Origin: Terriglobia bacterium
GTDB taxonomy: Bacteria > Acidobacteriota > Terriglobia > Acidiferrales > UBA7541
NCBI GenBank assembly: GCA_963695545.1
Contig: OY968796.1
Span: forward strand, 3,072,001-3,136,000
Length of the DNA stretch: 64,000 nt
Reading direction: 5' to 3'
Notes under the pieces: model-generated
The model's database searches: none
Told to the model about the DNA's origin: nothing
What the model saw: the letters and a program-made list of their open reading frames with translations, nothing else
Program-made: the position numbers and the translations under genes
Part shown: positions 1 to 64,000 of the stretch, piece by piece
How the letters are laid out: the number at the start of each line of letters is the position of its first letter
Position numbering within the stretch: position 1 is the first letter of the stretch

Positions 1-568
1 CAGCCACCACCGCCGCGCGAATCAGCGCCGCCGTTTTCGAGCGATGGATATATTCAAGCTGGTCCGCCGTCACGCGCTTTCCCTCGGCTTCGATGTCCGC
101 CACTTGTCCGCCGACCATCCCGCGCGTACCGGCCGCGCGCGCCACTTCCGCCAGCACCGCCGCGCGCCGACCCGCATCGAGCGGCGCCGTCGCCAGCACT
201 TCAAACGCGAGCGTCAGCAGCGCATCGCCCGCCAGAATCGCGAGCGCCTCCGTAAATTGTTTGTGGCACGTCGGTTTCCCGCGGCGCAAATCGTCGTTAT
301 CGAGCGCCGGCAAATCGTCATGAATCAGCGAATAGGTGTGGATGAATTCAAACGCGCAAGCCGCCGGCAGCGCCGCAGAAATGTCGGCGGCGAAAATGCG
401 CGCCGCTTCGAGACACAAAATCGGCCGCACTCTTTTTCCGCCCGCGAATACGCTGTAGCGCATCGCCCGGTGAATCGACGGCGGCGGCGTGGTGGCAGCG
501 GGCAGCAACTGTTCGAGCGATTGCTCGACCAGTTGCCGATCCTGCTCGAAAAATTCTGGGAGTTTCAT
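1..568 (-). CDS. ispA: Polyprenyl (farnesyl diphosphate) synthase, 3' end runs off the window
   Basis: Not in the ORF track; translated by hand from the ATG at 568 ([10 protein letters not shown]...). Has [52 protein letters not shown]; lies directly downstream of xseB. Confidence 0.93.
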
Positions 569-611
569 CGGATGGCCCGGCAGGGAATCAAGTGCAACGC
601 ACGCGGCGCCG

Positions 612-944
612 TCAGGGCTCGTCGTCGGGACCTTCGAGGCCTTCGTCGTCTTCATCGTCCTCGTCGTCCTCGGCGGCTTTCGCGGCGCCCTCCGGCTCAA
701 ACGGTTCCGCGACCACTTCGCCGCCCGCCTTCTTCAACAGAATTTCGACCTTGCCTTCGGCCTGGTCCAATTGCTTCTGGCAATCGCGCGAAAGCGCCAC
801 GCCTTCCTCGAAAAGTTTCATCGCGTCATCGAGCGAAAGCGTCGCGCTCTCCAGACGCCGCACAATTTCTTCCAGGCGGGCGAGCGATTGCTCGAACCCC
901 GGTTTCTTTCCCGGCTCGGGCTTTTTGGTTGGTGCCGGATTCAC
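612..944 (-). CDS. xseB: Exodeoxyribonuclease VII small subunit, with acidic C-terminal tail
   Basis: [16 protein letters not shown]...[16 protein letters not shown]...C...L..AE.KV motif; xseB-ispA synteny. Confidence 0.93.
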
Positions 945-1191
945 AGCGAGGCAACCTCGTCGTCGTTCGTTCTGTCGTCGAACGTAGACAGCATTCTAAG
1001 GCACGCCGAAGAACCGAGACAACGCCTTTGTGCGGGCCCAGCGCCTCGACGGCGCCGAAGCGCGTCACGTGCCGAATCCAGCTCGTGCGCGCGAGAACGC
1101 CGCTCGAAACGCGCCGAACGGTACTAGAATCGTCCCCACGGCAACGTGACGCCATCCACATCATGACGCCATCCACCGAGCGCATCCTCCG

Positions 1192-2574
1192 ATGATCGGC
1201 CTGCGCCTGCTCGGCATCTTCGCGCTCGTCCTCATCAACGGCTTCTTCGCCGCCGCGGAATTTTCGCTCGTCGCGGTTCGACTCTCTCGCGTGCGCCAGT
1301 TGGTCGAAAAAGGCAGCACACGCGCCCGCGTCGTCGAACGCCTCACCGGCCAACTCGATCGCGTGGTCTCCGGCGTGCAAGTCGGCATCACGCTCACCAG
1401 CCTCGGCCTCGGCGCCCTGGGCGAACTCACACTCGCGGCCTTCTTGCGCCCCATGCTCGCCTGGCTGCCGGGCCGCCCTGCGGTTGTCGTGCTTCACGCC
1501 ATTTCGCTGGTGCTTGCGTTCGCTCTCTTGACCATGCTGCACGTCGTGCTCGGCGAGCTTGTGCCGAAATCGCTCAGTTTGCAACGCGCCGAACGCGTGG
1601 CGCTGATGATCGCGCTCCCCTTCGATTGGTATCTCCACACCTTCCGTTGGGCCATCGATTTCCTCGACGGTTTGAGCCGCGTGGTTCTTCGCGTCCTCGG
1701 CGGACGCGGCGGCCACAGCCACACCCTCGTTCATTCCGCTGAAGAACTCGAAATTCAGGTCCAGCAAGCGCGCGAGCGCGGCCTTCTTTCGCAGAGCGAA
1801 GAAAAGTTCATCCTCAGCGCGATCCAACTCGGCCAGCTCCGCGTGCGCGAAATCATCGTGCCGCGTCCCGATATGCACGTCCTCCCCGTGGAAGCCGATC
1901 TCGAGGAAACTCTTCGCGTCTTCGTCACCACGCAGCGCTCGCGCATTCCCGTTTACGAAGGCTCGGTCGATCACTTGCTCGGCTTCGTGCATATCAAAGA
2001 CATGCTCTGGGTTCTTCTCGATCGGCAGCGCCGCGCCGAAGAAGGCGTGCCGCCTCCCACGTTCGATCTGCGCCGCCTTCTGCGCGAGCTGCCCATCATT
2101 CCCGAAAGCAAATCCGCCGCGGAACTCCTCACCGAACTCCGCGCGCATCGCGCCGGCATGGCCGCTGTCGTGGACGAATTCGGCAGCATCCTTGGTCTTG
2201 TCACACTCGAAGATTTGATCGAGCAGGTGGTCGGCGAAATTCACGATGAATTCGACGTCGTCGAGCGCCCGCAAGTCGTTGGCCGCGGTCCGGATCCCGC
2301 GATGATTTTTGACGCTTCACTTCCCGTGCGCGATCTCGCGTCGCAATACGATATCGAGCTGCCCGAAGATCCCGCTTACGCCACCGTCGGCGGTTTTGTT
2401 CTGAACCAATTGCAATTCATCCCGCGCGGCGGCGAAACGTTTGAATTCGGCGGCTATCGTTTCACCGTCGTCGAAATGGATCGCCGTCGCGTGGCTCGCG
2501 TGAAGATCGAGCGCCTGAAGCCCGCCGCGGCCCACGAAGCGGCCAACACTCCTCGTTCCGCGGGCGACGCATGA
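1192..2574 (+). CDS. HlyC/CorC family (CNNM-CBS-CBS-CorC) membrane protein
   Basis: NGFFAAAEFSLV, QVGITL, GELVPKS, SRIPVY, VVDEFG..GLVTLEDLIEQVVGEI.DE, YATVGGF. Confidence 0.93.
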   Translation: MIGLRLLGIFALVLINGFFAAAEFSLVAVRLSRVRQLVEKGSTRARVVERLTGQLDRVVSGVQVGITLTSLGLGALGELTLAAFLRPMLAWLPGRPAVVVLHAISLVLAFALLTMLHVVLGELVPKSLSLQRAERVALMIALPFDWYLHTFRWAIDFLDGLSRVVLRVLGGRGGHSHTLVHSAEELEIQVQQARERGLLSQSEEKFILSAIQLGQLRVREIIVPRPDMHVLPVEADLEETLRVFVTTQRSRIPVYEGSVDHLLGFVHIKDMLWVLLDRQRRAEEGVPPPTFDLRRLLRELPIIPESKSAAELLTELRAHRAGMAAVVDEFGSILGLVTLEDLIEQVVGEIHDEFDVVERPQVVGRGPDPAMIFDASLPVRDLASQYDIELPEDPAYATVGGFVLNQLQFIPRGGETFEFGGYRFTVVEMDRRRVARVKIERLKPAAAHEAANTPRSAGDA

Positions 2575-3491
2575 CGCGCAAAATCCTCCAGCGCATCGCC
2601 TACACGCTGCCCGCCGTCTGGCTGATTCTTACGACGGTTTTTTTATTGATTCACATCGTTCCCGGCGATCCCGTGGTGCAAATGCTTGGCGAAGACGCCA
2701 GCGCCCAAGATCTCTCGCAGCTTCGCCACGCACTCGGCCTCGACGCGCCGCTCGGCACGCAGTACCTGCGCTATCTTTCCGGATTATTTCGCGGCGATTG
2801 GGGCAAGTCTTTCCATTTCGGCAGTTCCGTCTCCGCCATCGTGTTCCAGCATTTTCCGGCCACGCTCGAATTGGCGCTGGCCGGTTTGTTCGTGTGCCTG
2901 ATCATCGCGGTTCCCGCCGGCGTTTATTCCGCCGCGCACCAGGGAAGTGCAGGCGATCACGCCGCCTCGGTATTCACGCTGCTCGGCCTTTCGCTGCCGA
3001 ATTTCGCGCTTGGCCCGCTGCTGATTCTCGCTTTCTCGATCGAGCTCGGATGGCTGCCCGTCTCCGGCCGCGGCGGCATCGCGCATTTGATTTTGCCCGC
3101 CGTAACGCTCGGCGCTGCGCTCGCCGCCATTCTCACGCGGATGGTGCGCGCCTCGATGATCGAAGAATTGTCCAGCGACTACGTGCGCACCGCGCGCGCC
3201 AAAGGCTTGTCGGAGCGCCGCGTGCTTTTCCGCCACGCGCTGCCCAACGCGCTGATCCCCATCATCACCATCGTCGGCCTGCAATTCGGCGCGCTGCTCG
3301 CCGGCACAATCGTCACGGAAACAATTTTTTCCTGGCCCGGCATCGGCCGCCTCGCCGTGCAAGCCATCACCGAGCGCGATTATCCGCTTCTGCAGGGCTG
3401 CATCCTGGTGATCGCGCTTTCCTGCGTGCTTGTGAATTTGCTCACTGACTTAATCTACGCCGTGATCGACCCGCGGGTGCGCGTCGAATGA
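2571..3491 (+). CDS. Peptide/nickel ABC transporter permease (DppB/OppB-like)
   Basis: PGDPV, LGLD.PL..QY, DYVRTARAKGL (EAA loop), ETIFSWPGIG, RDYPLLQG, DPRV; ATGA overlap with the upstream gene. Confidence 0.93.
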   Translation: MTRKILQRIAYTLPAVWLILTTVFLLIHIVPGDPVVQMLGEDASAQDLSQLRHALGLDAPLGTQYLRYLSGLFRGDWGKSFHFGSSVSAIVFQHFPATLELALAGLFVCLIIAVPAGVYSAAHQGSAGDHAASVFTLLGLSLPNFALGPLLILAFSIELGWLPVSGRGGIAHLILPAVTLGAALAAILTRMVRASMIEELSSDYVRTARAKGLSERRVLFRHALPNALIPIITIVGLQFGALLAGTIVTETIFSWPGIGRLAVQAITERDYPLLQGCILVIALSCVLVNLLTDLIYAVIDPRVRVE

Positions 3492-4357
3492 CATATCGCA
3501 ACAACCTCGGCCAATTCCTGCGCAGCAGCCGCCTCGGCCGCTGGGGCGCGGCGCTGGCGTTGCTGCTTGTCGTCTCGGCGATTGCCGCGCCGTGGATCGC
3601 GCGTCAAAATCCCGCCGCGCAAGACTTGCCGAACCGCTTGATGTCCCCCAGCGCTGCTCATTGGTTCGGCACCGACGAACTCGGGCGCGACATTTTCTCG
3701 CGCACGCTCTACGGCGCGCGCGTTTCGCTGACGGTGGGGATTTCCGTAGTGATCGGCGCGGGACTCGTCGGCCTCGCGATCGGTTGCCTCGCCGGCTATT
3801 TCGGCGGCGCGCTCGACCGCTTCGTGAACATCATCCTCATCAACACTTTTCTTTCATTCCCCGGCGTGCTTCTCGCGATCGCGCTCGCCGCATCGCTCGG
3901 CCCCGGCTTGCGCAATGTGATCATCGCGCTCGTGATCACAGGCTGGGCCGGCTACGCGCGCCTCGCGCGCGCGCAAGTTTTAAAAGTGAAGGAATTGGAT
4001 TTCATCGCCGCCGCGCGTTCTCTCGGTGCCTCCGACGCTCGCATCCTCTGGCGCCATTTGTTGCCAAACACCATCCAGCCCGTGCTGATTCAAGCCACCA
4101 TCGGCATGGCCAGTGCCATCCTCGCCGAATCCACGCTCAGTTTTCTCGGCCTTGGCGTCCTCGCGCCCACGCCAAGCTGGGGCGCGATGCTCAACGACGC
4201 GCGCAATCATCTCTTCGATGCGCCGCACATGATCGTTTTCCCCGCGCTCGGAATCATGGCCGCCGTGCTCTCATTCAATCTGCTCGGCGACGCCCTCCGC
4301 GATTGGCTCGATCCACGCACGCGCTCTTTCCTAATTACGCAAGACCTCGCGCGATGA
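3488..4357 (+). CDS. Peptide/nickel ABC transporter permease (DppC/OppC-like)
   Basis: HWFGTDELGRDIFSR..YGARVSL, FIAAARSLGAS, HLLPN, ESTLSFLGLG, PSWG.ML, GDALRDWLDPR. Confidence 0.93.
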   Translation: MTYRNNLGQFLRSSRLGRWGAALALLLVVSAIAAPWIARQNPAAQDLPNRLMSPSAAHWFGTDELGRDIFSRTLYGARVSLTVGISVVIGAGLVGLAIGCLAGYFGGALDRFVNIILINTFLSFPGVLLAIALAASLGPGLRNVIIALVITGWAGYARLARAQVLKVKELDFIAAARSLGASDARILWRHLLPNTIQPVLIQATIGMASAILAESTLSFLGLGVLAPTPSWGAMLNDARNHLFDAPHMIVFPALGIMAAVLSFNLLGDALRDWLDPRTRSFLITQDLAR

Positions 4358-4400
4358 GTCTTGCGTGCGATCAATTGTTGGAAATGAGAGTCCAGAAAAA

Positions 4401-5201
4401 TCAGGAAGGAGTGCGTGACAAAACAACTTCCGAGCCGCGGCTCGCGCCCAGCGCTTTCGCTGCGTTGCCCTTGTTTACCGCGATCTCGACGTACCCGCTT
4501 GATCCGATCAGCGCCACAGGCTCCGCGGAATTTCCTTCGCCAAACGTGGCCACAAATCGCTCCACGCTTTTTCCGCCGACCTGCAATTTTATTTTGCCGG
4601 TCGCCACAGTGGCCTCCGGCAAATCTTCTGCGCGCAAATTCGTCATCAGGTTGCCGAACGCATCCACGTGCAGCACGACTGCTTTCAGCGAATCTCCAGC
4701 GGCCTTCGGTTTCGGCAACACGAACCGCGTGAAGTCCGTAATTTCCTCGCCGAACGATTCCGTCGCCCAAGCCTTGGAGAGATACGCCGCAACCGGCGCG
4801 AAAACGTCTCGCCCGTGGAATGTCGGACTCACCGGCTCGAGAAAATTGTGGCTGGCCGTGACATGTCGCACCACCACGCCCGGATCGCGGTCATAGACCA
4901 TCGAAAGCACGCCGTTGTCCGGCGCAATAAAATATTGATTGTCGGCCGAAACCAGCAGCGGCCGCCGCGCCGTGCCCACGCCCGGGTCCACGATCACGAT
5001 GTGAATGGTTCGCGCCGGAAAATAGGGATACACCGAGCCGATCGTCAGCGCCCCATCGAGCAAATCATACGGCGCTACATGGTGCTGGATATCGATGATG
5101 CGCGCGCTCGGATTGATCCCCAGAATCACGCCCTTCATCGCCGCGACCAAATGGTCGGAAGTGCCGAAATCGGTGGTCAGCGTAATCAGTGGATCGGGCA
5201 C
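4401..5201 (-). CDS. SAM hydroxide adenosyltransferase (DUF62; chlorinase/fluorinase superfamily)
   Basis: GTG start at 5201 after a GAGGGAG RBS; LTTDFG, VDPGVGTARR, APDNG, TFHGRDVFAP, DAFGNL.TN, GSSGYVEIAVN. Confidence 0.9.
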   Translation of the reverse strand: MPDPLITLTTDFGTSDHLVAAMKGVILGINPSARIIDIQHHVAPYDLLDGALTIGSVYPYFPARTIHIVIVDPGVGTARRPLLVSADNQYFIAPDNGVLSMVYDRDPGVVVRHVTASHNFLEPVSPTFHGRDVFAPVAAYLSKAWATESFGEEITDFTRFVLPKPKAAGDSLKAVVLHVDAFGNLMTNLRAEDLPEATVATGKIKLQVGGKSVERFVATFGEGNSAEPVALIGSSGYVEIAVNKGNAAKALGASRGSEVVLSRTPS

Positions 5202-5432
5202 AGCGTTTTCTCCCTCGCGCGCGCCGCGTTTGGCAGCGCAAGCCGCCGCACGCGCGGCTTTTTCCACGCTAACGGACGCTCCGTTTCCTGTCAAAGACAT
5301 CGCCGCGCCGCGTGCCCCAACCGCCACGGCGCACTTGCGTCGCACGCGGCCGCTGCCTTGACCCGTCACTCCAGCAACGATATTCTGGATTGGAACGACT
5401 TGCGGCTGCGCCCGCCGACTGTGGCTCGCCCC

Positions 5433-6605
5433 ATGCGACGCATCTACCTCGATAACAACGCAACTACCCCCGTGGACCCTGCGGTCCTCGAAGCGATCTT
5501 GCCGTTCTTCGCGCAGGAATATGGCAATGCCAGCTCGATTCACGGTTTCGGGCAGAAATGTCGCGCTGCGGTCGAGCAAGCGCGCGATGAGGTCGCGCAG
5601 CTTCTAAACGCGCGCGCGTCCGAGATCGTCTTCACCAGCGGCGGCACGGAATCGAACAATCAGGCGATTTTCGGCGTGGTTAACGCCGCGCCCGGCCCAA
5701 GCAAGCACATCGTCACCACCACGGTCGAGCACAGCGCCGTGCTCAATCCGTGCGAAGAACTCGAGCGCCGCGGCGTTGAAGTCACTTACGTAGCTACCAG
5801 CCGCGAAGGCCGCGTGAATCCCGAAGCGATTCGCCAGGCCATTCGCGCTGAAACCGTGCTGATCTCCGTGATGATGGCCAACAACGAAATCGGCACGCTC
5901 CAGCCCGTCGAAGCCATCGCCGCGATTGCTGCGGAGAAGGGAATCGCCTTTCACGTGGATGCCGTGCAGGCCGCCGGAAAAATTCCGGTGGATGTGAAGA
6001 GCATCGGCGCGCCGCTGCTTGCAATTTCCGGCCACAAGCTTTACGCGCCCAAGGGCGTGGGCGCGCTTTACGTTCGCGACGGCACGCAACTCGACGCGCT
6101 GCTTTTCGGCGGCAGGCACGGCCGCGATGGCCGCCCGGGGACGGAAAACGTTCCCGGAATTGTCGGCCTCGGAAAAGCGGCGGAAATCGCGCGCCGCGCG
6201 CTCGCCGAAGAAAATCCGCGCATCGCCGCGATGCGCGATCGTTTCGAGCGCGGCCTGCTCGCGGCCGTGCCGCTGCTGCGAATCAACGGTTCCTGCGCGC
6301 CGCGCACGCCCAACACCTCAAATTTGGTTTTCCCGCACATCGAAGCCGAAGCGCTGGTGATCGCGCTGGATCTGCAGGGCATCGCGTGCTCCGCCGGCGC
6401 GGCCTGCGCCTCGGGTACGATCGAGCCATCGCATGTGCTCACTGCGATCGGCTTGAATCGCGCCGATGCGCGCGCCTCCGTGCGCTTCAGCCTCGGCCGC
6501 TGCACCACGGAAGATGAAATCGATTACGCGCTCGACGTGATTCCGCGCATCGTGCAGCGTCTGCGCAGCCTCTCGCCAACCTGGCGCGAAGCGGTGGTGG
6601 CGTGA
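5433..6605 (+). CDS. iscS: Cysteine desulfurase (IscS/NifS family)
   Basis: YLDNNATT, GNASSIH, FTSGGTESNN, EHSAV, ANNEIG, HVDAVQ, SGHK (PLP Lys), RPGTEN, SAGAAC (catalytic Cys). Start moved to ATG 5433. Confidence 0.92.
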   Translation: MRRIYLDNNATTPVDPAVLEAILPFFAQEYGNASSIHGFGQKCRAAVEQARDEVAQLLNARASEIVFTSGGTESNNQAIFGVVNAAPGPSKHIVTTTVEHSAVLNPCEELERRGVEVTYVATSREGRVNPEAIRQAIRAETVLISVMMANNEIGTLQPVEAIAAIAAEKGIAFHVDAVQAAGKIPVDVKSIGAPLLAISGHKLYAPKGVGALYVRDGTQLDALLFGGRHGRDGRPGTENVPGIVGLGKAAEIARRALAEENPRIAAMRDRFERGLLAAVPLLRINGSCAPRTPNTSNLVFPHIEAEALVIALDLQGIACSAGAACASGTIEPSHVLTAIGLNRADARASVRFSLGRCTTEDEIDYALDVIPRIVQRLRSLSPTWREAVVA

Positions 6606-7792
6606 TGAGCGCTGCCGTGAATATCGAAGCGATTAGCGCGGCGGAAATTCCTGTGCCGGCCGAAACGCGTGCCGGACTCACCGTCGTCGCCATGAGCGGC
6701 GGCGTCGATAGCTCCACCGTCGCGGCATTGCTCCACCAGCGCGGCGATGCCGTCGTCGGCCTGACCATGCAATTGTGGGATCAGCGCCGCCTGCCCGGCC
6801 TCCGCCCCCTCGGCGCTCCGAGGCAACGCTGCTGCTCGCTCGAAGACGCGCACGACGCGCGGCGCGTCGCGCAGCACCTCGGCATCCCGCATTACGTCGT
6901 GAACTACGAGGAGCGCTTCGAGCAGACCGTGGTGAAGCCGTTCGTCGCGTCGTATCTCGCCGGCGAAACGCCTGTGCCCTGCGCACAGTGCAACAACCAC
7001 GTCAAGTTCGATCCTCTGATTACCACCGCGCGCCAAATCGGCGCCGAGCGCATCGCCACCGGTCACTACGCGCGCATTCGCCGCAATTCGGAAACCGGCC
7101 GCATGATGCTGCTGCGCGCCGCCGACGAATCGAAGGACCAATCCTATTTTCTTTTCGGCCTCACGCAGGAGCAGATGTCGCGCACCGTTTTCCCGCTCGG
7201 CGAATTCGGCAAGCAGCGCGTGCGCGAACTCGCTCGCGAGGCGGCGCTGCCCGTGGCGGAGAAGCCCGATAGCCAGGAGATTTGCTTTGTGTCGGCCGGC
7301 CATTACGTGCAGTTCATCGAATCGTATTTGGCCGAGCGCGGCGAAAGCATGCCCGACGATCACGGAGAAGTCGTGACCACGAGCGGCGAAGTAATCGGTC
7401 GCCACCAGGGCTTGCATCGATTCACCGTGGGACAGCGCAAGGGCCTCGGATTCGCCGCGGGGCGCGCGATGTATGTCGTCGCGCTCGAGCCGGAGACAAA
7501 ACGCGTCGTCGTCGGAGACGATGCCGAGCTGCGCCGCGCGACGTGCGATGTGCGCGATGTCAATTGGGTCTCGATTGCCGCGCCCGCGGGTCCGGTTCGC
7601 TGTGCCGTCAAAGTTCGCCATCGCCACGAACCGGCGCTCGCCACGATTGAGGCGCTCGATGCCACGACAGCGCGCGTGCGCTTCGATGAGCCGCAGCGCG
7701 CGGTCACGCCGGGACAAGCTGCGGTGTTTTACGACGGAGAAATCGTGCTTGGTGGCGGAACGATTATTTCTGGCGATCCTGAATCGAGATGA
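6605..7792 (+). CDS. mnmA: tRNA-specific 2-thiouridylase
   Basis: AMSGGVDS, PCAQCN..VKF, IATGHYAR, KDQSYFL, DSQEICF, FTVGQRKGLG, AVTPGQAAVFY; TGATG coupling to iscS. Confidence 0.96.
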   Translation: MSAAVNIEAISAAEIPVPAETRAGLTVVAMSGGVDSSTVAALLHQRGDAVVGLTMQLWDQRRLPGLRPLGAPRQRCCSLEDAHDARRVAQHLGIPHYVVNYEERFEQTVVKPFVASYLAGETPVPCAQCNNHVKFDPLITTARQIGAERIATGHYARIRRNSETGRMMLLRAADESKDQSYFLFGLTQEQMSRTVFPLGEFGKQRVRELAREAALPVAEKPDSQEICFVSAGHYVQFIESYLAERGESMPDDHGEVVTTSGEVIGRHQGLHRFTVGQRKGLGFAAGRAMYVVALEPETKRVVVGDDAELRRATCDVRDVNWVSIAAPAGPVRCAVKVRHRHEPALATIEALDATTARVRFDEPQRAVTPGQAAVFYDGEIVLGGGTIISGDPESR

Positions 7793-7814
7793 AAATTCAC
7801 ATCTAGATGAAAAT

Positions 7815-8336
7815 CTAGATGAAGAGGTTTTCGTCCGGGAAATCGCTGGTGGCGGAAGATGAGCGGCCCTCGGTGCGATGCCGGCGGCGCGAACGGAAAA
7901 ATTCGAGGCCGGTTTGAATGCCGCGAATCACCGCCGTGGCGGATTGCACCGGACCAAGCACCGTTTGGCGCACAGTCTTCCCGGCGTCCTCGACAGCTTC
8001 AAGCGCGCCCGTCAGGATGTGATCGACGTGGACCAATTGGAGCCGCAAGCGATCGAGCGTCTCCGTGAAAACGCGATCCACTTTCTGCGCCTGGCTGCGA
8101 GCGAGATAGGAGATTTCGGCTGCGTCAGAAACGATGGACGTGACGCGCGGCTGCACATCTTCCATCAGCACTTGCGCGCGGATCAGAATCGGAGAAACGC
8201 GCGCTTCGAGGTCGGTCGCGATGCGCTCGACCTTCGCGCTGGTTCGCCGAAACTGAACGTACATCATGGTGATGGCGGCGGCTTGCGCGACGAACGCCAA
8301 GGCGGTCACTGCGACGAAAAATGGCAGCCAGCTCAT
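7815..8336 (-). CDS. Hypothetical membrane-anchored coiled-coil protein (DUF948/YoxC-like)
   Basis: N-terminal hydrophobic helix followed by amphipathic helices; co-oriented with a YtxH gene, a common pairing. Confidence 0.65.
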   Translation of the reverse strand: MSWLPFFVAVTALAFVAQAAAITMMYVQFRRTSAKVERIATDLEARVSPILIRAQVLMEDVQPRVTSIVSDAAEISYLARSQAQKVDRVFTETLDRLRLQLVHVDHILTGALEAVEDAGKTVRQTVLGPVQSATAVIRGIQTGLEFFRSRRRHRTEGRSSSATSDFPDENLFI

Positions 8337-8470
8337 CTTCTAGCGTTCTCCAATGTCACTTGTCGCTGCGCTCTGGTACGTCAGGCGATGCGCTGGGCGC
8401 CGCTGCGGAACAACGCGCTCCGCGCAATCGTTTCAACAGATTCGTACCACCCGCCGCGGCGTTCTTCGCG

Positions 8471-8767
8471 CTATTGCGCTTTCGATTTTTCGCGCTGATA
8501 CGCGTCGCGGCCGGCTTCGACGGCGGCCGAAATCGATTCTTTTTGGTTCGACGCCACTTTCTTTCCGCGCTCGACCAGATCTTCGGCGCGATCCCGCAAC
8601 TCGCGCGCTTTGCGCTGCGCGTACTCGCGGCCTTCATCGGCCTTGTCCATCAGATACTCGCGCGTATCTTCGCCGGATTTCGGCGCGAAAAGAATGCCCA
8701 CCAGCGCGCCAATTCCGAGCCCTACCAGGAAAAAAGTGACTTTGGAACCCACTTGATTGTCGCTCAT
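8471..8767 (-). CDS. YtxH domain protein
   Basis: FLVGLGIGALVGILFAPKSGEDTR motif; GGAGG RBS upstream. Confidence 0.88.
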   Translation of the reverse strand: MSDNQVGSKVTFFLVGLGIGALVGILFAPKSGEDTREYLMDKADEGREYAQRKARELRDRAEDLVERGKKVASNQKESISAAVEAGRDAYQREKSKAQ

Positions 8768-9160
8768 AACGCTACCTCCCTCAGTGTTGTAATGACGCTA
8801 GCACATGCCCGACGCGGTTTCAAGGAAACGGCTCTCGCACGCGCGCGAGCACTGGCCAGCAACGCGCACTTCATTAGATGCGGAGGCCGTGAGCTTCGGC
8901 GGCACGACCGCGAACAATCGAGGGAGTCCGCGGTGCGCAATGGCGTTGCTCGCGAGGGCGCAGTGCGGGCACTGCAACTCCTCGCGGACGTTGGGCGATG
9001 ATAATATCCGGGCGTCCGCGGCGTTTGGAAATGACCGAACCCTTTTCCGGACGCGGGAATCCTGGGCGAGCTTTCGCGCGACGGGATGAGATTTCTGCGC
9101 GGAAACTGAGATCGCGAGAGATGCGGGCTCTGCTTATCGCCCGCCGGATTGAGGGTGCCT

Positions 9161-10183
9161 ATGAGACGGACGGCGAAATCGAAATGCGCGATTTTGGCGT
9201 TGGCGCCGCTTGTGGCGCTGGCGGCGACGATTGCATTCGCGACGGCGGGAGATGCGCAGAATCAAGGCGGGACGGCCGGTCACCAGAGCGCGGCCGCCGG
9301 TGCGACAAAGCCGATGAGGATCCGAATTGGCGGGAACGTGCAGCAAGCCAAATTAATTAGCGCGCCTCAACCGGAATATCCGCCGCCGGCTCGGCAAGCC
9401 AGCATCGAAGGCAATGTTGTACTTCATGCAGTTATCGGATTAGATGGGACGGTCGCGCAGCTGAGCGTGATCTCGGGGCATCCGCTGCTCGTCCAGGCGG
9501 CGCTCGATGCGGTGAAGCAGCGGAGATACGCACCGACGTTGCTCAACGGCGAGCCAGTCGAAGTGGATACGACGATAACCATCGCATTCAAACTGGACGC
9601 GAGCGCGCCGGCGCAACAGACGCCTCCCGCGGAGAGTGCAGCGACGGCGCCGCCACCGGCTGATGCAAACGTGGCCCTCGATCCGCAGCTTAAGGCGGAC
9701 ATATTGCATTTGTTCGACGTGATGCACGTGCGAGAGCGGGAGATCGCTGGAGTCAACATCGCATCGGGACTCGTCCGTGCTGAGCTGATGAGATCGCTGC
9801 CGCCAACGCCAAACCGAGAGAAGATCGCAGATAGGATGGTGGAGAAAGTCGTCGCGGTGACGCAGTCGGACGAAGTTCTCGACCGGCTTGCGGCGGTGTA
9901 CGCGAAGAGTCTATCGGACGACGATGTCAAAGCGATCACGGCATTTTATGAGTCGCCCGCGGGACAGCACTTCAACGCGGCGACGTCGCAAATCACCTCG
10001 GACAGCGCGCGGCTGGGCCACGACGCTGTGCAGGAACAAATGCCCAGAATTTTCAAAGAGCTGTGCAACGAATATCCGGAATTGCAAGGCCAAGCGAATT
10101 TCTGTCCGAAACCTGTGCCGAGCGGCGGCAACCAGGGCATGCTTGAGATGCCTGAGGTAATGCCACTAAGGGGAAAATCGTGA
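9161..10183 (+). CDS. Exported TonB C-terminal domain protein fused to a DUF2059-like helical domain
   Basis: Signal peptide; PQPEYPPPARQASIEGNVVLHAVIGLDGTV...SGHPLL..AALDAV; later YAKSLSDDDVKAITAFYESPAGQ. Confidence 0.75.
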   Translation: MRRTAKSKCAILALAPLVALAATIAFATAGDAQNQGGTAGHQSAAAGATKPMRIRIGGNVQQAKLISAPQPEYPPPARQASIEGNVVLHAVIGLDGTVAQLSVISGHPLLVQAALDAVKQRRYAPTLLNGEPVEVDTTITIAFKLDASAPAQQTPPAESAATAPPPADANVALDPQLKADILHLFDVMHVREREIAGVNIASGLVRAELMRSLPPTPNREKIADRMVEKVVAVTQSDEVLDRLAAVYAKSLSDDDVKAITAFYESPAGQHFNAATSQITSDSARLGHDAVQEQMPRIFKELCNEYPELQGQANFCPKPVPSGGNQGMLEMPEVMPLRGKS

Positions 10184-11499
10184 TTACACGACGTGAGTTT
10201 CTGGATTCACTGGCTGTCGGAGCGGCGGGGCTGGCGGTGGGAACAACGGCGACAAGTTACGGCCAGATAATGGGCGCGAACGACCGGCTGAACTTTGCAG
10301 TCATCGGACTGAATGGACGCGGGTACGCGCATCTTTCAGCGCTCAAGGCGAATAAGAGCGCGGCGCGCATCTCGCACGTCTGCGACGTGGACACTCATAT
10401 TTTGAAGAAATTCGCCGACAGCACGGCGCAGACCATGGGTGAAGCGCCGGTGGCGGAGCAAGATTTTCGCAAGATTCTGGCGGAGAAGGATGTGGACGCG
10501 ATCACGATTGCGACGCCGGATCATTGGCATACACCGCTGGCGATTTTGGGATTGCAAGCGGGCAAACACGTCTATGTCGAAAAACCGTGCAGCCACAATC
10601 CTGCCGAGGGAGTGATGCTATTGGAGGCGGTGCAGAAGTACGGGAAAGTGGTGCAGATGGGCACGCAGCAGCGTTCCTCGCCACACACCATAGAGATCGT
10701 CGGAAAAATTCACGATGGGATCATTGGCAGGGCGTACTTCGCGAAGGCGTGGTACAGCAATGTGAGGAAATCGATTGGCATCGGCAAAGAAGCGCCCGTG
10801 CCGGCGGAGCTCGATTGGGAAATTTGGCAGGGCCCGGCGCCGCGGCGCGCGTATCGCGACAATGTGCAGCCGTATAACTGGCACTGGTTCAAGATTTATG
10901 GCACGGGCGAAACGCTGAATAATGGCACGCACGAAGTGGATGTGTGCCGCTGGGCGCTGGGAGTGGACTATCCGATGCGCGTGACCGCGTCGGGCGGACG
11001 GTACGCTTTCAAGGACGATTGGCAGTTTTACGACACTCTCGTGACGAGCTTCGAGTACGAAGACAAGCTGCTCGCGTGGGAGGGCAAGAGTTGCAACGGA
11101 ATGAAATATTACGGGCGCGATCGCGGCTCGACGATCATGGGAACGACCGGCACGGTGCTGGTCGATCGCGATGGGTACGAGATATACGACCTGAGTGGGA
11201 AAAAGACGAGCGAATTTAAAGTTGGCACCACGACGTCGTCTTCCGATCTTGTGGGCGCGGATTCCATGACCGACGCGCACTTCGCGAATTTCATCGCGGC
11301 GATTCGCACGGGTGAGAAACTCAACGCTCCGATATCTGTCGGCAACGTTTCCGTAACGATGATGCAGCTTTCCAATATGGCATGGGAAGTGAATCGCGAG
11401 TTGCATTTGGACACGATGAACGGACGAGTCTTGGCCGATCCTGAAGCGATGAAGATGTGGACGCGCGATTATCAACCGGGCTGGGCGCCGCATTTGTGA
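10180..11499 (+). CDS. Tat-exported Gfo/Idh/MocA oxidoreductase
   Basis: TRREFL Tat motif, IGLNGRG, IATPDHWH, GKHVYVEKP, QMGTQQRS, WQGPAP, NNGTHEVD. Confidence 0.9.
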   Translation: MITRREFLDSLAVGAAGLAVGTTATSYGQIMGANDRLNFAVIGLNGRGYAHLSALKANKSAARISHVCDVDTHILKKFADSTAQTMGEAPVAEQDFRKILAEKDVDAITIATPDHWHTPLAILGLQAGKHVYVEKPCSHNPAEGVMLLEAVQKYGKVVQMGTQQRSSPHTIEIVGKIHDGIIGRAYFAKAWYSNVRKSIGIGKEAPVPAELDWEIWQGPAPRRAYRDNVQPYNWHWFKIYGTGETLNNGTHEVDVCRWALGVDYPMRVTASGGRYAFKDDWQFYDTLVTSFEYEDKLLAWEGKSCNGMKYYGRDRGSTIMGTTGTVLVDRDGYEIYDLSGKKTSEFKVGTTTSSSDLVGADSMTDAHFANFIAAIRTGEKLNAPISVGNVSVTMMQLSNMAWEVNRELHLDTMNGRVLADPEAMKMWTRDYQPGWAPHL

Positions 11500-11610
11500 G
11501 GCGATTGGCGCGGTCATCGATCCGCAAACGCGCTGGCGGCTGTCGGACTCTCAGATCTCAAAATCGCATTTAGCGGTTGGTCGCGTCGCGCAGAATTTGC
11601 AGACCGGAAC

Positions 11611-13662
11611 ATGCGAACATTCTGGTTCCTCCTGATTGCCTGTTTCTTGGCTACTTCCGCTTCTGCTCAGTCAGTACCGCAATTCAGATTGATGCCGATG
11701 CCGTCGACGGTGCGCGCGGGAGTGGGAGCGCTTCCGATCACGCGCACGCTTTCGGTAGCGATTGAAGGATACAGGGAGCCGCGCCTCGATCGCGCCGTCG
11801 AGAGATTTCTCCACCAGCTTTTCGATGAAACCGGCATTCCAACGCGAGACCAGATCATAAATTCCGCCGATGCCACGCTTGTAGTCCGCGCCGATCACGC
11901 GAGCAAACCTGTGCAAGAGATGGGAGAGGACGAAAGCTACGTGCTGGACGTGACTCCCTCGGGCGCAAAGCTAACCGCTGCGAATCCGCTGGGGATCATG
12001 CGCGGGTTGGAAACATTTCTTCAGCTTGTTGAAATCACTCCCGCTGGATTTGCCGCGCCGGCGATGCACATTGAAGACGCGCCACGGTTTCCGTGGCGAG
12101 GACTTAGCATCGACGTCAGCCGCCACTTCGTCTCGGTGGAAGTGTTGAAGCGCAACATCGACGCGATGGCGGCGGTGAAAATGAACGTGCTACATCTGCA
12201 TCTTTCCGACAATCAGGGTTTTCGCGTGGAGAGCAAGAAGTTTCCGAAACTGACGCAGATAGGATCGGATGGGCAGTATTACACGCAAGCGGAAATTCGC
12301 GATCTGATCGAATACGCGCGCGATCGCGGGATTCGCGTGGTTCCGGAATTCGACATGCCGGGACACAGCACTTCGTGGTTCGTGGGATATCCGGAGCTTG
12401 CGAGCGCGCCCGGTCCTTACCAAATCGAACGGGGCTGGGGAATTTTCGATCCGGCGATGGATCCATCAAGGGAGGAGACCTACAGGTTCCTCGACAAATT
12501 CATCGGTGAGATGGCCGCGCTGTTTCCCGACGCGTATTTTCACATCGGCGGCGACGAAGTAAATGGAAAACAGTGGGACGCCAATCCGAAAATCCAGGAG
12601 TTCATGCGCGCCCATAATTTGAAGAGCGATCAAGAGCTTCAGCAGTACTTCACGCTGCGGGTGCAGAAAATTGTGAGCAAGCACCACAAAATCATGATTG
12701 GTTGGGACGAAATCCTGAGCCCTGGCATGCCCAGCGACATCGTGATCCAATCGTGGCGCGGCCAGGATTCTCTGGCGGCTGCTGCGAAACTGGGATACAG
12801 CGGGATTCTTTCGAGCGGCTACTATCTCGATGCGATGGCGCCAGCGAGACAATACTATTCGGTTGATCCGATGGCGAACGCGGATGCGACGCTCACGGTT
12901 GGGCAGCAGAAGCGGATCCTCGGCGGTGAGGCATGTATGTGGTCCGAATTCGTCACGGATGAAAATATCGAATCGCGGATCTGGCCGCGCGCTGCTGCGA
13001 TCGCCGAGAGATTGTGGTCACCGGCGCAAGCGCAGGACGTAGATTCCATGTACGCGAGATTGGATTCGGTGAGCCGGGAGCTTGAAGAGGTTGGGCTCAG
13101 GCACCGCGCGAATATGGAAATGATGCTCGAACGCATGGCGGGGACTGGCGATATCGCCGCGCTGCGCGTGTTGGCGGATGTAGCCGAGCCTGTCGGCTTG
13201 CACGTTCGCGAGCAAGAAGCGAGGAAAGCGAGCGAGATTCAAACAAGCGATACTCCGCTCAATCGCATGGTCGGCGCGGTTGCGCCGGAAAGCGACGTGG
13301 CGCGGCAATTCACGCAAGAGGTGAATGCATTCATCGCGAGCAATTTCGCGGATGTCCAGGCAAAATCAGAAATTCGCGATTGTCTCGTCGCGTGGCGCGA
13401 TAATGATGCGAAATTGCAGCCGCTGCTCGCGGATTCATATCTACTGAAGGAACTCTCGCCCGTTTCGCAGAATCTTTCTTCGCTCGGCAGCGCGGGCCTC
13501 GAAGCGATGGACTACATCGACAGAGGCGAACGAGGGCCTGATGCGTGGCGGGACCAGCACCTTGCCACGATTCAACTAGCGGCTCAGCCCGCTGCCGATG
13601 TGATCCTGGCGGTCGCGCCAGCAATTCGTCAATTGATCGAAGCCAGCACCGCGAAGAAATAG
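11611..13662 (+). CDS. Secreted beta-N-acetylhexosaminidase (GH20)
   Basis: Signal peptide; DESYVL, DAPRFPWRGL.IDVSRHF, HLHLSDNQGF, PEFDMPGH, HIGGDE catalytic motif, GGEACMWSE, WPRAAAIAERLWS. Confidence 0.95.
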   Translation: MRTFWFLLIACFLATSASAQSVPQFRLMPMPSTVRAGVGALPITRTLSVAIEGYREPRLDRAVERFLHQLFDETGIPTRDQIINSADATLVVRADHASKPVQEMGEDESYVLDVTPSGAKLTAANPLGIMRGLETFLQLVEITPAGFAAPAMHIEDAPRFPWRGLSIDVSRHFVSVEVLKRNIDAMAAVKMNVLHLHLSDNQGFRVESKKFPKLTQIGSDGQYYTQAEIRDLIEYARDRGIRVVPEFDMPGHSTSWFVGYPELASAPGPYQIERGWGIFDPAMDPSREETYRFLDKFIGEMAALFPDAYFHIGGDEVNGKQWDANPKIQEFMRAHNLKSDQELQQYFTLRVQKIVSKHHKIMIGWDEILSPGMPSDIVIQSWRGQDSLAAAAKLGYSGILSSGYYLDAMAPARQYYSVDPMANADATLTVGQQKRILGGEACMWSEFVTDENIESRIWPRAAAIAERLWSPAQAQDVDSMYARLDSVSRELEEVGLRHRANMEMMLERMAGTGDIAALRVLADVAEPVGLHVREQEARKASEIQTSDTPLNRMVGAVAPESDVARQFTQEVNAFIASNFADVQAKSEIRDCLVAWRDNDAKLQPLLADSYLLKELSPVSQNLSSLGSAGLEAMDYIDRGERGPDAWRDQHLATIQLAAQPAADVILAVAPAIRQLIEASTAKK

Positions 13663-13668
13663 CCGCGG

Positions 13669-14439
13669 CTACTTCGCGGCCGGCGGTTGCGGCGCGTTGG
13701 GGCCGGTCACTCTCTTGGGCGATTGCTTGTTCAGCGTATCGAGCAGCAATTTCGCGGAGTCAGGCGGCGCTTCAGCGCCCTTGAAGACGACATCTTTAGC
13801 GTTCACGTGATGGCCGTAGAGTTTTGTGTTGGCGGGGCCATCGGCGCGCAGCGTTGAGCCCGTCAATCCCACGCCAGCAAACAACCCCTTCGCGCGGGAG
13901 TACGTTAGCAATTCGGAATGCAGGACAACATCCTCTTCCGCCGCTCCTACTCGTCCTACCGGACCCGCCGTCGCGGTGACGTCTCCGCCAATCTTTGCCT
14001 TGGTCGTAAGCAGGGAATTCGCACCGTCCGAGTTCATCACGGTGATCAGAATGTCCACGGATGCCGCGCCGCCCTCGAAGCCCCAGTTCACGCCCTCAAG
14101 CGCGACCATCGTCGGCGCGCCCCACGGTCCGTCGAAGTTCGGACCGGAGCGGCAAGTCATAGCGCCTCGACCGAAAGTACCGCCGAAGAGAAAAGTGAAA
14201 ATGAATCCGTTTCCTTTGATGACGCCGGGGAGGACGATTACGCAGTCGGCTCGATCGAGCGCGTAGTCCAGGCCGAGATGCGGGCCGCCCAGGATTTCGC
14301 CCAACACTTTTCCGCAGTTTTGTACGCGATCTTGCGAGCGCTCGTTGTCGGGCGGCGCCTGCGTGTCAGTCGCTTGCGGAAACGCGGCCACGGTCGCCAC
14401 GAGCATCAATGCGATTGCTTTGATTGTCGCTTTCAACAT
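13669..14439 (-). CDS. Lipid-binding SYLF (Ysc84-like) domain secreted protein
   Basis: Signal peptide; GRGAMTCR..WGAP, GGDVTATAGPVGR, LLTYSRAKGLFAGVGL.G, N.KLYG. Confidence 0.88.
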   Translation of the reverse strand: MLKATIKAIALMLVATVAAFPQATDTQAPPDNERSQDRVQNCGKVLGEILGGPHLGLDYALDRADCVIVLPGVIKGNGFIFTFLFGGTFGRGAMTCRSGPNFDGPWGAPTMVALEGVNWGFEGGAASVDILITVMNSDGANSLLTTKAKIGGDVTATAGPVGRVGAAEEDVVLHSELLTYSRAKGLFAGVGLTGSTLRADGPANTKLYGHHVNAKDVVFKGAEAPPDSAKLLLDTLNKQSPKRVTGPNAPQPPAAK

Positions 14440-14688
14440 GGCCCGCTCCTGATTCGGAGAATCCAATCTGGCCGAAAATCCGATTTGGACTCCTGAGATT
14501 GCACATCGTAAATCTTCTGCGGGGTCGGAGACAAGAATTTTGGCGGCGCATCAGGGGCGGTCCTCTTAAGGAACACGGTGCCGGGCGGGAGGCATCCTTT
14601 AGCTCGGCACGGAATTCTAATCGCAGGACCGCGGACCGCGCTGGGAGTGCTCAGAAAGATTTCCGCCGAAGGAAGGAATTAGACTGAC

Positions 14689-15798
14689 ATGGCCAGCGAA
14701 TCCAAGCACTCGACGACGGGCCCGACGGACGGCAATCTCCCTGACGACGAGAAGGCGCCTCTGCTGGGAATCCGCAAGGACGGACTTTCCGCCGGACTCA
14801 TTTCTAATCTCAAGGAATATTTCACGCGCGGGCCGAGGATTGAGCGCGGAGGTGCGGCTTCGCGGATGAGTGTCGATTGGCAACCGTGGCACCGAACTCT
14901 TTGGCAGAATTTGCGCGATACAATTTCGCCGCCGAAGCTGCCGCCGCTGAAGGTGACGAGCAAGCCGGTGAAGGTGCGGGAAATTTGGAGCCGCGACAAA
15001 GCGTTCGCGCCGTCACAGGGCGTTTCACTTGCGGTGCATGTTGTGCTGATCGTGTTGCTGGGTGTGCCGCTGATTCACGTCGTGGTGACGGGCAAGCCTC
15101 CGGCGGTGCGCGCATTCGGACCTGACGTGTTTTCGCCGTACACGTCGAAGATTCCACCAGGAGATACACGGCCGACGGGCGGCGGAAGCGGCGGCAACGA
15201 AGATCCGATACCAGCGTCGAAGGGCCGCCTGCCGAAATTTTCCGATATTCAATTGACGCCGCCGACGGTGGTGCTGCGAAACATGAATCCGATGATGCCC
15301 GCGGTGCCGACGGTGATTGGTCCGCCGGATGTGACGCTGGTGAGTCCGGCGCTGGTGAATTACGGCGATCCCACTGCGCCGGCTGTGACCGACTCGAACG
15401 GGCCGGGCGCTGATTCGGGCATAGGAAATCATCAGGGCGGTGGAATCGGCGACGGCGAGGGGCCCGGCGTGGGGCCCGGCGAGGACGGAGGATACGGAAA
15501 TGGCGTGCATCGCGCGGGCGTCGGTGGAGTCTCGTATCCGACTTGCAGTTATTGCCCGCCGGCGAAATTCACGGAAGAAGCGCGTAAGGCGAAGTATCAG
15601 GGAACGGTGACGCTGCAAGTTGTGGTGACGGCGGATGGTCGCGGGACGGATATACGGATTGTGAAGGGGTTGGACATGGGACTCGACGAGCAAGCGGTGG
15701 AGGCGGTGGAAGGCTGGCGTTTCAAGCCGGCTTATGGGCGCGACGGAAAACCCGTGGCGACGCTGACGGAGATTGAAGTAACGTTTCGTCTGCTCTGA
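14689..15798 (+). CDS. Energy transducer TonB family protein
   Basis: TM helix with SLAVH, Pro/Gly-rich linker, C-terminal FTEEARKAKYQGTVTLQVVV...GLDEQAVEAV..WRFKP...EVTFRL. Confidence 0.88.
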   Translation: MASESKHSTTGPTDGNLPDDEKAPLLGIRKDGLSAGLISNLKEYFTRGPRIERGGAASRMSVDWQPWHRTLWQNLRDTISPPKLPPLKVTSKPVKVREIWSRDKAFAPSQGVSLAVHVVLIVLLGVPLIHVVVTGKPPAVRAFGPDVFSPYTSKIPPGDTRPTGGGSGGNEDPIPASKGRLPKFSDIQLTPPTVVLRNMNPMMPAVPTVIGPPDVTLVSPALVNYGDPTAPAVTDSNGPGADSGIGNHQGGGIGDGEGPGVGPGEDGGYGNGVHRAGVGGVSYPTCSYCPPAKFTEEARKAKYQGTVTLQVVVTADGRGTDIRIVKGLDMGLDEQAVEAVEGWRFKPAYGRDGKPVATLTEIEVTFRLL

Positions 15799-15855
15799 AG
15801 AAAAGCCACGCGAAGACCCCACACCTAAGCCACGCACGAAGGTCCTACATAAAAC

Positions 15856-15882
15856 CCCCACACGTGAAACCGACGTGTGGGG
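15856..15882. repeat. Perfect 10-bp inverted repeat between convergent genes (terminator or REP-like)
   Basis: CCCCACACGT-gaaaccg-ACGTGTGGGG. Confidence 0.6.
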
Positions 15883-15924
15883 CACTCTCAAGGATCGCGA
15901 TCAATCCGTTCTCGCGGGCGATTG

Positions 15925-17001
15925 TTAGTCGCCGGGGACGTGGTCGGCGTATTTTGGCCAGTCGGCGAGGAGCGCGTGGATGACCGTGCTGCCGACGGCG
16001 TAGGCCGATTCGAGCGCGGGGATGTAGCCGGGGTAGGGCGCAGTGACGTTGCCGACGGCGGATTCGCCGGGAGGCTGCATGCAGTAATCGCTGCCGGTGC
16101 GCAGGACCATCAGGCGGCGGAAATCGGCGCGATGCATGGCGGTGAGGCGGCGCAGGGCCTCGGCGACGGCGGAGTCTTCCATTTCGGTCATTACGAACGT
16201 GCCTTTGCCGTTGGTCCAAAGCTTTACCCAGTCGTCGGCGTACTGCGTCATGATCCGGCCGCCCCAGTAATAGTCGGAGGCGAAGGAGTCGCCCTTGAGG
16301 ACGAACGGAGGGCGCTGGGCGTCGGGGAAACCTTGCCAGTGGGAGCGCGCGGCTTGCATTTCGGGCGTGTCTTCGAGCTTGAGGCTTTGCGTTAGCTGGA
16401 AGGCCCAATTGGCGAGGGCGGCGTTTAGCTCATACGCGCCGATGCGGTCGCTCGCGACTAAGGGCTGATCGGGGAGCGTGTTCGGCCGCAGGGCGCCGAT
16501 GGCGAACAGGCCGTAAGGCCAATCTGCGGGGGCTTCGCGCGGATCGACCTCTCTAGCCACGTCATTCACCACGTAAGTGGCCCAGGCGGCTGAGCCGAGC
16601 GATGCGACCTCAGGATTCACGCCGGCGATGCCATTCATAAGCCAATACGCGTGCGTAAGATCGAAGCGCGGGTCGAGGCCGAGCGCCATTACGGAGGCGC
16701 CGGCGTTTACGAGGGTGGTGCCGGTGACGATGCCGATTACGGAGTGGTCGGCATTGGAGCGCAACGGGCGCTCGCCGCCTGGAAAATCCAATTTTTCATC
16801 GAGATGTTCGCGTTCCACCCAGAATTGGAATTCGCCGGGCTGGTCGCCGGTGTCTTCGCCACGCTCGAACGTGGCGAGGATCACGATCTTGACCGGCCAC
16901 GGCTTGGTCTGGGCGCGCACAGGGCTCGCGAGCGGAGCGAACAGGAGGAGAAAGAGAAGCGGAAAGTGCGATCGGCTTGATCTGGCGACACGCGGGAACA
17001 T
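15925..17001 (-). CDS. Purine nucleoside permease (NUP) family exported protein
   Basis: Signal peptide; TFERGEDTGDQPGEFQFWVERE, DPRFDLTHAYW..GIAGV.P..ASLGSAAWA, TEMEDS, RLMVLRTGSDY. Confidence 0.8.
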   Translation of the reverse strand: MFPRVARSSRSHFPLLFLLLFAPLASPVRAQTKPWPVKIVILATFERGEDTGDQPGEFQFWVEREHLDEKLDFPGGERPLRSNADHSVIGIVTGTTLVNAGASVMALGLDPRFDLTHAYWLMNGIAGVNPEVASLGSAAWATYVVNDVAREVDPREAPADWPYGLFAIGALRPNTLPDQPLVASDRIGAYELNAALANWAFQLTQSLKLEDTPEMQAARSHWQGFPDAQRPPFVLKGDSFASDYYWGGRIMTQYADDWVKLWTNGKGTFVMTEMEDSAVAEALRRLTAMHRADFRRLMVLRTGSDYCMQPPGESAVGNVTAPYPGYIPALESAYAVGSTVIHALLADWPKYADHVPGD

Positions 17002-17366
17002 GGCTTCCTCCGAGAAAACGACACTGCGTGACGCCAGCTTACCAGACCGCACCGCGCCGAGCGCATAGCCGAAAACGGTTTCGCGGATCGCGTGAATCAG
17101 AGATTTCCTCAGTTGCGATTAAGATTGTGCAAAACAAATTGAAAAGTGTTCTTTTCCGCACAGTAACGCTTTACCGCGGTTATTTAATATGCGCTTCTGG
17201 ACTACCCGCTCTTGACCAAGATCGATCAGAGGTCGAACTAAAAACGAGCTGAAGATGTGCCGATTCCGGGCAATAAGCGACCGCAAATAAAAAAGCGGAT
17301 TCGGCTACGCTCTCTTCGTCGGAGCTTGGCATCTAAGAATGTTGAAGCGAGATTTGGAGGTGGCAC

Positions 17367-17756
17367 ATGACACTCGGCGGGAGAGAAGTGCTTTTGGTCG
17401 GACAAAGTTTTCATGGCGCCCAGTCATTAACGGAACGCTTGAACGGGTGGGGCTTCCGCTGCCGCATCGCCGGAAGCATGCGAACGGCTTCCGACCTGCT
17501 GAGCGCGCATCAAATTCATCTGGTGCTGAGCAACACGGTTCTGCCGGATGGCACTGGGTTTGGCTTGCTCGAGGTATTGGCAGGCCGGCCGATCACTGCG
17601 TTCCTTTGTTTGCCGGTTGAGAACAGCTGCTTGTGGCTGCCGGCGATCGACGATGGAAAAGATTGCCTCGGAATGCCCGCGTTGCGGCCTTCGGAGTTTT
17701 CCACAGCGCTCGAGGCATTGGCGCGGCGATTGGATGCAGAGGCGGTAGTCAACTAG
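17367..17756 (+). CDS. Stand-alone atypical (pseudo-)receiver domain protein
   Basis: GGAGGTGG RBS; CheY-like pattern VLLV...L...L...GF...HLVLSNTVLPDGTG..LL, but the phosphorylation-site residues are absent. Confidence 0.6.
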   Translation: MTLGGREVLLVGQSFHGAQSLTERLNGWGFRCRIAGSMRTASDLLSAHQIHLVLSNTVLPDGTGFGLLEVLAGRPITAFLCLPVENSCLWLPAIDDGKDCLGMPALRPSEFSTALEALARRLDAEAVVN

Positions 17757-17861
17757 TCTCCGATTTCAAGCGTTGAGGCGGCGGCACGAATGGATCTGCG
17801 CTTGCCGCGATGCGCTTGCCGAAAAAATCAAAAAATAGCGACGAGTTGTAGTTTTAGCGGA

Positions 17862-19706
17862 TCAGTGCGCGCGGAAATAGGCCGCGAGGCGCTCGGCTTG
17901 TGGACGCGTGATGACTTTGGCCAGATCGGCGGGTGCGGCGGCGCGGACTCGGGCAACGCTGCCGAAGCGCGCGAGAAGTTTGCGCGCGCTTGCGGCGCCG
18001 ATGCCGGGGACGTCTTCGAGTTCGGAGTGGAGCGTGCGTTTCGCGCGGCGCTGTCTGTGGAAGCCGACCGCGAAGCGATGAGTTTCGTCGCGGATTTGCT
18101 GCACGAGATGCAGGATCGGCGAGTGGTGATCGAGGCGCACCGGCTCGTCTTCTTGTCCGAGAACGTAGAGGATTTCTTCCTGTTTGGCGATGGCCGCGAC
18201 CGGCTGGTTGATGATGGCGAGATCGTCGAGCGCGGCTGCGGCGGCGTGGAGTTGGCCGATGCCGCCGTCGATGACGATCAGGCTGGGGAAGGGTTTGTTT
18301 TCTTCCTGCAGGCGGCGATAGCGGCGCGTGACGGCTTCGCGCATGGAAGCGAAATCGTCGTTTGAAGCACCGCGCTCCGCGCGTTCCGATCCCGATTCCC
18401 CACGGATGATAAATTTGCGGTAATCCGATTTTTTTAGACGGCCTTTTTCCCACACGACCATTGAGGCTACGGTGTCCGATCCCTGGATATGCGAAATGTC
18501 GAAGCTCTCGATGCGCTCGGGCGTTTCGGGCAAGTTGAGCGTCTGCTCAAGCGCTTCGGCGATGGCCTTGGGGTTGGGCGTTTGCACGCGGAAGCGCTGC
18601 TCGAAAGAATGGCGGGCGTTTTTTTCGACCAGCTCGACCACGGCGCGTTTCTGGCCGCGCTGCGGAACGAGAATTTCTACGCGCGAACGCGGCGGCGAAA
18701 GGTGCGCGGCGCGCTCGGTGAGAATTTGCTCGAGCAGGGCGCGGTCCTCGAAATCTTCGGGGACGTGAATGAAGCGCGGGAGATACGCAGCGTCGAGATA
18801 GAGCTGCTTGAGAAGAGAGGGCAGAAATTCGGCGGGATTGAATACGACTAAATCTTCCCAATAGAAATCACGGCGGTCGACGACGCGGCCGCCACGAAAG
18901 TGAAAAAGATTCACGGCCACCTGGGGCGGCTCAGCGTACCAGGCGAGAGCGTCGGTGTCGTCGCCGGAAGCGGCGGCCATTTTCTGGCGCTCGTCGATAT
19001 CTTCGAGCGTGCGCAGGAGATCGCGATACTGGGCGGCTTGCTCGAAGCGCTCCTCTTTCGAGGCTTCGCCCATGCGCTGTTCGAGGCTGCGCGCCAAATC
19101 CTGGCGGCGGCCTTCGAGGAAAAGTCGCGCGTCGCGCGCGGTTTCTCCGTAGCGCTCGTCGGTGACGAGGCCGGGGACGCAGGGGCCGAGGCAGCGGTGA
19201 ATGTAATACTGCAGGCAGGGGCGCGGGTGGGGGCGTGTGAGGTCAACCGTGCAGGACGGGACGCGGAAACGCTTGTGAATGAAATGAACGATGCGATACG
19301 CGAGGCCGGCGGGGAAATACGGGCCGAAATAAATCGAGCCGTCTTTCTTGAGACGGCGCGTGACGTAGACGCGGGGGAATTTCTCAAACGCGGTGAAACG
19401 GATATAGGGATAGGTCTTGTCGTCGCGCAGCAGGATGTTGAATTTCGGCTGGTGCTCCTTGATGAGATTATTTTCGAGCGCCAGGGCTTCGCGTTCGTTG
19501 TCGACCACGATGAACTCGACGTCGGCGATTTCGCGGACCAGGGAGCCAGTTTTCGCGTCGGTCCAATGCGATTCGAGGAAGTAGGATTTCACGCGCTGGC
19601 GTAATTCGCGTGCTTTGCCGATGTAGAGAATTGTGCCGGTGACGTCCTTGAACAGGTAGACGCCCGGATCGTTGGGGAGGTTGGCGACTTTTTCGGAGAG
19701 ATCCAT
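17862..19706 (-). CDS. uvrC: Excinuclease ABC subunit C
   Basis: GIY-YIG (PGVYLFKD..LYIGKA..LR.RV.SYF), Cys cluster PCLQYYIHRCLGPC, UVR domain, IESFDISH, IDGG.GQ, RDETHRFA, HhH VPGIG. Confidence 0.97.
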   Translation of the reverse strand: MDLSEKVANLPNDPGVYLFKDVTGTILYIGKARELRQRVKSYFLESHWTDAKTGSLVREIADVEFIVVDNEREALALENNLIKEHQPKFNILLRDDKTYPYIRFTAFEKFPRVYVTRRLKKDGSIYFGPYFPAGLAYRIVHFIHKRFRVPSCTVDLTRPHPRPCLQYYIHRCLGPCVPGLVTDERYGETARDARLFLEGRRQDLARSLEQRMGEASKEERFEQAAQYRDLLRTLEDIDERQKMAAASGDDTDALAWYAEPPQVAVNLFHFRGGRVVDRRDFYWEDLVVFNPAEFLPSLLKQLYLDAAYLPRFIHVPEDFEDRALLEQILTERAAHLSPPRSRVEILVPQRGQKRAVVELVEKNARHSFEQRFRVQTPNPKAIAEALEQTLNLPETPERIESFDISHIQGSDTVASMVVWEKGRLKKSDYRKFIIRGESGSERAERGASNDDFASMREAVTRRYRRLQEENKPFPSLIVIDGGIGQLHAAAAALDDLAIINQPVAAIAKQEEILYVLGQEDEPVRLDHHSPILHLVQQIRDETHRFAVGFHRQRRAKRTLHSELEDVPGIGAASARKLLARFGSVARVRAAAPADLAKVITRPQAERLAAYFRAH

Positions 19707-19802
19707 TTAGGCGATGCGCCCCGCGCTGGCGTTTAAAGCGATGCGCTCCGCGCAGAGCGGCGCGGTAGAATCTAGGGCTCGGACGGCGCGAGCAGGGCAA
19801 CA

Positions 19803-20351
19803 TTGATGATAGCAGAGGGAATCAAATCCTTGGTGAGCGTGCGCAATCGCAAGAGAGTGCTGATCACATTTCTCTTGGGAATGTGCGCGTTCGGACTCGG
19901 CGCGGTTTCGGCCGCAGCGCAGGTCGATGCTACGCACCCACCGCCGCCACCCCCGTCGCAGGACGTGGTGCCTCCTGCAGATTCGTCAAAGGGAGCACCG
20001 CCGCCTGGTGCGGATGTTCCGGCTTCGGCGACAGCGCGGGCTCCGGCGACACCTGTTTTTGACCCGTTGCACGCGGAGAAGAGCCTGGAAGTGGGCGAAT
20101 ACTATTTGAAGTCCGGCGATTATCCGGCGGCGATCGATCGCTTCAAGGAAGCCATCGGCTATCAATCGAATTTGGCGGTGCCGTGGGATTTGCTGGGGCA
20201 GGCTTGCGAAAAAGAGCACGAGCGAGAAGACGCGCTAACGGCGTACCGGAAGTATCTTTCGATGGTTCCCGACGGCAAAGAATCGGATCGAGTGCGCAAG
20301 CGCGTGGAGAAGTTGCAAGCGGACATCGCGCACGACGCGGGAAAGCCATAG
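19803..20351 (+). CDS. Exported TPR protein with Pro-rich linker (start uncertain)
   Basis: Signal-like hydrophobic stretch; AEKSLEVGEYYLK.GDY.AAIDRF.EA TPR helices. Confidence 0.7.
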   Translation: MMIAEGIKSLVSVRNRKRVLITFLLGMCAFGLGAVSAAAQVDATHPPPPPPSQDVVPPADSSKGAPPPGADVPASATARAPATPVFDPLHAEKSLEVGEYYLKSGDYPAAIDRFKEAIGYQSNLAVPWDLLGQACEKEHEREDALTAYRKYLSMVPDGKESDRVRKRVEKLQADIAHDAGKP

Positions 20352-20393
20352 AAGCGATAGATAGAGTATTTGTCGCTTGCAGCGCCTGTGGCT

Positions 20394-21176
20394 TTAGCGC
20401 ATGTGTTTTAGATAACGGCGGGCGCGCTCGTAGTGCAGATAACGTTTTTCTTCGCGGCGAAATTCCAACGAATGAATCTCCAGGCCGCAGCGCGCCACGC
20501 GCAGCGGATGTTTCACGTGCAACATTTCGTGGAAGAGGATCGATTCCACAACGTACTGCGGCGTGCCGGGACGATCCAGACGCGCGTTGAGAACGATTAA
20601 GTCCAAGCCGGGATCGAAGCAGCCGAGTTGGCGGCGCCAAATTCGCGCGCTCCACGCGAGGCCGGGGCGATGCAGGCGTCCCGCGAAATAGCGCTGGTTG
20701 AGCGCGGCGAAAAGCGGAGCGAGATCGTGCGTTTGTCCGCGCGCGGGCAACGTGGGGCGGCGGGCGCGATTCTGGCGCAGGCGGCGAATGCGGCGCTCGG
20801 TGGATGGCGCGGCGGAAAATTGGCGATAGAGGTGAAGCAACTCGTGCGGAACGCGTTTGCGGTAAAGGCGCCCGAGCAGGACCGCGGCGGTGGCTTCGAT
20901 CACGCCGAGCGGCGCGCCGCGCAGAACGTCGGAAAGGCGCGCGGTCGCGTCGTCATCGCGCAGACGAATGGTGTGAGATAAATTCGCGTAGGGATAGAAC
21001 TCGACGGCAAATTGCGGCGGGCGGCCTTGGCAGCCGAGCCGCGTGAACATGCGCTGAAACGCGAGCGCGCCGCCGGGCACCGCGGCTGTTACGCTGACTC
21101 GCGTGGCTCGGCCGCTTTGCCGGAGGCACGCGGTGGCTGGAGCGTGCGGGACAAACATGGAGTTCGGCTCGATCAC
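20394..21176 (-). CDS. SprT-like / zincin metalloprotease (start uncertain)
   Basis: LF..LN.RYF.G.L..P.L.WS, YVVESILFHEMLH (HExxH), IH..EFR. Confidence 0.8.
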   Translation of the reverse strand: MIEPNSMFVPHAPATACLRQSGRATRVSVTAAVPGGALAFQRMFTRLGCQGRPPQFAVEFYPYANLSHTIRLRDDDATARLSDVLRGAPLGVIEATAAVLLGRLYRKRVPHELLHLYRQFSAAPSTERRIRRLRQNRARRPTLPARGQTHDLAPLFAALNQRYFAGRLHRPGLAWSARIWRRQLGCFDPGLDLIVLNARLDRPGTPQYVVESILFHEMLHVKHPLRVARCGLEIHSLEFRREEKRYLHYERARRYLKHMR

Positions 21177-21724
21177 GGTTTGCGCCGGATCGGGGCCGTG
21201 GAATCCGTCTTCTCGGCGTCGTCGAGATCGGACATGGCGTCTTTGGTGGCCTCGATCGCGTCTTCGAGATTGTCTTTGTAGTCGTCGAGAAGAGGGGAGT
21301 TGGGTTCGAGGCCTTGCAGGTACGGCAGAAAATCCTTGGCGCGCGCGTCAAAAATCTTCATGGCGTCGTGAACGTCCTGTTGTTTATCGACGGCCACGCC
21401 GACAAGTTCGTCGCCATCGTCAACGCAACCGGAATAAGCGTTTAACAGATCGTTGATGCGTTCGCCTTGGCGGCGATCGGCGGGATCCAGATGCGCCAGC
21501 TCGTATTTAATTTTCTGAACGCGATCGCCGGCGAAGTCGACGAAAAGTTTGATCTTTGCGGAATAGGTGAAAGCGTCGCGAATCTTGTCGGCCTCATCGT
21601 CGGTCAGATAGTCTTTCTTTGACTCTTGCGGCTGCGGCGTGGCGTCAGCAGAGCGGGGCGCGACAACGGGCGCGAGGAGCGCAGCGCACAACAGCCATCC
21701 GCACAGCCGCCGATTGGTTCGCAT
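21173..21724 (-). CDS. Hypothetical exported helical protein
   Basis: Signal peptide from ATG 21724 after a GGAG RBS; acidic helical body; stop overlaps the next start (GTGA). Confidence 0.7.
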   Translation of the reverse strand: MRTNRRLCGWLLCAALLAPVVAPRSADATPQPQESKKDYLTDDEADKIRDAFTYSAKIKLFVDFAGDRVQKIKYELAHLDPADRRQGERINDLLNAYSGCVDDGDELVGVAVDKQQDVHDAMKIFDARAKDFLPYLQGLEPNSPLLDDYKDNLEDAIEATKDAMSDLDDAEKTDSTAPIRRKP

Positions 21725-21750
21725 CGCTCGCCTATTCTCCCCGCATTTGA

Positions 21751-22275
21751 TCATGACGGCGCACGATTTTTTGTTTTGTGCTGCTGGTGCGGAAACAGCA
21801 GGTCGATCAACTCGTTCTGCGAATCGACCAGGTCCGAGCGCACCGCGCGGAACCACGGATGCTTGTCGGTTGGCAGGATTAGGAGAATGCCGTCCATTTG
21901 GCGCACAGCCTCGCGCAGCGCGATCTGAAGTTCCTTGAATCCGGCCGGATGATCCTGAGCGTGGCCGCTTAGGGATTGGAGCGCCGCGATGGTCGTTTTG
22001 GTCTCGTCGCGAAAGCGCTGGAGCTGCGCGAGAGAGCCAACGTCGTCGCCATTTTCGAGCGTTTCGCGGGCTTCGGCGAATACTCCGGGCTCAAGCTTGG
22101 CGAGTGCTTTGGCCTTGGCCACGGGATCGGGAGCGCGGTCGTAAGCGGTTTGGGCCGCGGCGAGGCGCTCGGCCGGAGAAGTCGCGGTCGGCGCCGGAAG
22201 CGCGGCGCGCGCCGCGAAGGACGGCGTTGCGAAGAGCGCCAGGCACAGCATCGGGAGGCTCGAACGCCACGACAT
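21751..22275 (-). CDS. Hypothetical exported helical protein
   Basis: Signal peptide MSWRSSLPMLCLALFATPSFA; starts 1 nt after the stop of the TPR gene. Confidence 0.7.
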   Translation of the reverse strand: MSWRSSLPMLCLALFATPSFAARAALPAPTATSPAERLAAAQTAYDRAPDPVAKAKALAKLEPGVFAEARETLENGDDVGSLAQLQRFRDETKTTIAALQSLSGHAQDHPAGFKELQIALREAVRQMDGILLILPTDKHPWFRAVRSDLVDSQNELIDLLFPHQQHKTKNRAPS

Positions 22276-22276
22276 G

Positions 22277-23602
22277 CTACTGCCTCTTGTTGTTCATCTC
22301 GCGTTGCAAGGCCAGAATTCTTTGCCGCGCCTGGAAATCCTGGGTGTCGTGGCTTCCCTGGTCGAGGTCGAGATATTTCTGGTACGCGGCAATAGCCTCG
22401 GGCTTCTGGCCAAGTTTATCGTAACAAGTGCCGCGCACAAACCACGCGACCGTCTTGAGCGGTTCGCGCGTGGAAAGACGATCGAGCGTCGAGAGCGCTT
22501 CGGGGCACGCGCCGCCGAGATAGTAAGCGTCCACAAGATCGCGCAGCGGATCAACGGCGGTGCCATCGAGATCGAGCGATTTATTGAGCGCGGCGGCGGA
22601 CTCAGGGAATTGGCGCAGTTCGAGAAGGCAACGGCCGAGCCAGGCATAAAGATCGGGATCGGCGGGCGAAAGCGGAATGGCTTTTTGCAAGGCCGTCGCG
22701 GCGTCCTTCCAATTGCTCTGTTGCATATAGATGCCGGCTCGCATTTTTAGGGTGTTCGCGTCCGGCGGGGCCGCGGCGTCGGCACGATCGAGTTCGGCGA
22801 GCGCGGGGTCGAATTGGTTGGTCTGCATCAGGGCATAGGCGCGGTCGGTGCGCGCGGCGCGATCGTCGGGGCGCAATTTCAGGTAAACCGCGAGGACATC
22901 GGCGGCGTCGCCATATTTTTTCTGCGCCTCGAGCGATTGCGCGAGTCCCAATTGCGCTGGAGCGGAATCGGGTTTGAGCGCGACGGCGCGGCGGAATTCA
23001 GTTTCGGCTTCGGCCGTGCGATTTAGCAGCACCAGCGCGCGCGCGAGGCCGAAAGCGATTTCATAATCACCGGGCGCAAGCAGCGCGGCCCTTTTATACT
23101 GCACGACTGCGTCGTCGAGTTTGCCGCTGCGTTCCAGCGCGAAGCCGTAGAGGAAGCGCGGGCGGCTGTCAGTTGGCGTGAGGTCCGCGGCGGACGAGAA
23201 GGAATTTGCGGCGGCGGCCGGATCGGAATCGAGGAGCAGGAGGCCGAGATTCAAGTGCGCTTCGGCCATCTTCGGATTGATGATGATCGCGCGGTTGAAT
23301 TCCGATTTGGCGTCGTCGTCGTGCTTCAGTTGCGCATCGGCGTAGCCAAGCTCGAAATGGGCGTAAGCGGAATCAGGGTAGCGCGCGATGTATTGCTGAA
23401 GCGGCGCAATGGCCGCTGCGTAATCGCCGCGATTGATGGCGTCCTGCGCTTCCTGCAACACCGACGCCAGAGGATCGGCGTGCGTGCGCGGCGTTGGCGC
23501 CGCGGATTTTTGTGGCGTCGAGCTTTGCGCGCGGCCTGTGGCGGCGAAGGATGCCGAGGCAAGCGCGGCAAGAAGCAGCACGATGGCGGGGCGAATATTC
23601 AT
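22277..23602 (-). CDS. Exported multi-TPR protein
   Basis: Signal peptide; repeated TPR units (AHFELGY, AHLNLGL, FLYGFAL, FGLARAL, LGLAQSL). Confidence 0.88.
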   Translation of the reverse strand: MNIRPAIVLLLAALASASFAATGRAQSSTPQKSAAPTPRTHADPLASVLQEAQDAINRGDYAAAIAPLQQYIARYPDSAYAHFELGYADAQLKHDDDAKSEFNRAIIINPKMAEAHLNLGLLLLDSDPAAAANSFSSAADLTPTDSRPRFLYGFALERSGKLDDAVVQYKRAALLAPGDYEIAFGLARALVLLNRTAEAETEFRRAVALKPDSAPAQLGLAQSLEAQKKYGDAADVLAVYLKLRPDDRAARTDRAYALMQTNQFDPALAELDRADAAAPPDANTLKMRAGIYMQQSNWKDAATALQKAIPLSPADPDLYAWLGRCLLELRQFPESAAALNKSLDLDGTAVDPLRDLVDAYYLGGACPEALSTLDRLSTREPLKTVAWFVRGTCYDKLGQKPEAIAAYQKYLDLDQGSHDTQDFQARQRILALQREMNNKRQ

Positions 23603-23659
23603 TGGCGTGAGTTTACTCGGTTAGCATGATTCATGATTCGGCGGGATCGTTGCTTCTGA

Positions 23660-26600
23660 TTATTTCTTGCGAACCGGGCGAGCGGAGGATTTTGCGGCTC
23701 GGGCAGCCGGTTTCGCGGCACGCGCGGCCGAATTCTCGGCGACGGCGGCGGGGGCAGCGTGCGCGGCATTGCCGTTCTGGCCCGCATGATTGTTTGCGAG
23801 AACCTTCGCGAGGTAACGGCCAGTGTGCGAGTGCGGATTACGCGCCACTTGCTCCGGCGTGCCGGTGGCGACCACTTGTCCGCCGCGATCTCCGCCTTCG
23901 GGGCCGAGGTCAATGACCCAATCGGCGGATTTGATTACGTCGAGATTGTGTTCGATGACGAAGAGCGAAGCGCCAGTGTCGAGCAGTTTTCTGAAAACCA
24001 CCAGCAACTTCTGAATATCGTCGAAGTGCAGGCCCGTGGTGGGTTCATCGAGAATGTAGAGCACGCCCTGATTCGCCTGGCGCGCCAGATGCGCGGCGAG
24101 TTTCAGGCGCTGCGATTCGCCGCCAGAAAGTGTGGTGGCCGATTGGCCCAGGCGCAGATAGCCCAAGCCAACTTCGTCGAGCACTTTGAGGCGCGAGACG
24201 ATGCGCGGCAGGCCCGCGAAAAATCCGAGCGCTTCGCGCACAGTGAGCTGCAGCACTTCGTGAATGTTCTTCTCGCGGAAGCGCACTTCGAGAACGCCGC
24301 TTTTGAAGCGCGTGCCGCGGCATTCTTCGCACACCAGCTCGACATCCGCCAAAAATTGCATTTCCACGGTGACCGTGCCGTCGCCCTGGCAGGCTTCGCA
24401 GCGGCCGCCGGGAATGTTGAACGAAAAATGGCCGGGCGAATAGCCGCGCTTCTTAGCTTCGGGCGTGCGGGCAAAAACGTCGCGGATCGCGTCGAATGCT
24501 TTGAGATACGTGGCCGGATTCGAGCGCGGCGTGCGGCCGATGGGCGATTGGTCAACCAGCACGACTTCCTTGATTTGCGCGTCGCCTTCGATGCGGTCGA
24601 AAGCATCGCGGAGCGTTTTCTGGACCTCGGCTCCGCTGTGGCGAGCGCCCAGACCGCGGTAGAGCACGTCGTGAACCAGCGTGGATTTGCCGGAGCCGGA
24701 AACTCCGGTGATGGCCACGAGGCTGCCGAGCGGAATCATTAAGTCGAGATTCTGCAGATTGTGCGCGCGGGCGCCGAAGACGCGAAGGAAGCGTCCGTTC
24801 GGCTTGCGGCGCACGGTGGGAACGGGAATGCGCAGCTCGCCGGACAAATATTTCGCAGTGAGCGAATGATCTTGTCCGGCAGCGAGTTCGGGGATTGTGC
24901 CCGCGAAGACGATGCGCCCGCCGTGCTCGCCCGCGCCGGGGCCGAGATCGAGAAGATAATCGGCGGCAGCGATGGTGTCGGGATCGTGCTCGACGACGAG
25001 GATGGTGTTGCCGAGATCGCGCAGACTTTTCAGGATGGCGATGAGCCGATGCGTATCTCGCGGATGAAGGCCGATCGAAGGCTCATCGAGAAGATAGAGC
25101 GCGCCGACCAGGCGCGAGCCGAGGGACGTGGCGAGCTGGATGCGCTGCGCTTCGCCGCCGGACAGCGTCGAGGTGAGGCGATCGAGCGTGAGGTAATCGA
25201 GGCCGACTTCGTCGAGATAGGCGAGGCGGTGGCGAATTTCCTCGAGAATCTTTTCGGCGATGTGCGCTTCGGCCGGGCCCAATTCGATGGAGCCGAAAAA
25301 TTGGCGCGCCTCAGCCACGGTGATCGCGCAAACTTCGTGGATGGGCTTGCCGGCCAGGCGCACGGCGCGCGCTTCGGGGCGCAGTCGCGTGCCGTTGCAT
25401 TCGGGGCAGGTAGCGTAACCGCGATATCGGCTGAGGAAAACGCGCACGTGCAATTTATATTTTTTTCGCTCGAGCCACTGAAAGAAACCTTGCACGCCGA
25501 TGTAACCGGATTTCTTGTCGCCCGCGATGATGGCTTCCTGCTGCGCGGCGCTTAGATCGCGGAAGGGAACGTCGAGCGGAATGCCAGTGGCGCGCGCATA
25601 GCGTTTGAGTTCCTGCCACGGGCCGCGATAGCGTGGCTTGGTCCACGGCTCGACGGGGCACTCGTTGATCGTTTTGCCGCGGTCGGGAATCACGAGGTCG
25701 ATATCGAAGTCGATGGTGTTGCCGAAGCCCTGACAGCGAGCGCACGCGCCAAAGGGATTGTTGAACGAAAACAAGCGCGGCTCTGGTTCGGCGTAGATGG
25801 CGCCGCATTTTTTGCACTCGAAGCGCTCGCTGAAGACCACGCGTTCCGCCATGCCGCCCGGTTCGGCGGGGACGAATTCCAAATGCGTCTCGCCTTTGCC
25901 CTCGCGATAGCAGATTTCAACCGAATCGACCAAGCGCGCGCGCACGTCGGGCGAAACCGCCAGACGATCGACCAGCACATAGACCGGCTTGCTGAAATCG
26001 AGATCGAGAAGCGACTCCGGCGAGGAAAATTCGTGCACGCGGCCGTCTTGATAGAGGCGATTGAAGCCGCGTTTTTGCACGGCGGCTAACGCTTCGCGGA
26101 GCGCGTCGTTTGGCGGCGCCGCGGTTTGCGGCTGCGGCTTGGCGCCCTTGCGTTTTGCGGCCGCAGCCGGAGCGGCGGCAATTTGGAGCGCGTAGAGGAC
26201 GTAGAAGCGCCGCCCTTCGGGGAATTGCAACACGCGCGCGACAATTTCGTCGATCGAATCGCGGCGCACTTGCTCGCCGCAAATTGTGCAGAAGGTGCGG
26301 CCGGCGCGCGCGTAGAGCAGACGAAGGTAATCGTAGATTTCCGTCGCGGTCGCGACGGTCGAGCGCGGATTGCGCGTGGAATTGCGCTGGCGGATGGCGA
26401 TGGCCGGAGCGATGCCGGTGATTTCGTCGACATCGGGCTTTTCGATGCGCTCGAGGAATTGGCGGGCGTAGGCCGAAAGAGATTCCAGATAGCGGCGCTG
26501 CCCCTCGGCATAAATCGTGTCAAAGGCCAGCGAAGATTTTCCGGAGCCGGAAACGCCGGTGACCACGGTGATAGCGTTGTGCGGAATCTCGCAACTGACG

Positions 26601-26698
26601 TTCTTGAGGTTATGGACGCGCGCGCCCCGCACACGAAGGACGTCCCGCTCGGCGGGAGACGCGATTTCCTGGACCGGCGCGGTATCTGGCGATTTCAA
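23660..26698 (-). CDS. uvrA: Excinuclease ABC subunit A
   Basis: Two ABC ATPase modules (GVSGSGKSS / [17 protein letters not shown] / [12 protein letters not shown]), zinc fingers, GARVHNLKN. Confidence 0.97.
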
Positions 26699-26794
26699 CC
26701 TCGGGTCTCCCTACGGGCGCGGTTCGAGCGCACTGCTTAAACAAACAATTATACGTCGGCGCGTGCGCCGCGGCAATTGGGGTGTAGGGACGGT

Positions 26795-27097
26795 TTAGTT
26801 CGAGAATTTCGGCAATTCGCAGTGGAGGCAACGGCTGGCAAAAACATTGTGGTAATAGGCCGCCGCGAAAAATAGTTCTCCACAACGGGGGCAGCGAAAT
26901 CTCTGCAAGCGAAATGCAGCCACGACGAACAGCAGCGTGCAGACGATCTCGAGCGCAACGCACGGAGCGAGATTGCGGCGCAGGGCGTCGCTAAAGCAGA
27001 TGAATAGAATGACGATCGAGGCTTGAGCGAACAAGGCCAAGTAGAATTGGTTCCTGAGCCGCTTGTAACTATCCCAGCTTTGTTGGTAATCGCTCAT
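26795..27097 (-). CDS. Small membrane protein with C-terminal zinc ribbon
   Basis: Two hydrophobic helices, then CPRCG...CLHC; start placed at ATG 27097. Confidence 0.6.
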
Positions 27098-27327
27098 AAT
27101 ATCCAGGCCAGCGCGTCGAGAATTGGTGGCGCTTACCCATTGTCCCTTGAAAGTACCGCCTGCTTGCGAATATCGCGCGCGCCTATCGCTAAAATCGAAC
27201 TGGCCCTTGGGCCGGGCGCCCCGGCATAGCTCGATCGAGCTTTGGGTAATGGCGCCGGCACGGAATTTACGCGACGGCGAATGTGATAGATTCAGGAGCC
27301 GCGAGCAGGGAAGCGCGGGAATAACGA

Positions 27328-28509
27328 ATGCCACCGTTTGATCGCGTCATCTGGATCGTGCTCGACAGCGTAGGGATCGGCGCGCTGCCTGACGCCGCCG
27401 ATTACGGCGACGTGGGCCGCAACACGCTCGGGCACGTCGCGGAGTCGCGGCCGCTACACCTGGACAATCTCGTTCGCATGGGCTTGGCCAATATCGCGCC
27501 ACTCGCGCATTTGACGCCACCCGCGCAGCCAATCGGCTGCTATGGCAAGGGCGCAACGCATTCACCGGGAAAAGATACGACCACGGGTCACTGGGAAATG
27601 GCGGGCATCTGGCTCGCGCAGGCGTTTCCCGTTTACCCGCACGGCTTTCCGCGGGAGGTAATGATTCCGTTCGAGCGCGCCATCGGCCGCAAGACACTGG
27701 GCAACAAGCCCGCATCCGGCACGGAAATTATCAAAGAACTCGGCGAAGAGCACATGCGCACGGGTTTTCCGATCGTCTACACGTCGGGCGATAGCGTGTT
27801 TCAGATCGCGACGCACGAAGAAGTAATCCCGAACGCCGAGCTTTATCGCATGTGCGAGATCGCGCGGAAAATTCTCGACGGGCCGAATCGCGTGGGGCGC
27901 GTGATCGCGCGGCCGTTCACCGGAACGCCCGGGAATTTTCGCCGCACCGCGGGCCGCCACGATTACGCCGTGCCGCCGCCGCGACCGATGCTGCTCGACG
28001 TGCTCGGCGAGCGCGGAGTGCCGGTGTTCGGCGTCGGCAAGATTCACGATATTTACAACGGGCGCGGCGTGGACCATTACGTGATGACCAAAAGCAACGC
28101 CGACGGCGTGGAGAAACTGGAACAAGAGATGACGCAGCAGGATCGCGGACTAATTTTCTGCAACCTTGTGGATTTCGACATGCTGTATGGCCATCGCAAG
28201 GACGTGGAAGGTTTTGCGCGGTCACTCGAGGAATTTGACGTGGGCCTCGGGAAGCTGCTCACGCTCCTGAAACCGCGCGATCTGCTGATGCTCACCGCCG
28301 ATCACGGTTGCGATCCCGATCCTCGCTGGCCCACCACGGATCATTCGCGTGAATACGTGCCGATCGTGACGTTCAGTCCGGCAGGGAAGCACGGCGTCGC
28401 GCTCGGCGTGCGCGATACGCTCGCGGACATGGGCCAAACCGTCGCGCAGAATTTCGGCGGCACGATCCCGCACGGCACGAGTTTTCTCTCGGCTCTTGCC
28501 AATCCCTGA
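27328..28509 (+). CDS. deoB: Phosphopentomutase
   Basis: [73 protein letters not shown]. Confidence 0.96.
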
Positions 28510-28539
28510 ACGTAGCGGTAGCGAGTCGGTGGTGACGAG

Positions 28540-28881
28540 ATGGGGCATTACTCGAGCTGGTACGCGCTCGTCGCGTGTTTCGTAGTTCTGGTTCCGCTAT
28601 TGGTGCTTGCGCGGGGAAGGCCTGTCGGGCATAAGTTCGCGTGGATCATTTTGAGCATCAGCGCCGTCCTTTTGATGGCCGCGTTCTTTCCCGTGGTCAG
28701 GCCGAGTCTACTTGGCAGCGACTACAACAATCGGCTTTATACACTCGTAGCTGCGAACTTGTTTGCAGACGTTATTCTCGACGTCTATCTCGCGATTACC
28801 CGCAGGTGGATATCGGTTATTGCGGCAACCACGCTTGCTCTCGCTTGGTTATGGGTCGCTGCCATGAGTTCCGCTGCATAG
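28540..28881 (+). CDS. Hypothetical 4-TM membrane protein
   Basis: Four hydrophobic segments; fills the gap between deoB and the VWA gene. Confidence 0.55.
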   Translation: MGHYSSWYALVACFVVLVPLLVLARGRPVGHKFAWIILSISAVLLMAAFFPVVRPSLLGSDYNNRLYTLVAANLFADVILDVYLAITRRWISVIAATTLALAWLWVAAMSSAA

Positions 28882-28930
28882 CTGCGGGCGGAATGAGTAC
28901 TAGCGAGGAATCTGATGCGCGATACCCACG

Positions 28931-29983
28931 TCAATCTGCCGGCGCCGCTTGGTGTGCGTAATAGCCGGAGCGCGTGCGCACCGTCAGCTTGCCCATGCCG
29001 CGCGGCGGGGTGACCAGCACGGAGACGCTGCGGAACGTGCCGTCCTGCGCGGTGTTGGTGGGATAGTAGGCCAGCGTGTATTGATTGCGAATGTCGTGCG
29101 CGATCTGCGCGCAAATGGCCTCGGTGTCGCCGACGTCCTCCGGGAAAAATGCGGCGCCGCCTGTGGCATCGGTGAGCTGTTCCAGGGCGCGCTGGCCTTT
29201 GCGCTTATCGGACTTCGTGTCGTCGGAGCCGTACACGCCGATGGCGTAAATAATCGCGTCGGAATGGCGCGCTTCAGCGACGGTGTCCGCCAAACTGTGG
29301 TGGCTGAAATCGTCTTCGCCGTCGGTGATCACCAGCAGAACTTTCTTGTCCTTGTGTCCCTTTTTCAGATGGTCGAGCGAGCCGATCACGGCGTCGTAGA
29401 GCGCGGTGCTGCCGCGCGCGTCAATGCGCTCAAGCGCGGCTTTCATTTCCTCAATGTCGCTGGTGAAATCGTGTTCGGTGTCGAGGTAATAGTCGTCGTT
29501 GAAGTTGACGACGAAAGCTTCGTCCTGCGGATTGGAAGTCTCGACGAAGGTGAGCGCCGCGGCGTTTACCTGCGGCCGCTTGTCGCGCATGCTGCCGCTG
29601 TTGTCGATCACCAGGCCCACGCTGACGGGCACGTCCTCCTGCTTGAATACCGATAATTTCTGCTCGACCCGGTCTTCAAAGACGCGGAAATTATCCTCTT
29701 TCAAGCCCGGCACGAAAACGCCGCGATCGTCAAAAACCGAAGCATGCAGCACAACCAAGCTCACGTTGCTCTGGATCGTGTAACCGCCCTTGCCTTCGGT
29801 GGGAGTGGTCTGTGCGCCCGGCGCGCCAGGAGGGGGCGGCGGCTGCATGGTCTGATCCTGCATCTCCTGCATCATCTGGGGACGCGCCCAAGCCATGGCG
29901 GCGGCAGCTACCAGACTCAAAATCAGCGCGCAGGCGACGCGGGCACCGCTTCCGCCACGCCGGGGATTACTGGCTCGGCGCAA
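28931..29983 (-). CDS. Exported VWA-domain protein (Acidobacteria-type); start uncertain (TTG ~29983)
   Basis: V.LVVLHASVFD..G.FV.GL..DNF.VFED, MIDAS DNSGS, GSTALYDA, VITDGED, TGG.AFF, IA.DIRNQY.LAY.P...DG.FR. Confidence 0.88.
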   Translation of the reverse strand: MRRASNPRRGGSGARVACALILSLVAAAAMAWARPQMMQEMQDQTMQPPPPPGAPGAQTTPTEGKGGYTIQSNVSLVVLHASVFDDRGVFVPGLKEDNFRVFEDRVEQKLSVFKQEDVPVSVGLVIDNSGSMRDKRPQVNAAALTFVETSNPQDEAFVVNFNDDYYLDTEHDFTSDIEEMKAALERIDARGSTALYDAVIGSLDHLKKGHKDKKVLLVITDGEDDFSHHSLADTVAEARHSDAIIYAIGVYGSDDTKSDKRKGQRALEQLTDATGGAAFFPEDVGDTEAICAQIAHDIRNQYTLAYYPTNTAQDGTFRSVSVLVTPPRGMGKLTVRTRSGYYAHQAAPAD

Positions 29984-30959
29984 AATATCCTGTTTTGGCG
30001 TAGACGCTGAGAGGAGGCAGGCCTCGCGGCGGAGTGAGCTTGACTTTGATTTTGCGCCAGCTGCCGTCGCGGTTGGCGTTGCTTGGTCTGTAGGCCAGAA
30101 CATATTGGTTGCGAAGCTCCATTCCAATCTTCGCCGCGATATCCGGCAAGTCGTTCAGGTTCACGACCGGGAAAACCCGGCCGCCGCTCATCTCCGTCAG
30201 CTCGTTCAGCAGCGAGGGGCCTTCGAGCTCCTCGGGAGTGCGGCCTCGGATATCGATCGGATCGAAAATTCCGACCGCGTAGAGCTGACAGTCCGCTTCT
30301 TTTAAGAAGCTCTTAATGTCGCTCTCGTTGTACCGGCTATGATTATCGCCTCCATCCGATATGATGAGCAAGGCGCGCTTGGCGTTACGTGCACCCCTCA
30401 TTTCAGACAAGCCCAGGTAGATTGCGTCGAGCAGCGCCGTGCGGCCGTGCGCCGCGGTGAACATCATGCGGCTCTGCAGTTCGTCCACGCTGGAGGTGAA
30501 CGGGCTGGTAAGTTCGGCGCGGTCGTTGAAGCTCACCAGGAAAAATTCGTCGAGCGGATTGGCAGTGTGGAAGAACTGCACGGCCGCCTCGCGCGCTTTG
30601 TCCACTTTGTCGGACATGCTGCCGCTCATATCGAAGATCACGCCGATCGAAATCGGCACGTCCTCGCTCGAGAAGTTCACGATCTCCTGCTCCGTGCCGT
30701 CCTCGTAGACATGGAAATCTTCCTTCTCGAGGCCGGTCACCAGGCGATCGAACGGATCGGTCACCGTCACGTTCACGAGCGCGAGGTCCACGTCGACCTT
30801 GATGCCCATGACTTTGCCGGACGTTTTAGTCGTGGCGGAATCGGGAGGGGTAACTGGCTTCGTCGGCCCCGTGACTTGCGCGCGAACCGGCATCGCCACA
30901 AGCGCGTACAGCACCAAGATCAGCGAGCAGAAACTGGCGAGACGTCCGTTTGCCTGCAC
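29967..30959 (-). CDS. Exported VWA-domain protein (Acidobacteria-type)
   Basis: Signal peptide; MIDAS DMSGS, GRTALLDA, IISDGGDN.S, SGGRVF, ELRNQYVLAY.P...DG.WRKI. Confidence 0.9.
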   Translation of the reverse strand: MQANGRLASFCSLILVLYALVAMPVRAQVTGPTKPVTPPDSATTKTSGKVMGIKVDVDLALVNVTVTDPFDRLVTGLEKEDFHVYEDGTEQEIVNFSSEDVPISIGVIFDMSGSMSDKVDKAREAAVQFFHTANPLDEFFLVSFNDRAELTSPFTSSVDELQSRMMFTAAHGRTALLDAIYLGLSEMRGARNAKRALLIISDGGDNHSRYNESDIKSFLKEADCQLYAVGIFDPIDIRGRTPEELEGPSLLNELTEMSGGRVFPVVNLNDLPDIAAKIGMELRNQYVLAYRPSNANRDGSWRKIKVKLTPPRGLPPLSVYAKTGYFAPSQ

Positions 30960-31153
30960 CGCGCCTCCTGCTTGAATCCGGTCCAGCGACCGGCTGAGGC
31001 GTCACTCTGTGGGATTCTTTTGCGATTCTACCACGCGCTTCCGGCAACGCAAGCCCACCCCGCGCTGGCTTTCCGCAGGCTGTGATAGCATCGCGGAGAG
31101 ACGCGAATCGCGCCGCCTCACTGTAATTTCCTACGGAGGATCAACGGAATCGG

Positions 31154-31945
31154 ATGCCGGCCGAAACTTCCAATCGAAAGCCCAGCCGAGACGACGTACT
31201 GGCGATTATTCCCGCGCGCTATGCTTCGACGCGCTTGCCCGGCAAGCCTCTGGTAATGCTCGCTGGCAAGACCATGATCGAGCGCGTGTGGGAACGCGTT
31301 GCGCTGGCGAGTTCGGTGACGCGAGCGGTCGTTGCGACCGATGACGAGCGCGTGCTGAACGCTGTGCGCGCGTTCGGCGGCGACGCCGTGATGACGCGCG
31401 CGACGCATCGCTCCGGCACCGAGCGCGCTGCCGAAGTGGTTGCCGGCCCATTGGGACAGGGCAATGTGCGAATCGTCGTCAACGTGCAAGGTGATGAGCC
31501 GCTGCTCGATCCCGCGGCGATCGACGCAGCGGTGGAGGCACTCGATTCCGCGGACGAAATCGGCGTGGCCACGCTGGCGGTGCCGATTGCGGTTACCTCC
31601 GAGATCATGGATCCTAACGTGGTGAAGACCGTGCTCGATTTCGAGGATCGCGCTCTTTACTTTTCGCGCGCGCCGATTCCGTGGGTGCGCGATCGCGATG
31701 GACTCGTCCACGCGCGCCACTTGAAGCACCTGGGTCTATATGCTTTCCGCCGAGATACGCTGTTGGAATTTCCGACGCTGCCGACGGGAGTGCTCGAGCG
31801 CCTCGAGCAGCTCGAGCAATTGCGCTGGCTTGAAAACGGCTATCCGATTCGCGTTGTCGAAACGTTGAACGATTCCGTCGGCGTGGACGTGCCAGAAGAT
31901 GTGCCGCGCGTGGAAGCGTTGTTGCGCGCCGCCGGCGAAGGTTAA
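31154..31945 (+). CDS. kdsB: 3-deoxy-manno-octulosonate cytidylyltransferase
   Basis: IIPARYASTRLPGKPL, VATDD, SGTER, VNVQGDEP, ALYFSRAPIP, HLGLYAF, LEQLEQLRWLENG, GVD.PED. Confidence 0.96.
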   Translation: MPAETSNRKPSRDDVLAIIPARYASTRLPGKPLVMLAGKTMIERVWERVALASSVTRAVVATDDERVLNAVRAFGGDAVMTRATHRSGTERAAEVVAGPLGQGNVRIVVNVQGDEPLLDPAAIDAAVEALDSADEIGVATLAVPIAVTSEIMDPNVVKTVLDFEDRALYFSRAPIPWVRDRDGLVHARHLKHLGLYAFRRDTLLEFPTLPTGVLERLEQLEQLRWLENGYPIRVVETLNDSVGVDVPEDVPRVEALLRAAGEG

Positions 31946-31975
31946 ACCGCGGCGCGGCCAAACGCGATCGCCGCG

Positions 31976-34069
31976 TCAGAATTGCCGCGTGAGTTGTCCT
32001 GTAAGTGCCAAGGTCGGATCCGTGCCGACCAGGAATACGGTGTTCGAGTTGGCCACGTACGCCGCCAGATGGTACGTGTTGCTGCTCGGGTCCATCAGCG
32101 TCACACTGCCGCGTCCATTCACCGCAAGCGAATAGCCGCCCGTCAGCACAATCCCCGGCTGCAAGATCAAAGCATCGTTGCGGTCCCACGTTCCGGAAAC
32201 TACGCCGGCCGTCGTGCCCACGGTGAGTTGACCGGTTGCGTCCTGTTGCGCGGTCGTGGGAGGAGTGGCGCCGGTCCAGTTGAGCGCGAAACTTCCGGTG
32301 ACGTTTAGTGTCGAGAAAATGCCGCCGCGCTGGGCGACGACCTGACCGTCGGCCACGGTCGATGAATCCGTCTCCTGAATGAATCCCTGTCCGGGCGAAA
32401 CGAAGTAAATAACGAAGGTCATGGCCGGCTCGCCACTCGGGGTGATAGAGGCCGTGCCGCGTCCGCTGGCGGCAACGGAGTAGTTGCCGGTGAACTGCGC
32501 GGATGGCATGACGGTGCCGTTGTTATTTTCGTCGAGCAGGCAGCTCGAGGTCGGCAAGCTGGTGCAGAAATTGCCTCCGCCGTCAGCCAAAAATATTCCC
32601 GCCGTCGCGATCTTACCGGTCGTGCTGCGGCCCGCAATTGTGAAAACGTTCAGGCTTGAAAGGAAGCCGTCGTTCGCGGTACCGCCGGATTGCTGCAAGG
32701 CGTCGCCCACGAGGTCGGCCGAAGTGTCGGTTTCAATGAAGCGCACTTGGCCCGTCGAGATCATGTAGAAGGTGAACGTCGTCGGCCCGCTGAAGCCGTT
32801 GATCGTCGCCGTTCCGCGCCCGGTGGCAGAGTTGATGGCTCCGAAGTTGCCGGAAAAAGCCGCGGCGGGGGTGAGTGTGCCGCTGGCGTTGATATCTTCG
32901 AGGCCCGTTTGGAGCATGGCGCCCGTGCCGGTCGCTCTGAACTGGCCAACTTCGGATGTCGGCAGTGCCGCGCCGCTCACGCCAAAGAAGTCGAAGGCGT
33001 AGCCGCCCAGGAAGCTCGCTTGCGTGAATGACGACGGAGTCTGCAAATCCGCCTCGCCGCGAGCTGTGGCAAAATTATCGGCCTCGATCAACTTAATCTG
33101 GTTCGCATTGACAACCACCAAATCGTAATTCGTAGTACCGGTCGAGTCGGTGAGTGTGGCCGTGCCCCGGCCGTCGGGGCCGATTGCGTAATTACCGCTG
33201 ATGGCGCTGGTTGTGGCTGGCGAGCCGGCGAAGTGAACATCCTCGGTGCCGGAAATCGCGCTGATTCCGTCAGGTGTGAACTGGCCCGCGCGCGCGAAAA
33301 AGCCATTGGCATTCTGCCCCGCAAGAGAAAACGCGTAAGAGCCCTGCGCAGACGCCGCGGCATAATTCAGCGTCGCGGTCACGCCGGCCGCTTGGGTTGT
33401 GTCAGCGTCCAGGTAAGCTGAAACGAATACGGAGCCGCCCGGAGGCGGCACTTGGGGAGGAAAGTAATTGGCGGTCCCCATAGCTGTGTACGTGCCTCCG
33501 TTAGCGATGCACATTAAAACAGGGGCGCTCGTCTGCACGATCGTTCCGAGAGTTGCATTCCCGCCCGCGACGCTGCCGACTTCCCACGTAACGTCCGGGT
33601 TCTCGCAATTTTGCAGGCCGAACAGCGACACGGATAGTTCGGTCGGCGCGGCCGGGATTGACGGAGCCAGCGGCGACAGTGTCGCCGGAGAAATGCTCAC
33701 GACGGGAATCGGCGTGATGTCGACGGGGGCGGACGCAAACAGTGTAGTGTCTGCGGTGAGCTCAACGGAGATGTAGACATCCTCACCGCCCGCTGGCGTG
33801 AGCGTGGCGGGCGCCTGGTAGAGTCCCGTCGTGCTGATGGTGCCGATGCCGGTTGTGGCGTTGCCACCGACGATGCCATTGACCAGCCACGTCACGGCCG
33901 ACGTAGTTTCGTTTGTAATGGTGTCGCCGAATTGGGTGCTGGTGCCGGCCTCCATGGTTAGGCTCGTCGGAGAAATCGTAATCGTCGGGGTCGCGGCCGC
34001 GGTTGATTTGTGGCACCCGCCTGACGTGATCGCAAAGGCCATTGCCGCGAGCAGCGCGGCGCGCTTCAT
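31976..34069 (-). CDS. Lipoprotein with two Ig-like domains and four tandem beta-rich repeats
   Basis: MKRAALLAAMAFAITSGG-C lipobox-like signal; two VTW.V..GGNAT..GTI units; four ~110-aa repeats each containing GRG(T/S). Confidence 0.75.
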   Translation of the reverse strand: MKRAALLAAMAFAITSGGCHKSTAAATPTITISPTSLTMEAGTSTQFGDTITNETTSAVTWLVNGIVGGNATTGIGTISTTGLYQAPATLTPAGGEDVYISVELTADTTLFASAPVDITPIPVVSISPATLSPLAPSIPAAPTELSVSLFGLQNCENPDVTWEVGSVAGGNATLGTIVQTSAPVLMCIANGGTYTAMGTANYFPPQVPPPGGSVFVSAYLDADTTQAAGVTATLNYAAASAQGSYAFSLAGQNANGFFARAGQFTPDGISAISGTEDVHFAGSPATTSAISGNYAIGPDGRGTATLTDSTGTTNYDLVVVNANQIKLIEADNFATARGEADLQTPSSFTQASFLGGYAFDFFGVSGAALPTSEVGQFRATGTGAMLQTGLEDINASGTLTPAAAFSGNFGAINSATGRGTATINGFSGPTTFTFYMISTGQVRFIETDTSADLVGDALQQSGGTANDGFLSSLNVFTIAGRSTTGKIATAGIFLADGGGNFCTSLPTSSCLLDENNNGTVMPSAQFTGNYSVAASGRGTASITPSGEPAMTFVIYFVSPGQGFIQETDSSTVADGQVVAQRGGIFSTLNVTGSFALNWTGATPPTTAQQDATGQLTVGTTAGVVSGTWDRNDALILQPGIVLTGGYSLAVNGRGSVTLMDPSSNTYHLAAYVANSNTVFLVGTDPTLALTGQLTRQF

Positions 34070-34473
34070 CGATTGCCCCCGCATCGGGCCTCGCGGCTGT
34101 TGAGCGCGGCGGCACGCTGTCGCCTTTGCAGCAGCGGCGGCAATGGCATCCCCGCCGCAAACCGCTGGCTCGCGGTCACTTCTGCCGCAGCAATCGTTCT
34201 TCGCATCGCCCCACGCGCGGTCCCGCTAAGCATTGCGCTCCTTGCAGTTCGGCCCATCGCGCACAACCGTAGCATGTTCACCCCCAGAGCATTTTCCTGT
34301 AGCGGGCCTCAAAGTTCCAACGATATTCTTACCGCGTCCCCGGCCGGGCTTTGGCCGAGGATCTTGCCTGCTGCCGTCTCCACCGACGTCCACGCCCCGA
34401 GGGAACACCTATAGGACACGCCGGAGCGCCGAAAAGTTGCTTGGGGGCGCTGAAGCATCGGTATCTCACCCAA

Positions 34474-36253
<1,780 letters not shown>

Positions 36254-36296
36254 GTTAGTTTTCGCCGTAACTTAAGATTGCCCCGAGGTAACCTCC

Positions 36297-37151
36297 ATGA
36301 CGAAATTGAAAATCGGCGCCGCAACATTCTCGCGGATGGTGCTGTCTTTTGGCGGAGTCGCACTTTGCCTGGCTTTCGTCGCCAGCCAAGCTTTGGCTCA
36401 AAATGGCACAAAGCTCGATGCGCCGGTACAGTCCGAGAACCCCGTGCCGCGAGCGCCGGCCGCTCCGCCTGCGATGAAGGCGGCAATCCTCCACAAAGCG
36501 GAGACGGGCTATTACATCCTCCAAAGCCAGGGCCTCAAGGCTTTCCAGTGCAACGTTCAGCCCAATTGGACCGAGATCGTTCCTGATCCGGCGCAGCTCG
36601 CATTAGTCAGCCAGGTGCAGTTTTCGGCAGTAATCAACGACCAAGGCGGCGTGCAGGTATCTGCGTTCCTGCCGAATGGCGCGGCCATCGATCCCAGCGT
36701 GAATCAAATGGTCAGCGGCGTTCAACAAACGGTTTCTGGATTCTTCGAGACGTGGAACTCGATGGTTCTCTCCCCCGTGTTTTCGGCGGACGACGATGCC
36801 AAGCTTATTTATTCGTCCCAAGCGGACGGCTATCATTTCTCTCAAAAAAATGCGGACACGAGTGTGGACATTGTCATGACCAAGGATGCCTTGATGACGG
36901 CGATGAAAGTGACGACCGCGTCGTCGGTGATCGCCATGCAGCCTGTGTACATGGCGACGGACAAGGGCTTGCTGCTGACCAGCATGAATAGCGACATCAA
37001 CGGCGGAAAACAGAAAGTGAATTTCGAGGTCCAATACCAGAACGTCGAAGGGTTTGAGATGCCGGCGATGGTGGCCTACCAAGTGACGCTTCCCGATCAA
37101 GTCGTCTCGCTCGATATGAGTTTCGCTTCTTACACGCTCGCGAGGCAGTGA
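36297..37151 (+). CDS. Hypothetical exported beta-rich protein
   Basis: GAGG RBS, signal peptide ending ALA-Q, alternating-strand pattern throughout. Confidence 0.7.
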   Translation: MTKLKIGAATFSRMVLSFGGVALCLAFVASQALAQNGTKLDAPVQSENPVPRAPAAPPAMKAAILHKAETGYYILQSQGLKAFQCNVQPNWTEIVPDPAQLALVSQVQFSAVINDQGGVQVSAFLPNGAAIDPSVNQMVSGVQQTVSGFFETWNSMVLSPVFSADDDAKLIYSSQADGYHFSQKNADTSVDIVMTKDALMTAMKVTTASSVIAMQPVYMATDKGLLLTSMNSDINGGKQKVNFEVQYQNVEGFEMPAMVAYQVTLPDQVVSLDMSFASYTLARQ

Positions 37152-37224
37152 CCGGCCCGCCGGATTCGCGCACGCGCGCCGATTGCAAAACCGCGGCGTC
37201 CCGCATAGTCTAGGACGCGCCCTC

Positions 37225-38064
37225 ATGCCCGAAGCAAAACAGATTCCGATCGGGAAGTTTCGCGTTGGCGCCGGCTGTCCGCTGTTTCTGATTGCGGGGC
37301 CGTGCGTGATCGAAAGTGAAGCGCACGCGCGCATGATCGGCGAACGTTTGGTGGAAATCACCGCGGCGGCGAAAGTTTCTCTGGTATTCAAGGCATCGTT
37401 CGACAAGGCCAATCGCACTTCGCTTGCTTCGTTTCGCGGCCCAGGCATCACCGAAGGCCTGGCAATCCTCGGCCGCATCAAGCAGCAGCTTGGCGTGCCC
37501 GTGCTCACCGATATTCATGAGCCGGCGCAAGCCGCACTCGCCGCTGAAGTCTGCGACGTGCTGCAAATCCCCGCGTTCCTTTCGCGCCAAACCGATCTGC
37601 TGCTGGCCGCGGCGCGCACCGGGCGCGTGGTCAATCTGAAAAAAGGACAATTTCTTTCACCGTGGGACATGGCGCACGCCGTGGAAAAAGTGGCCAGTGC
37701 CGGAAATCACAAAGTGATCTTGACCGAGCGCGGCGTGTCGTTCGGTTACCAGAATCTCGTCGTCGATATGCGCTCGATCCCCATCATGAAGAAGACCGGC
37801 TGCCCCGTGGTCTTCGACGTCACACATGCCGTGCAATTGCCCGGCGCTGATGGCAACGCGAGCGGCGGCCAGCCCGAGTTCATTGAACCGCTCGCCCGCG
37901 CCGGAGTCGCGGCCGGCGCAGACGGCGTGTTCCTCGAAGTGCACAACGACCCTGCGCGCGCTCTCTCCGACGGCTCGAACGCGTTGGCGCTCGATCGTCT
38001 GCCCGCGCTGCTTGCAAAACTCGCGCCGCTCGCGGATTTGGTGCGCACCGTGGGGCTCGCATGA
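37225..38064 (+). CDS. kdsA: KDO 8-phosphate synthase
   Basis: LIAGPCVIES, FKASFDKANRTS..SFRGPG, LQIPAFL.RQTDL, KKGQF, ERG.SFGY.NLVVD, FDVTH, EVH..P..A.SD. Confidence 0.97.
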   Translation: MPEAKQIPIGKFRVGAGCPLFLIAGPCVIESEAHARMIGERLVEITAAAKVSLVFKASFDKANRTSLASFRGPGITEGLAILGRIKQQLGVPVLTDIHEPAQAALAAEVCDVLQIPAFLSRQTDLLLAAARTGRVVNLKKGQFLSPWDMAHAVEKVASAGNHKVILTERGVSFGYQNLVVDMRSIPIMKKTGCPVVFDVTHAVQLPGADGNASGGQPEFIEPLARAGVAAGADGVFLEVHNDPARALSDGSNALALDRLPALLAKLAPLADLVRTVGLA

Positions 38065-38074
38065 GCCGCCTCAC

Positions 38075-39034
38075 ATGAGCATGGAAACAGCCAAGCGCGT
38101 GTTGCGCATCGAGGCCGCGGCCATCAGCGATCTGATCGCGCGCCTTGATGTGCGATTTACGCAAGCAGTCGATTTGCTGCTCGCGTGCAAGGGACGCGTG
38201 GTCGTCACGGGCATGGGCAAATCGGGACTCGTCGGCAGAAAAATCGCGGCCACGCTGTCCAGCACCGGCACGCCGTCGCTGTTCTTACATCCGGCTGAAG
38301 CGCTGCATGGCGATCTCGGCATGCTCACGCGCCAGGACGCTGTGCTGGCCGTCAGCTACGGCGGCGAAACCGAAGAGATTCTCGCGCTACTCGAAACCAT
38401 CGAGCGGCTCGGCCTGCCGATCATTTCGCTCACCGGCAATCCCAAATCCACGCTCGCCGCCGCGAGTAAGGTTGTGCTCGACATTCGCGTCAGCGAAGAG
38501 GCCTGCTCGCTAAATCTCGCGCCCACGGCGTCCACCGCCGCGGCCATGGCCATGGGTGACGCTCTGGCGATCGCGCTGCTCGAGCGCCGCGGTTTCCGCG
38601 AAGGCGATTTCGCCGCGCTGCATCCAAAGGGCCGCCTGGGAATGAAGTTGTTGCGCGCCGAAAACTTGATGCACTCGGGAGATGCGCTGCCCCGGGTCGA
38701 CCCGTCGACGAAACTGACCGAAGTCATTTATGAAATGAGCAGCAAAGGTCTCGGCATGACCACCGTGATCGACGCCGATGGCCGCTTGGCCGGCATCCTC
38801 ACCGACGGCGATCTGCGCCGCGTGATGCAGAAGCGCGGCCCCGAAGTGTTTCACGCCGTCGCCGGAGAGTGCATGACGCGCGAACCCGCGACGATCGGTC
38901 CCGCGGAACTTGCCAGCCACGCTTTTCGCGTGATGGAAGAGCGCCACATCACTTCCCTCGTGGTCGTGGATGGCGAGCGCCGGCCGCTCGGCGTGCTGCA
39001 CCTGCACGATCTGTGGACGCTCGATCCGTCGTAG
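38075..39034 (+). CDS. kdsD: Arabinose-5-phosphate isomerase (KpsF/GutQ; SIS + CBS)
   Basis: GMGKSG..GRKIAAT.SSTGTP, HPAEALHGDLG, LAPTAST, GDALA, FAALHP.G.LG, CBS pair. Confidence 0.95.
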   Translation: MSMETAKRVLRIEAAAISDLIARLDVRFTQAVDLLLACKGRVVVTGMGKSGLVGRKIAATLSSTGTPSLFLHPAEALHGDLGMLTRQDAVLAVSYGGETEEILALLETIERLGLPIISLTGNPKSTLAAASKVVLDIRVSEEACSLNLAPTASTAAAMAMGDALAIALLERRGFREGDFAALHPKGRLGMKLLRAENLMHSGDALPRVDPSTKLTEVIYEMSSKGLGMTTVIDADGRLAGILTDGDLRRVMQKRGPEVFHAVAGECMTREPATIGPAELASHAFRVMEERHITSLVVVDGERRPLGVLHLHDLWTLDPS

Positions 39035-39053
39035 TCTCTCGGAGGAATCGTCA

Positions 39054-39626
39054 TTGCCAAACAATAAAAAGCCGTTTGCCGCGCCAGTCTCCGCCGCGGT
39101 CGCGCGCCGCGCGCGCCGCATTCGAGTTCTGCTTGTTGACGTCGACGGCGTGCTAACGGACGGCCACGTGTGGCTCCTCTCTCAGCCCGACGGCACGACG
39201 CTCGAGCTGAAAAGTTTTCACTCCCAGGACGGCGCCGGCCTCACGATCTTGAAGCTTGCCGGCTTTCGCACCGGCTTGATCACCGGCCGCGATTCCGCCG
39301 CGGTTACGCGCCGCGCCGCCGAATGTGGAATGGAATTTGTCTACCAGGCCGCGGCGGTGAAGCTCCCGATCTACGAAGAAATCTTGGAGAGGGCCGGCGT
39401 GCACGACGATGAAGTGGCCTACGTCGGCGACGATCTGCCCGACATTCCGGTAATGAAGCGCGTTGGCCTGGCTGTTGCGGTAGCTAACGCCATGCCCGAA
39501 GTGAAGCGCGCCGCGCATTACACCACCGCGCATTCCGGCGGCGATGGCGCCGTCCGCGAAGTCGTCGAGCTGCTTTTGAAATCCCAGGGCCGCTGGGAGG
39601 AAATGATCGGCAAAGCGCGCGCGTGA
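39054..39626 (+). CDS. kdsC: KDO 8-phosphate phosphatase (HAD family)
   Basis: DVDGVLTDG, F...DG.G, ITGR.S, YVGDDLPD, GG.GAVREV; TTG start after GGAGG. Confidence 0.93.
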   Translation: MPNNKKPFAAPVSAAVARRARRIRVLLVDVDGVLTDGHVWLLSQPDGTTLELKSFHSQDGAGLTILKLAGFRTGLITGRDSAAVTRRAAECGMEFVYQAAAVKLPIYEEILERAGVHDDEVAYVGDDLPDIPVMKRVGLAVAVANAMPEVKRAAHYTTAHSGGDGAVREVVELLLKSQGRWEEMIGKARA

Positions 39627-39630
39627 GCCG

Positions 39631-40314
39631 TTAGCTTCCTTGCGATTGTTTTCGCGCTAATTCGTTGATGTCCTGCGTTTCGAGCAACTTCTTCGGCGCG
39701 CCGTGCTTGGCGACTTCGAGCATCGCGCGCCCCATCCGGTCCGTGGTCGTCACACTTTTCGGAAACACGCGCAGCAGCACCGGAATCATCGGGCCCATCA
39801 CCGCGTACATCGCGCGATACCATCCCGTTTTCGATTTCTCTCCGTGGGTCGGCTGGATCACTCCAGGACGAAACATGTACGCCGCTTTGAAAGGGAGCTT
39901 CAATAGAGCGTTTTCCGTCGCCCCCTTCACGCGTGCCCACATCGATCGCCCATGTTCGGTGCTGTCGGTCCCCGTGCCTGACACGTAGCTGAATGTCATT
40001 CCCGGATCCACCTTCGCCAACGCGTTAGCGGCAGCCAGGGTCAGGTCATACGTGAGGTGCCGGTAGTCCGCTTCGGTCTTTCCCGCGGAGCTAACGCCCA
40101 GGCAAAAAAAGCACGCGTCGTAACCCCGCAGCTCGTCCTCGATGTCGGCGTAGTTGAAAAGATCCTTGCGCACAATTTCGCGCAGCTTCGCGTGTTTCTG
40201 CCCCGTCGCGGTGCGCCCGATCGAAAGCACGCTTTCGATCTCCGGGTCGAGCAAACATTCCCGCAGCACGCCTTGCCCGACCATCCCCGTCGCGCCGAAT
40301 AAAATGGTCTTCAC
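39631..40314 (-). CDS. NAD(P)-binding Rossmann-fold protein (epimerase-like)
   Basis: ILFGATGMVG, DACFFCLG, YVSG.G, WARVKG..EN, FRPG.I. Confidence 0.85.
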   Translation of the reverse strand: MKTILFGATGMVGQGVLRECLLDPEIESVLSIGRTATGQKHAKLREIVRKDLFNYADIEDELRGYDACFFCLGVSSAGKTEADYRHLTYDLTLAAANALAKVDPGMTFSYVSGTGTDSTEHGRSMWARVKGATENALLKLPFKAAYMFRPGVIQPTHGEKSKTGWYRAMYAVMGPMIPVLLRVFPKSVTTTDRMGRAMLEVAKHGAPKKLLETQDINELARKQSQGS

Positions 40315-40647
40315 CGAATGCAGCCTTCACCTTTCGCGCGATTTCCCGGGCAGCAGTCCCGCCGTCACATAAAAGCGCGAGCGAGCGCGTTGCGTATCGT
40401 AACTCCATCTCGGCTCGCGGCGCTGTAACTGTTCATCGTGGGAGCGGGATTGACGATCTCCGGACACATGCGTGTGCGGCTCAACACAATTCAGTTTTGC
40501 CGCTCTCGCTGAGCAATCGGACGGTGTTGACGAATCCCTTGTGTTTCGGGCCCTAATCGAAATCTCCATCAGGCGTCGGCGATGTGGAGACGCACTTGCT
40601 GTCAGACGAGAAAGGCCGTAAACGTGGCAACAATCAGGGGCACCGAC

Positions 40648-42579
40648 GTGGATCATCGAAACGCAAAGCGCTTTTGGATCGCAGGCCTCGTTGCCTGCGC
40701 AACCCTCACCCTGGCGGGGCTTGGCTTTGTGCGATGGCGGGCGCAGCAAGCGCTGAGCAGCTCCGAACGTGAAGTTGCCTCCGAGCAAAATTTGGGCTTC
40801 GTTGTTCGGCCGGTCACCGAAGCCGCCGACAGCAGGTTTGAATGGATCAGCTCTCCGGCAGTCTTCTCCCATGCAGTCGAGTTTCAAGGCCAGTTGTACG
40901 TGAGTGGTCCCGCGGGGCTCTATGAGTTCGGCGCCGACGGCAAGCTCGAGAAGGAGTATCACGCCGGCAAAGATTTGCCATCGTCTCCGCTAACCCGCAT
41001 GGCGACGGCGATCCTGGCCGATTCGGGCCAGCCGGAACTGGTGATCGCGACTAAGAGCGAGGGCCTCGTCGCGTTTAATGGCTCGAGCTTCCGCCAGATT
41101 CGCCCTACAGACGCGGAGAATCGAGAAATCACGGCCATCCTGCCGCTGGCTTCAGGGCAACTCCTGATTGGCACCGCCAAGCAAGGCGTTCTGATCTACG
41201 ACGGAAAGCATCTGGGTCCGTTCCACCCCACACTTTCCGGCATTCACGTCACCGAATTAGCCGGCGATCAATCCGATTTGTGGATCGGCACGATCGATCG
41301 CGGCGTCCTCCACTGGCATGGCGGAGAGACCGACACGTTCGGTGAAGCCGAAGGCCTGCCCGATCCCCAGGTTCTTTCGCTGCTCGTGGCGGACGAGCGT
41401 ACGTTCGTCGGAACCCCGCTCGGCGTTGCCGAATTCCGCCAGGGACGCCTCGAGCGCGTTCTGGCGCAGGGCGCGTTCGCGCAAGCGCTCGGCGCCAGCG
41501 ACGACGCGCTCTTCATCGGCACGCTCGATCAGGGCGTCGTTCGCGCGCCTCTCGCCGCCAATCCGTTTCCGGGTGGGATCGCGCCAGATTCGCAGCAGAT
41601 CGACGATGTCGTGCAAATCTTTAAGTCCTCGGACGGCGTGTATGCGCTGGCGCGGCAGGGCCTTTATGCACTCGGTGAGCGGGGCGGCGGCGCGAAGCAG
41701 CTCATTCAGCCTGCGGAAGCAGCGCTCGCGGACGCGAACGTTTCGGCACTTTCGGTCGACGCGCAAGGCAAGCTCTGGGTCGGCTATTTCGATCGCGGCC
41801 TCGATATCGTCGAAGCTGACGGACGCCGCGCGCGCCACGTGGAAGACGATCGCGTTTTCTGCGTGAACCGCATCGTTCCCGCCCGCGCCGGCGCGGCCAC
41901 CGCCGTCGCCACGGCCAACGGTCTCATCATGTTCGATTCCGACGGCAACGAGCGGCAAATCCTCACGCACGCCGATGGCTTGATCGCGGATCACGTCACC
42001 GATGTCGCCATCGAACCTGACGGCATGGCCATCGCGACTCCGGCAGGAATCACGTTTCTGGGCGCGGATGGCGCGCGCAGCCTTTACGCCTTCGAGGGCC
42101 TCGTCAATAACCACGTGTACGCGCTCGGCGCTTCCGGACAAGAACTGATCGCGGGAACTCTTGGCGGCATCTCCGTCCTCGATCAAGGCCAAATCATCGC
42201 GAACTACACCACCGCAAATTCTGCGCTCGGACACAATTGGATCTCCGCCGTCGTTCCGCTCGGGCGCGAATGGATGGTCGGGACTTACGGCGGAGGCATC
42301 GTGAGGCTCGATGATTCCGGCAAGTTCCATTCCTACGACGTCGCCACAGCCGATTTCGACGTGAATCCGAACGCCATGCTGGTGACCAACGGCCACGTGT
42401 ATGCGGGAAGCCTGGGCCAGGGGCTCTACATTTACGATCGCGGTTCTGACCGCTGGTCGAACGTCACCGCTGGCTTGCCATCGGAAAATGTGACGGCGCT
42501 CGCACAGGACAACGGCTACATCTACGTCGGCACGGACAACGGCCTCGTGCGTGTGCGCGAACAGGATCTCCTGCAATGA
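40648..42579 (+). CDS. Membrane-anchored beta-propeller protein (regulator-propeller-like blades)
   Basis: N-terminal TM helix; repeated blades LWIGT..RGV, TFVGT..GV, LFIGT..QGV, LWVGY..RGL, GL....VT.L, IYVGTDNGL. Confidence 0.8.
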   Translation: MDHRNAKRFWIAGLVACATLTLAGLGFVRWRAQQALSSSEREVASEQNLGFVVRPVTEAADSRFEWISSPAVFSHAVEFQGQLYVSGPAGLYEFGADGKLEKEYHAGKDLPSSPLTRMATAILADSGQPELVIATKSEGLVAFNGSSFRQIRPTDAENREITAILPLASGQLLIGTAKQGVLIYDGKHLGPFHPTLSGIHVTELAGDQSDLWIGTIDRGVLHWHGGETDTFGEAEGLPDPQVLSLLVADERTFVGTPLGVAEFRQGRLERVLAQGAFAQALGASDDALFIGTLDQGVVRAPLAANPFPGGIAPDSQQIDDVVQIFKSSDGVYALARQGLYALGERGGGAKQLIQPAEAALADANVSALSVDAQGKLWVGYFDRGLDIVEADGRRARHVEDDRVFCVNRIVPARAGAATAVATANGLIMFDSDGNERQILTHADGLIADHVTDVAIEPDGMAIATPAGITFLGADGARSLYAFEGLVNNHVYALGASGQELIAGTLGGISVLDQGQIIANYTTANSALGHNWISAVVPLGREWMVGTYGGGIVRLDDSGKFHSYDVATADFDVNPNAMLVTNGHVYAGSLGQGLYIYDRGSDRWSNVTAGLPSENVTALAQDNGYIYVGTDNGLVRVREQDLLQ

Positions 42580-45008
42580 CGCGGAAGCATTTCAGCTTCG
42601 TGTTCACGTTCGCCCTGGCGATTCTGTTCGGAGTGTCGTCGCGGCCGTCGAGCGTCCTCGGCGATGCCGGAGTTTTGCTCCCGAGCGACGAGCAGCAGCC
42701 CGATCCTTCCGTCCTCTCGCTCGAAGAAATGGACGTCACGATCCAAATCGACAACGGCGACGCGCGCGTGTTCATCCGCCAGATATTCGCGAATCACACC
42801 GCGTCGATTCAAGAGGGCACCTACATCTTCGCGCTGCCGAGCCGTGCCACCGTCTCCGATTTCGCCGTGTGGGACGGACCGACGCGCATTCCTGCCGTGA
42901 TCCTCGAACGCAAGCGCGCTCAGGAAATCTACAACGCGCTGAAGGCGCAGGCGATCGACCCCGGCTTGCTTGAGGCGGGCGAAAGCGACAACGCCGAAGC
43001 GACACGCACGAACGTGTTCAACGCCAAAATAACTCCGATTCCCGCGTACGGCACGAAGCGCCTTGAGATCGAATATCACGAAAGTATTCCCGTCGAGAAT
43101 TTGAAATCGTATTTTGTCCTGCCGCTGCATCCCGATGCCTACCACGCGCAAGTGGCCGAGCATTTGACGATTCATTTCGAGCTCGATTCGGCCCATCCCA
43201 TTCTCAATTTTCGATTTGGCGGAAAAACCTACCCGCTCGCGCAGCAGGAAAGCGACGCTCACGGTGTGAAAGGCACGTTCGAGGGGCAGCATGTCCTGCT
43301 GGGCGAGGATTTTTCGATCACCTACCAGCTCGATCCCGCGGGAACGGACAAAGCCCGCGTGCTCACCTACCGCCAGCCCGAATCCGGCCAGCCCAATCCC
43401 ACAGAAATGTCGCCGGAACGAAACGTGCGCGAGCCCGGATTCTTCGAGACCGAAGCGCTTCTCGGATTTGGCAACAGCGCTGTCCCGTCGACCGTTACCG
43501 TCGCCGCGCCCGGCGCGAGCGCAACCGCAGCGCCGCCGAAAACGGTCGTCCTGCTATTCGACACTTCGCTCTCGATGCAGTGGGACAAACTCGAACGCAG
43601 TTATATGGCGCTCGAGCGTATTCTCCATTCGCTCAAGCCCGCCGACAAATTCAATCTCTTGCTCTTCAACACCGAGCTATCGCCGTTCCAGCCGTCGCCG
43701 GTCGCCGCCGATCCCGCCACCATCGAAAAGGCGATCGATTTTGTGCGCGCGAGCCGCCTGCGCGGCGGAACCGATTTGCAGCAAGCTCTTCGGCAAGCGC
43801 TGGCGCAGTGCGCGTCGAACGATTCGCCAGATCCGTACGTGGTACTCCTAAGCGATGGCGGCGCCACAAGCGGCATCGTTCAGAACGGCAAACTTGCTGC
43901 CTGGTACGCAACCGAATGGAAGAAGCTGCCGCCCGCCGAGCGCCCCCGCACATATATTTTCGCCGTCGGAGACGACGCGAATCTTCCGTTGCTCAAGATG
44001 CTCGCGCGCAATGACGGTGTTCTCGAATCCGTGCTTTCCACCGAGCCGGCGGATTTTAAGCTCGATTCCTTTCTCTCGAAAATCGGCCGAAGCCCCGTGG
44101 CCGAACTTGGCATGAACGTAGCTCCGCGAGGCGCGGTGGACCTTGTCTACCCACTGCAGGACAGCGCCTTTGCCGGCTCCGTCGCGTCCTGGGTAGGCGA
44201 ATATCACGAAGCCGCGCGCGGCGTCGCGTTCGATGTGTCCGGTGTGCGCGAAGGCCAGCCATTCGACTTTCGCGAAACCGCCGACTTGCCCGAAAAATCG
44301 CTCGATCATCCGCAGCTGCCGCGGCTCTGGGCCCGCGCGCGCGTCGATGCGTTGCTCGAAAAAATCGAGCGCGACGGCGAGGACCAAGCCACCATCGACG
44401 AAATCGTTCAGCTTTCGCGCAAATATAAACTTGTAACGCCTTACACGTCGTTCCTCGCCGTTCCGCGCGCGCTGCTTCGGCCGCGCGTGATTCGGCCGGG
44501 CGATCCGGTGCTGCGCGTGCGCACCGATGAATCCATCGTCTCGGTCGTCGCGCTATTTCCGTTCGGGCTTGTACAGGAACTGCGCTACTTGCCTCAAGAC
44601 GATATATGGCAGACGCGCTTCCTCGCGCCCGCCGATATGCGCGACGGCACGTACGACGTGCGCCTGATTCTCCGCGACAAACTTGGCCACACATATCGCG
44701 AATCGAAAAGTTTCGTCATCGCCAGCACGCCTCCCACGGTACAAATTCGCCTGGACCGCACGCGATTCCATCGCGGCGAAACCGTGGCGTTGCGCGTGAA
44801 CGCTTCCGAAAGCACACGCACTCTTGTCGCGCGCATGGAAGGCGCCGATTCCACTTTCCTCCACTGGGATTCGCACGCCGGCGCGAACACCGGTCAGATC
44901 GTCGTGCCACCCGACTTGCCCGTAGGAACGTACCCGCTCACCGTCACCGCCGAGGACATCGCGCACAACACCGGCTCGCAAGAGGTGCAAATTGAAATCC
45001 TCCCGTAA
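42576..45008 (+). CDS. Secreted VIT + vWA domain protein with C-terminal Ig-like extension
   Basis: Signal peptide; VIT (QIFAN...EGTYIFALP..A.VSDF...ER.RA.EIY......DPGLLE); MIDAS DTSLS...GGTD...LSDG; LWARARV...LVTPYTSFLA. Confidence 0.88.
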   Translation: MTRKHFSFVFTFALAILFGVSSRPSSVLGDAGVLLPSDEQQPDPSVLSLEEMDVTIQIDNGDARVFIRQIFANHTASIQEGTYIFALPSRATVSDFAVWDGPTRIPAVILERKRAQEIYNALKAQAIDPGLLEAGESDNAEATRTNVFNAKITPIPAYGTKRLEIEYHESIPVENLKSYFVLPLHPDAYHAQVAEHLTIHFELDSAHPILNFRFGGKTYPLAQQESDAHGVKGTFEGQHVLLGEDFSITYQLDPAGTDKARVLTYRQPESGQPNPTEMSPERNVREPGFFETEALLGFGNSAVPSTVTVAAPGASATAAPPKTVVLLFDTSLSMQWDKLERSYMALERILHSLKPADKFNLLLFNTELSPFQPSPVAADPATIEKAIDFVRASRLRGGTDLQQALRQALAQCASNDSPDPYVVLLSDGGATSGIVQNGKLAAWYATEWKKLPPAERPRTYIFAVGDDANLPLLKMLARNDGVLESVLSTEPADFKLDSFLSKIGRSPVAELGMNVAPRGAVDLVYPLQDSAFAGSVASWVGEYHEAARGVAFDVSGVREGQPFDFRETADLPEKSLDHPQLPRLWARARVDALLEKIERDGEDQATIDEIVQLSRKYKLVTPYTSFLAVPRALLRPRVIRPGDPVLRVRTDESIVSVVALFPFGLVQELRYLPQDDIWQTRFLAPADMRDGTYDVRLILRDKLGHTYRESKSFVIASTPPTVQIRLDRTRFHRGETVALRVNASESTRTLVARMEGADSTFLHWDSHAGANTGQIVVPPDLPVGTYPLTVTAEDIAHNTGSQEVQIEILP

Positions 45009-48000
45009 GCCAGCGACGAAAACCCTGCTCGTCTGTGCGGCCGGAATCGCGGCTGTGATCGCTGCGATAGGCACGGCGGCGCGCGGCGAAATTCCCGAGT
45101 GGTTGCAGAATATCGAGTCCGGAACGCCGATTGAAAACGCGCTGTTCCGCTGGATGGAGTTGCCAGGCGGGAAAGTTCCGGCGCTCCGTCCGCCGGCCGA
45201 AGCGCGGCCGCTGCTCGCTGATTTGCTTCACGCGCAGCCCAGCAACGCGGAACTCTATTCTCTGCGCGCCATGGAAGAAGAACAGCAGCTCGATTTTGAT
45301 TCCGCCGAAAAAGATTGGAAATCCTACGCGCAATCCGCCGCCGATCGCACCTCCGCGCAATTGGCGCTCGCCGATTTTTACGCTCGCCGCGCGCGCCCTG
45401 CCGACGAGGTCGCGGCGCTCGCGGCTGTCGCGCAATCGCCGTCGGCTGGATCCGGAAATCTCCTCGCGCCGCAGCAACAACAATCCTGGCTCGCATTCAC
45501 CCGGATTTTCACCGTCATCGCGGCGAATGCGCTTCCTCGGGAAATGTCCGACACCGAATATCAATCCTGGATCACACGTTATCCGCGCGAGACTTCGCTC
45601 TACGCAAAATATTTCGAGTTTCTACTCGATCAGAAAGAATATGGCCGCGCCGCCGCCTTGATCCCGGCATACACCAAGGCCTTTCCAGACGACGCCGTGT
45701 TTCCCGTGAAGGCCCGCGCGCTTCTCGACTACCGGCAGGGAAACGTCGAGCAGGGCCTCGAGGTCTACGATCGCGCCTTCCAGCCGCTCTGGCCCGACGA
45801 ATTGATTCAGGACTACTTCGGCCTTCTCGGCGAAACGCACAGCCTGCGGAAATTCCTCGATGCGTCGCGCGCCGCACACGAAGCCAATCCCGACGATCTC
45901 GATCCGGTCGCGAGGCTCTTTTATTACTACAAACAAGAAGGCAAGCCGGACGCCGCCGAAGAAGTGATCGACGACTTCCGCGCGCACAAGGAGAGCGCCA
46001 GCATTCCGTGGACCGCAGACGAACTCTACACGCTCGCGCGCCTGCTTGAAACCATTCAGGCCTATCCGGAGGCGGGCCGCTACTATCTCGCGCTTTACAA
46101 CGTCCCCGGTGCCTCCGAAAACGAAAATCGCCAGCGATCGCTCGTCGGACTCATCCACATCCTGCTCGCCTGTCCCGATCAACCCCTGCACCTCGGCGCA
46201 GCGGATCTTTCGATGTACAAGGACATCGGCACTGCCGATCCCGGTCCCGGCTTTCTGAACGGCATTCTTTCGCTGCTTTTCAATTCCGAAGATCCGCAAT
46301 CAAGTTTCGCGGAAGAGGAGCAGCGCGGCATTCCATATTTTCACCGCGCGGAGGCGGCCAAGCTTCTGGCGCTTCTCGATGAACAATGTCCCAACGCGCC
46401 CGAACGCGCCGCGCTTCATGCGCAGTTGATCGAAGCCTACGTCGATTACGGCGAAAGCGATGCCGTGATCGCAGGCGGCAAGAAGTTCCTGGCGGACTTT
46501 CCCGATGCGCCGGAAAGAACGCACGTCTCGCTGCTGATGGCGGACGCCTACGCTCGCCTCGGCCAGCCCGACGATGAATTTGCCATCTACGACGCCGTAC
46601 TTCGCGAGCTTGCGCAAAACGCGCAGAATATCCCGCTGGGCGCGGACGCGTCCGGCGAGCAGCAGTGGCAACGGCAGCGCCGCCCGGCTTTCGAGCAGGG
46701 AACGTCCGACGATCTGGATTCGAGCGACGACGCAGGCGCCGAAGGAAATCCCAGCGCGCCCGCCGCAGCCCAGGCCTTCTCGATCGACTCGAACGGGACG
46801 TCGCCGACCAACGGCCCGCGCTCAGTTGAATACTCGAGCGTGCTCGAACGTTACCTCGCTCGTCTCGCCGCGCTCAAGCAACTTCCGCGCGCGCTCGAAG
46901 TGCTGCGCCGCGAAGTGGATCGCAATCCGAATGATCCCGGCCTCTACGAGCGTCTCGCGCAATTCCTGGAGCAAAACCGACTGGACCAGCAGCAGGAAGA
47001 AGTCTACCAGCGCGCCATTCAGCAATTTCCCGATCGCTCCTGGTATCACAGGCTCGCGCGGCTTTATTTGCGCCAGGAACGAGCCGACGAATTCGAGCAG
47101 CTCAGCGATCAAGTCGTGAAAATCTTCGCGGGCAGCGATCTCGAATCCTATTTCAGAGACGTCGTAGCGAGCTATGGTTTCGTCGGACCGCAGCTTTACT
47201 TCCGTCTGAATCTCTACGCCAACCAGCGCTTCCCGCACAATCTGACGTTCGTCCACAATCTTCTGAACGCCTATCACACGCGCGGCACGTACGATGAAGT
47301 CGCCTGGGAAAACCTCCTGCGCCAACATTGGTTCGAGGACGATGGCTTGCGCGCCGAGTACTTCGAGTTTCTCTCGCGCACGAATCAGCTCGATGAAGCT
47401 CTGCAAGCTCTGCGCACGGCCAACCCCGATATCGGGGAGGGGAAGTGGCAGCAGGCGGCGCAGTCAAATCCCGCCGCGGTGCGAATGTTTGCCGAAGCGG
47501 AACTCTGGCGATCGCATTTTGAAAACGGAATGCCCGCGCTGGGCGCCCTGGCCGCCGAATTTCCCGCCGACCGCGATCTTGGCGCCGAAGCTTCCGCGGT
47601 CTACCGCTCGCTGGCCTATTTCGATGGACAGAATACCGAAGCCGCCGTGCGCGTCGAACAGAATCTTCTGCAATCGAATCCCAGCGATCGCGACACGCTC
47701 GCGCGCATCGGCGATATTTATGCCGACCGCGATATGTTCTCTGACGCCGCACCCTATTGGAATCGCATGGCGGAAATCGAGCCAGGCCAGGCCGATTCGT
47801 ATCTTTCCGCCGCCACCGTTTTCTGGGACTACTACAAATTCGACGACGCCTTGCGTCTTCTCGATTTGGGCCGCACAAAACTCGGAAATCAAAATCTTTT
47901 CGCCTACCAAGAAGGAGCGATCTACGAAAACGAGCGCGATTATCCGCGCGCCATCGCCGAATACGTGAAGGGCGCTCTCTCCGACGGCGAGAACTCCGAA

Positions 48001-51000
48001 TCCTGGAATCGCCTGATGGACCTCGCGCACCGTCCGAATCTTAAAGACGTTGCCGATCGCGGCACGGTCCAGATTGTCGACGCGCAAAATCCCACTATCG
48101 CCGAGATTCGGCTCCGGGTGAAAATTCTCGAGGTGCAGGATCGCAAGGCGGATATGCGCGCCTTCCTCCTGGACGAAATCGCGCGCACCGATTCTCTCGA
48201 CCTCGCCGAACAGATCGAAACGCTCGCGCAAGAGCAGTCACTCGAAGACGTTCGCCAACGCGCAATCGAACAGCAAGCCAAATTAACCACCGATCCCGTT
48301 CATCGCCTCGAATTGCGTTACGCGCTCGTCCAGTTTTTCGAGAGCAAGAAGGATTTCGCGCCGGCGCAGACGGAAATCGAAGCGCTCTACCAGGAAAATC
48401 CGAAAATCCTGGGAGTCGTCCGCGCGACCGTCGATTTCTACTGGCAGCAGAAAATGCAGCAGCGCGCCATCGACGTCCTTCAGCAGGCGGCCAAGGATTC
48501 CTATCCGGCCCTTCGCGATAAATTCAATTACGAAGCCGCGCGCAAGGCCACCGACTCCGGAAATTACGCTTTGGCGCAGCAGCTCCTGAATCCTCTGTTG
48601 CAACAATCGCCCTATGACGGTGAATTGCTCGCCGCGATGGCGGACACCTACGCGCGCTCCGGCGATAACGCCGGCCTGCGCGATTTCTACCTCGCGAAGA
48701 TCGCGCTGTTTCGCCAGGCGCCTCTCGCATCCGATGATCGCATCGCGCGCATTGCCGAATTGCGGCGCGGCCTGATCCCCGCGCTCACGCAGTTGAAGGA
48801 TTACGCAGGCGCCGCGGATCAGTACATCGAAATCATCAATCAATTTCCCGAGGACGCGGGCCTCTCGACCGAAGCCGCCCTTCACGCCGAAAAATACGGC
48901 GTGCAATCGCGCCTCACCGCGTTCTACGCCAAAACCGTTTCCGATTCGCCGCGCGATTTCCGCTGGCCCATGGTTCTTGCTCGCCTGCAAACGCAGTTTG
49001 AGGATTACCCCGGCGCAATCGCGTCCTACGCGAAATCGATCGCTGTTCGACCCGATCGCGTGGACCTTTACGAAGCGCGCGCGGATTTGCTCGAGCGCTT
49101 GATGCGCTTCGACGAAGCGGCCGCCGATTACGCGAAGCTCTACGATCTTTCCTATCACGATCAGAAGTGGATGATGAAGGTGGCGGAAGTCCGAGCGCGC
49201 CAGGGCAAGCCCGACGAAGTCGTCGATGCCCTGAAGATCGCGCTCGTCGATGGCCGGCCCGCGGACCCGCAGAATTTCTTCGATGTCGCTCAGTCGCTCG
49301 AATCCTGGGGATATCTCTTGCAAGCGAAAGATTTCGCGCAACAAGGTGCGGACGCCGCCGGCAGAGATTTGCTCGCCAATCCCGCCAATCGCGCCGGCGC
49401 GCAACTCTACGTTCGCATTCTCACGCGCCTTCGCGAATACCCGCAGGCATATGCGCGGCTCGAGGACGCGCTAAGCGCCGCGCAATCGCCGGGTATTTCG
49501 TTCACGTCCACGGTGCAGCAAGTTGAAAAACAGGGCTTCGCCGCCGTCACCGATTCGCAGTGGCGCCAGCGCGAGCAGGAATTGCGCTCCGCATCCGGCA
49601 AGCAGGGAATGGATGCGTGCATGAGGGAGATGGGCGCCGCCGCCGCGCAGTACTTCACGCCGGAAGAGACGTCCGCGTTCTCCCAATTCCTTGCGGGGAA
49701 TCAAACCGCCGGCGCGCCGCCCGATTACTTGATCGACGCCGCCGAAGCCGCCCGCCTTTCGGACCTCGAAGCGCGCTGGCGATATGCCGCCGCACAGTTC
49801 GATGCCCCTGGGAATCTATCGCGCTTGATCCAATTGCAATCCGCGCGGCTGAAGTATTCAGAATTGGGCGCTCAGCTCGAGGAAATTGCGGACCGCACCG
49901 GCAATCAGTATTCGCGTTCGTACGCGTTGCGGAGCGCTGCCGACGCTTATCGCTCGGCCGGAGATCCCCAAAGCGAGTTGCGCATCTATTCCGAGGGACT
50001 TTTTCGCGAAAATGAGCAGCGCTACTTCGAGCTGCTCTTCGAGCTCCAGCGCCAACAGATCGTCGACCTGGCCGGCAGCAGCCAGGGCATCTATTACGAT
50101 TCCGCCGCGAATTTCGCCGTGGCCAGCGGCGATGAAAAGCTCGCGAACGCCGCTATTCAAGCCCACGGCGCTTCGTTGCCTCCCGTGTGGACGAAAGCCT
50201 ACACGGGCCTCACTGGTCTTTTCTATTCCGACGGCGCCGCGAATGTGAACGGTTCGTTCCTGGATATTCTGGATGATCGCCCTATCGGGGAGCGCCTCGG
50301 CCAGAAGCTCGATCTCAATCAGCAGCTCGCCGGAGACGTATGGTTCTACTACGGTTCGCGCTACGGCGAGTATCTCGCCGCCACGCATCAAGGAGATCCC
50401 GAAGATTATCTTCCGGCCTCGCTTGAACAATCGCCCGGCAGCGCCGGCGCATATTTCACAATCGCTGAGTATTATTCCGATGCTGGCGATTCCGCGCGCG
50501 CCATCGCGAATTATCAGTATTCGCTCGAGCTCAATCCCGATCAGCCCAGCGTTTATGACCGCATTGCCGTGCTCGACTGGCAGGCCGGCCAGCACGCTCA
50601 AGCCATCGCCGCGTGGAAGCGCGCTCTCGATCTTCTCGAAAAACAGCAAGCCAAAGGTTCCGTCCCGCAAAGTTTCTGGAGCGATTTCGCTTCCATCGCG
50701 CAGCATTTGGGCCAGCGCAAACTCGCCGCCGAGTTTCGCCCAGGCATGGACGCGCTCTTGCGCGAATATGTCGGCCGCAATGGCTTCTATAACCTGATGC
50801 CGCTGCTGCGCGCCGCGTATTCCTCGCTCAACGATCCCGCCGCCGGCGCCGCGTGGCTCTTAGATCTCTCGTCCGCCACGAACACGCAGGGAACGATTCT
50901 CGCGGAGCTTTCCGACGTGGACTGGATTCCGCTGCGGCAGCGAGAGCCCTTCTTTCAGCGCATAATCGAGCTCAAGCAAACCAACGTCGAAAAAAGTGAG

Positions 51001-52407
51001 GGCGAGCAAAAAGAAAGCGCCCAGGACGAATTGCGCAACTCGCTGGTGCGGTGGATCGAATATCTCGTCGATGTGAAACAGTTCCAGCGTGCCAAAGATG
51101 CGCTCGACGCTCTGCCCGAAGACACCACGAAACTCTCCGCCGACGAACTTGCGCCGCTCGATCTGCGTATCGCCGCCGAACTCAACACCCTCGATTCCAT
51201 CCTCGCTGCGTATCAAGTCGATCCAGAACACGCGCCGTCATTCGACGTCCTCAGTGCCGCCGCAACCAGTCTCGAAAACAACCACGAGCAATCGGCCGCG
51301 CGCAAGATTCTCGAATTCGCCTATTCCCGCGAAATCGCGCGTCACAATCTGAGCGCGACGAACTTCCTCGGCCTCGCCGAGATTCGCCTCGATTCCGGAG
51401 ACACGCCGACCGCGCTCGATCTGCTCAATCGCATGGTTCTCGTCGTCGGCCAGCCCTACGAAAATCTTGACGCCGCCGCGGCTCTTCTCGAATCCTCGCA
51501 TCACCCAGCCGAGGCTGCGGCGTTTCTCGCGCAACTCGTCCGCGCCACGCCGTGGGACCCGAACTATCGCCTGCGCCTCTCGCGCGCGCAGATCGCTGCG
51601 AACCTCGACGCGGCCACCGCGCGCGCGAACATCGCCGCGATCGCCGCGTCGCAAGACGTTTCTTACGCCCTCCGCGCCGACGCCGCGACAGCGCTCGCCG
51701 TCAAATCCCCGAACAGCAATCTCGGCAGCGGAGAACTCAATCTTCTCGCCTCCGGCGCGCCAATCGCGGCCAAGCAAGCGAACGCGGCGTATTTCACGCG
51801 CGCTCGTATCCTGGCCGCTTCTGAAATTCGTGAGGACAGCGAGCGCATCGCGCTCTTGCGCGCCGCACTTGAAGACGCCCCGTCTTCTGACGCCGCGCGC
51901 ATTCAACTCCTCCACGCGGCCGCTGCCAGGCGCGAATATCAGCTCGGCCTTTCCGCTGCTGAGCCGCTACTGAATTCGTTGCAATTTTCCGCCGGTGCGG
52001 CTCAAGCAGACGACGCGCCCGTAGATCAGCCGAACGACGCGCCGGAAGCCTCAGCCGCAACTGATTCTTCCGCACCCGGCGGCCTCTCGCGCGCCGAGCG
52101 CCTCCGCATCGCCATTGACCTTGCAACCGTCACGGAAAATCTCGATCGCCTCGACGACGCGGCCCGCTACCTCGACGCCGCGCAACAACTCGAACGCGAT
52201 CCTGCGCGCCGCGCCGAAATTCGCGAGCACCTGGCGCGCGTGCGCGCCGAAATCGATCGCCGCGCGGCGAACGCCGCCCGCCAGCCGCAAATTCATCGCG
52301 AACTCGAGCAGGACCGCCTCGTGCGCCCTCGGCTGATTGCCGCGTCCGCCGAACCGGCCGCCGCGCCCGAAAATTCGCAACCGCCCGCCGGAGGGAGCAG
52401 GCCATGA
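44992..52407 (+). CDS. Giant (2471 aa) exported TPR / alpha-solenoid protein
   Basis: Uninterrupted 7.4-kb ORF, N-terminal signal/TM, many TPR-like helix pairs (e.g. TLARIGDIYAD, AYFTIAEYYSD.G..A.AIA.Y..SLELNP). Confidence 0.85.
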   Translation: MKSSRKPATKTLLVCAAGIAAVIAAIGTAARGEIPEWLQNIESGTPIENALFRWMELPGGKVPALRPPAEARPLLADLLHAQPSNAELYSLRAMEEEQQLDFDSAEKDWKSYAQSAADRTSAQLALADFYARRARPADEVAALAAVAQSPSAGSGNLLAPQQQQSWLAFTRIFTVIAANALPREMSDTEYQSWITRYPRETSLYAKYFEFLLDQKEYGRAAALIPAYTKAFPDDAVFPVKARALLDYRQGNVEQGLEVYDRAFQPLWPDELIQDYFGLLGETHSLRKFLDASRAAHEANPDDLDPVARLFYYYKQEGKPDAAEEVIDDFRAHKESASIPWTADELYTLARLLETIQAYPEAGRYYLALYNVPGASENENRQRSLVGLIHILLACPDQPLHLGAADLSMYKDIGTADPGPGFLNGILSLLFNSEDPQSSFAEEEQRGIPYFHRAEAAKLLALLDEQCPNAPERAALHAQLIEAYVDYGESDAVIAGGKKFLADFPDAPERTHVSLLMADAYARLGQPDDEFAIYDAVLRELAQNAQNIPLGADASGEQQWQRQRRPAFEQGTSDDLDSSDDAGAEGNPSAPAAAQAFSIDSNGTSPTNGPRSVEYSSVLERYLARLAALKQLPRALEVLRREVDRNPNDPGLYERLAQFLEQNRLDQQQEEVYQRAIQQFPDRSWYHRLARLYLRQERADEFEQLSDQVVKIFAGSDLESYFRDVVASYGFVGPQLYFRLNLYANQRFPHNLTFVHNLLNAYHTRGTYDEVAWENLLRQHWFEDDGLRAEYFEFLSRTNQLDEALQALRTANPDIGEGKWQQAAQSNPAAVRMFAEAELWRSHFENGMPALGALAAEFPADRDLGAEASAVYRSLAYFDGQNTEAAVRVEQNLLQSNPSDRDTLARIGDIYADRDMFSDAAPYWNRMAEIEPGQADSYLSAATVFWDYYKFDDALRLLDLGRTKLGNQNLFAYQEGAIYENERDYPRAIAEYVKGALSDGENSESWNRLMDLAHRPNLKDVADRGTVQIVDAQNPTIAEIRLRVKILEVQDRKADMRAFLLDEIARTDSLDLAEQIETLAQEQSLEDVRQRAIEQQAKLTTDPVHRLELRYALVQFFESKKDFAPAQTEIEALYQENPKILGVVRATVDFYWQQKMQQRAIDVLQQAAKDSYPALRDKFNYEAARKATDSGNYALAQQLLNPLLQQSPYDGELLAAMADTYARSGDNAGLRDFYLAKIALFRQAPLASDDRIARIAELRRGLIPALTQLKDYAGAADQYIEIINQFPEDAGLSTEAALHAEKYGVQSRLTAFYAKTVSDSPRDFRWPMVLARLQTQFEDYPGAIASYAKSIAVRPDRVDLYEARADLLERLMRFDEAAADYAKLYDLSYHDQKWMMKVAEVRARQGKPDEVVDALKIALVDGRPADPQNFFDVAQSLESWGYLLQAKDFAQQGADAAGRDLLANPANRAGAQLYVRILTRLREYPQAYARLEDALSAAQSPGISFTSTVQQVEKQGFAAVTDSQWRQREQELRSASGKQGMDACMREMGAAAAQYFTPEETSAFSQFLAGNQTAGAPPDYLIDAAEAARLSDLEARWRYAAAQFDAPGNLSRLIQLQSARLKYSELGAQLEEIADRTGNQYSRSYALRSAADAYRSAGDPQSELRIYSEGLFRENEQRYFELLFELQRQQIVDLAGSSQGIYYDSAANFAVASGDEKLANAAIQAHGASLPPVWTKAYTGLTGLFYSDGAANVNGSFLDILDDRPIGERLGQKLDLNQQLAGDVWFYYGSRYGEYLAATHQGDPEDYLPASLEQSPGSAGAYFTIAEYYSDAGDSARAIANYQYSLELNPDQPSVYDRIAVLDWQAGQHAQAIAAWKRALDLLEKQQAKGSVPQSFWSDFASIAQHLGQRKLAAEFRPGMDALLREYVGRNGFYNLMPLLRAAYSSLNDPAAGAAWLLDLSSATNTQGTILAELSDVDWIPLRQREPFFQRIIELKQTNVEKSEGEQKESAQDELRNSLVRWIEYLVDVKQFQRAKDALDALPEDTTKLSADELAPLDLRIAAELNTLDSILAAYQVDPEHAPSFDVLSAAATSLENNHEQSAARKILEFAYSREIARHNLSATNFLGLAEIRLDSGDTPTALDLLNRMVLVVGQPYENLDAAAALLESSHHPAEAAAFLAQLVRATPWDPNYRLRLSRAQIAANLDAATARANIAAIAASQDVSYALRADAATALAVKSPNSNLGSGELNLLASGAPIAAKQANAAYFTRARILAASEIREDSERIALLRAALEDAPSSDAARIQLLHAAAARREYQLGLSAAEPLLNSLQFSAGAAQADDAPVDQPNDAPEASAATDSSAPGGLSRAERLRIAIDLATVTENLDRLDDAARYLDAAQQLERDPARRAEIREHLARVRAEIDRRAANAARQPQIHRELEQDRLVRPRLIAASAEPAAAPENSQPPAGGSRP

Positions 52408-54200
52408 GCTATCGCGCCAGCATCGCGCGCCGATGGATCGCCGCGGGCACGGTTGCCGTCTTAGCGGCCGCGCTTTTCGCCTGGGCCGCATCCAAACCGT
52501 CGGCCACGTCCGCACCCTCCGATCCATCGCCGCTCGCCGGCTTCATGCCGCCCGGCGCGATGCTCTACATCGAAGCCAAGGATTTCTCGAGCCTTCTCTC
52601 CGAATGGAACGCTTCGCCGGAAAAACGCCAATGGCTCACGAGCGACAATTGCGAAGCATTTTCGCGCTCGCGCCTTCTCCTGCGCCTCGCCGACGCGCGC
52701 AAAGAATTTGCGTCCGCCGCCGGCGTCTCGCCTGATACGACTCTGCTCTCGCAGGCCGCCGGCAAGCAAAGCGCGCTCGCGCTCTACAACATCGGCAATC
52801 TCGAATTCGTCTACATCTCGCGCGTGCCTTCCGCGGCTGCTATGCAGTCCGCGCTCTGGCAAGCGCGCACGAAATTTGAATCGCGCAGCGCCGCGGGCGC
52901 GCCCTTCTTCGTGCACACCGACGCCGCATCCGGCCGCGTCGTGGCCTTCGCCGTCACCAGCGATTACTTGATCCTCGCCACGCGCGAAGATCTCCTCGCC
53001 GGAACTCTCAATCTCCTAGCCGGCGGCTCAGGCCCGAAACTCACCGGCGAAGATTGGTATGCGCACGCCGTCTCCTCTGCGGGCGCCCCCGGTGATCTGC
53101 GCATGGTTCTCAACGTGGAAAAAATCGCCGCCGATCCCCATTTCCGCAGCTATTGGATCCAGGCGAACGCCAAAGAAATGCGGAATTTTTCGGCCGCCAT
53201 TTCCGATCTCCATCTCAGCGGCAGCACGTATCAAGAGGGTCGCGTGCTCTTGCCGAAGACCGACGATTCCGCACCTACTACTTCCGCGCCCGCTGGCGCC
53301 GCGGACGCGCCGCCCGCCGCAGCGTCAACAAGCGCGCAAGCCGTCGCCGACTTACTTCGTCTCGTGCCCGACGATGCCGGAGTCTATCGCGCCTCCGCCG
53401 ATCCCAGCGCCGATGCCTCTCTCGTCGCGCTGCAAACCAAAATTCTCGCGCCGCACACCGGCTCCGCGCCTCCCTCGAAGCTCGCTCCCGAGGTCAATCT
53501 CACTGCCGGAGAAGTCGGCAGCAGCAGCGATCTAGAAACGCGCATCGATCAGCCGCACGTCCCGCAGGCCAACTCCGTCGACGATTGGTCCGCCCTGCGC
53601 GCCGATCTCCAAGGCGCGAACGTGCAAGCGATGCTTTCGTTCGATTCCACGCGCGTCGATCCGAACACCAACTTCGTCCAAATTAATTCCACGGTCGTTC
53701 TCGCCGCCGCGTCCGATTGGGATGCGACCTCCGTCAACAACGCGCTCTCGCGCGGAATCGCGCAGTCCGCGTCAACCCAACAACTCGGCACATCGTGGAA
53801 GCGCGCCGGCGCCGCGCCGAATGATTATTTTGAGCTCGATGGCCTTTTGCCCGTGCGCGTCGCAACCCGCGGAAAGCTTCTCATCGTCTCGAACGACGCA
53901 GATTCCATCGCCGCAGTTCTCGCTCGCGTGAAATCCCCCTCCTCCGCCGAACCCTCCACTTTCGCCGCCGGCTTTCATCACGCCGCCGAGCAACCCAATT
54001 TTCTTCGCCTGGTCTCCACTCTGGACCGCGCGAATCCGCAGGGCGCGCCAGATTCGCCCGACCCCGGCGTCGAACCTGCATTTTTCTCCGCCAACATCGC
54101 CAGCCTCAGCCGCGTCCTCTCCGGCCTCGATTCCGGATCCGTCGTGATCCGAGAATCCCCGGGCAAGACGCTCGAAACCGTTATCTACCGCTGGAAATAG
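52404..54200 (+). CDS. Hypothetical exported/membrane-anchored protein
   Basis: ATGA overlap with the TPR gene and GGAG RBS; N-terminal hydrophobic helix; alpha/beta body. Confidence 0.75.
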   Translation: MSYRASIARRWIAAGTVAVLAAALFAWAASKPSATSAPSDPSPLAGFMPPGAMLYIEAKDFSSLLSEWNASPEKRQWLTSDNCEAFSRSRLLLRLADARKEFASAAGVSPDTTLLSQAAGKQSALALYNIGNLEFVYISRVPSAAAMQSALWQARTKFESRSAAGAPFFVHTDAASGRVVAFAVTSDYLILATREDLLAGTLNLLAGGSGPKLTGEDWYAHAVSSAGAPGDLRMVLNVEKIAADPHFRSYWIQANAKEMRNFSAAISDLHLSGSTYQEGRVLLPKTDDSAPTTSAPAGAADAPPAAASTSAQAVADLLRLVPDDAGVYRASADPSADASLVALQTKILAPHTGSAPPSKLAPEVNLTAGEVGSSSDLETRIDQPHVPQANSVDDWSALRADLQGANVQAMLSFDSTRVDPNTNFVQINSTVVLAAASDWDATSVNNALSRGIAQSASTQQLGTSWKRAGAAPNDYFELDGLLPVRVATRGKLLIVSNDADSIAAVLARVKSPSSAEPSTFAAGFHHAAEQPNFLRLVSTLDRANPQGAPDSPDPGVEPAFFSANIASLSRVLSGLDSGSVVIRESPGKTLETVIYRWK

Positions 54201-54261
54201 CGAGGCTGGAAACAAGCAAGTTTCCCCGGTTGGCCTATGCTGTTATGCTGTGGTCAGGCGC

Positions 54262-55860
54262 ATGCAAACGCTGCAGGAAAAATTATCGCAGTCCTCCCGC
54301 TTCCTCGTCGGCGCAGAACTCGTATCCGTGCGCGGCTCGATGGCCGAGGACAGCGCCATAAAAGCCCGCACGTTCTCAAACGAACTCGTCGCCAGCCCCG
54401 AAATTGATTGGATCTCCGTCACCGACAACGCTGGCGGCAACCCCCAACTCGCGCCGCTCGCTCTCGGCCGGCCGATTCTTTACGCCGGCAAGGAAGTCGT
54501 AATTCATTTCACCTGCAAGGATCTCAATCGCAACCGACTCGAAAGCGAAGCATGGCTTCTCAACAGCGAGGGCTTTTACAACATCCTCGCCATGACCGGC
54601 GATTATCCCGTCTCCGGAAACGAAGGCCTCGCCAAGCCGGTCTTCGACATCGATTCCGTCGGCCTGATTTCCATGCTCGACAGCATGAACCAGGGACTCG
54701 ATCCGAAGGATGCCGACGGCAAGAGCAAGAACCGGCGCTTGCAGAAAACCCAATTCTGCATTGGCGCGGTCACCACGAATTTCAAATTGCGCGAAGGCGA
54801 AGTGATCCCGCAGTACCAGAAGCTCGAGAAAAAAGTCGAGTGCGGCGCGCAATTCATCATCAACCAAATCGGTTTTGATGCGCGCAAGATGTCCGAGCTG
54901 CGCCTCTACATGGATGCGCATGGAATGAAGCAAACTCCGCTCATCGGCAACGTTTACCTATTAAGTTCGCGTGTCGAACAAATCTTTTTCGAGGGCCAGA
55001 TTCCCGGCGTCGTCGTAAGCCCCGCATTCAACGACCTTTGCCGCAAGCAGGCCCAGTCTCCCGACCGCGGCAAGGCCTTCTTCTCCGAATTCGCGGCGAA
55101 GCAAATCGCCATCTATCGCGGCCTGGGTTATCGCGGCATTTATCTTGGCGGCGTGCACAAATTCTCCGCCATCGAAAATATCCTCGCGATCGAAAAACAC
55201 TTTGCGCCCGACGACTGGAAACAATTCGCGCGCGAGATCAGTTTTTCCCGATCCGGCGAGTATTTTTATTACGCGCGGAACCCAGCCACCGAGCTCGCCG
55301 ATGCCACGAAGCGCGATTCGTCCGCGCCCGTCGCGTCCAAACAGGTCTCTTTCACCTATCAACTCTCCAAGTGGACGCACGACACGATGTTTGCGCCCGG
55401 CACGGCCGTCGCTAAATGGGGCGCGAAAGTCTGCGCGGATTCCAAGGATCCAATGCAAGGCCCGGAGCCGCTGCGCGCGCTGGAAAAAGTGAGCAAATCC
55501 ATTTTGTACCACTGCAAGGACTGCGGCGATTGCTCGCTTCCGGATATCGCGTTCTTATGCCCCGAATCGCAGTGCGCCAAAAATCAGCGCAACGGTCCCT
55601 GCGGCGGCACGCGCGAAGGCCGCTGCGAAGTCGATGGCTTCGGCGATTGCATCTGGCTGCGCGCTTACGAACGCCTGAAGCACGATGGCCGCGAGCAGGA
55701 TTTATTGCAGCACGCCCCCGTCGTTCAAAATCAAGGCCTGCGCGGCAATTCCGCCTGGGCCAATAGCTGGCTTGGCCGCGATCACGCTGCAAAGAGAACC
55801 GACGCCGTTGCTGACGAACCAGCCCTCGAACAAATAAAACCGGCAGAAAACAAAACCTAA
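54262..55860 (+). CDS. Methylenetetrahydrofolate reductase (MetF-like) fused to a C-terminal MetV-like 8-Cys domain
   Basis: AELV, SVTDN.GG, HFTCKD.NR, NILAMTGDYP, KKVECGAQFIINQIGFD; C-terminal CKDCGDC...CPESQC.K.QRNGPCGG...C......CIW. Confidence 0.85.
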   Translation: MQTLQEKLSQSSRFLVGAELVSVRGSMAEDSAIKARTFSNELVASPEIDWISVTDNAGGNPQLAPLALGRPILYAGKEVVIHFTCKDLNRNRLESEAWLLNSEGFYNILAMTGDYPVSGNEGLAKPVFDIDSVGLISMLDSMNQGLDPKDADGKSKNRRLQKTQFCIGAVTTNFKLREGEVIPQYQKLEKKVECGAQFIINQIGFDARKMSELRLYMDAHGMKQTPLIGNVYLLSSRVEQIFFEGQIPGVVVSPAFNDLCRKQAQSPDRGKAFFSEFAAKQIAIYRGLGYRGIYLGGVHKFSAIENILAIEKHFAPDDWKQFAREISFSRSGEYFYYARNPATELADATKRDSSAPVASKQVSFTYQLSKWTHDTMFAPGTAVAKWGAKVCADSKDPMQGPEPLRALEKVSKSILYHCKDCGDCSLPDIAFLCPESQCAKNQRNGPCGGTREGRCEVDGFGDCIWLRAYERLKHDGREQDLLQHAPVVQNQGLRGNSAWANSWLGRDHAAKRTDAVADEPALEQIKPAENKT

Positions 55861-56789
55861 TGACCAAACAACTAAAAGTCGTCGGCGAGTTGATGAACAA
55901 TTCCTACGCCCGCGCGCGCAAAGCCTTCACCGAGCGAAACGTAAAGGACTATCAGCACCTCGCGAAAATCCAAACCGACCTCGGCGCGAGCTATCTCACG
56001 CTGAACATCGACGGCACGCAGCGCATTCAAGTGCGCATGCCTGAAATGCTCGCCTTTCTTCCCGACGTGATCCCCGCCATTCAGGAAGCCACCGCGACGC
56101 CCATCAGTTTCGACAATCCCTCCGTCGAATATCACAAGGTCGCGCTGAAATATTACGATCGGAAAAAGAGCGGCGCCCCCATCCTGAATTCTCTCGCCGC
56201 CTCGCGCCAGCATCTCGACGAAATGATCGACCTCGTCAAGCACTACGACACGCTGGTCATCGTCATGGCCTCCGAACATTTCGTCGACGGCGGCGCGTCG
56301 CAATGCCTCAATCCCCATGACGCCTATCGCGCCGCAAAGCAATTCGTCGAGCTGCTCGTCACCAAGGCCGGCCGCACCAAAGATCAAATCATCATCGACC
56401 CCGGTCTCGCGCCCGTCGGCGCCGATACTTACGGCCTCGTGAACATCGGCCTCGACGCCATGCGCTTGATCAGCGCCGATCCCGATCTCGCCGGCGTGCA
56501 TATGGTCGTCGGCCTTTCCAATTTCGCTTGGGGCACGCCGAAGGGTGTCCGCGAAGAGTTGGAAAAAGCCTATCTCACTTTGGGCATGGAAGTCGGTCTC
56601 GATTTCGCGATCTGCAATCCGGAAAAAACGCCCGGCCCGTTGCCGCCCGACAATCCGATGGTCGCAAAGCTTCGTGAGGCGCTGGCATTGGGCCGCGTGA
56701 AAGATGGCGAGAGCAGTGACATCGCCTGCTTTCGTCAAGTCGAAGCCATCATGGCCATCTGCAACGATTCCAAGCCCGTGGATTCCTAG
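55860..56789 (+). CDS. Pterin-binding methyltransferase (AcsE / MetH folate-domain-like, DHPS fold)
   Basis: VVGELMN, ISFDNP, ILNS, IIIDPG..P, VVGLSNF.WG.P, GLD.AI.NP; TAATG coupling to the upstream gene. Confidence 0.8.
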   Translation: MTKQLKVVGELMNNSYARARKAFTERNVKDYQHLAKIQTDLGASYLTLNIDGTQRIQVRMPEMLAFLPDVIPAIQEATATPISFDNPSVEYHKVALKYYDRKKSGAPILNSLAASRQHLDEMIDLVKHYDTLVIVMASEHFVDGGASQCLNPHDAYRAAKQFVELLVTKAGRTKDQIIIDPGLAPVGADTYGLVNIGLDAMRLISADPDLAGVHMVVGLSNFAWGTPKGVREELEKAYLTLGMEVGLDFAICNPEKTPGPLPPDNPMVAKLREALALGRVKDGESSDIACFRQVEAIMAICNDSKPVDS

Positions 56790-56797
56790 ACGAACGC

Positions 56798-58099
56798 ATG
56801 ACTTCGGATTCTCAACACTCGAACGATCTTTCGCTTCTCGCGGCGGGCGGCGCCCGCAAAATCTGGCTGCGCGTCGGCACTGTGCTCGATGGCCTCAGGA
56901 CCAGTCCGCTTCGCAACGCTCACGTCGTCTACGATCGAAACGCAATTCTCTTCGTCGGTGAGAATTCTCCGCCCGCCAATCTTGTGAACCCCAATCAGCA
57001 ACACCCGGATTTGGATTTGCCCGATTACACGCTGCTCCCCGGATTGATCGAAGCCCACGCCCACCTTTTCCTCGAAGGCGGCGAACTCGATCTCGATAAG
57101 CGCGCGGCCTACTTGAAACAATCGCCGGAAGATCTTTTGAAAGCCGCGCGCGCGCGACTCGACAAACTCGTGCGCCTCGGCATCGTCGCCGTCCGCGACG
57201 CCGGCGATAAAAACGGCGTCGGCCTGGCCTTGAGCAAACTTTGCGCAAGCGGCCACAGGCCGCTGATGCCTTACGTGGACAGTCCCGGCGCCGCCATTCA
57301 TCGCAAAGGACGCTACGGAAGTTTCATGGCCGAGCCGATTGAAAATTGTGAGTCATTGAAACAGTGCGTCGCGGCGCGCGTGAATGCCGGCGCCGACCGC
57401 ATCAAATTAATTCCCACCGGCATCATCAATTTCAAACAAGGCGCGGTCACAACTGAGCCGCAAATGACCACGGCTGAAATTTTAGAATTGGTCGCCGCGG
57501 CCAGATCATTCGGCAAGCAGACCTTGGCGCACGCCTCTGGCGACACTGGAATCGAGCGCGCGGTCGACGGCGGCGTAGATTCTATCGAGCACGGCTTTTT
57601 CATTCGCGACGATCAGCTTGCGAAAATGCGCGACCTTCAAATCGCCTGGGTGCCCACGTTTTCGCCCGTGCAGCAACAGGTTGACCACGCCGATAAAATG
57701 GGCTGGGACGCTTCGGTAGTTTCAAATCTAAAAACAATTCTCGATCGTCACGCCGCGAGCCTCGTCAAGGCCCACGAATTGGGCGTGCAAATCATCGCCG
57801 GCAGTGACGCCGGCTCCTGCGGCGTAGCTCACGGCCTCGGTTTCCTCTATGAATTGGAATTGATGCAGCGCGCCGGCCTGGCGCCAATTTTCGTAGTCAA
57901 TTCCGCCACGGGAACAGGTTCAAACCGCTTGGCGTTCAAGCGGCAGTTCGGCCAAATCAAATCCGGTTTTCAAAGCCGCTTCATTCTCACGCGCCATTCG
58001 CCGCTCGAAAGCGTTTCAAATCTCCGCAAGCAAAAATGGATCGTGTTCGACGATAACGTATTTGAAAGCGACGAATCTTCCGATTCAACCGGATTGTGA
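56798..58099 (+). CDS. Metal-dependent amidohydrolase
   Basis: LLPGLIEAHAHL (HxH), VRDAG, GADRIKL, AHA.G, SIEHG, AGSDAG. Confidence 0.88.
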   Translation: MTSDSQHSNDLSLLAAGGARKIWLRVGTVLDGLRTSPLRNAHVVYDRNAILFVGENSPPANLVNPNQQHPDLDLPDYTLLPGLIEAHAHLFLEGGELDLDKRAAYLKQSPEDLLKAARARLDKLVRLGIVAVRDAGDKNGVGLALSKLCASGHRPLMPYVDSPGAAIHRKGRYGSFMAEPIENCESLKQCVAARVNAGADRIKLIPTGIINFKQGAVTTEPQMTTAEILELVAAARSFGKQTLAHASGDTGIERAVDGGVDSIEHGFFIRDDQLAKMRDLQIAWVPTFSPVQQQVDHADKMGWDASVVSNLKTILDRHAASLVKAHELGVQIIAGSDAGSCGVAHGLGFLYELELMQRAGLAPIFVVNSATGTGSNRLAFKRQFGQIKSGFQSRFILTRHSPLESVSNLRKQKWIVFDDNVFESDESSDSTGL

Positions 58100-58137
58100 T
58101 CGGGGATTACGAGCGCACGTAGACATCCCTCCGACCC

Positions 58138-59343
58138 TCATGCTCCTTTTTTAAACTTCGCCGCTTCATCCGAGCCCCCCGTCGCATCTCCCGCCGTGTA
58201 AGAATGCGCTCCGGCGCCCGCAAGTTTTCCGCCGTCCACGATCAGGTATTCGGTGTGAATCGGTCGTTTCTCAAACCAGCATTCCAGAATCTCGCGCGTG
58301 CCCGCCGCGTAACGCGCCTGCGCAGAGAGGCTCGTTCCGGAAATGTGCGGCGTCATGCCGTGATGCGGCATCGTGCGCCAGGGATGGTCCTTCGGCGCCG
58401 GCTGCGGAAACCACACGTCCCCCGCGTAACCCGCAAGCTGTCCGCTTTCGAGCGCCCTGGCCACCGCGTCGCGGTTGCAGATTTTTCCCCGCGCCGTGTT
58501 CACCAGATACGCTCCGCGTTTCATTTTCGCGATCAGTTGCTCGTTGAACAGATTCTCCGTCTCGGGATGCAGCGGACAATTGATGGTCACCACGTCGCAC
58601 ACTTTCACCAGCGCTTCCACGTTCGGGTGAAAAGTTAAGCCGAGTTCCTTTTCAATTTCCGGCGCCAAGCGGTACCGGTCCGTGTAATGCAACTTCACGT
58701 CGAACGGTTTTAGACGCCGCAAAACCGCCGTGCCGATTCGCCCCGCGGCCACCGTGCCCACATTCATGCCTTCCAAATCGTAGGAGCGCTCCACGCAGTC
58801 CGCGATATTCCACCCTCCGCGGATCACCCAGCCGTAAGACGGAATGTAATTGCGCACCAGCGCCAGAATCATCATCACCACGTGTTCGGAAACGCTGATG
58901 CTGTTGCTGTACGTCACTTCCGTCACCGTGATCCCGTGGTCCATCGCGGCCTGCAGGTCCACGTGGTCGGAGCCGATGCCCGCGGTGATCGCCAATTTCA
59001 ATTTCGGCGCTTTGGCAATTCGCGCCGCCGTCAAATATGCGGGCCAGAACGGCTGCGAGATCACAATGTCCGCGTCGGGCAGTTCTCGCTCAAACACCGA
59101 ATCCGCACCGTCCTTGTCCGAAGTGACCACGAAGGTGTGCCCCAGGCCTTCCAGATATTTCCGCAGGCCCAATCCTCCGGAAACGCTGCCCAAAAGCTCG
59201 CCCGGCTTGAAATCGATATTCTTCGGCGTCGGCAGACTCTGCCCGCCGGGGTAGTGATCCAATTTAGGGATCGCGTCAATCGCGTAAGATTTGGGATAAC
59301 CTGTTACCGGGTCGTCGTATAAAACGCAAACAATCTTCGCCAT
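58138..59343 (-). CDS. fdh: NAD-dependent formate dehydrogenase (metal-independent)
   Basis: 401 aa; MAK..CVLYDDP, SQPFWPAYLT, TAGIGSDHVDL, AAGRIG...YTDR, NTARG, GDVWFPQPAP..HPWR, TPHISG. Confidence 0.96.
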   Translation of the reverse strand: MAKIVCVLYDDPVTGYPKSYAIDAIPKLDHYPGGQSLPTPKNIDFKPGELLGSVSGGLGLRKYLEGLGHTFVVTSDKDGADSVFERELPDADIVISQPFWPAYLTAARIAKAPKLKLAITAGIGSDHVDLQAAMDHGITVTEVTYSNSISVSEHVVMMILALVRNYIPSYGWVIRGGWNIADCVERSYDLEGMNVGTVAAGRIGTAVLRRLKPFDVKLHYTDRYRLAPEIEKELGLTFHPNVEALVKVCDVVTINCPLHPETENLFNEQLIAKMKRGAYLVNTARGKICNRDAVARALESGQLAGYAGDVWFPQPAPKDHPWRTMPHHGMTPHISGTSLSAQARYAAGTREILECWFEKRPIHTEYLIVDGGKLAGAGAHSYTAGDATGGSDEAAKFKKGA

Positions 59344-59528
59344 GTGTGTTGACCCCTGAAATGCCGGCTGCATTTAAACAGGAAGCCCCTGCGAAGTCCA
59401 CAGACAATCGCTGGATGGCCGCCGTCCCGCCGGCGCGCACTGATTCCCAGTTTACTGCTCAAGAACTGGGCACAGCCTCAGGCCGAGCAGCCTGACAGTT
59501 TGGGAGCTATCGAGTGATCGACACTTAG

Positions 59529-59559
59529 AATGGAGCGGGCGATGGGAATCGAACCCACG
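59529..59559. repeat. Distal att-like copy of the tRNA-Gly 3' end (31-bp direct repeat)
   Basis: AATGGAGCGGGCGATGGGAATCGAACCCACG is identical to 60323-60353. Confidence 0.92.
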
Positions 59560-59603
59560 CTGCCCTGAGTTAGGAGGCGTACCGCGTCGCGAGAATCGCT
59601 GAG

Positions 59604-60299
59604 CTACTCAATCTTGTCTCGCTTCTGGAGGTTATGCTTCGCGCAGAGAACTTGAATGTTTGCAGCCAGAAGCGAGGTGCCTCCTTTAGAAAAGGGCACG
59701 ACGTGGTCGAAGTGTAGGTTTTCTTGGCTACCGCAAAGCACGCACTTGCCCTTGTCCCGTTTCCATACTTCCAACTTGACGTCTGTTGGGATTAGTCGGT
59801 TATGCTCAATTTCGCGACATTCCTCTTGGGGTGAACCTGTAGCATCGTCAACAACCTGCAGTTTGAACTTAAAAGTTCGTCGACCGTTCTCGTTTTGCAG
59901 CCGTCCGTCGACCAATTCAAAGAGGCCAGCGTAAGTCCAAATCCCCGTCTTGATCTTGTCGTAGACTCTGACTTTAGCGGCCGACGCCCGGCCCTCTTTG
60001 TACTCGGCGACTGCTTTCCAGAATAGCCCATTCTGCGTGATGCCGCCGGCTGCCGAGTATTCAGGTTGGTCCACCTTTTTGGGATCTGGGCAGTCTCGCG
60101 TTCGCGGCGCATCGTGGCCCTCATAAATCAGCGTCTTTCCTCCGTCCTCAATCCTATCCGTGTAAGGTGCTCCCCGGCGGCGACTCATCAGAATCAGACT
60201 AATTGGCCCATGTATGCAAAAATTCATCCCTCTTTGGAGGCTGACGCGCTCCTCGCCGCACATTTCCATGTAAGAAATGATGTCCCCAGCTTGGAACAT
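59604..60299 (-). CDS. HNH endonuclease with an N-terminal SRA-like domain (putative modification-dependent restriction enzyme)
   Basis: C-terminal RD.GKCVLCG....HFDHVVPFSKGG......IQVLC..HNL.K; N-terminal YTD......LIYEGHD...Q......N...VRVY.K.....W.Y.G.F. Confidence 0.8.
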   Translation of the reverse strand: MFQAGDIISYMEMCGEERVSLQRGMNFCIHGPISLILMSRRRGAPYTDRIEDGGKTLIYEGHDAPRTRDCPDPKKVDQPEYSAAGGITQNGLFWKAVAEYKEGRASAAKVRVYDKIKTGIWTYAGLFELVDGRLQNENGRRTFKFKLQVVDDATGSPQEECREIEHNRLIPTDVKLEVWKRDKGKCVLCGSQENLHFDHVVPFSKGGTSLLAANIQVLCAKHNLQKRDKIE

Positions 60300-60324
60300 T
60301 GGCGTTTGCGTTGAAATAAATCAA

Positions 60325-60398
60325 TGGAGCGGGCGATGGGAATCGAACCCACGTCCGAAGCTTGGGAAGCTTCTATACTGCCATTGTACGACGCCCGC
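60325..60398 (-). tRNA. tRNA-Gly (CCC)
   Basis: GCGGGCG...GAAGC-TT-CCC-AA-GCTTC...GTGGG-TTCGATT-CCCAT-CGCCCGC-T-CCA; 74 nt; CCA encoded. Confidence 0.96.
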
Positions 60399-61269
60399 TC
60401 GATTTCCTGCCCAATCTACCATCGCCCGCACCACCGCCGCAAGATCGTCCAAGTCTGGAGAGTGGCGTGATTTAGGCTGAGAGTATTTTCTTCTTGAACG
60501 GGACAAGCGACGGCGGTACAAATGCATTATGCGTGACATGGGCCAACTCGGCCGCAAGCGTCTGCCGCTCGCGATTCCAACGAACGAGCTTCAGAAAATG
60601 CTGGGCCCCAGCCAGGCATTCTGTTCTCGCGATGCCTCGAATTCAACGTACGTCGAGGCAATGGACCGCTGGCCGTTTTTGTTTTCCCTTCCTCTCACGG
60701 CCACGCACGACGCGCCTGCACAATAGCCGCCGCAAACGTTCCCCCGCCGCGTTTACCCGGCCCCGTAGGGGCGGCACAATCTTTTCGAACGCCGCCGACG
60801 AGCCTACTCCAATGTTGTTTCGAAAACTCTATTCGAATACTATACTCATAAACTACCATTGACACCTATGAACTACTGTGCTACAAGATGGTATGAGCCT
60901 GCAAGAAAACTCCGCCCTTCGCGCCTCCCGCGCATATCCCTCTTCATTTGCCTCCGTCGTCGCGCACAAATTGACGCACTTATTCTCATTTTCTGCATCC
61001 GCAACCGTCTTGTTTTCAGCTCCTTGCAAAAGAGTGCGCAAATCACTCATAACACACGATATCAACTCCCTGTCTTTTCACACTCATCCGCACTCTTTCC
61101 CTGGAAATCACGTGTTTTCATCGACTTACGTTTTTGGTACCGGGGGTATATATAGGCCTCGCCACCGCCACTCAGCGCGTGGCCCAGACCAAGCCCCTGC
61201 CGCGCCGTGTTACAGTGCCGCCTGGCCGGAATGCGCCACGTCGACTGCGCCGGCCAGAGAAGGTGACGC

Positions 61270-62973
61270 ATGGCATTGACGTTCCTGGGAAAAATTGCGT
61301 TCGCGTCGCTCGGCATCGCCCTGATGTCCGCGCCCATCTTCGCCCAGTCCGACCGTGGCCAGGGCCGCTCCATGGTGATCTCGCAATTTGGCATCGTGGC
61401 CGCAGAAAATCCGCTCGCCGCGCAGGCCGGCGTTTCGATTCTCGAGCATGGCGGCAACGCCGTCGACGCCGCCGTCGCGGCCAACGCCGTCATGGGCGTC
61501 GTCGAGCCCATGATGAACGGCATGGGCGGCGATTTATTCGCGATCGTCTACGACGCGAAGTCCGGCAAATACTACGGCCTGAACGCCAGTGGCTGGGCAC
61601 CGGCCGGCCTCACCATCGCGCACTTAAAATCGAAGGGCCTCGTTGAAATGCCCAACGTCGGCATCGACTCGGTCACCATCCCCGGCGCCGTTGACGGCTG
61701 GCAGAAACTTCTCGATCGCTTCGGAAAGAAAAAAATGTCCGACGTTCTCGATCCCGCCATCCGCGTGGCCGATAACGGCTTCGCCGTCACCGAATGGATG
61801 GCGCCCGTCTGGGCGTCGAGTGTGAACCTGCTGCACTCCACCGATTCCGCGTCCCAAACGTATCTGATCGGCGACCGCGCGCCGCGCGTAGGCGAAATCT
61901 TCCGCAATCCCGATCTCGCGCGCTCCTTGCGCGACGTCGCGCAGGGCGGACGCGACGCCTTCTACAAGGGCGCCATCGCGCAGCGCATCGTCGAACTTTC
62001 CAGTCAGCACGGAGGCACGATCACCGCCGCCGATCTTGCGAACTATTCAAGCCAGTGGGCCGATCCGATCTCCACCACCTATCGCGGCTGGACCGTCTAC
62101 GAGATGCCGCCCAACGGGCAGGGAATCGCCGCCCTTGAAATGCTCAACATCATGGAGAAATTCCCCGTGCCGGACTTCGGCCTGAATTCCACGCGCGCCC
62201 TCCACGTCATGATCGAAGCGAAGAAACTGGCTTACGCCGATCTTGTGCGCTACATCGGCGATCCCGCGTCGAGCAATTTGCCCGTCTCCGGCCTGCTCTC
62301 GAAAGATTACGCCGCCGCGCGCGCCGCCCTGATCGATATGAACAAAGCGAATTGCAGCGTCGCCGCCGGAACGCCGCCACCGGGCGGCAGCGATACCACC
62401 TATCTGACCGTCGTGGATCGCGATGGCAACATGGTCTCGCTGATCCAAAGCAACTACCAAGCCTTCGGATCGGGCCTCGTTCCGCAAAGTACGGGATTCG
62501 TTCTGCAGAACCGCGGCGCGTTGTTTTCCTTGGACCCGGCTTCGCCAAACGCGCTAGCCGGACACAAGCGCCCGCTTCACACCATCATTCCCGCGTTTCT
62601 CGAGAACGACAAAACACGAATCGCTTTCGGAATCATGGGCGGATGGAATCAAGCCCAGGCCCACGCGCAATTCGTTTCGCACATCGTCGATTTTCATCAG
62701 AATATTCAGGCCGCCCTCGAAACCGCACGCTTCACCAAGCTGACCTTCGATGGCTGCGACGTGCAGCTCGAAAATCGCATCCCCGGCAACGTGCGCCAGG
62801 AACTCGAGTCCAAAGGCCACGTCCTCCAAATGCACAATGGATATTCCGATGTTTTCGGCGGCGGCCAAGCCGTCATGCGCGATCTCTCCACCGGCGTCAA
62901 TTACGGCGCATCCGATCCACGCAAAGACGGCCAAGCCGTCGCCGAATTGCCGCCCGCGGCGCCCGCGAATTGA
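61270..62973 (+). CDS. ggt: Gamma-glutamyltransferase family protein (exported)
   Basis: GGNAVDAAVAA......VEP...G.GGD.F, TIPGAV.GW, F.NPDLA.SL, PPNGQG, DTTY..VVD..GN.VS (Thr nucleophile), G.SDPRKDG. Confidence 0.92.
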   Translation: MALTFLGKIAFASLGIALMSAPIFAQSDRGQGRSMVISQFGIVAAENPLAAQAGVSILEHGGNAVDAAVAANAVMGVVEPMMNGMGGDLFAIVYDAKSGKYYGLNASGWAPAGLTIAHLKSKGLVEMPNVGIDSVTIPGAVDGWQKLLDRFGKKKMSDVLDPAIRVADNGFAVTEWMAPVWASSVNLLHSTDSASQTYLIGDRAPRVGEIFRNPDLARSLRDVAQGGRDAFYKGAIAQRIVELSSQHGGTITAADLANYSSQWADPISTTYRGWTVYEMPPNGQGIAALEMLNIMEKFPVPDFGLNSTRALHVMIEAKKLAYADLVRYIGDPASSNLPVSGLLSKDYAAARAALIDMNKANCSVAAGTPPPGGSDTTYLTVVDRDGNMVSLIQSNYQAFGSGLVPQSTGFVLQNRGALFSLDPASPNALAGHKRPLHTIIPAFLENDKTRIAFGIMGGWNQAQAHAQFVSHIVDFHQNIQAALETARFTKLTFDGCDVQLENRIPGNVRQELESKGHVLQMHNGYSDVFGGGQAVMRDLSTGVNYGASDPRKDGQAVAELPPAAPAN

Positions 62974-63195
62974 TCGAGATGTGTTCGCGGAGGGAACACT
63001 CCAAAGGAGCGAAGGACGTATGTGGGACGCAATCTCTACAGTCGTCGCGTCCGAGGCCGCTAGACTGAAGCGAACTCGCTTTGTTTCAGCGCCTTCCGAG
63101 TTGCTCGCGAGGCCAATGCCTGCCCGCTCTGGCCTTGCAAGTGCTCCCTACATCCGCGCTGGGCGATGCATTACCGCGCCCCTGCGAGGTGTTCA

Positions 63196-63435
63196 ATGTA
63201 CCAGGCAATTCAAGATAATCCCGTCAGCGAATCCGCAACCGAAACTCGTCTCTGGCTCGCCGTGGTCACCGATGCCGTCGAAGACTGGATGCACGGCCCA
63301 CTGCGCGTCCGCCGCGAAGCCGAAGAATATTTATTTCACGATGAGCGCGACTTCCCCGAATTGTGCGCCCGCGCCGGCCTCGACACCTCACTGCTCCGAG
63401 CCAAACTCCTCCGCGCTCGCGATCGCGCCGCATAA
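63196..63435 (+). CDS. Small hypothetical helical protein
   Basis: GAGGTG RBS; protein-like sequence RLWLAVV.DA.ED...A..YLF...F..LC..AGLD...LR. Confidence 0.6.
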   Translation: MYQAIQDNPVSESATETRLWLAVVTDAVEDWMHGPLRVRREAEEYLFHDERDFPELCARAGLDTSLLRAKLLRARDRAA

Positions 63436-63641
63436 TCATTTTCATCGCGCGCCGATCTCCGCCGCGCGTCGCGCCGCACTCTCGACCTGCGCGCCGCGCC
63501 GTGCAGTTGTTCTCGCCGCGGTCCGGCGAGTGCGTCGGCCAATTGCTTGTTCCCGCTGCTCCGCGCCGCAGCGCGCTTTTCAAACCGCGCGCCCCGTCGC
63601 ACGGCTCGCCGCTGCGTCATTCGGCGCGCAGTCGGCCAAGT

Positions 63642-63670
63642 TTGACGCTCCCTCGCCTTTCCGCTACTAT
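63642..63670 (+). promoter_or_regulatory. Sigma70 promoter of tRNA-fMet
   Basis: TTGACG-N17-TACTAT, ending 5 nt before the tRNA. Confidence 0.75.
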
Positions 63671-63675
63671 CGATT

Positions 63676-64000
<325 letters not shown>

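Follow-up and report, generated by a model that had tools for sequence, protein, structure and literature searches.

An acidobacterial operon of predicted exported proteins, among them a giant TPR protein and a relative of ITIH, and its relation to Yfa/Mag macroglobulin systems

The systems closest to the locus described here are the type II alpha-2-macroglobulin operons magABCDEF of Pseudomonas aeruginosa and yfaA-T-S-Q-P of Escherichia coli, in which YfaQ is presumably the counterpart of MagE. In PMC5764988, Pseudomonas MagB is described as a membrane anchor and stabiliser of MagD, and MagE and MagD did not form a stable complex in vitro. Like these operons, the acidobacterial operon, which in its usual form comprises genes A to F, encodes a six-gene, predicted exported set around one very large subunit and carries at its 3' end a module with a YfaQ-like transpeptidase fold and SpoIID. 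Unlike them, the ABCD genes include no macroglobulin, DUF1175 or YfaP/DUF2135; in their stead stand genes for a propeller, for an ITIH-like protein and for a giant TPR protein. No account of the ABCD operon came up in the literature searched.

Organization and conservation of the ABCD locus

The window, a 64-kb stretch of DNA, carries four co-oriented genes on the forward strand: A (positions 40648-42579, 643 aa from GTG), B (42576-45008, 810 aa), C (44992-52407, 2471 aa from a TTG start) and D (52404-54200, 598 aa). These coordinates were verified, as were the three overlapping junctions described in a previous sequence-only reading, namely ATGA between A and B (42576-42579), a 17-nt overlap between B and C (44992-45008) and ATGA between C and D (52404-52407). 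The start of A is ambiguous, as it could be GTG 40648, the in-frame ATG 40582 or GTG 40624. Comparison with a relative (locus L034) gave identities at codon positions 1/2/3 of.68/.76/.38 for A,.74/.81/.44 for B,.65/.71/.39 for C and.61/.70/.39 for D, a pattern indicating that all four genes are coding and under purifying selection. Searches for a sigma-70 promoter and against Rfam returned zero matches, and 11 terminator-like sites were found versus 18 expected.

Gene order is conserved well beyond this genome. The order A-B-C-D was observed at 16 of 18 loci of the same class and 13 of 20 loci of other classes. Among 80 GTDB loci, counting for each gene only those with room for it, C lies upstream of D in 78/78 and B in 68/68, while E (penicillin-binding fold) and F (SpoIID), which most ABCD relatives add, follow downstream in 75/78 and 73/75, respectively. 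The four-gene unit proposed earlier stands as the obligatory core of an operon that usually has six genes. In a sample of 301 Acidobacteriota genomes, the module is carried by 35, about a tenth. All 30 credible carriers of D have a full-length B, and in the 5 remaining carriers of B the operon is complete, with a diverged D and a fused E-F; one genome whose D match scored 22.6 bits and contained three internal stops was left out of the D-positive set. Furthermore, two near-complete genomes (G303 and G413) have retained all four genes although each lies at a site of its own. Distribution is patchy (24 of 151 class genomes and none of the 19 others in the window's own family), and the co-occurrence statistics are inflated by the kin structure of the genome samples. 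Co-inheritance and operon order are direct observations. Because of this synteny and phyletic co-occurrence, the view that ABCD is a dedicated, co-inherited and predicted-exported system is strongly supported.

Architecture of the four products

An N-terminal signal or membrane segment, attributed to all four products by the sequence-only reading, was recovered as a hydrophobic core (11-aa Kyte-Doolittle mean of at least 2.0) in nearly every family member, with counts of 30/31 for A, 16/16 for B, 30/30 for C and 18/18 for D in a crude scan without a null control. The same scan revealed almost no internal TM-like segments and no conserved lipobox in A-D family members. All four products are predicted to be exported. 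As first noted, enzymatic families were not found in A-D, and none of the four matched any PADLOC anti-phage defence model.

Pfam assigns VIT (1.5e-19), VWA and Ig-like domains to B, which consists of a signal peptide, an ITIH heavy-chain core (VIT/hybrid-2, vWA and hybrid-1, about residues 41-626), an Arg/Pro-rich linker and two C-terminal Ig-like domains. Its hydrophobic core passes an 11-aa but not a 19-aa window, which fits a cleavable signal peptide. The best PDB sequence match of B is ITIH4 (E 4e-35), with ITIH1 at E 4e-33, and its model aligned to ITIH1 (6fpy) with a Z score of 23.8 over 508 residues (rmsd 6.2). The heavy-chain architecture suspected from VIT and vWA thus extends to the whole core, which B shares with human ITIH1 and ITIH4 together with a canonical MIDAS. 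This site (43560-43856, forward strand; D329-x-S331-x-S333, T399 and D427) is intact in B, and its columns are conserved in full-length B proteins (D 96/96, S 96/96, S 92/96, T 89/96, D 91/96). It is degenerate in 5/5 Holophagaceae proteins although the operon persists there, indicating that metal-dependent capture would not be universal; elsewhere, a few single positions are lost.

Unlike human ITIH1 and ITIH4, B ends in a short invariant linker and the two Ig domains, and lacks a His after Asp-Pro, a long variable proline-rich region and a bikunin partner. The linker corresponds to a near-invariant Arg/Pro-rich segment (residues 621-644; 44436-44507, forward strand) ending in Asp-Pro. As this segment is near-invariant yet of low confidence in the monomer model (pLDDT <50 for residues 625-643), it is a candidate partner-binding motif. 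The self-cleavage motif of ITIH1-3 is Asp-Pro-His, which is absent from B: its invariant Asp-Pro is followed by Val, Leu or Ile, never by His, and the preceding Gly is replaced by Lys or Arg in one family. Judged by the motif, self-cleavage of B at Asp-Pro is unsupported. Variable, low-confidence loops are found instead within the core, at residues 271-283 and 302-317.

A consists of an N-terminal signal-anchor followed by a sensor-type double beta-propeller ectodomain (Pfam Reg_prop, E 1e-11), best conserved in its C-terminal propeller (about residues 360-640), and the kinase part is absent. Its top PDB matches are propellers of hybrid two-component sensors (3v9f, E 1.6e-12). A shares this Reg_prop-type ectodomain with these sensors and with PorZ but lacks a Y_Y_Y domain, a second TM, a kinase and a T9SS part; its PorZ model score is far under the cut-off (30 vs 260 bits). 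A complex prediction for B(30-722) with A(352-643) scored 0.01, which gives no answer for or against pairing. An apparent A-B fusion at one locus (L047) looks like a frameshift artefact. C is an acidic TPR/alpha-solenoid protein (net charge -109) with a signal peptide, conserved over its whole length, with orthologues of 2.2-2.6 kaa throughout the phylum and generic TPR matches only in a PDB search.

D is composed of an N-terminal hydrophobic helix and two predicted PsbP/Mog1-like alpha/beta domains (about residues 39-209 and 318-510; model pLDDT 78). Searches of Pfam and NCBIfam returned zero families for D, as did Pfam for 26 D members. The fold of its two domains is shared by TP0453 (Z 9.4, rmsd 4.7, 195 aligned), the PknH sensor domain (Z 8.7), DcrB and the Tsi3/TplEi immunity proteins, down to a Z of 4.7; with about 10% identity, middling Z scores and a tandem, membrane-anchored arrangement in D, function is not transferable from these proteins. 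An apparent D-E fusion (P0121) looks like a frameshift artefact.

The E/F module and the macroglobulin systems

E and F carry intact catalytic-type motifs, as judged from their alignments: SxxK in 104/104, SCN in 104/104 and KTG in 97/104 E proteins, and the Glu column in 106/109 F proteins. The E profile aligned to YfaQ residues 42-216 (HH probability 90; reversed control 0.1) and the F profile to about residues 186-398 (95; reversed control 1.4). Moreover, E and F are fused in 5/5 Holophagaceae loci, as in YfaQ; these fused proteins were unmatched by Pfam DUF2300 and gave weak pairwise BLAST matches to YfaQ. The same pair also accompanies macroglobulins: in Acidobacteria, YfaT-macroglobulin loci with room are flanked by F in 11/11 cases and by E in 10/11, and the E/F pair of one ABCD locus (L046) falls within the macroglobulin-linked clade of a quick tree (SH-aLRT 99).

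SpoIID was found in 34 of 35 genomes carrying D or DUF1175 and in 3 of the 90 that carry neither, two families in which SpoIID is universal being left out. E and F are missing downstream at two ABCD loci (L053 and L068), and SpoIID was not found in genomes G151, G155 and G121, the first two being MAGs of unknown completeness; some carriers can thus do without E/F. In the genome studied here, E/F are not adjacent to ABCD and are available in trans only; its sole SpoIID gene lies at its YfaT-macroglobulin locus, about 340 kb away, where its single bMG10 match is also found. In agreement with the earlier observation, the window has no macroglobulin gene following D.

A relation to Yfa/Mag operons had been suggested from sequence. 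It holds through the common YfaQ-like E/F module and possibly, although weakly, through a likeness of D to YfaA, but does not extend to co-occurrence with macroglobulins. Among the co-occurring genes surveyed, the association concerned SpoIID-like genes, whereas A2M and DUF1175 were at chance level. Macroglobulin shared 6 of 24 genomes with ABCD (4.9 expected) and DUF1175 (YfaT) 4 of 24 (3.5 expected); the two Fisher p values were 0.75 and 0.58. Macroglobulin adjoins 1 of 80 ABCD loci, in convergent orientation, and DUF1175 (YfaT/MagC) is present in none of the 80. Pfam detected neither macroglobulin nor DUF2135 (YfaP/MagF) in A-D, and none of the A-F profiles matched E. coli YfaP. Since co-occurrence does not exceed chance, ABCD is an alternative core, and we reject the view that it has split off from the macroglobulin system of the same genome.

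D, an N-terminally anchored protein of ~560-600 aa, resembles YfaA/MagB (DUF2138) in ESM language-model features (0.96, 180/256 common) and weakly in profile (hhalign probability 9.8, P 0.003, 140 collinear columns; 43 for the first halves, with a reversed control P of 0.19). With single sequences, and likewise with shallow profiles, direct comparison with YfaA fell short of significance, and block-shuffle controls retained real local blocks, one outscoring the true alignment, making them an invalid null. The Pfam DUF2138 HMM matched 0/301 phylum genomes, and a metagenome scan for diverse YfaA returned near-identical E. coli copies only. The fold search with D listed no DUF2138 or DUF3352 structure, which excludes nothing. 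D resembles DUF3352 and DUF2138 proteins, and its homology with YfaA is only suggestive.

Possible functions of the ABCD products

We tentatively propose, at a little under an even chance, that the ABCD products form a periplasmic capture-and-repair complex which is anchored in the inner membrane and cooperates with peptidoglycan enzymes of the YfaQ type. Membrane anchoring would fall to A and to D, the latter analogous to MagB, and C would be a scaffold binding D and the invariant Arg-rich segment of B. Through its metal site, the vWA domain of B would capture the target by gripping an acidic residue on a protein that intrudes or that damage has exposed, and may switch conformation like ITIH and integrin vWA domains. 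The complex would recruit the YfaQ-type pair, with the scaffold placing E and F, the latter as a lytic transglycosylase of the SpoIID type, so that peptidoglycan is remodelled locally; in the present genome, the pair would be supplied in trans from the macroglobulin locus. ABCD would thereby fill the role likely held by macroglobulin and YfaT in Yfa/Mag loci. An envelope-protection complex is likely, in which an ITIH relative and a giant repeat protein would stand in for the macroglobulin. The membrane-anchoring role of Pseudomonas MagB speaks for this proposal, whereas the lack of a stable MagE-MagD complex in vitro, the absence of macroglobulin and YfaT from the module, the carriers without E/F and the degenerate MIDAS of Holophagaceae speak against it.

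According to PMC7793589, ITIH4 traps proteases by bait cleavage, for which its MIDAS is required, and the macroglobulin bait is variable. B could likewise be a trap whose bait is cleaved and which holds the protease via its MIDAS, with A, C and D merely anchoring and presenting it. ITIH4 is its top PDB match, it has the two variable, low-confidence loops noted above, and its operon is YfaQ-linked with a protease trap as the alternative core. We nevertheless consider this unlikely, as the stretch of B that follows the ITIH core, in the place of the proline-rich region of ITIH4, is short and almost invariant, the MIDAS is lost in Holophagaceae, and 20 further genomes have generic VIT-vWA proteins but no D, so that the fold does not imply trapping.

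Alternatively, the module could be a constitutive peptidoglycan-remodelling scaffold, apart from defence or damage, for which NlpI and CpoB are models. The TPR scaffold, the intact motifs of E and F and the conserved rather than hypervariable sequences are consistent with such a role, as is the work of SpoIID homologues on septal peptidoglycan in non-sporulating bacteria described in PMC6635528. However, the patchy distribution and the loss of E/F in some carriers are unlike a core division role, and the ITIH architecture of B would be left unexplained, making this reading improbable.

PelB and BcsC are TPR conduits, and C, a predicted very long periplasmic TPR protein, could similarly export or display a surface polymer or adhesin while E and F open the peptidoglycan. 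A resembles sugar-sensing and PorZ propellers, and ITIH heavy chains bind polysaccharide via a C-terminal Asp, reminiscent of the invariant Asp-Pro of B. Yet this Asp-Pro lacks the His and a constant Gly, glycosyltransferase, porin and beta-barrel families were not found in A-D, and the neighbourhood ORF lists revealed, at the ORF level, no conserved extra gene; we regard polymer export as quite improbable. Finally, although vWA/MIDAS proteins are reported to partner MoxR ATPases commonly (PMC9976466) and B has weak ViaA and VWA_CoxE matches, it is hardly credible that B is the client-recognition partner of a MoxR-type AAA+ chaperone assembling the other proteins, as its predicted export would take B away from ATP, and A to D follow one another without any other gene among them, with E/F directly downstream.

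The capture-and-repair reading, which we favour, concerns an uncharacterised 0.5-MDa envelope module of Acidobacteriota, and bears on what secreted bacterial VIT-vWA (ITIH-like) proteins and YfaQ/MagE do. The module has relatives in a cultured species that bears a name; those of the Holophagaceae D are recorded under Mesoterricola silvestris and Geothrix sp. From its profile matches, YfaQ reads as a fused penicillin-binding-fold and SpoIID protein serving two unrelated scaffolds, which would link Yfa/Mag-type systems to peptidoglycan remodelling, as PBP1c does for type I macroglobulins. A bolder and rather doubtful extension is that Acidobacteria possess two interchangeable periplasmic defence cores on one YfaQ-type peptidoglycan-repair module, either a macroglobulin or an ITIH heavy-chain homologue held by the giant TPR scaffold together with a propeller partner of integrin-like type. 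If true, ABCD would represent a trap for proteases or effectors based on ITIH, the first of its kind in bacteria, and the two cores would parallel the two families of traps in animal plasma.

Four overlapping genes inherited as a set

Genes A (40648-42579), B (42576-45008), C (44992-52407) and D (52404-54200), all on the forward strand, have the lengths and the three overlapping junctions (A-B, B-C and C-D) that a sequence-only reading had assigned to them, and codon-position divergence from relatives L034 and L053 revealed that all four are conserved coding genes. That reading had also proposed an undescribed system, and this held: we found no published description of the operon in largely open-access full-text literature and no PADLOC model match for A-D. 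The operon is real and, within this coverage, undescribed.

D was found in 24/151 genomes of the class, and in 0/19 other genomes of the organism's own family. Loci were fetched from 18 of the 23 non-self class genomes bearing D, and 16 carry A-B-C-D in order; of the other two, one runs off its contig and one is fragmentary. Locus L051 (genome G029) has fragmented C and D, and neither A nor B turned up within 20 kb; the copy may be decaying or the assembly faulty. The best 80 GTDB loci (of 334) were compared. Where there is room, C (78/78) and B (68/68) lie upstream of D, and two further genes, E (75/78) and F (73/75), lie downstream. Phylum-wide, D matched in 31/301 genomes; one match, weak and full of stops, was discarded, leaving 30 credible carriers. 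All 30, plus five Holophagaceae genomes, have a B orthologue (a match that extends to the C-terminal Ig part or is interrupted by the end of a contig), and 20 more genomes gave generic VIT-vWA matches only. The five Holophagaceae loci consist of A-B-C, a diverged D and one gene in which E and F are fused, about 570-590 aa long in the loci whose start can be placed clearly. Homologues of this D are recorded under Holophagaceae, Geothrix sp. and Mesoterricola silvestris.

The 20 D loci fetched from other classes comprise 13 with A-B-C-D in order, 3 partial clusters and 4 with D alone. In two 99% complete genomes with D-alone loci (G303 and G413), A, B and C each occupy separate distant sites; a single-query search of G303 did not recover E. 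The four genes are thus not always together, yet they are retained as a set even without synteny, although co-occurrence counts overstate independence because the sampled genomes are related.

G238 and G249 each carry two module copies, one clustered and one scattered (L141, L143, L147, L173, L174), and their scattered B adjoins a TPR protein of ~1000-1200 aa, as in G303 and G413. Most D relatives bear the label Terriglobia or that of another acidobacterial group, which puts the window in Acidobacteriota. D at 46-49% identity also occurs in records titled Dormiibacterota, Eisenbacteria, Verrucomicrobiia or Baltobacteraceae (L077, L078, L091, L094, L112); the E/F tree places L078 and L094 among Terriglobia, so these records may be mislabelled bins or transfers.

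Domain searches identified neighbouring MTHFR-like, pterin-binding methyltransferase and amidohydrolase genes at 54250-59373, a cluster of lower GC (0.57-0.58) that was not seen beside D in relatives; on the opposite strand follows what reads by eye as an NAD-dependent formate dehydrogenase. CTP synthase and KDO-pathway-like genes, also read by eye, occupy 34520-39626, a stretch including an exported 284-aa protein with no Pfam family (36297-37151).

Products of the four genes

A crude hydrophobicity scan, run with no null control, found the N-terminal hydrophobic core expected of the proposed signal or TM segments in 30/31 (A), 16/16 (B), 30/30 (C) and 18/18 (D) family members. Internal TM-like segments were almost absent, and a crude scan for a conserved lipobox in A-D family members found none. 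A contains Reg_prop repeats and matches the propellers of hybrid two-component sensors, but lacks the kinase part. C matched only generic TPR in domain and PDB searches and is conserved over its whole length (78 sequences).

B is, by profile and predicted structure, a full ITIH heavy-chain homologue, bearing out the architecture first read from its VIT and vWA domains. Profile searches retrieved ITIH4 (E 4e-35) and ITIH1 (E 4e-33), and the B model (pLDDT 73) had ITIH1 as its top match in both Foldseek (E 7e-31) and VIA-align (Z 23.8, 508 aligned, rmsd 6.2). In full-length alignment rows, counted without dereplication, the MIDAS residues are conserved at D 96/96, S 96/96, S 92/96, T 89/96 and D 91/96; all five proteins from Holophagaceae have a degenerate motif. 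The stretch 621-644 is near-invariant, Holophagaceae included, and the monomer model shows it as disordered.

D matched no Pfam family, and nor did the 26 family members searched. The D model (pLDDT 78) predicts two PsbP/Mog1-like domains, best matched by TP0453 (Z 9.4). In the ESM Atlas, the clusters ranked next to D's own are those of DUF3352 (0.96, 193 shared; found on 59% of members) and of DUF2138/YfaA (0.96, 180 shared); for a diverged D, DUF3352 is on 15-20% of members. The D-YfaA profile alignment is weak (probability 9.8), though it runs collinearly through 140 columns.

The E/F module and macroglobulin loci

E has a penicillin-binding transpeptidase fold, with SxxK in 104/104, SCN in 104/104 and KTG in 97/104 sequences, and F a SpoIID domain with a conserved Glu column (106/109), both sets containing this genome's macroglobulin-linked copy twice. 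This column is probably equivalent to the glutamate reported as essential in B. subtilis SpoIID (PMC6635528). The E profile aligns to the N-terminal half of E. coli YfaQ (probability 90; reversed control 0.1) and the F profile to its C-terminal half (95; reversed control 1.4). E. coli yfaQ (L052:6149-7798) reads as a fused penicillin-binding-fold and SpoIID protein, keeping SxxK and the Glu column, with SCG and KTW instead of SxN and KTG.

The single SpoIID gene of this genome belongs to an E/F pair about 340 kb away from the window; the pair converges on YfaT, a macroglobulin and a 269-aa unknown gene (G000:C1:2765510-2774751, L032/L033). Macroglobulin is adjacent in 14 of the 18 DUF1175 loci fetched (21 non-self genomes); the 11 with room have F (11/11) and E (10/11), with no D or YfaA in the fetched stretch. 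In a quick, midpoint-rooted tree of 42 E+F pairs (row L276 being a detached pair), all 11 pairs linked to macroglobulin fall into a single clade (SH-aLRT 99), which also contains one ABCD-linked pair, L046. The macroglobulins of this genome and of 14/14 class relatives examined keep the CxEQ thioester motif, and no YfaA was seen in YfaT-macroglobulin loci of this type. PMC5764988, by contrast, describes type II macroglobulins, those linked to YfaT, as having lost or lacking this motif.

The suggested kinship with Yfa/Mag operons stands for E/F, YfaQ-like genes common to macroglobulin loci and, in most relatives, found beside ABCD. SpoIID occurs in 34/35 genomes with D or DUF1175 vs 3/90 without (leaving out two families where it is universal). 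In contrast, D does not co-occur with DUF1175 (4/24 vs 3.5 expected) or bMG10 (6/24 vs 4.9 expected), DUF2138 is found in 0/301 phylum genomes, the D-YfaA alignment noted above is weak, and macroglobulin adjoins ABCD in only 1/80 loci (best 80 of 334), where a macroglobulin-like gene lies in convergent orientation to the A-F operon (L078:13543-18939, minus strand). ABCD is a distant variant of the Yfa/Mag kind, not a member.

A possible capture-and-repair complex

We tentatively favour a periplasmic capture-and-repair complex, in which A and D would be membrane anchors, C a scaffold, B a metal-dependent catcher and E/F recruited peptidoglycan enzymes; we infer every binding and functional step. 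This preference follows from precedents: Pseudomonas MagB is reported to anchor the protease-trapping MagD at the inner membrane and to stabilise it (PMC5764988), ITIH4 is reported to trap proteases after bait cleavage in a MIDAS-dependent manner (PMC7793589), and the vWA/hybrid arrangement of ITIH1 is described as integrin-beta-like (PMC7170535). MagE is reported to influence MagD processing, with no stable MagE-MagD binary complex formed (PMC5764988). E/F are missing in a few ABCD carriers, so either ABCD serves some function in their absence or the assemblies of these carriers are incomplete.

A narrower reading of B as a protease trap is unlikely, since its post-core segment is short and invariant and MIDAS is lost in Holophagaceae. 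A housekeeping scaffold is equally doubtful, fitting poorly with the patchy distribution. Polymer export is more improbable still, as A-D include no recognised synthase or porin gene.

What is new here is that the operon ranges across the phylum with an obligatory core of four genes, that E/F are homologous to YfaQ, can be fused and are shared with macroglobulin loci, and that ABCD occurs independently of macroglobulin.
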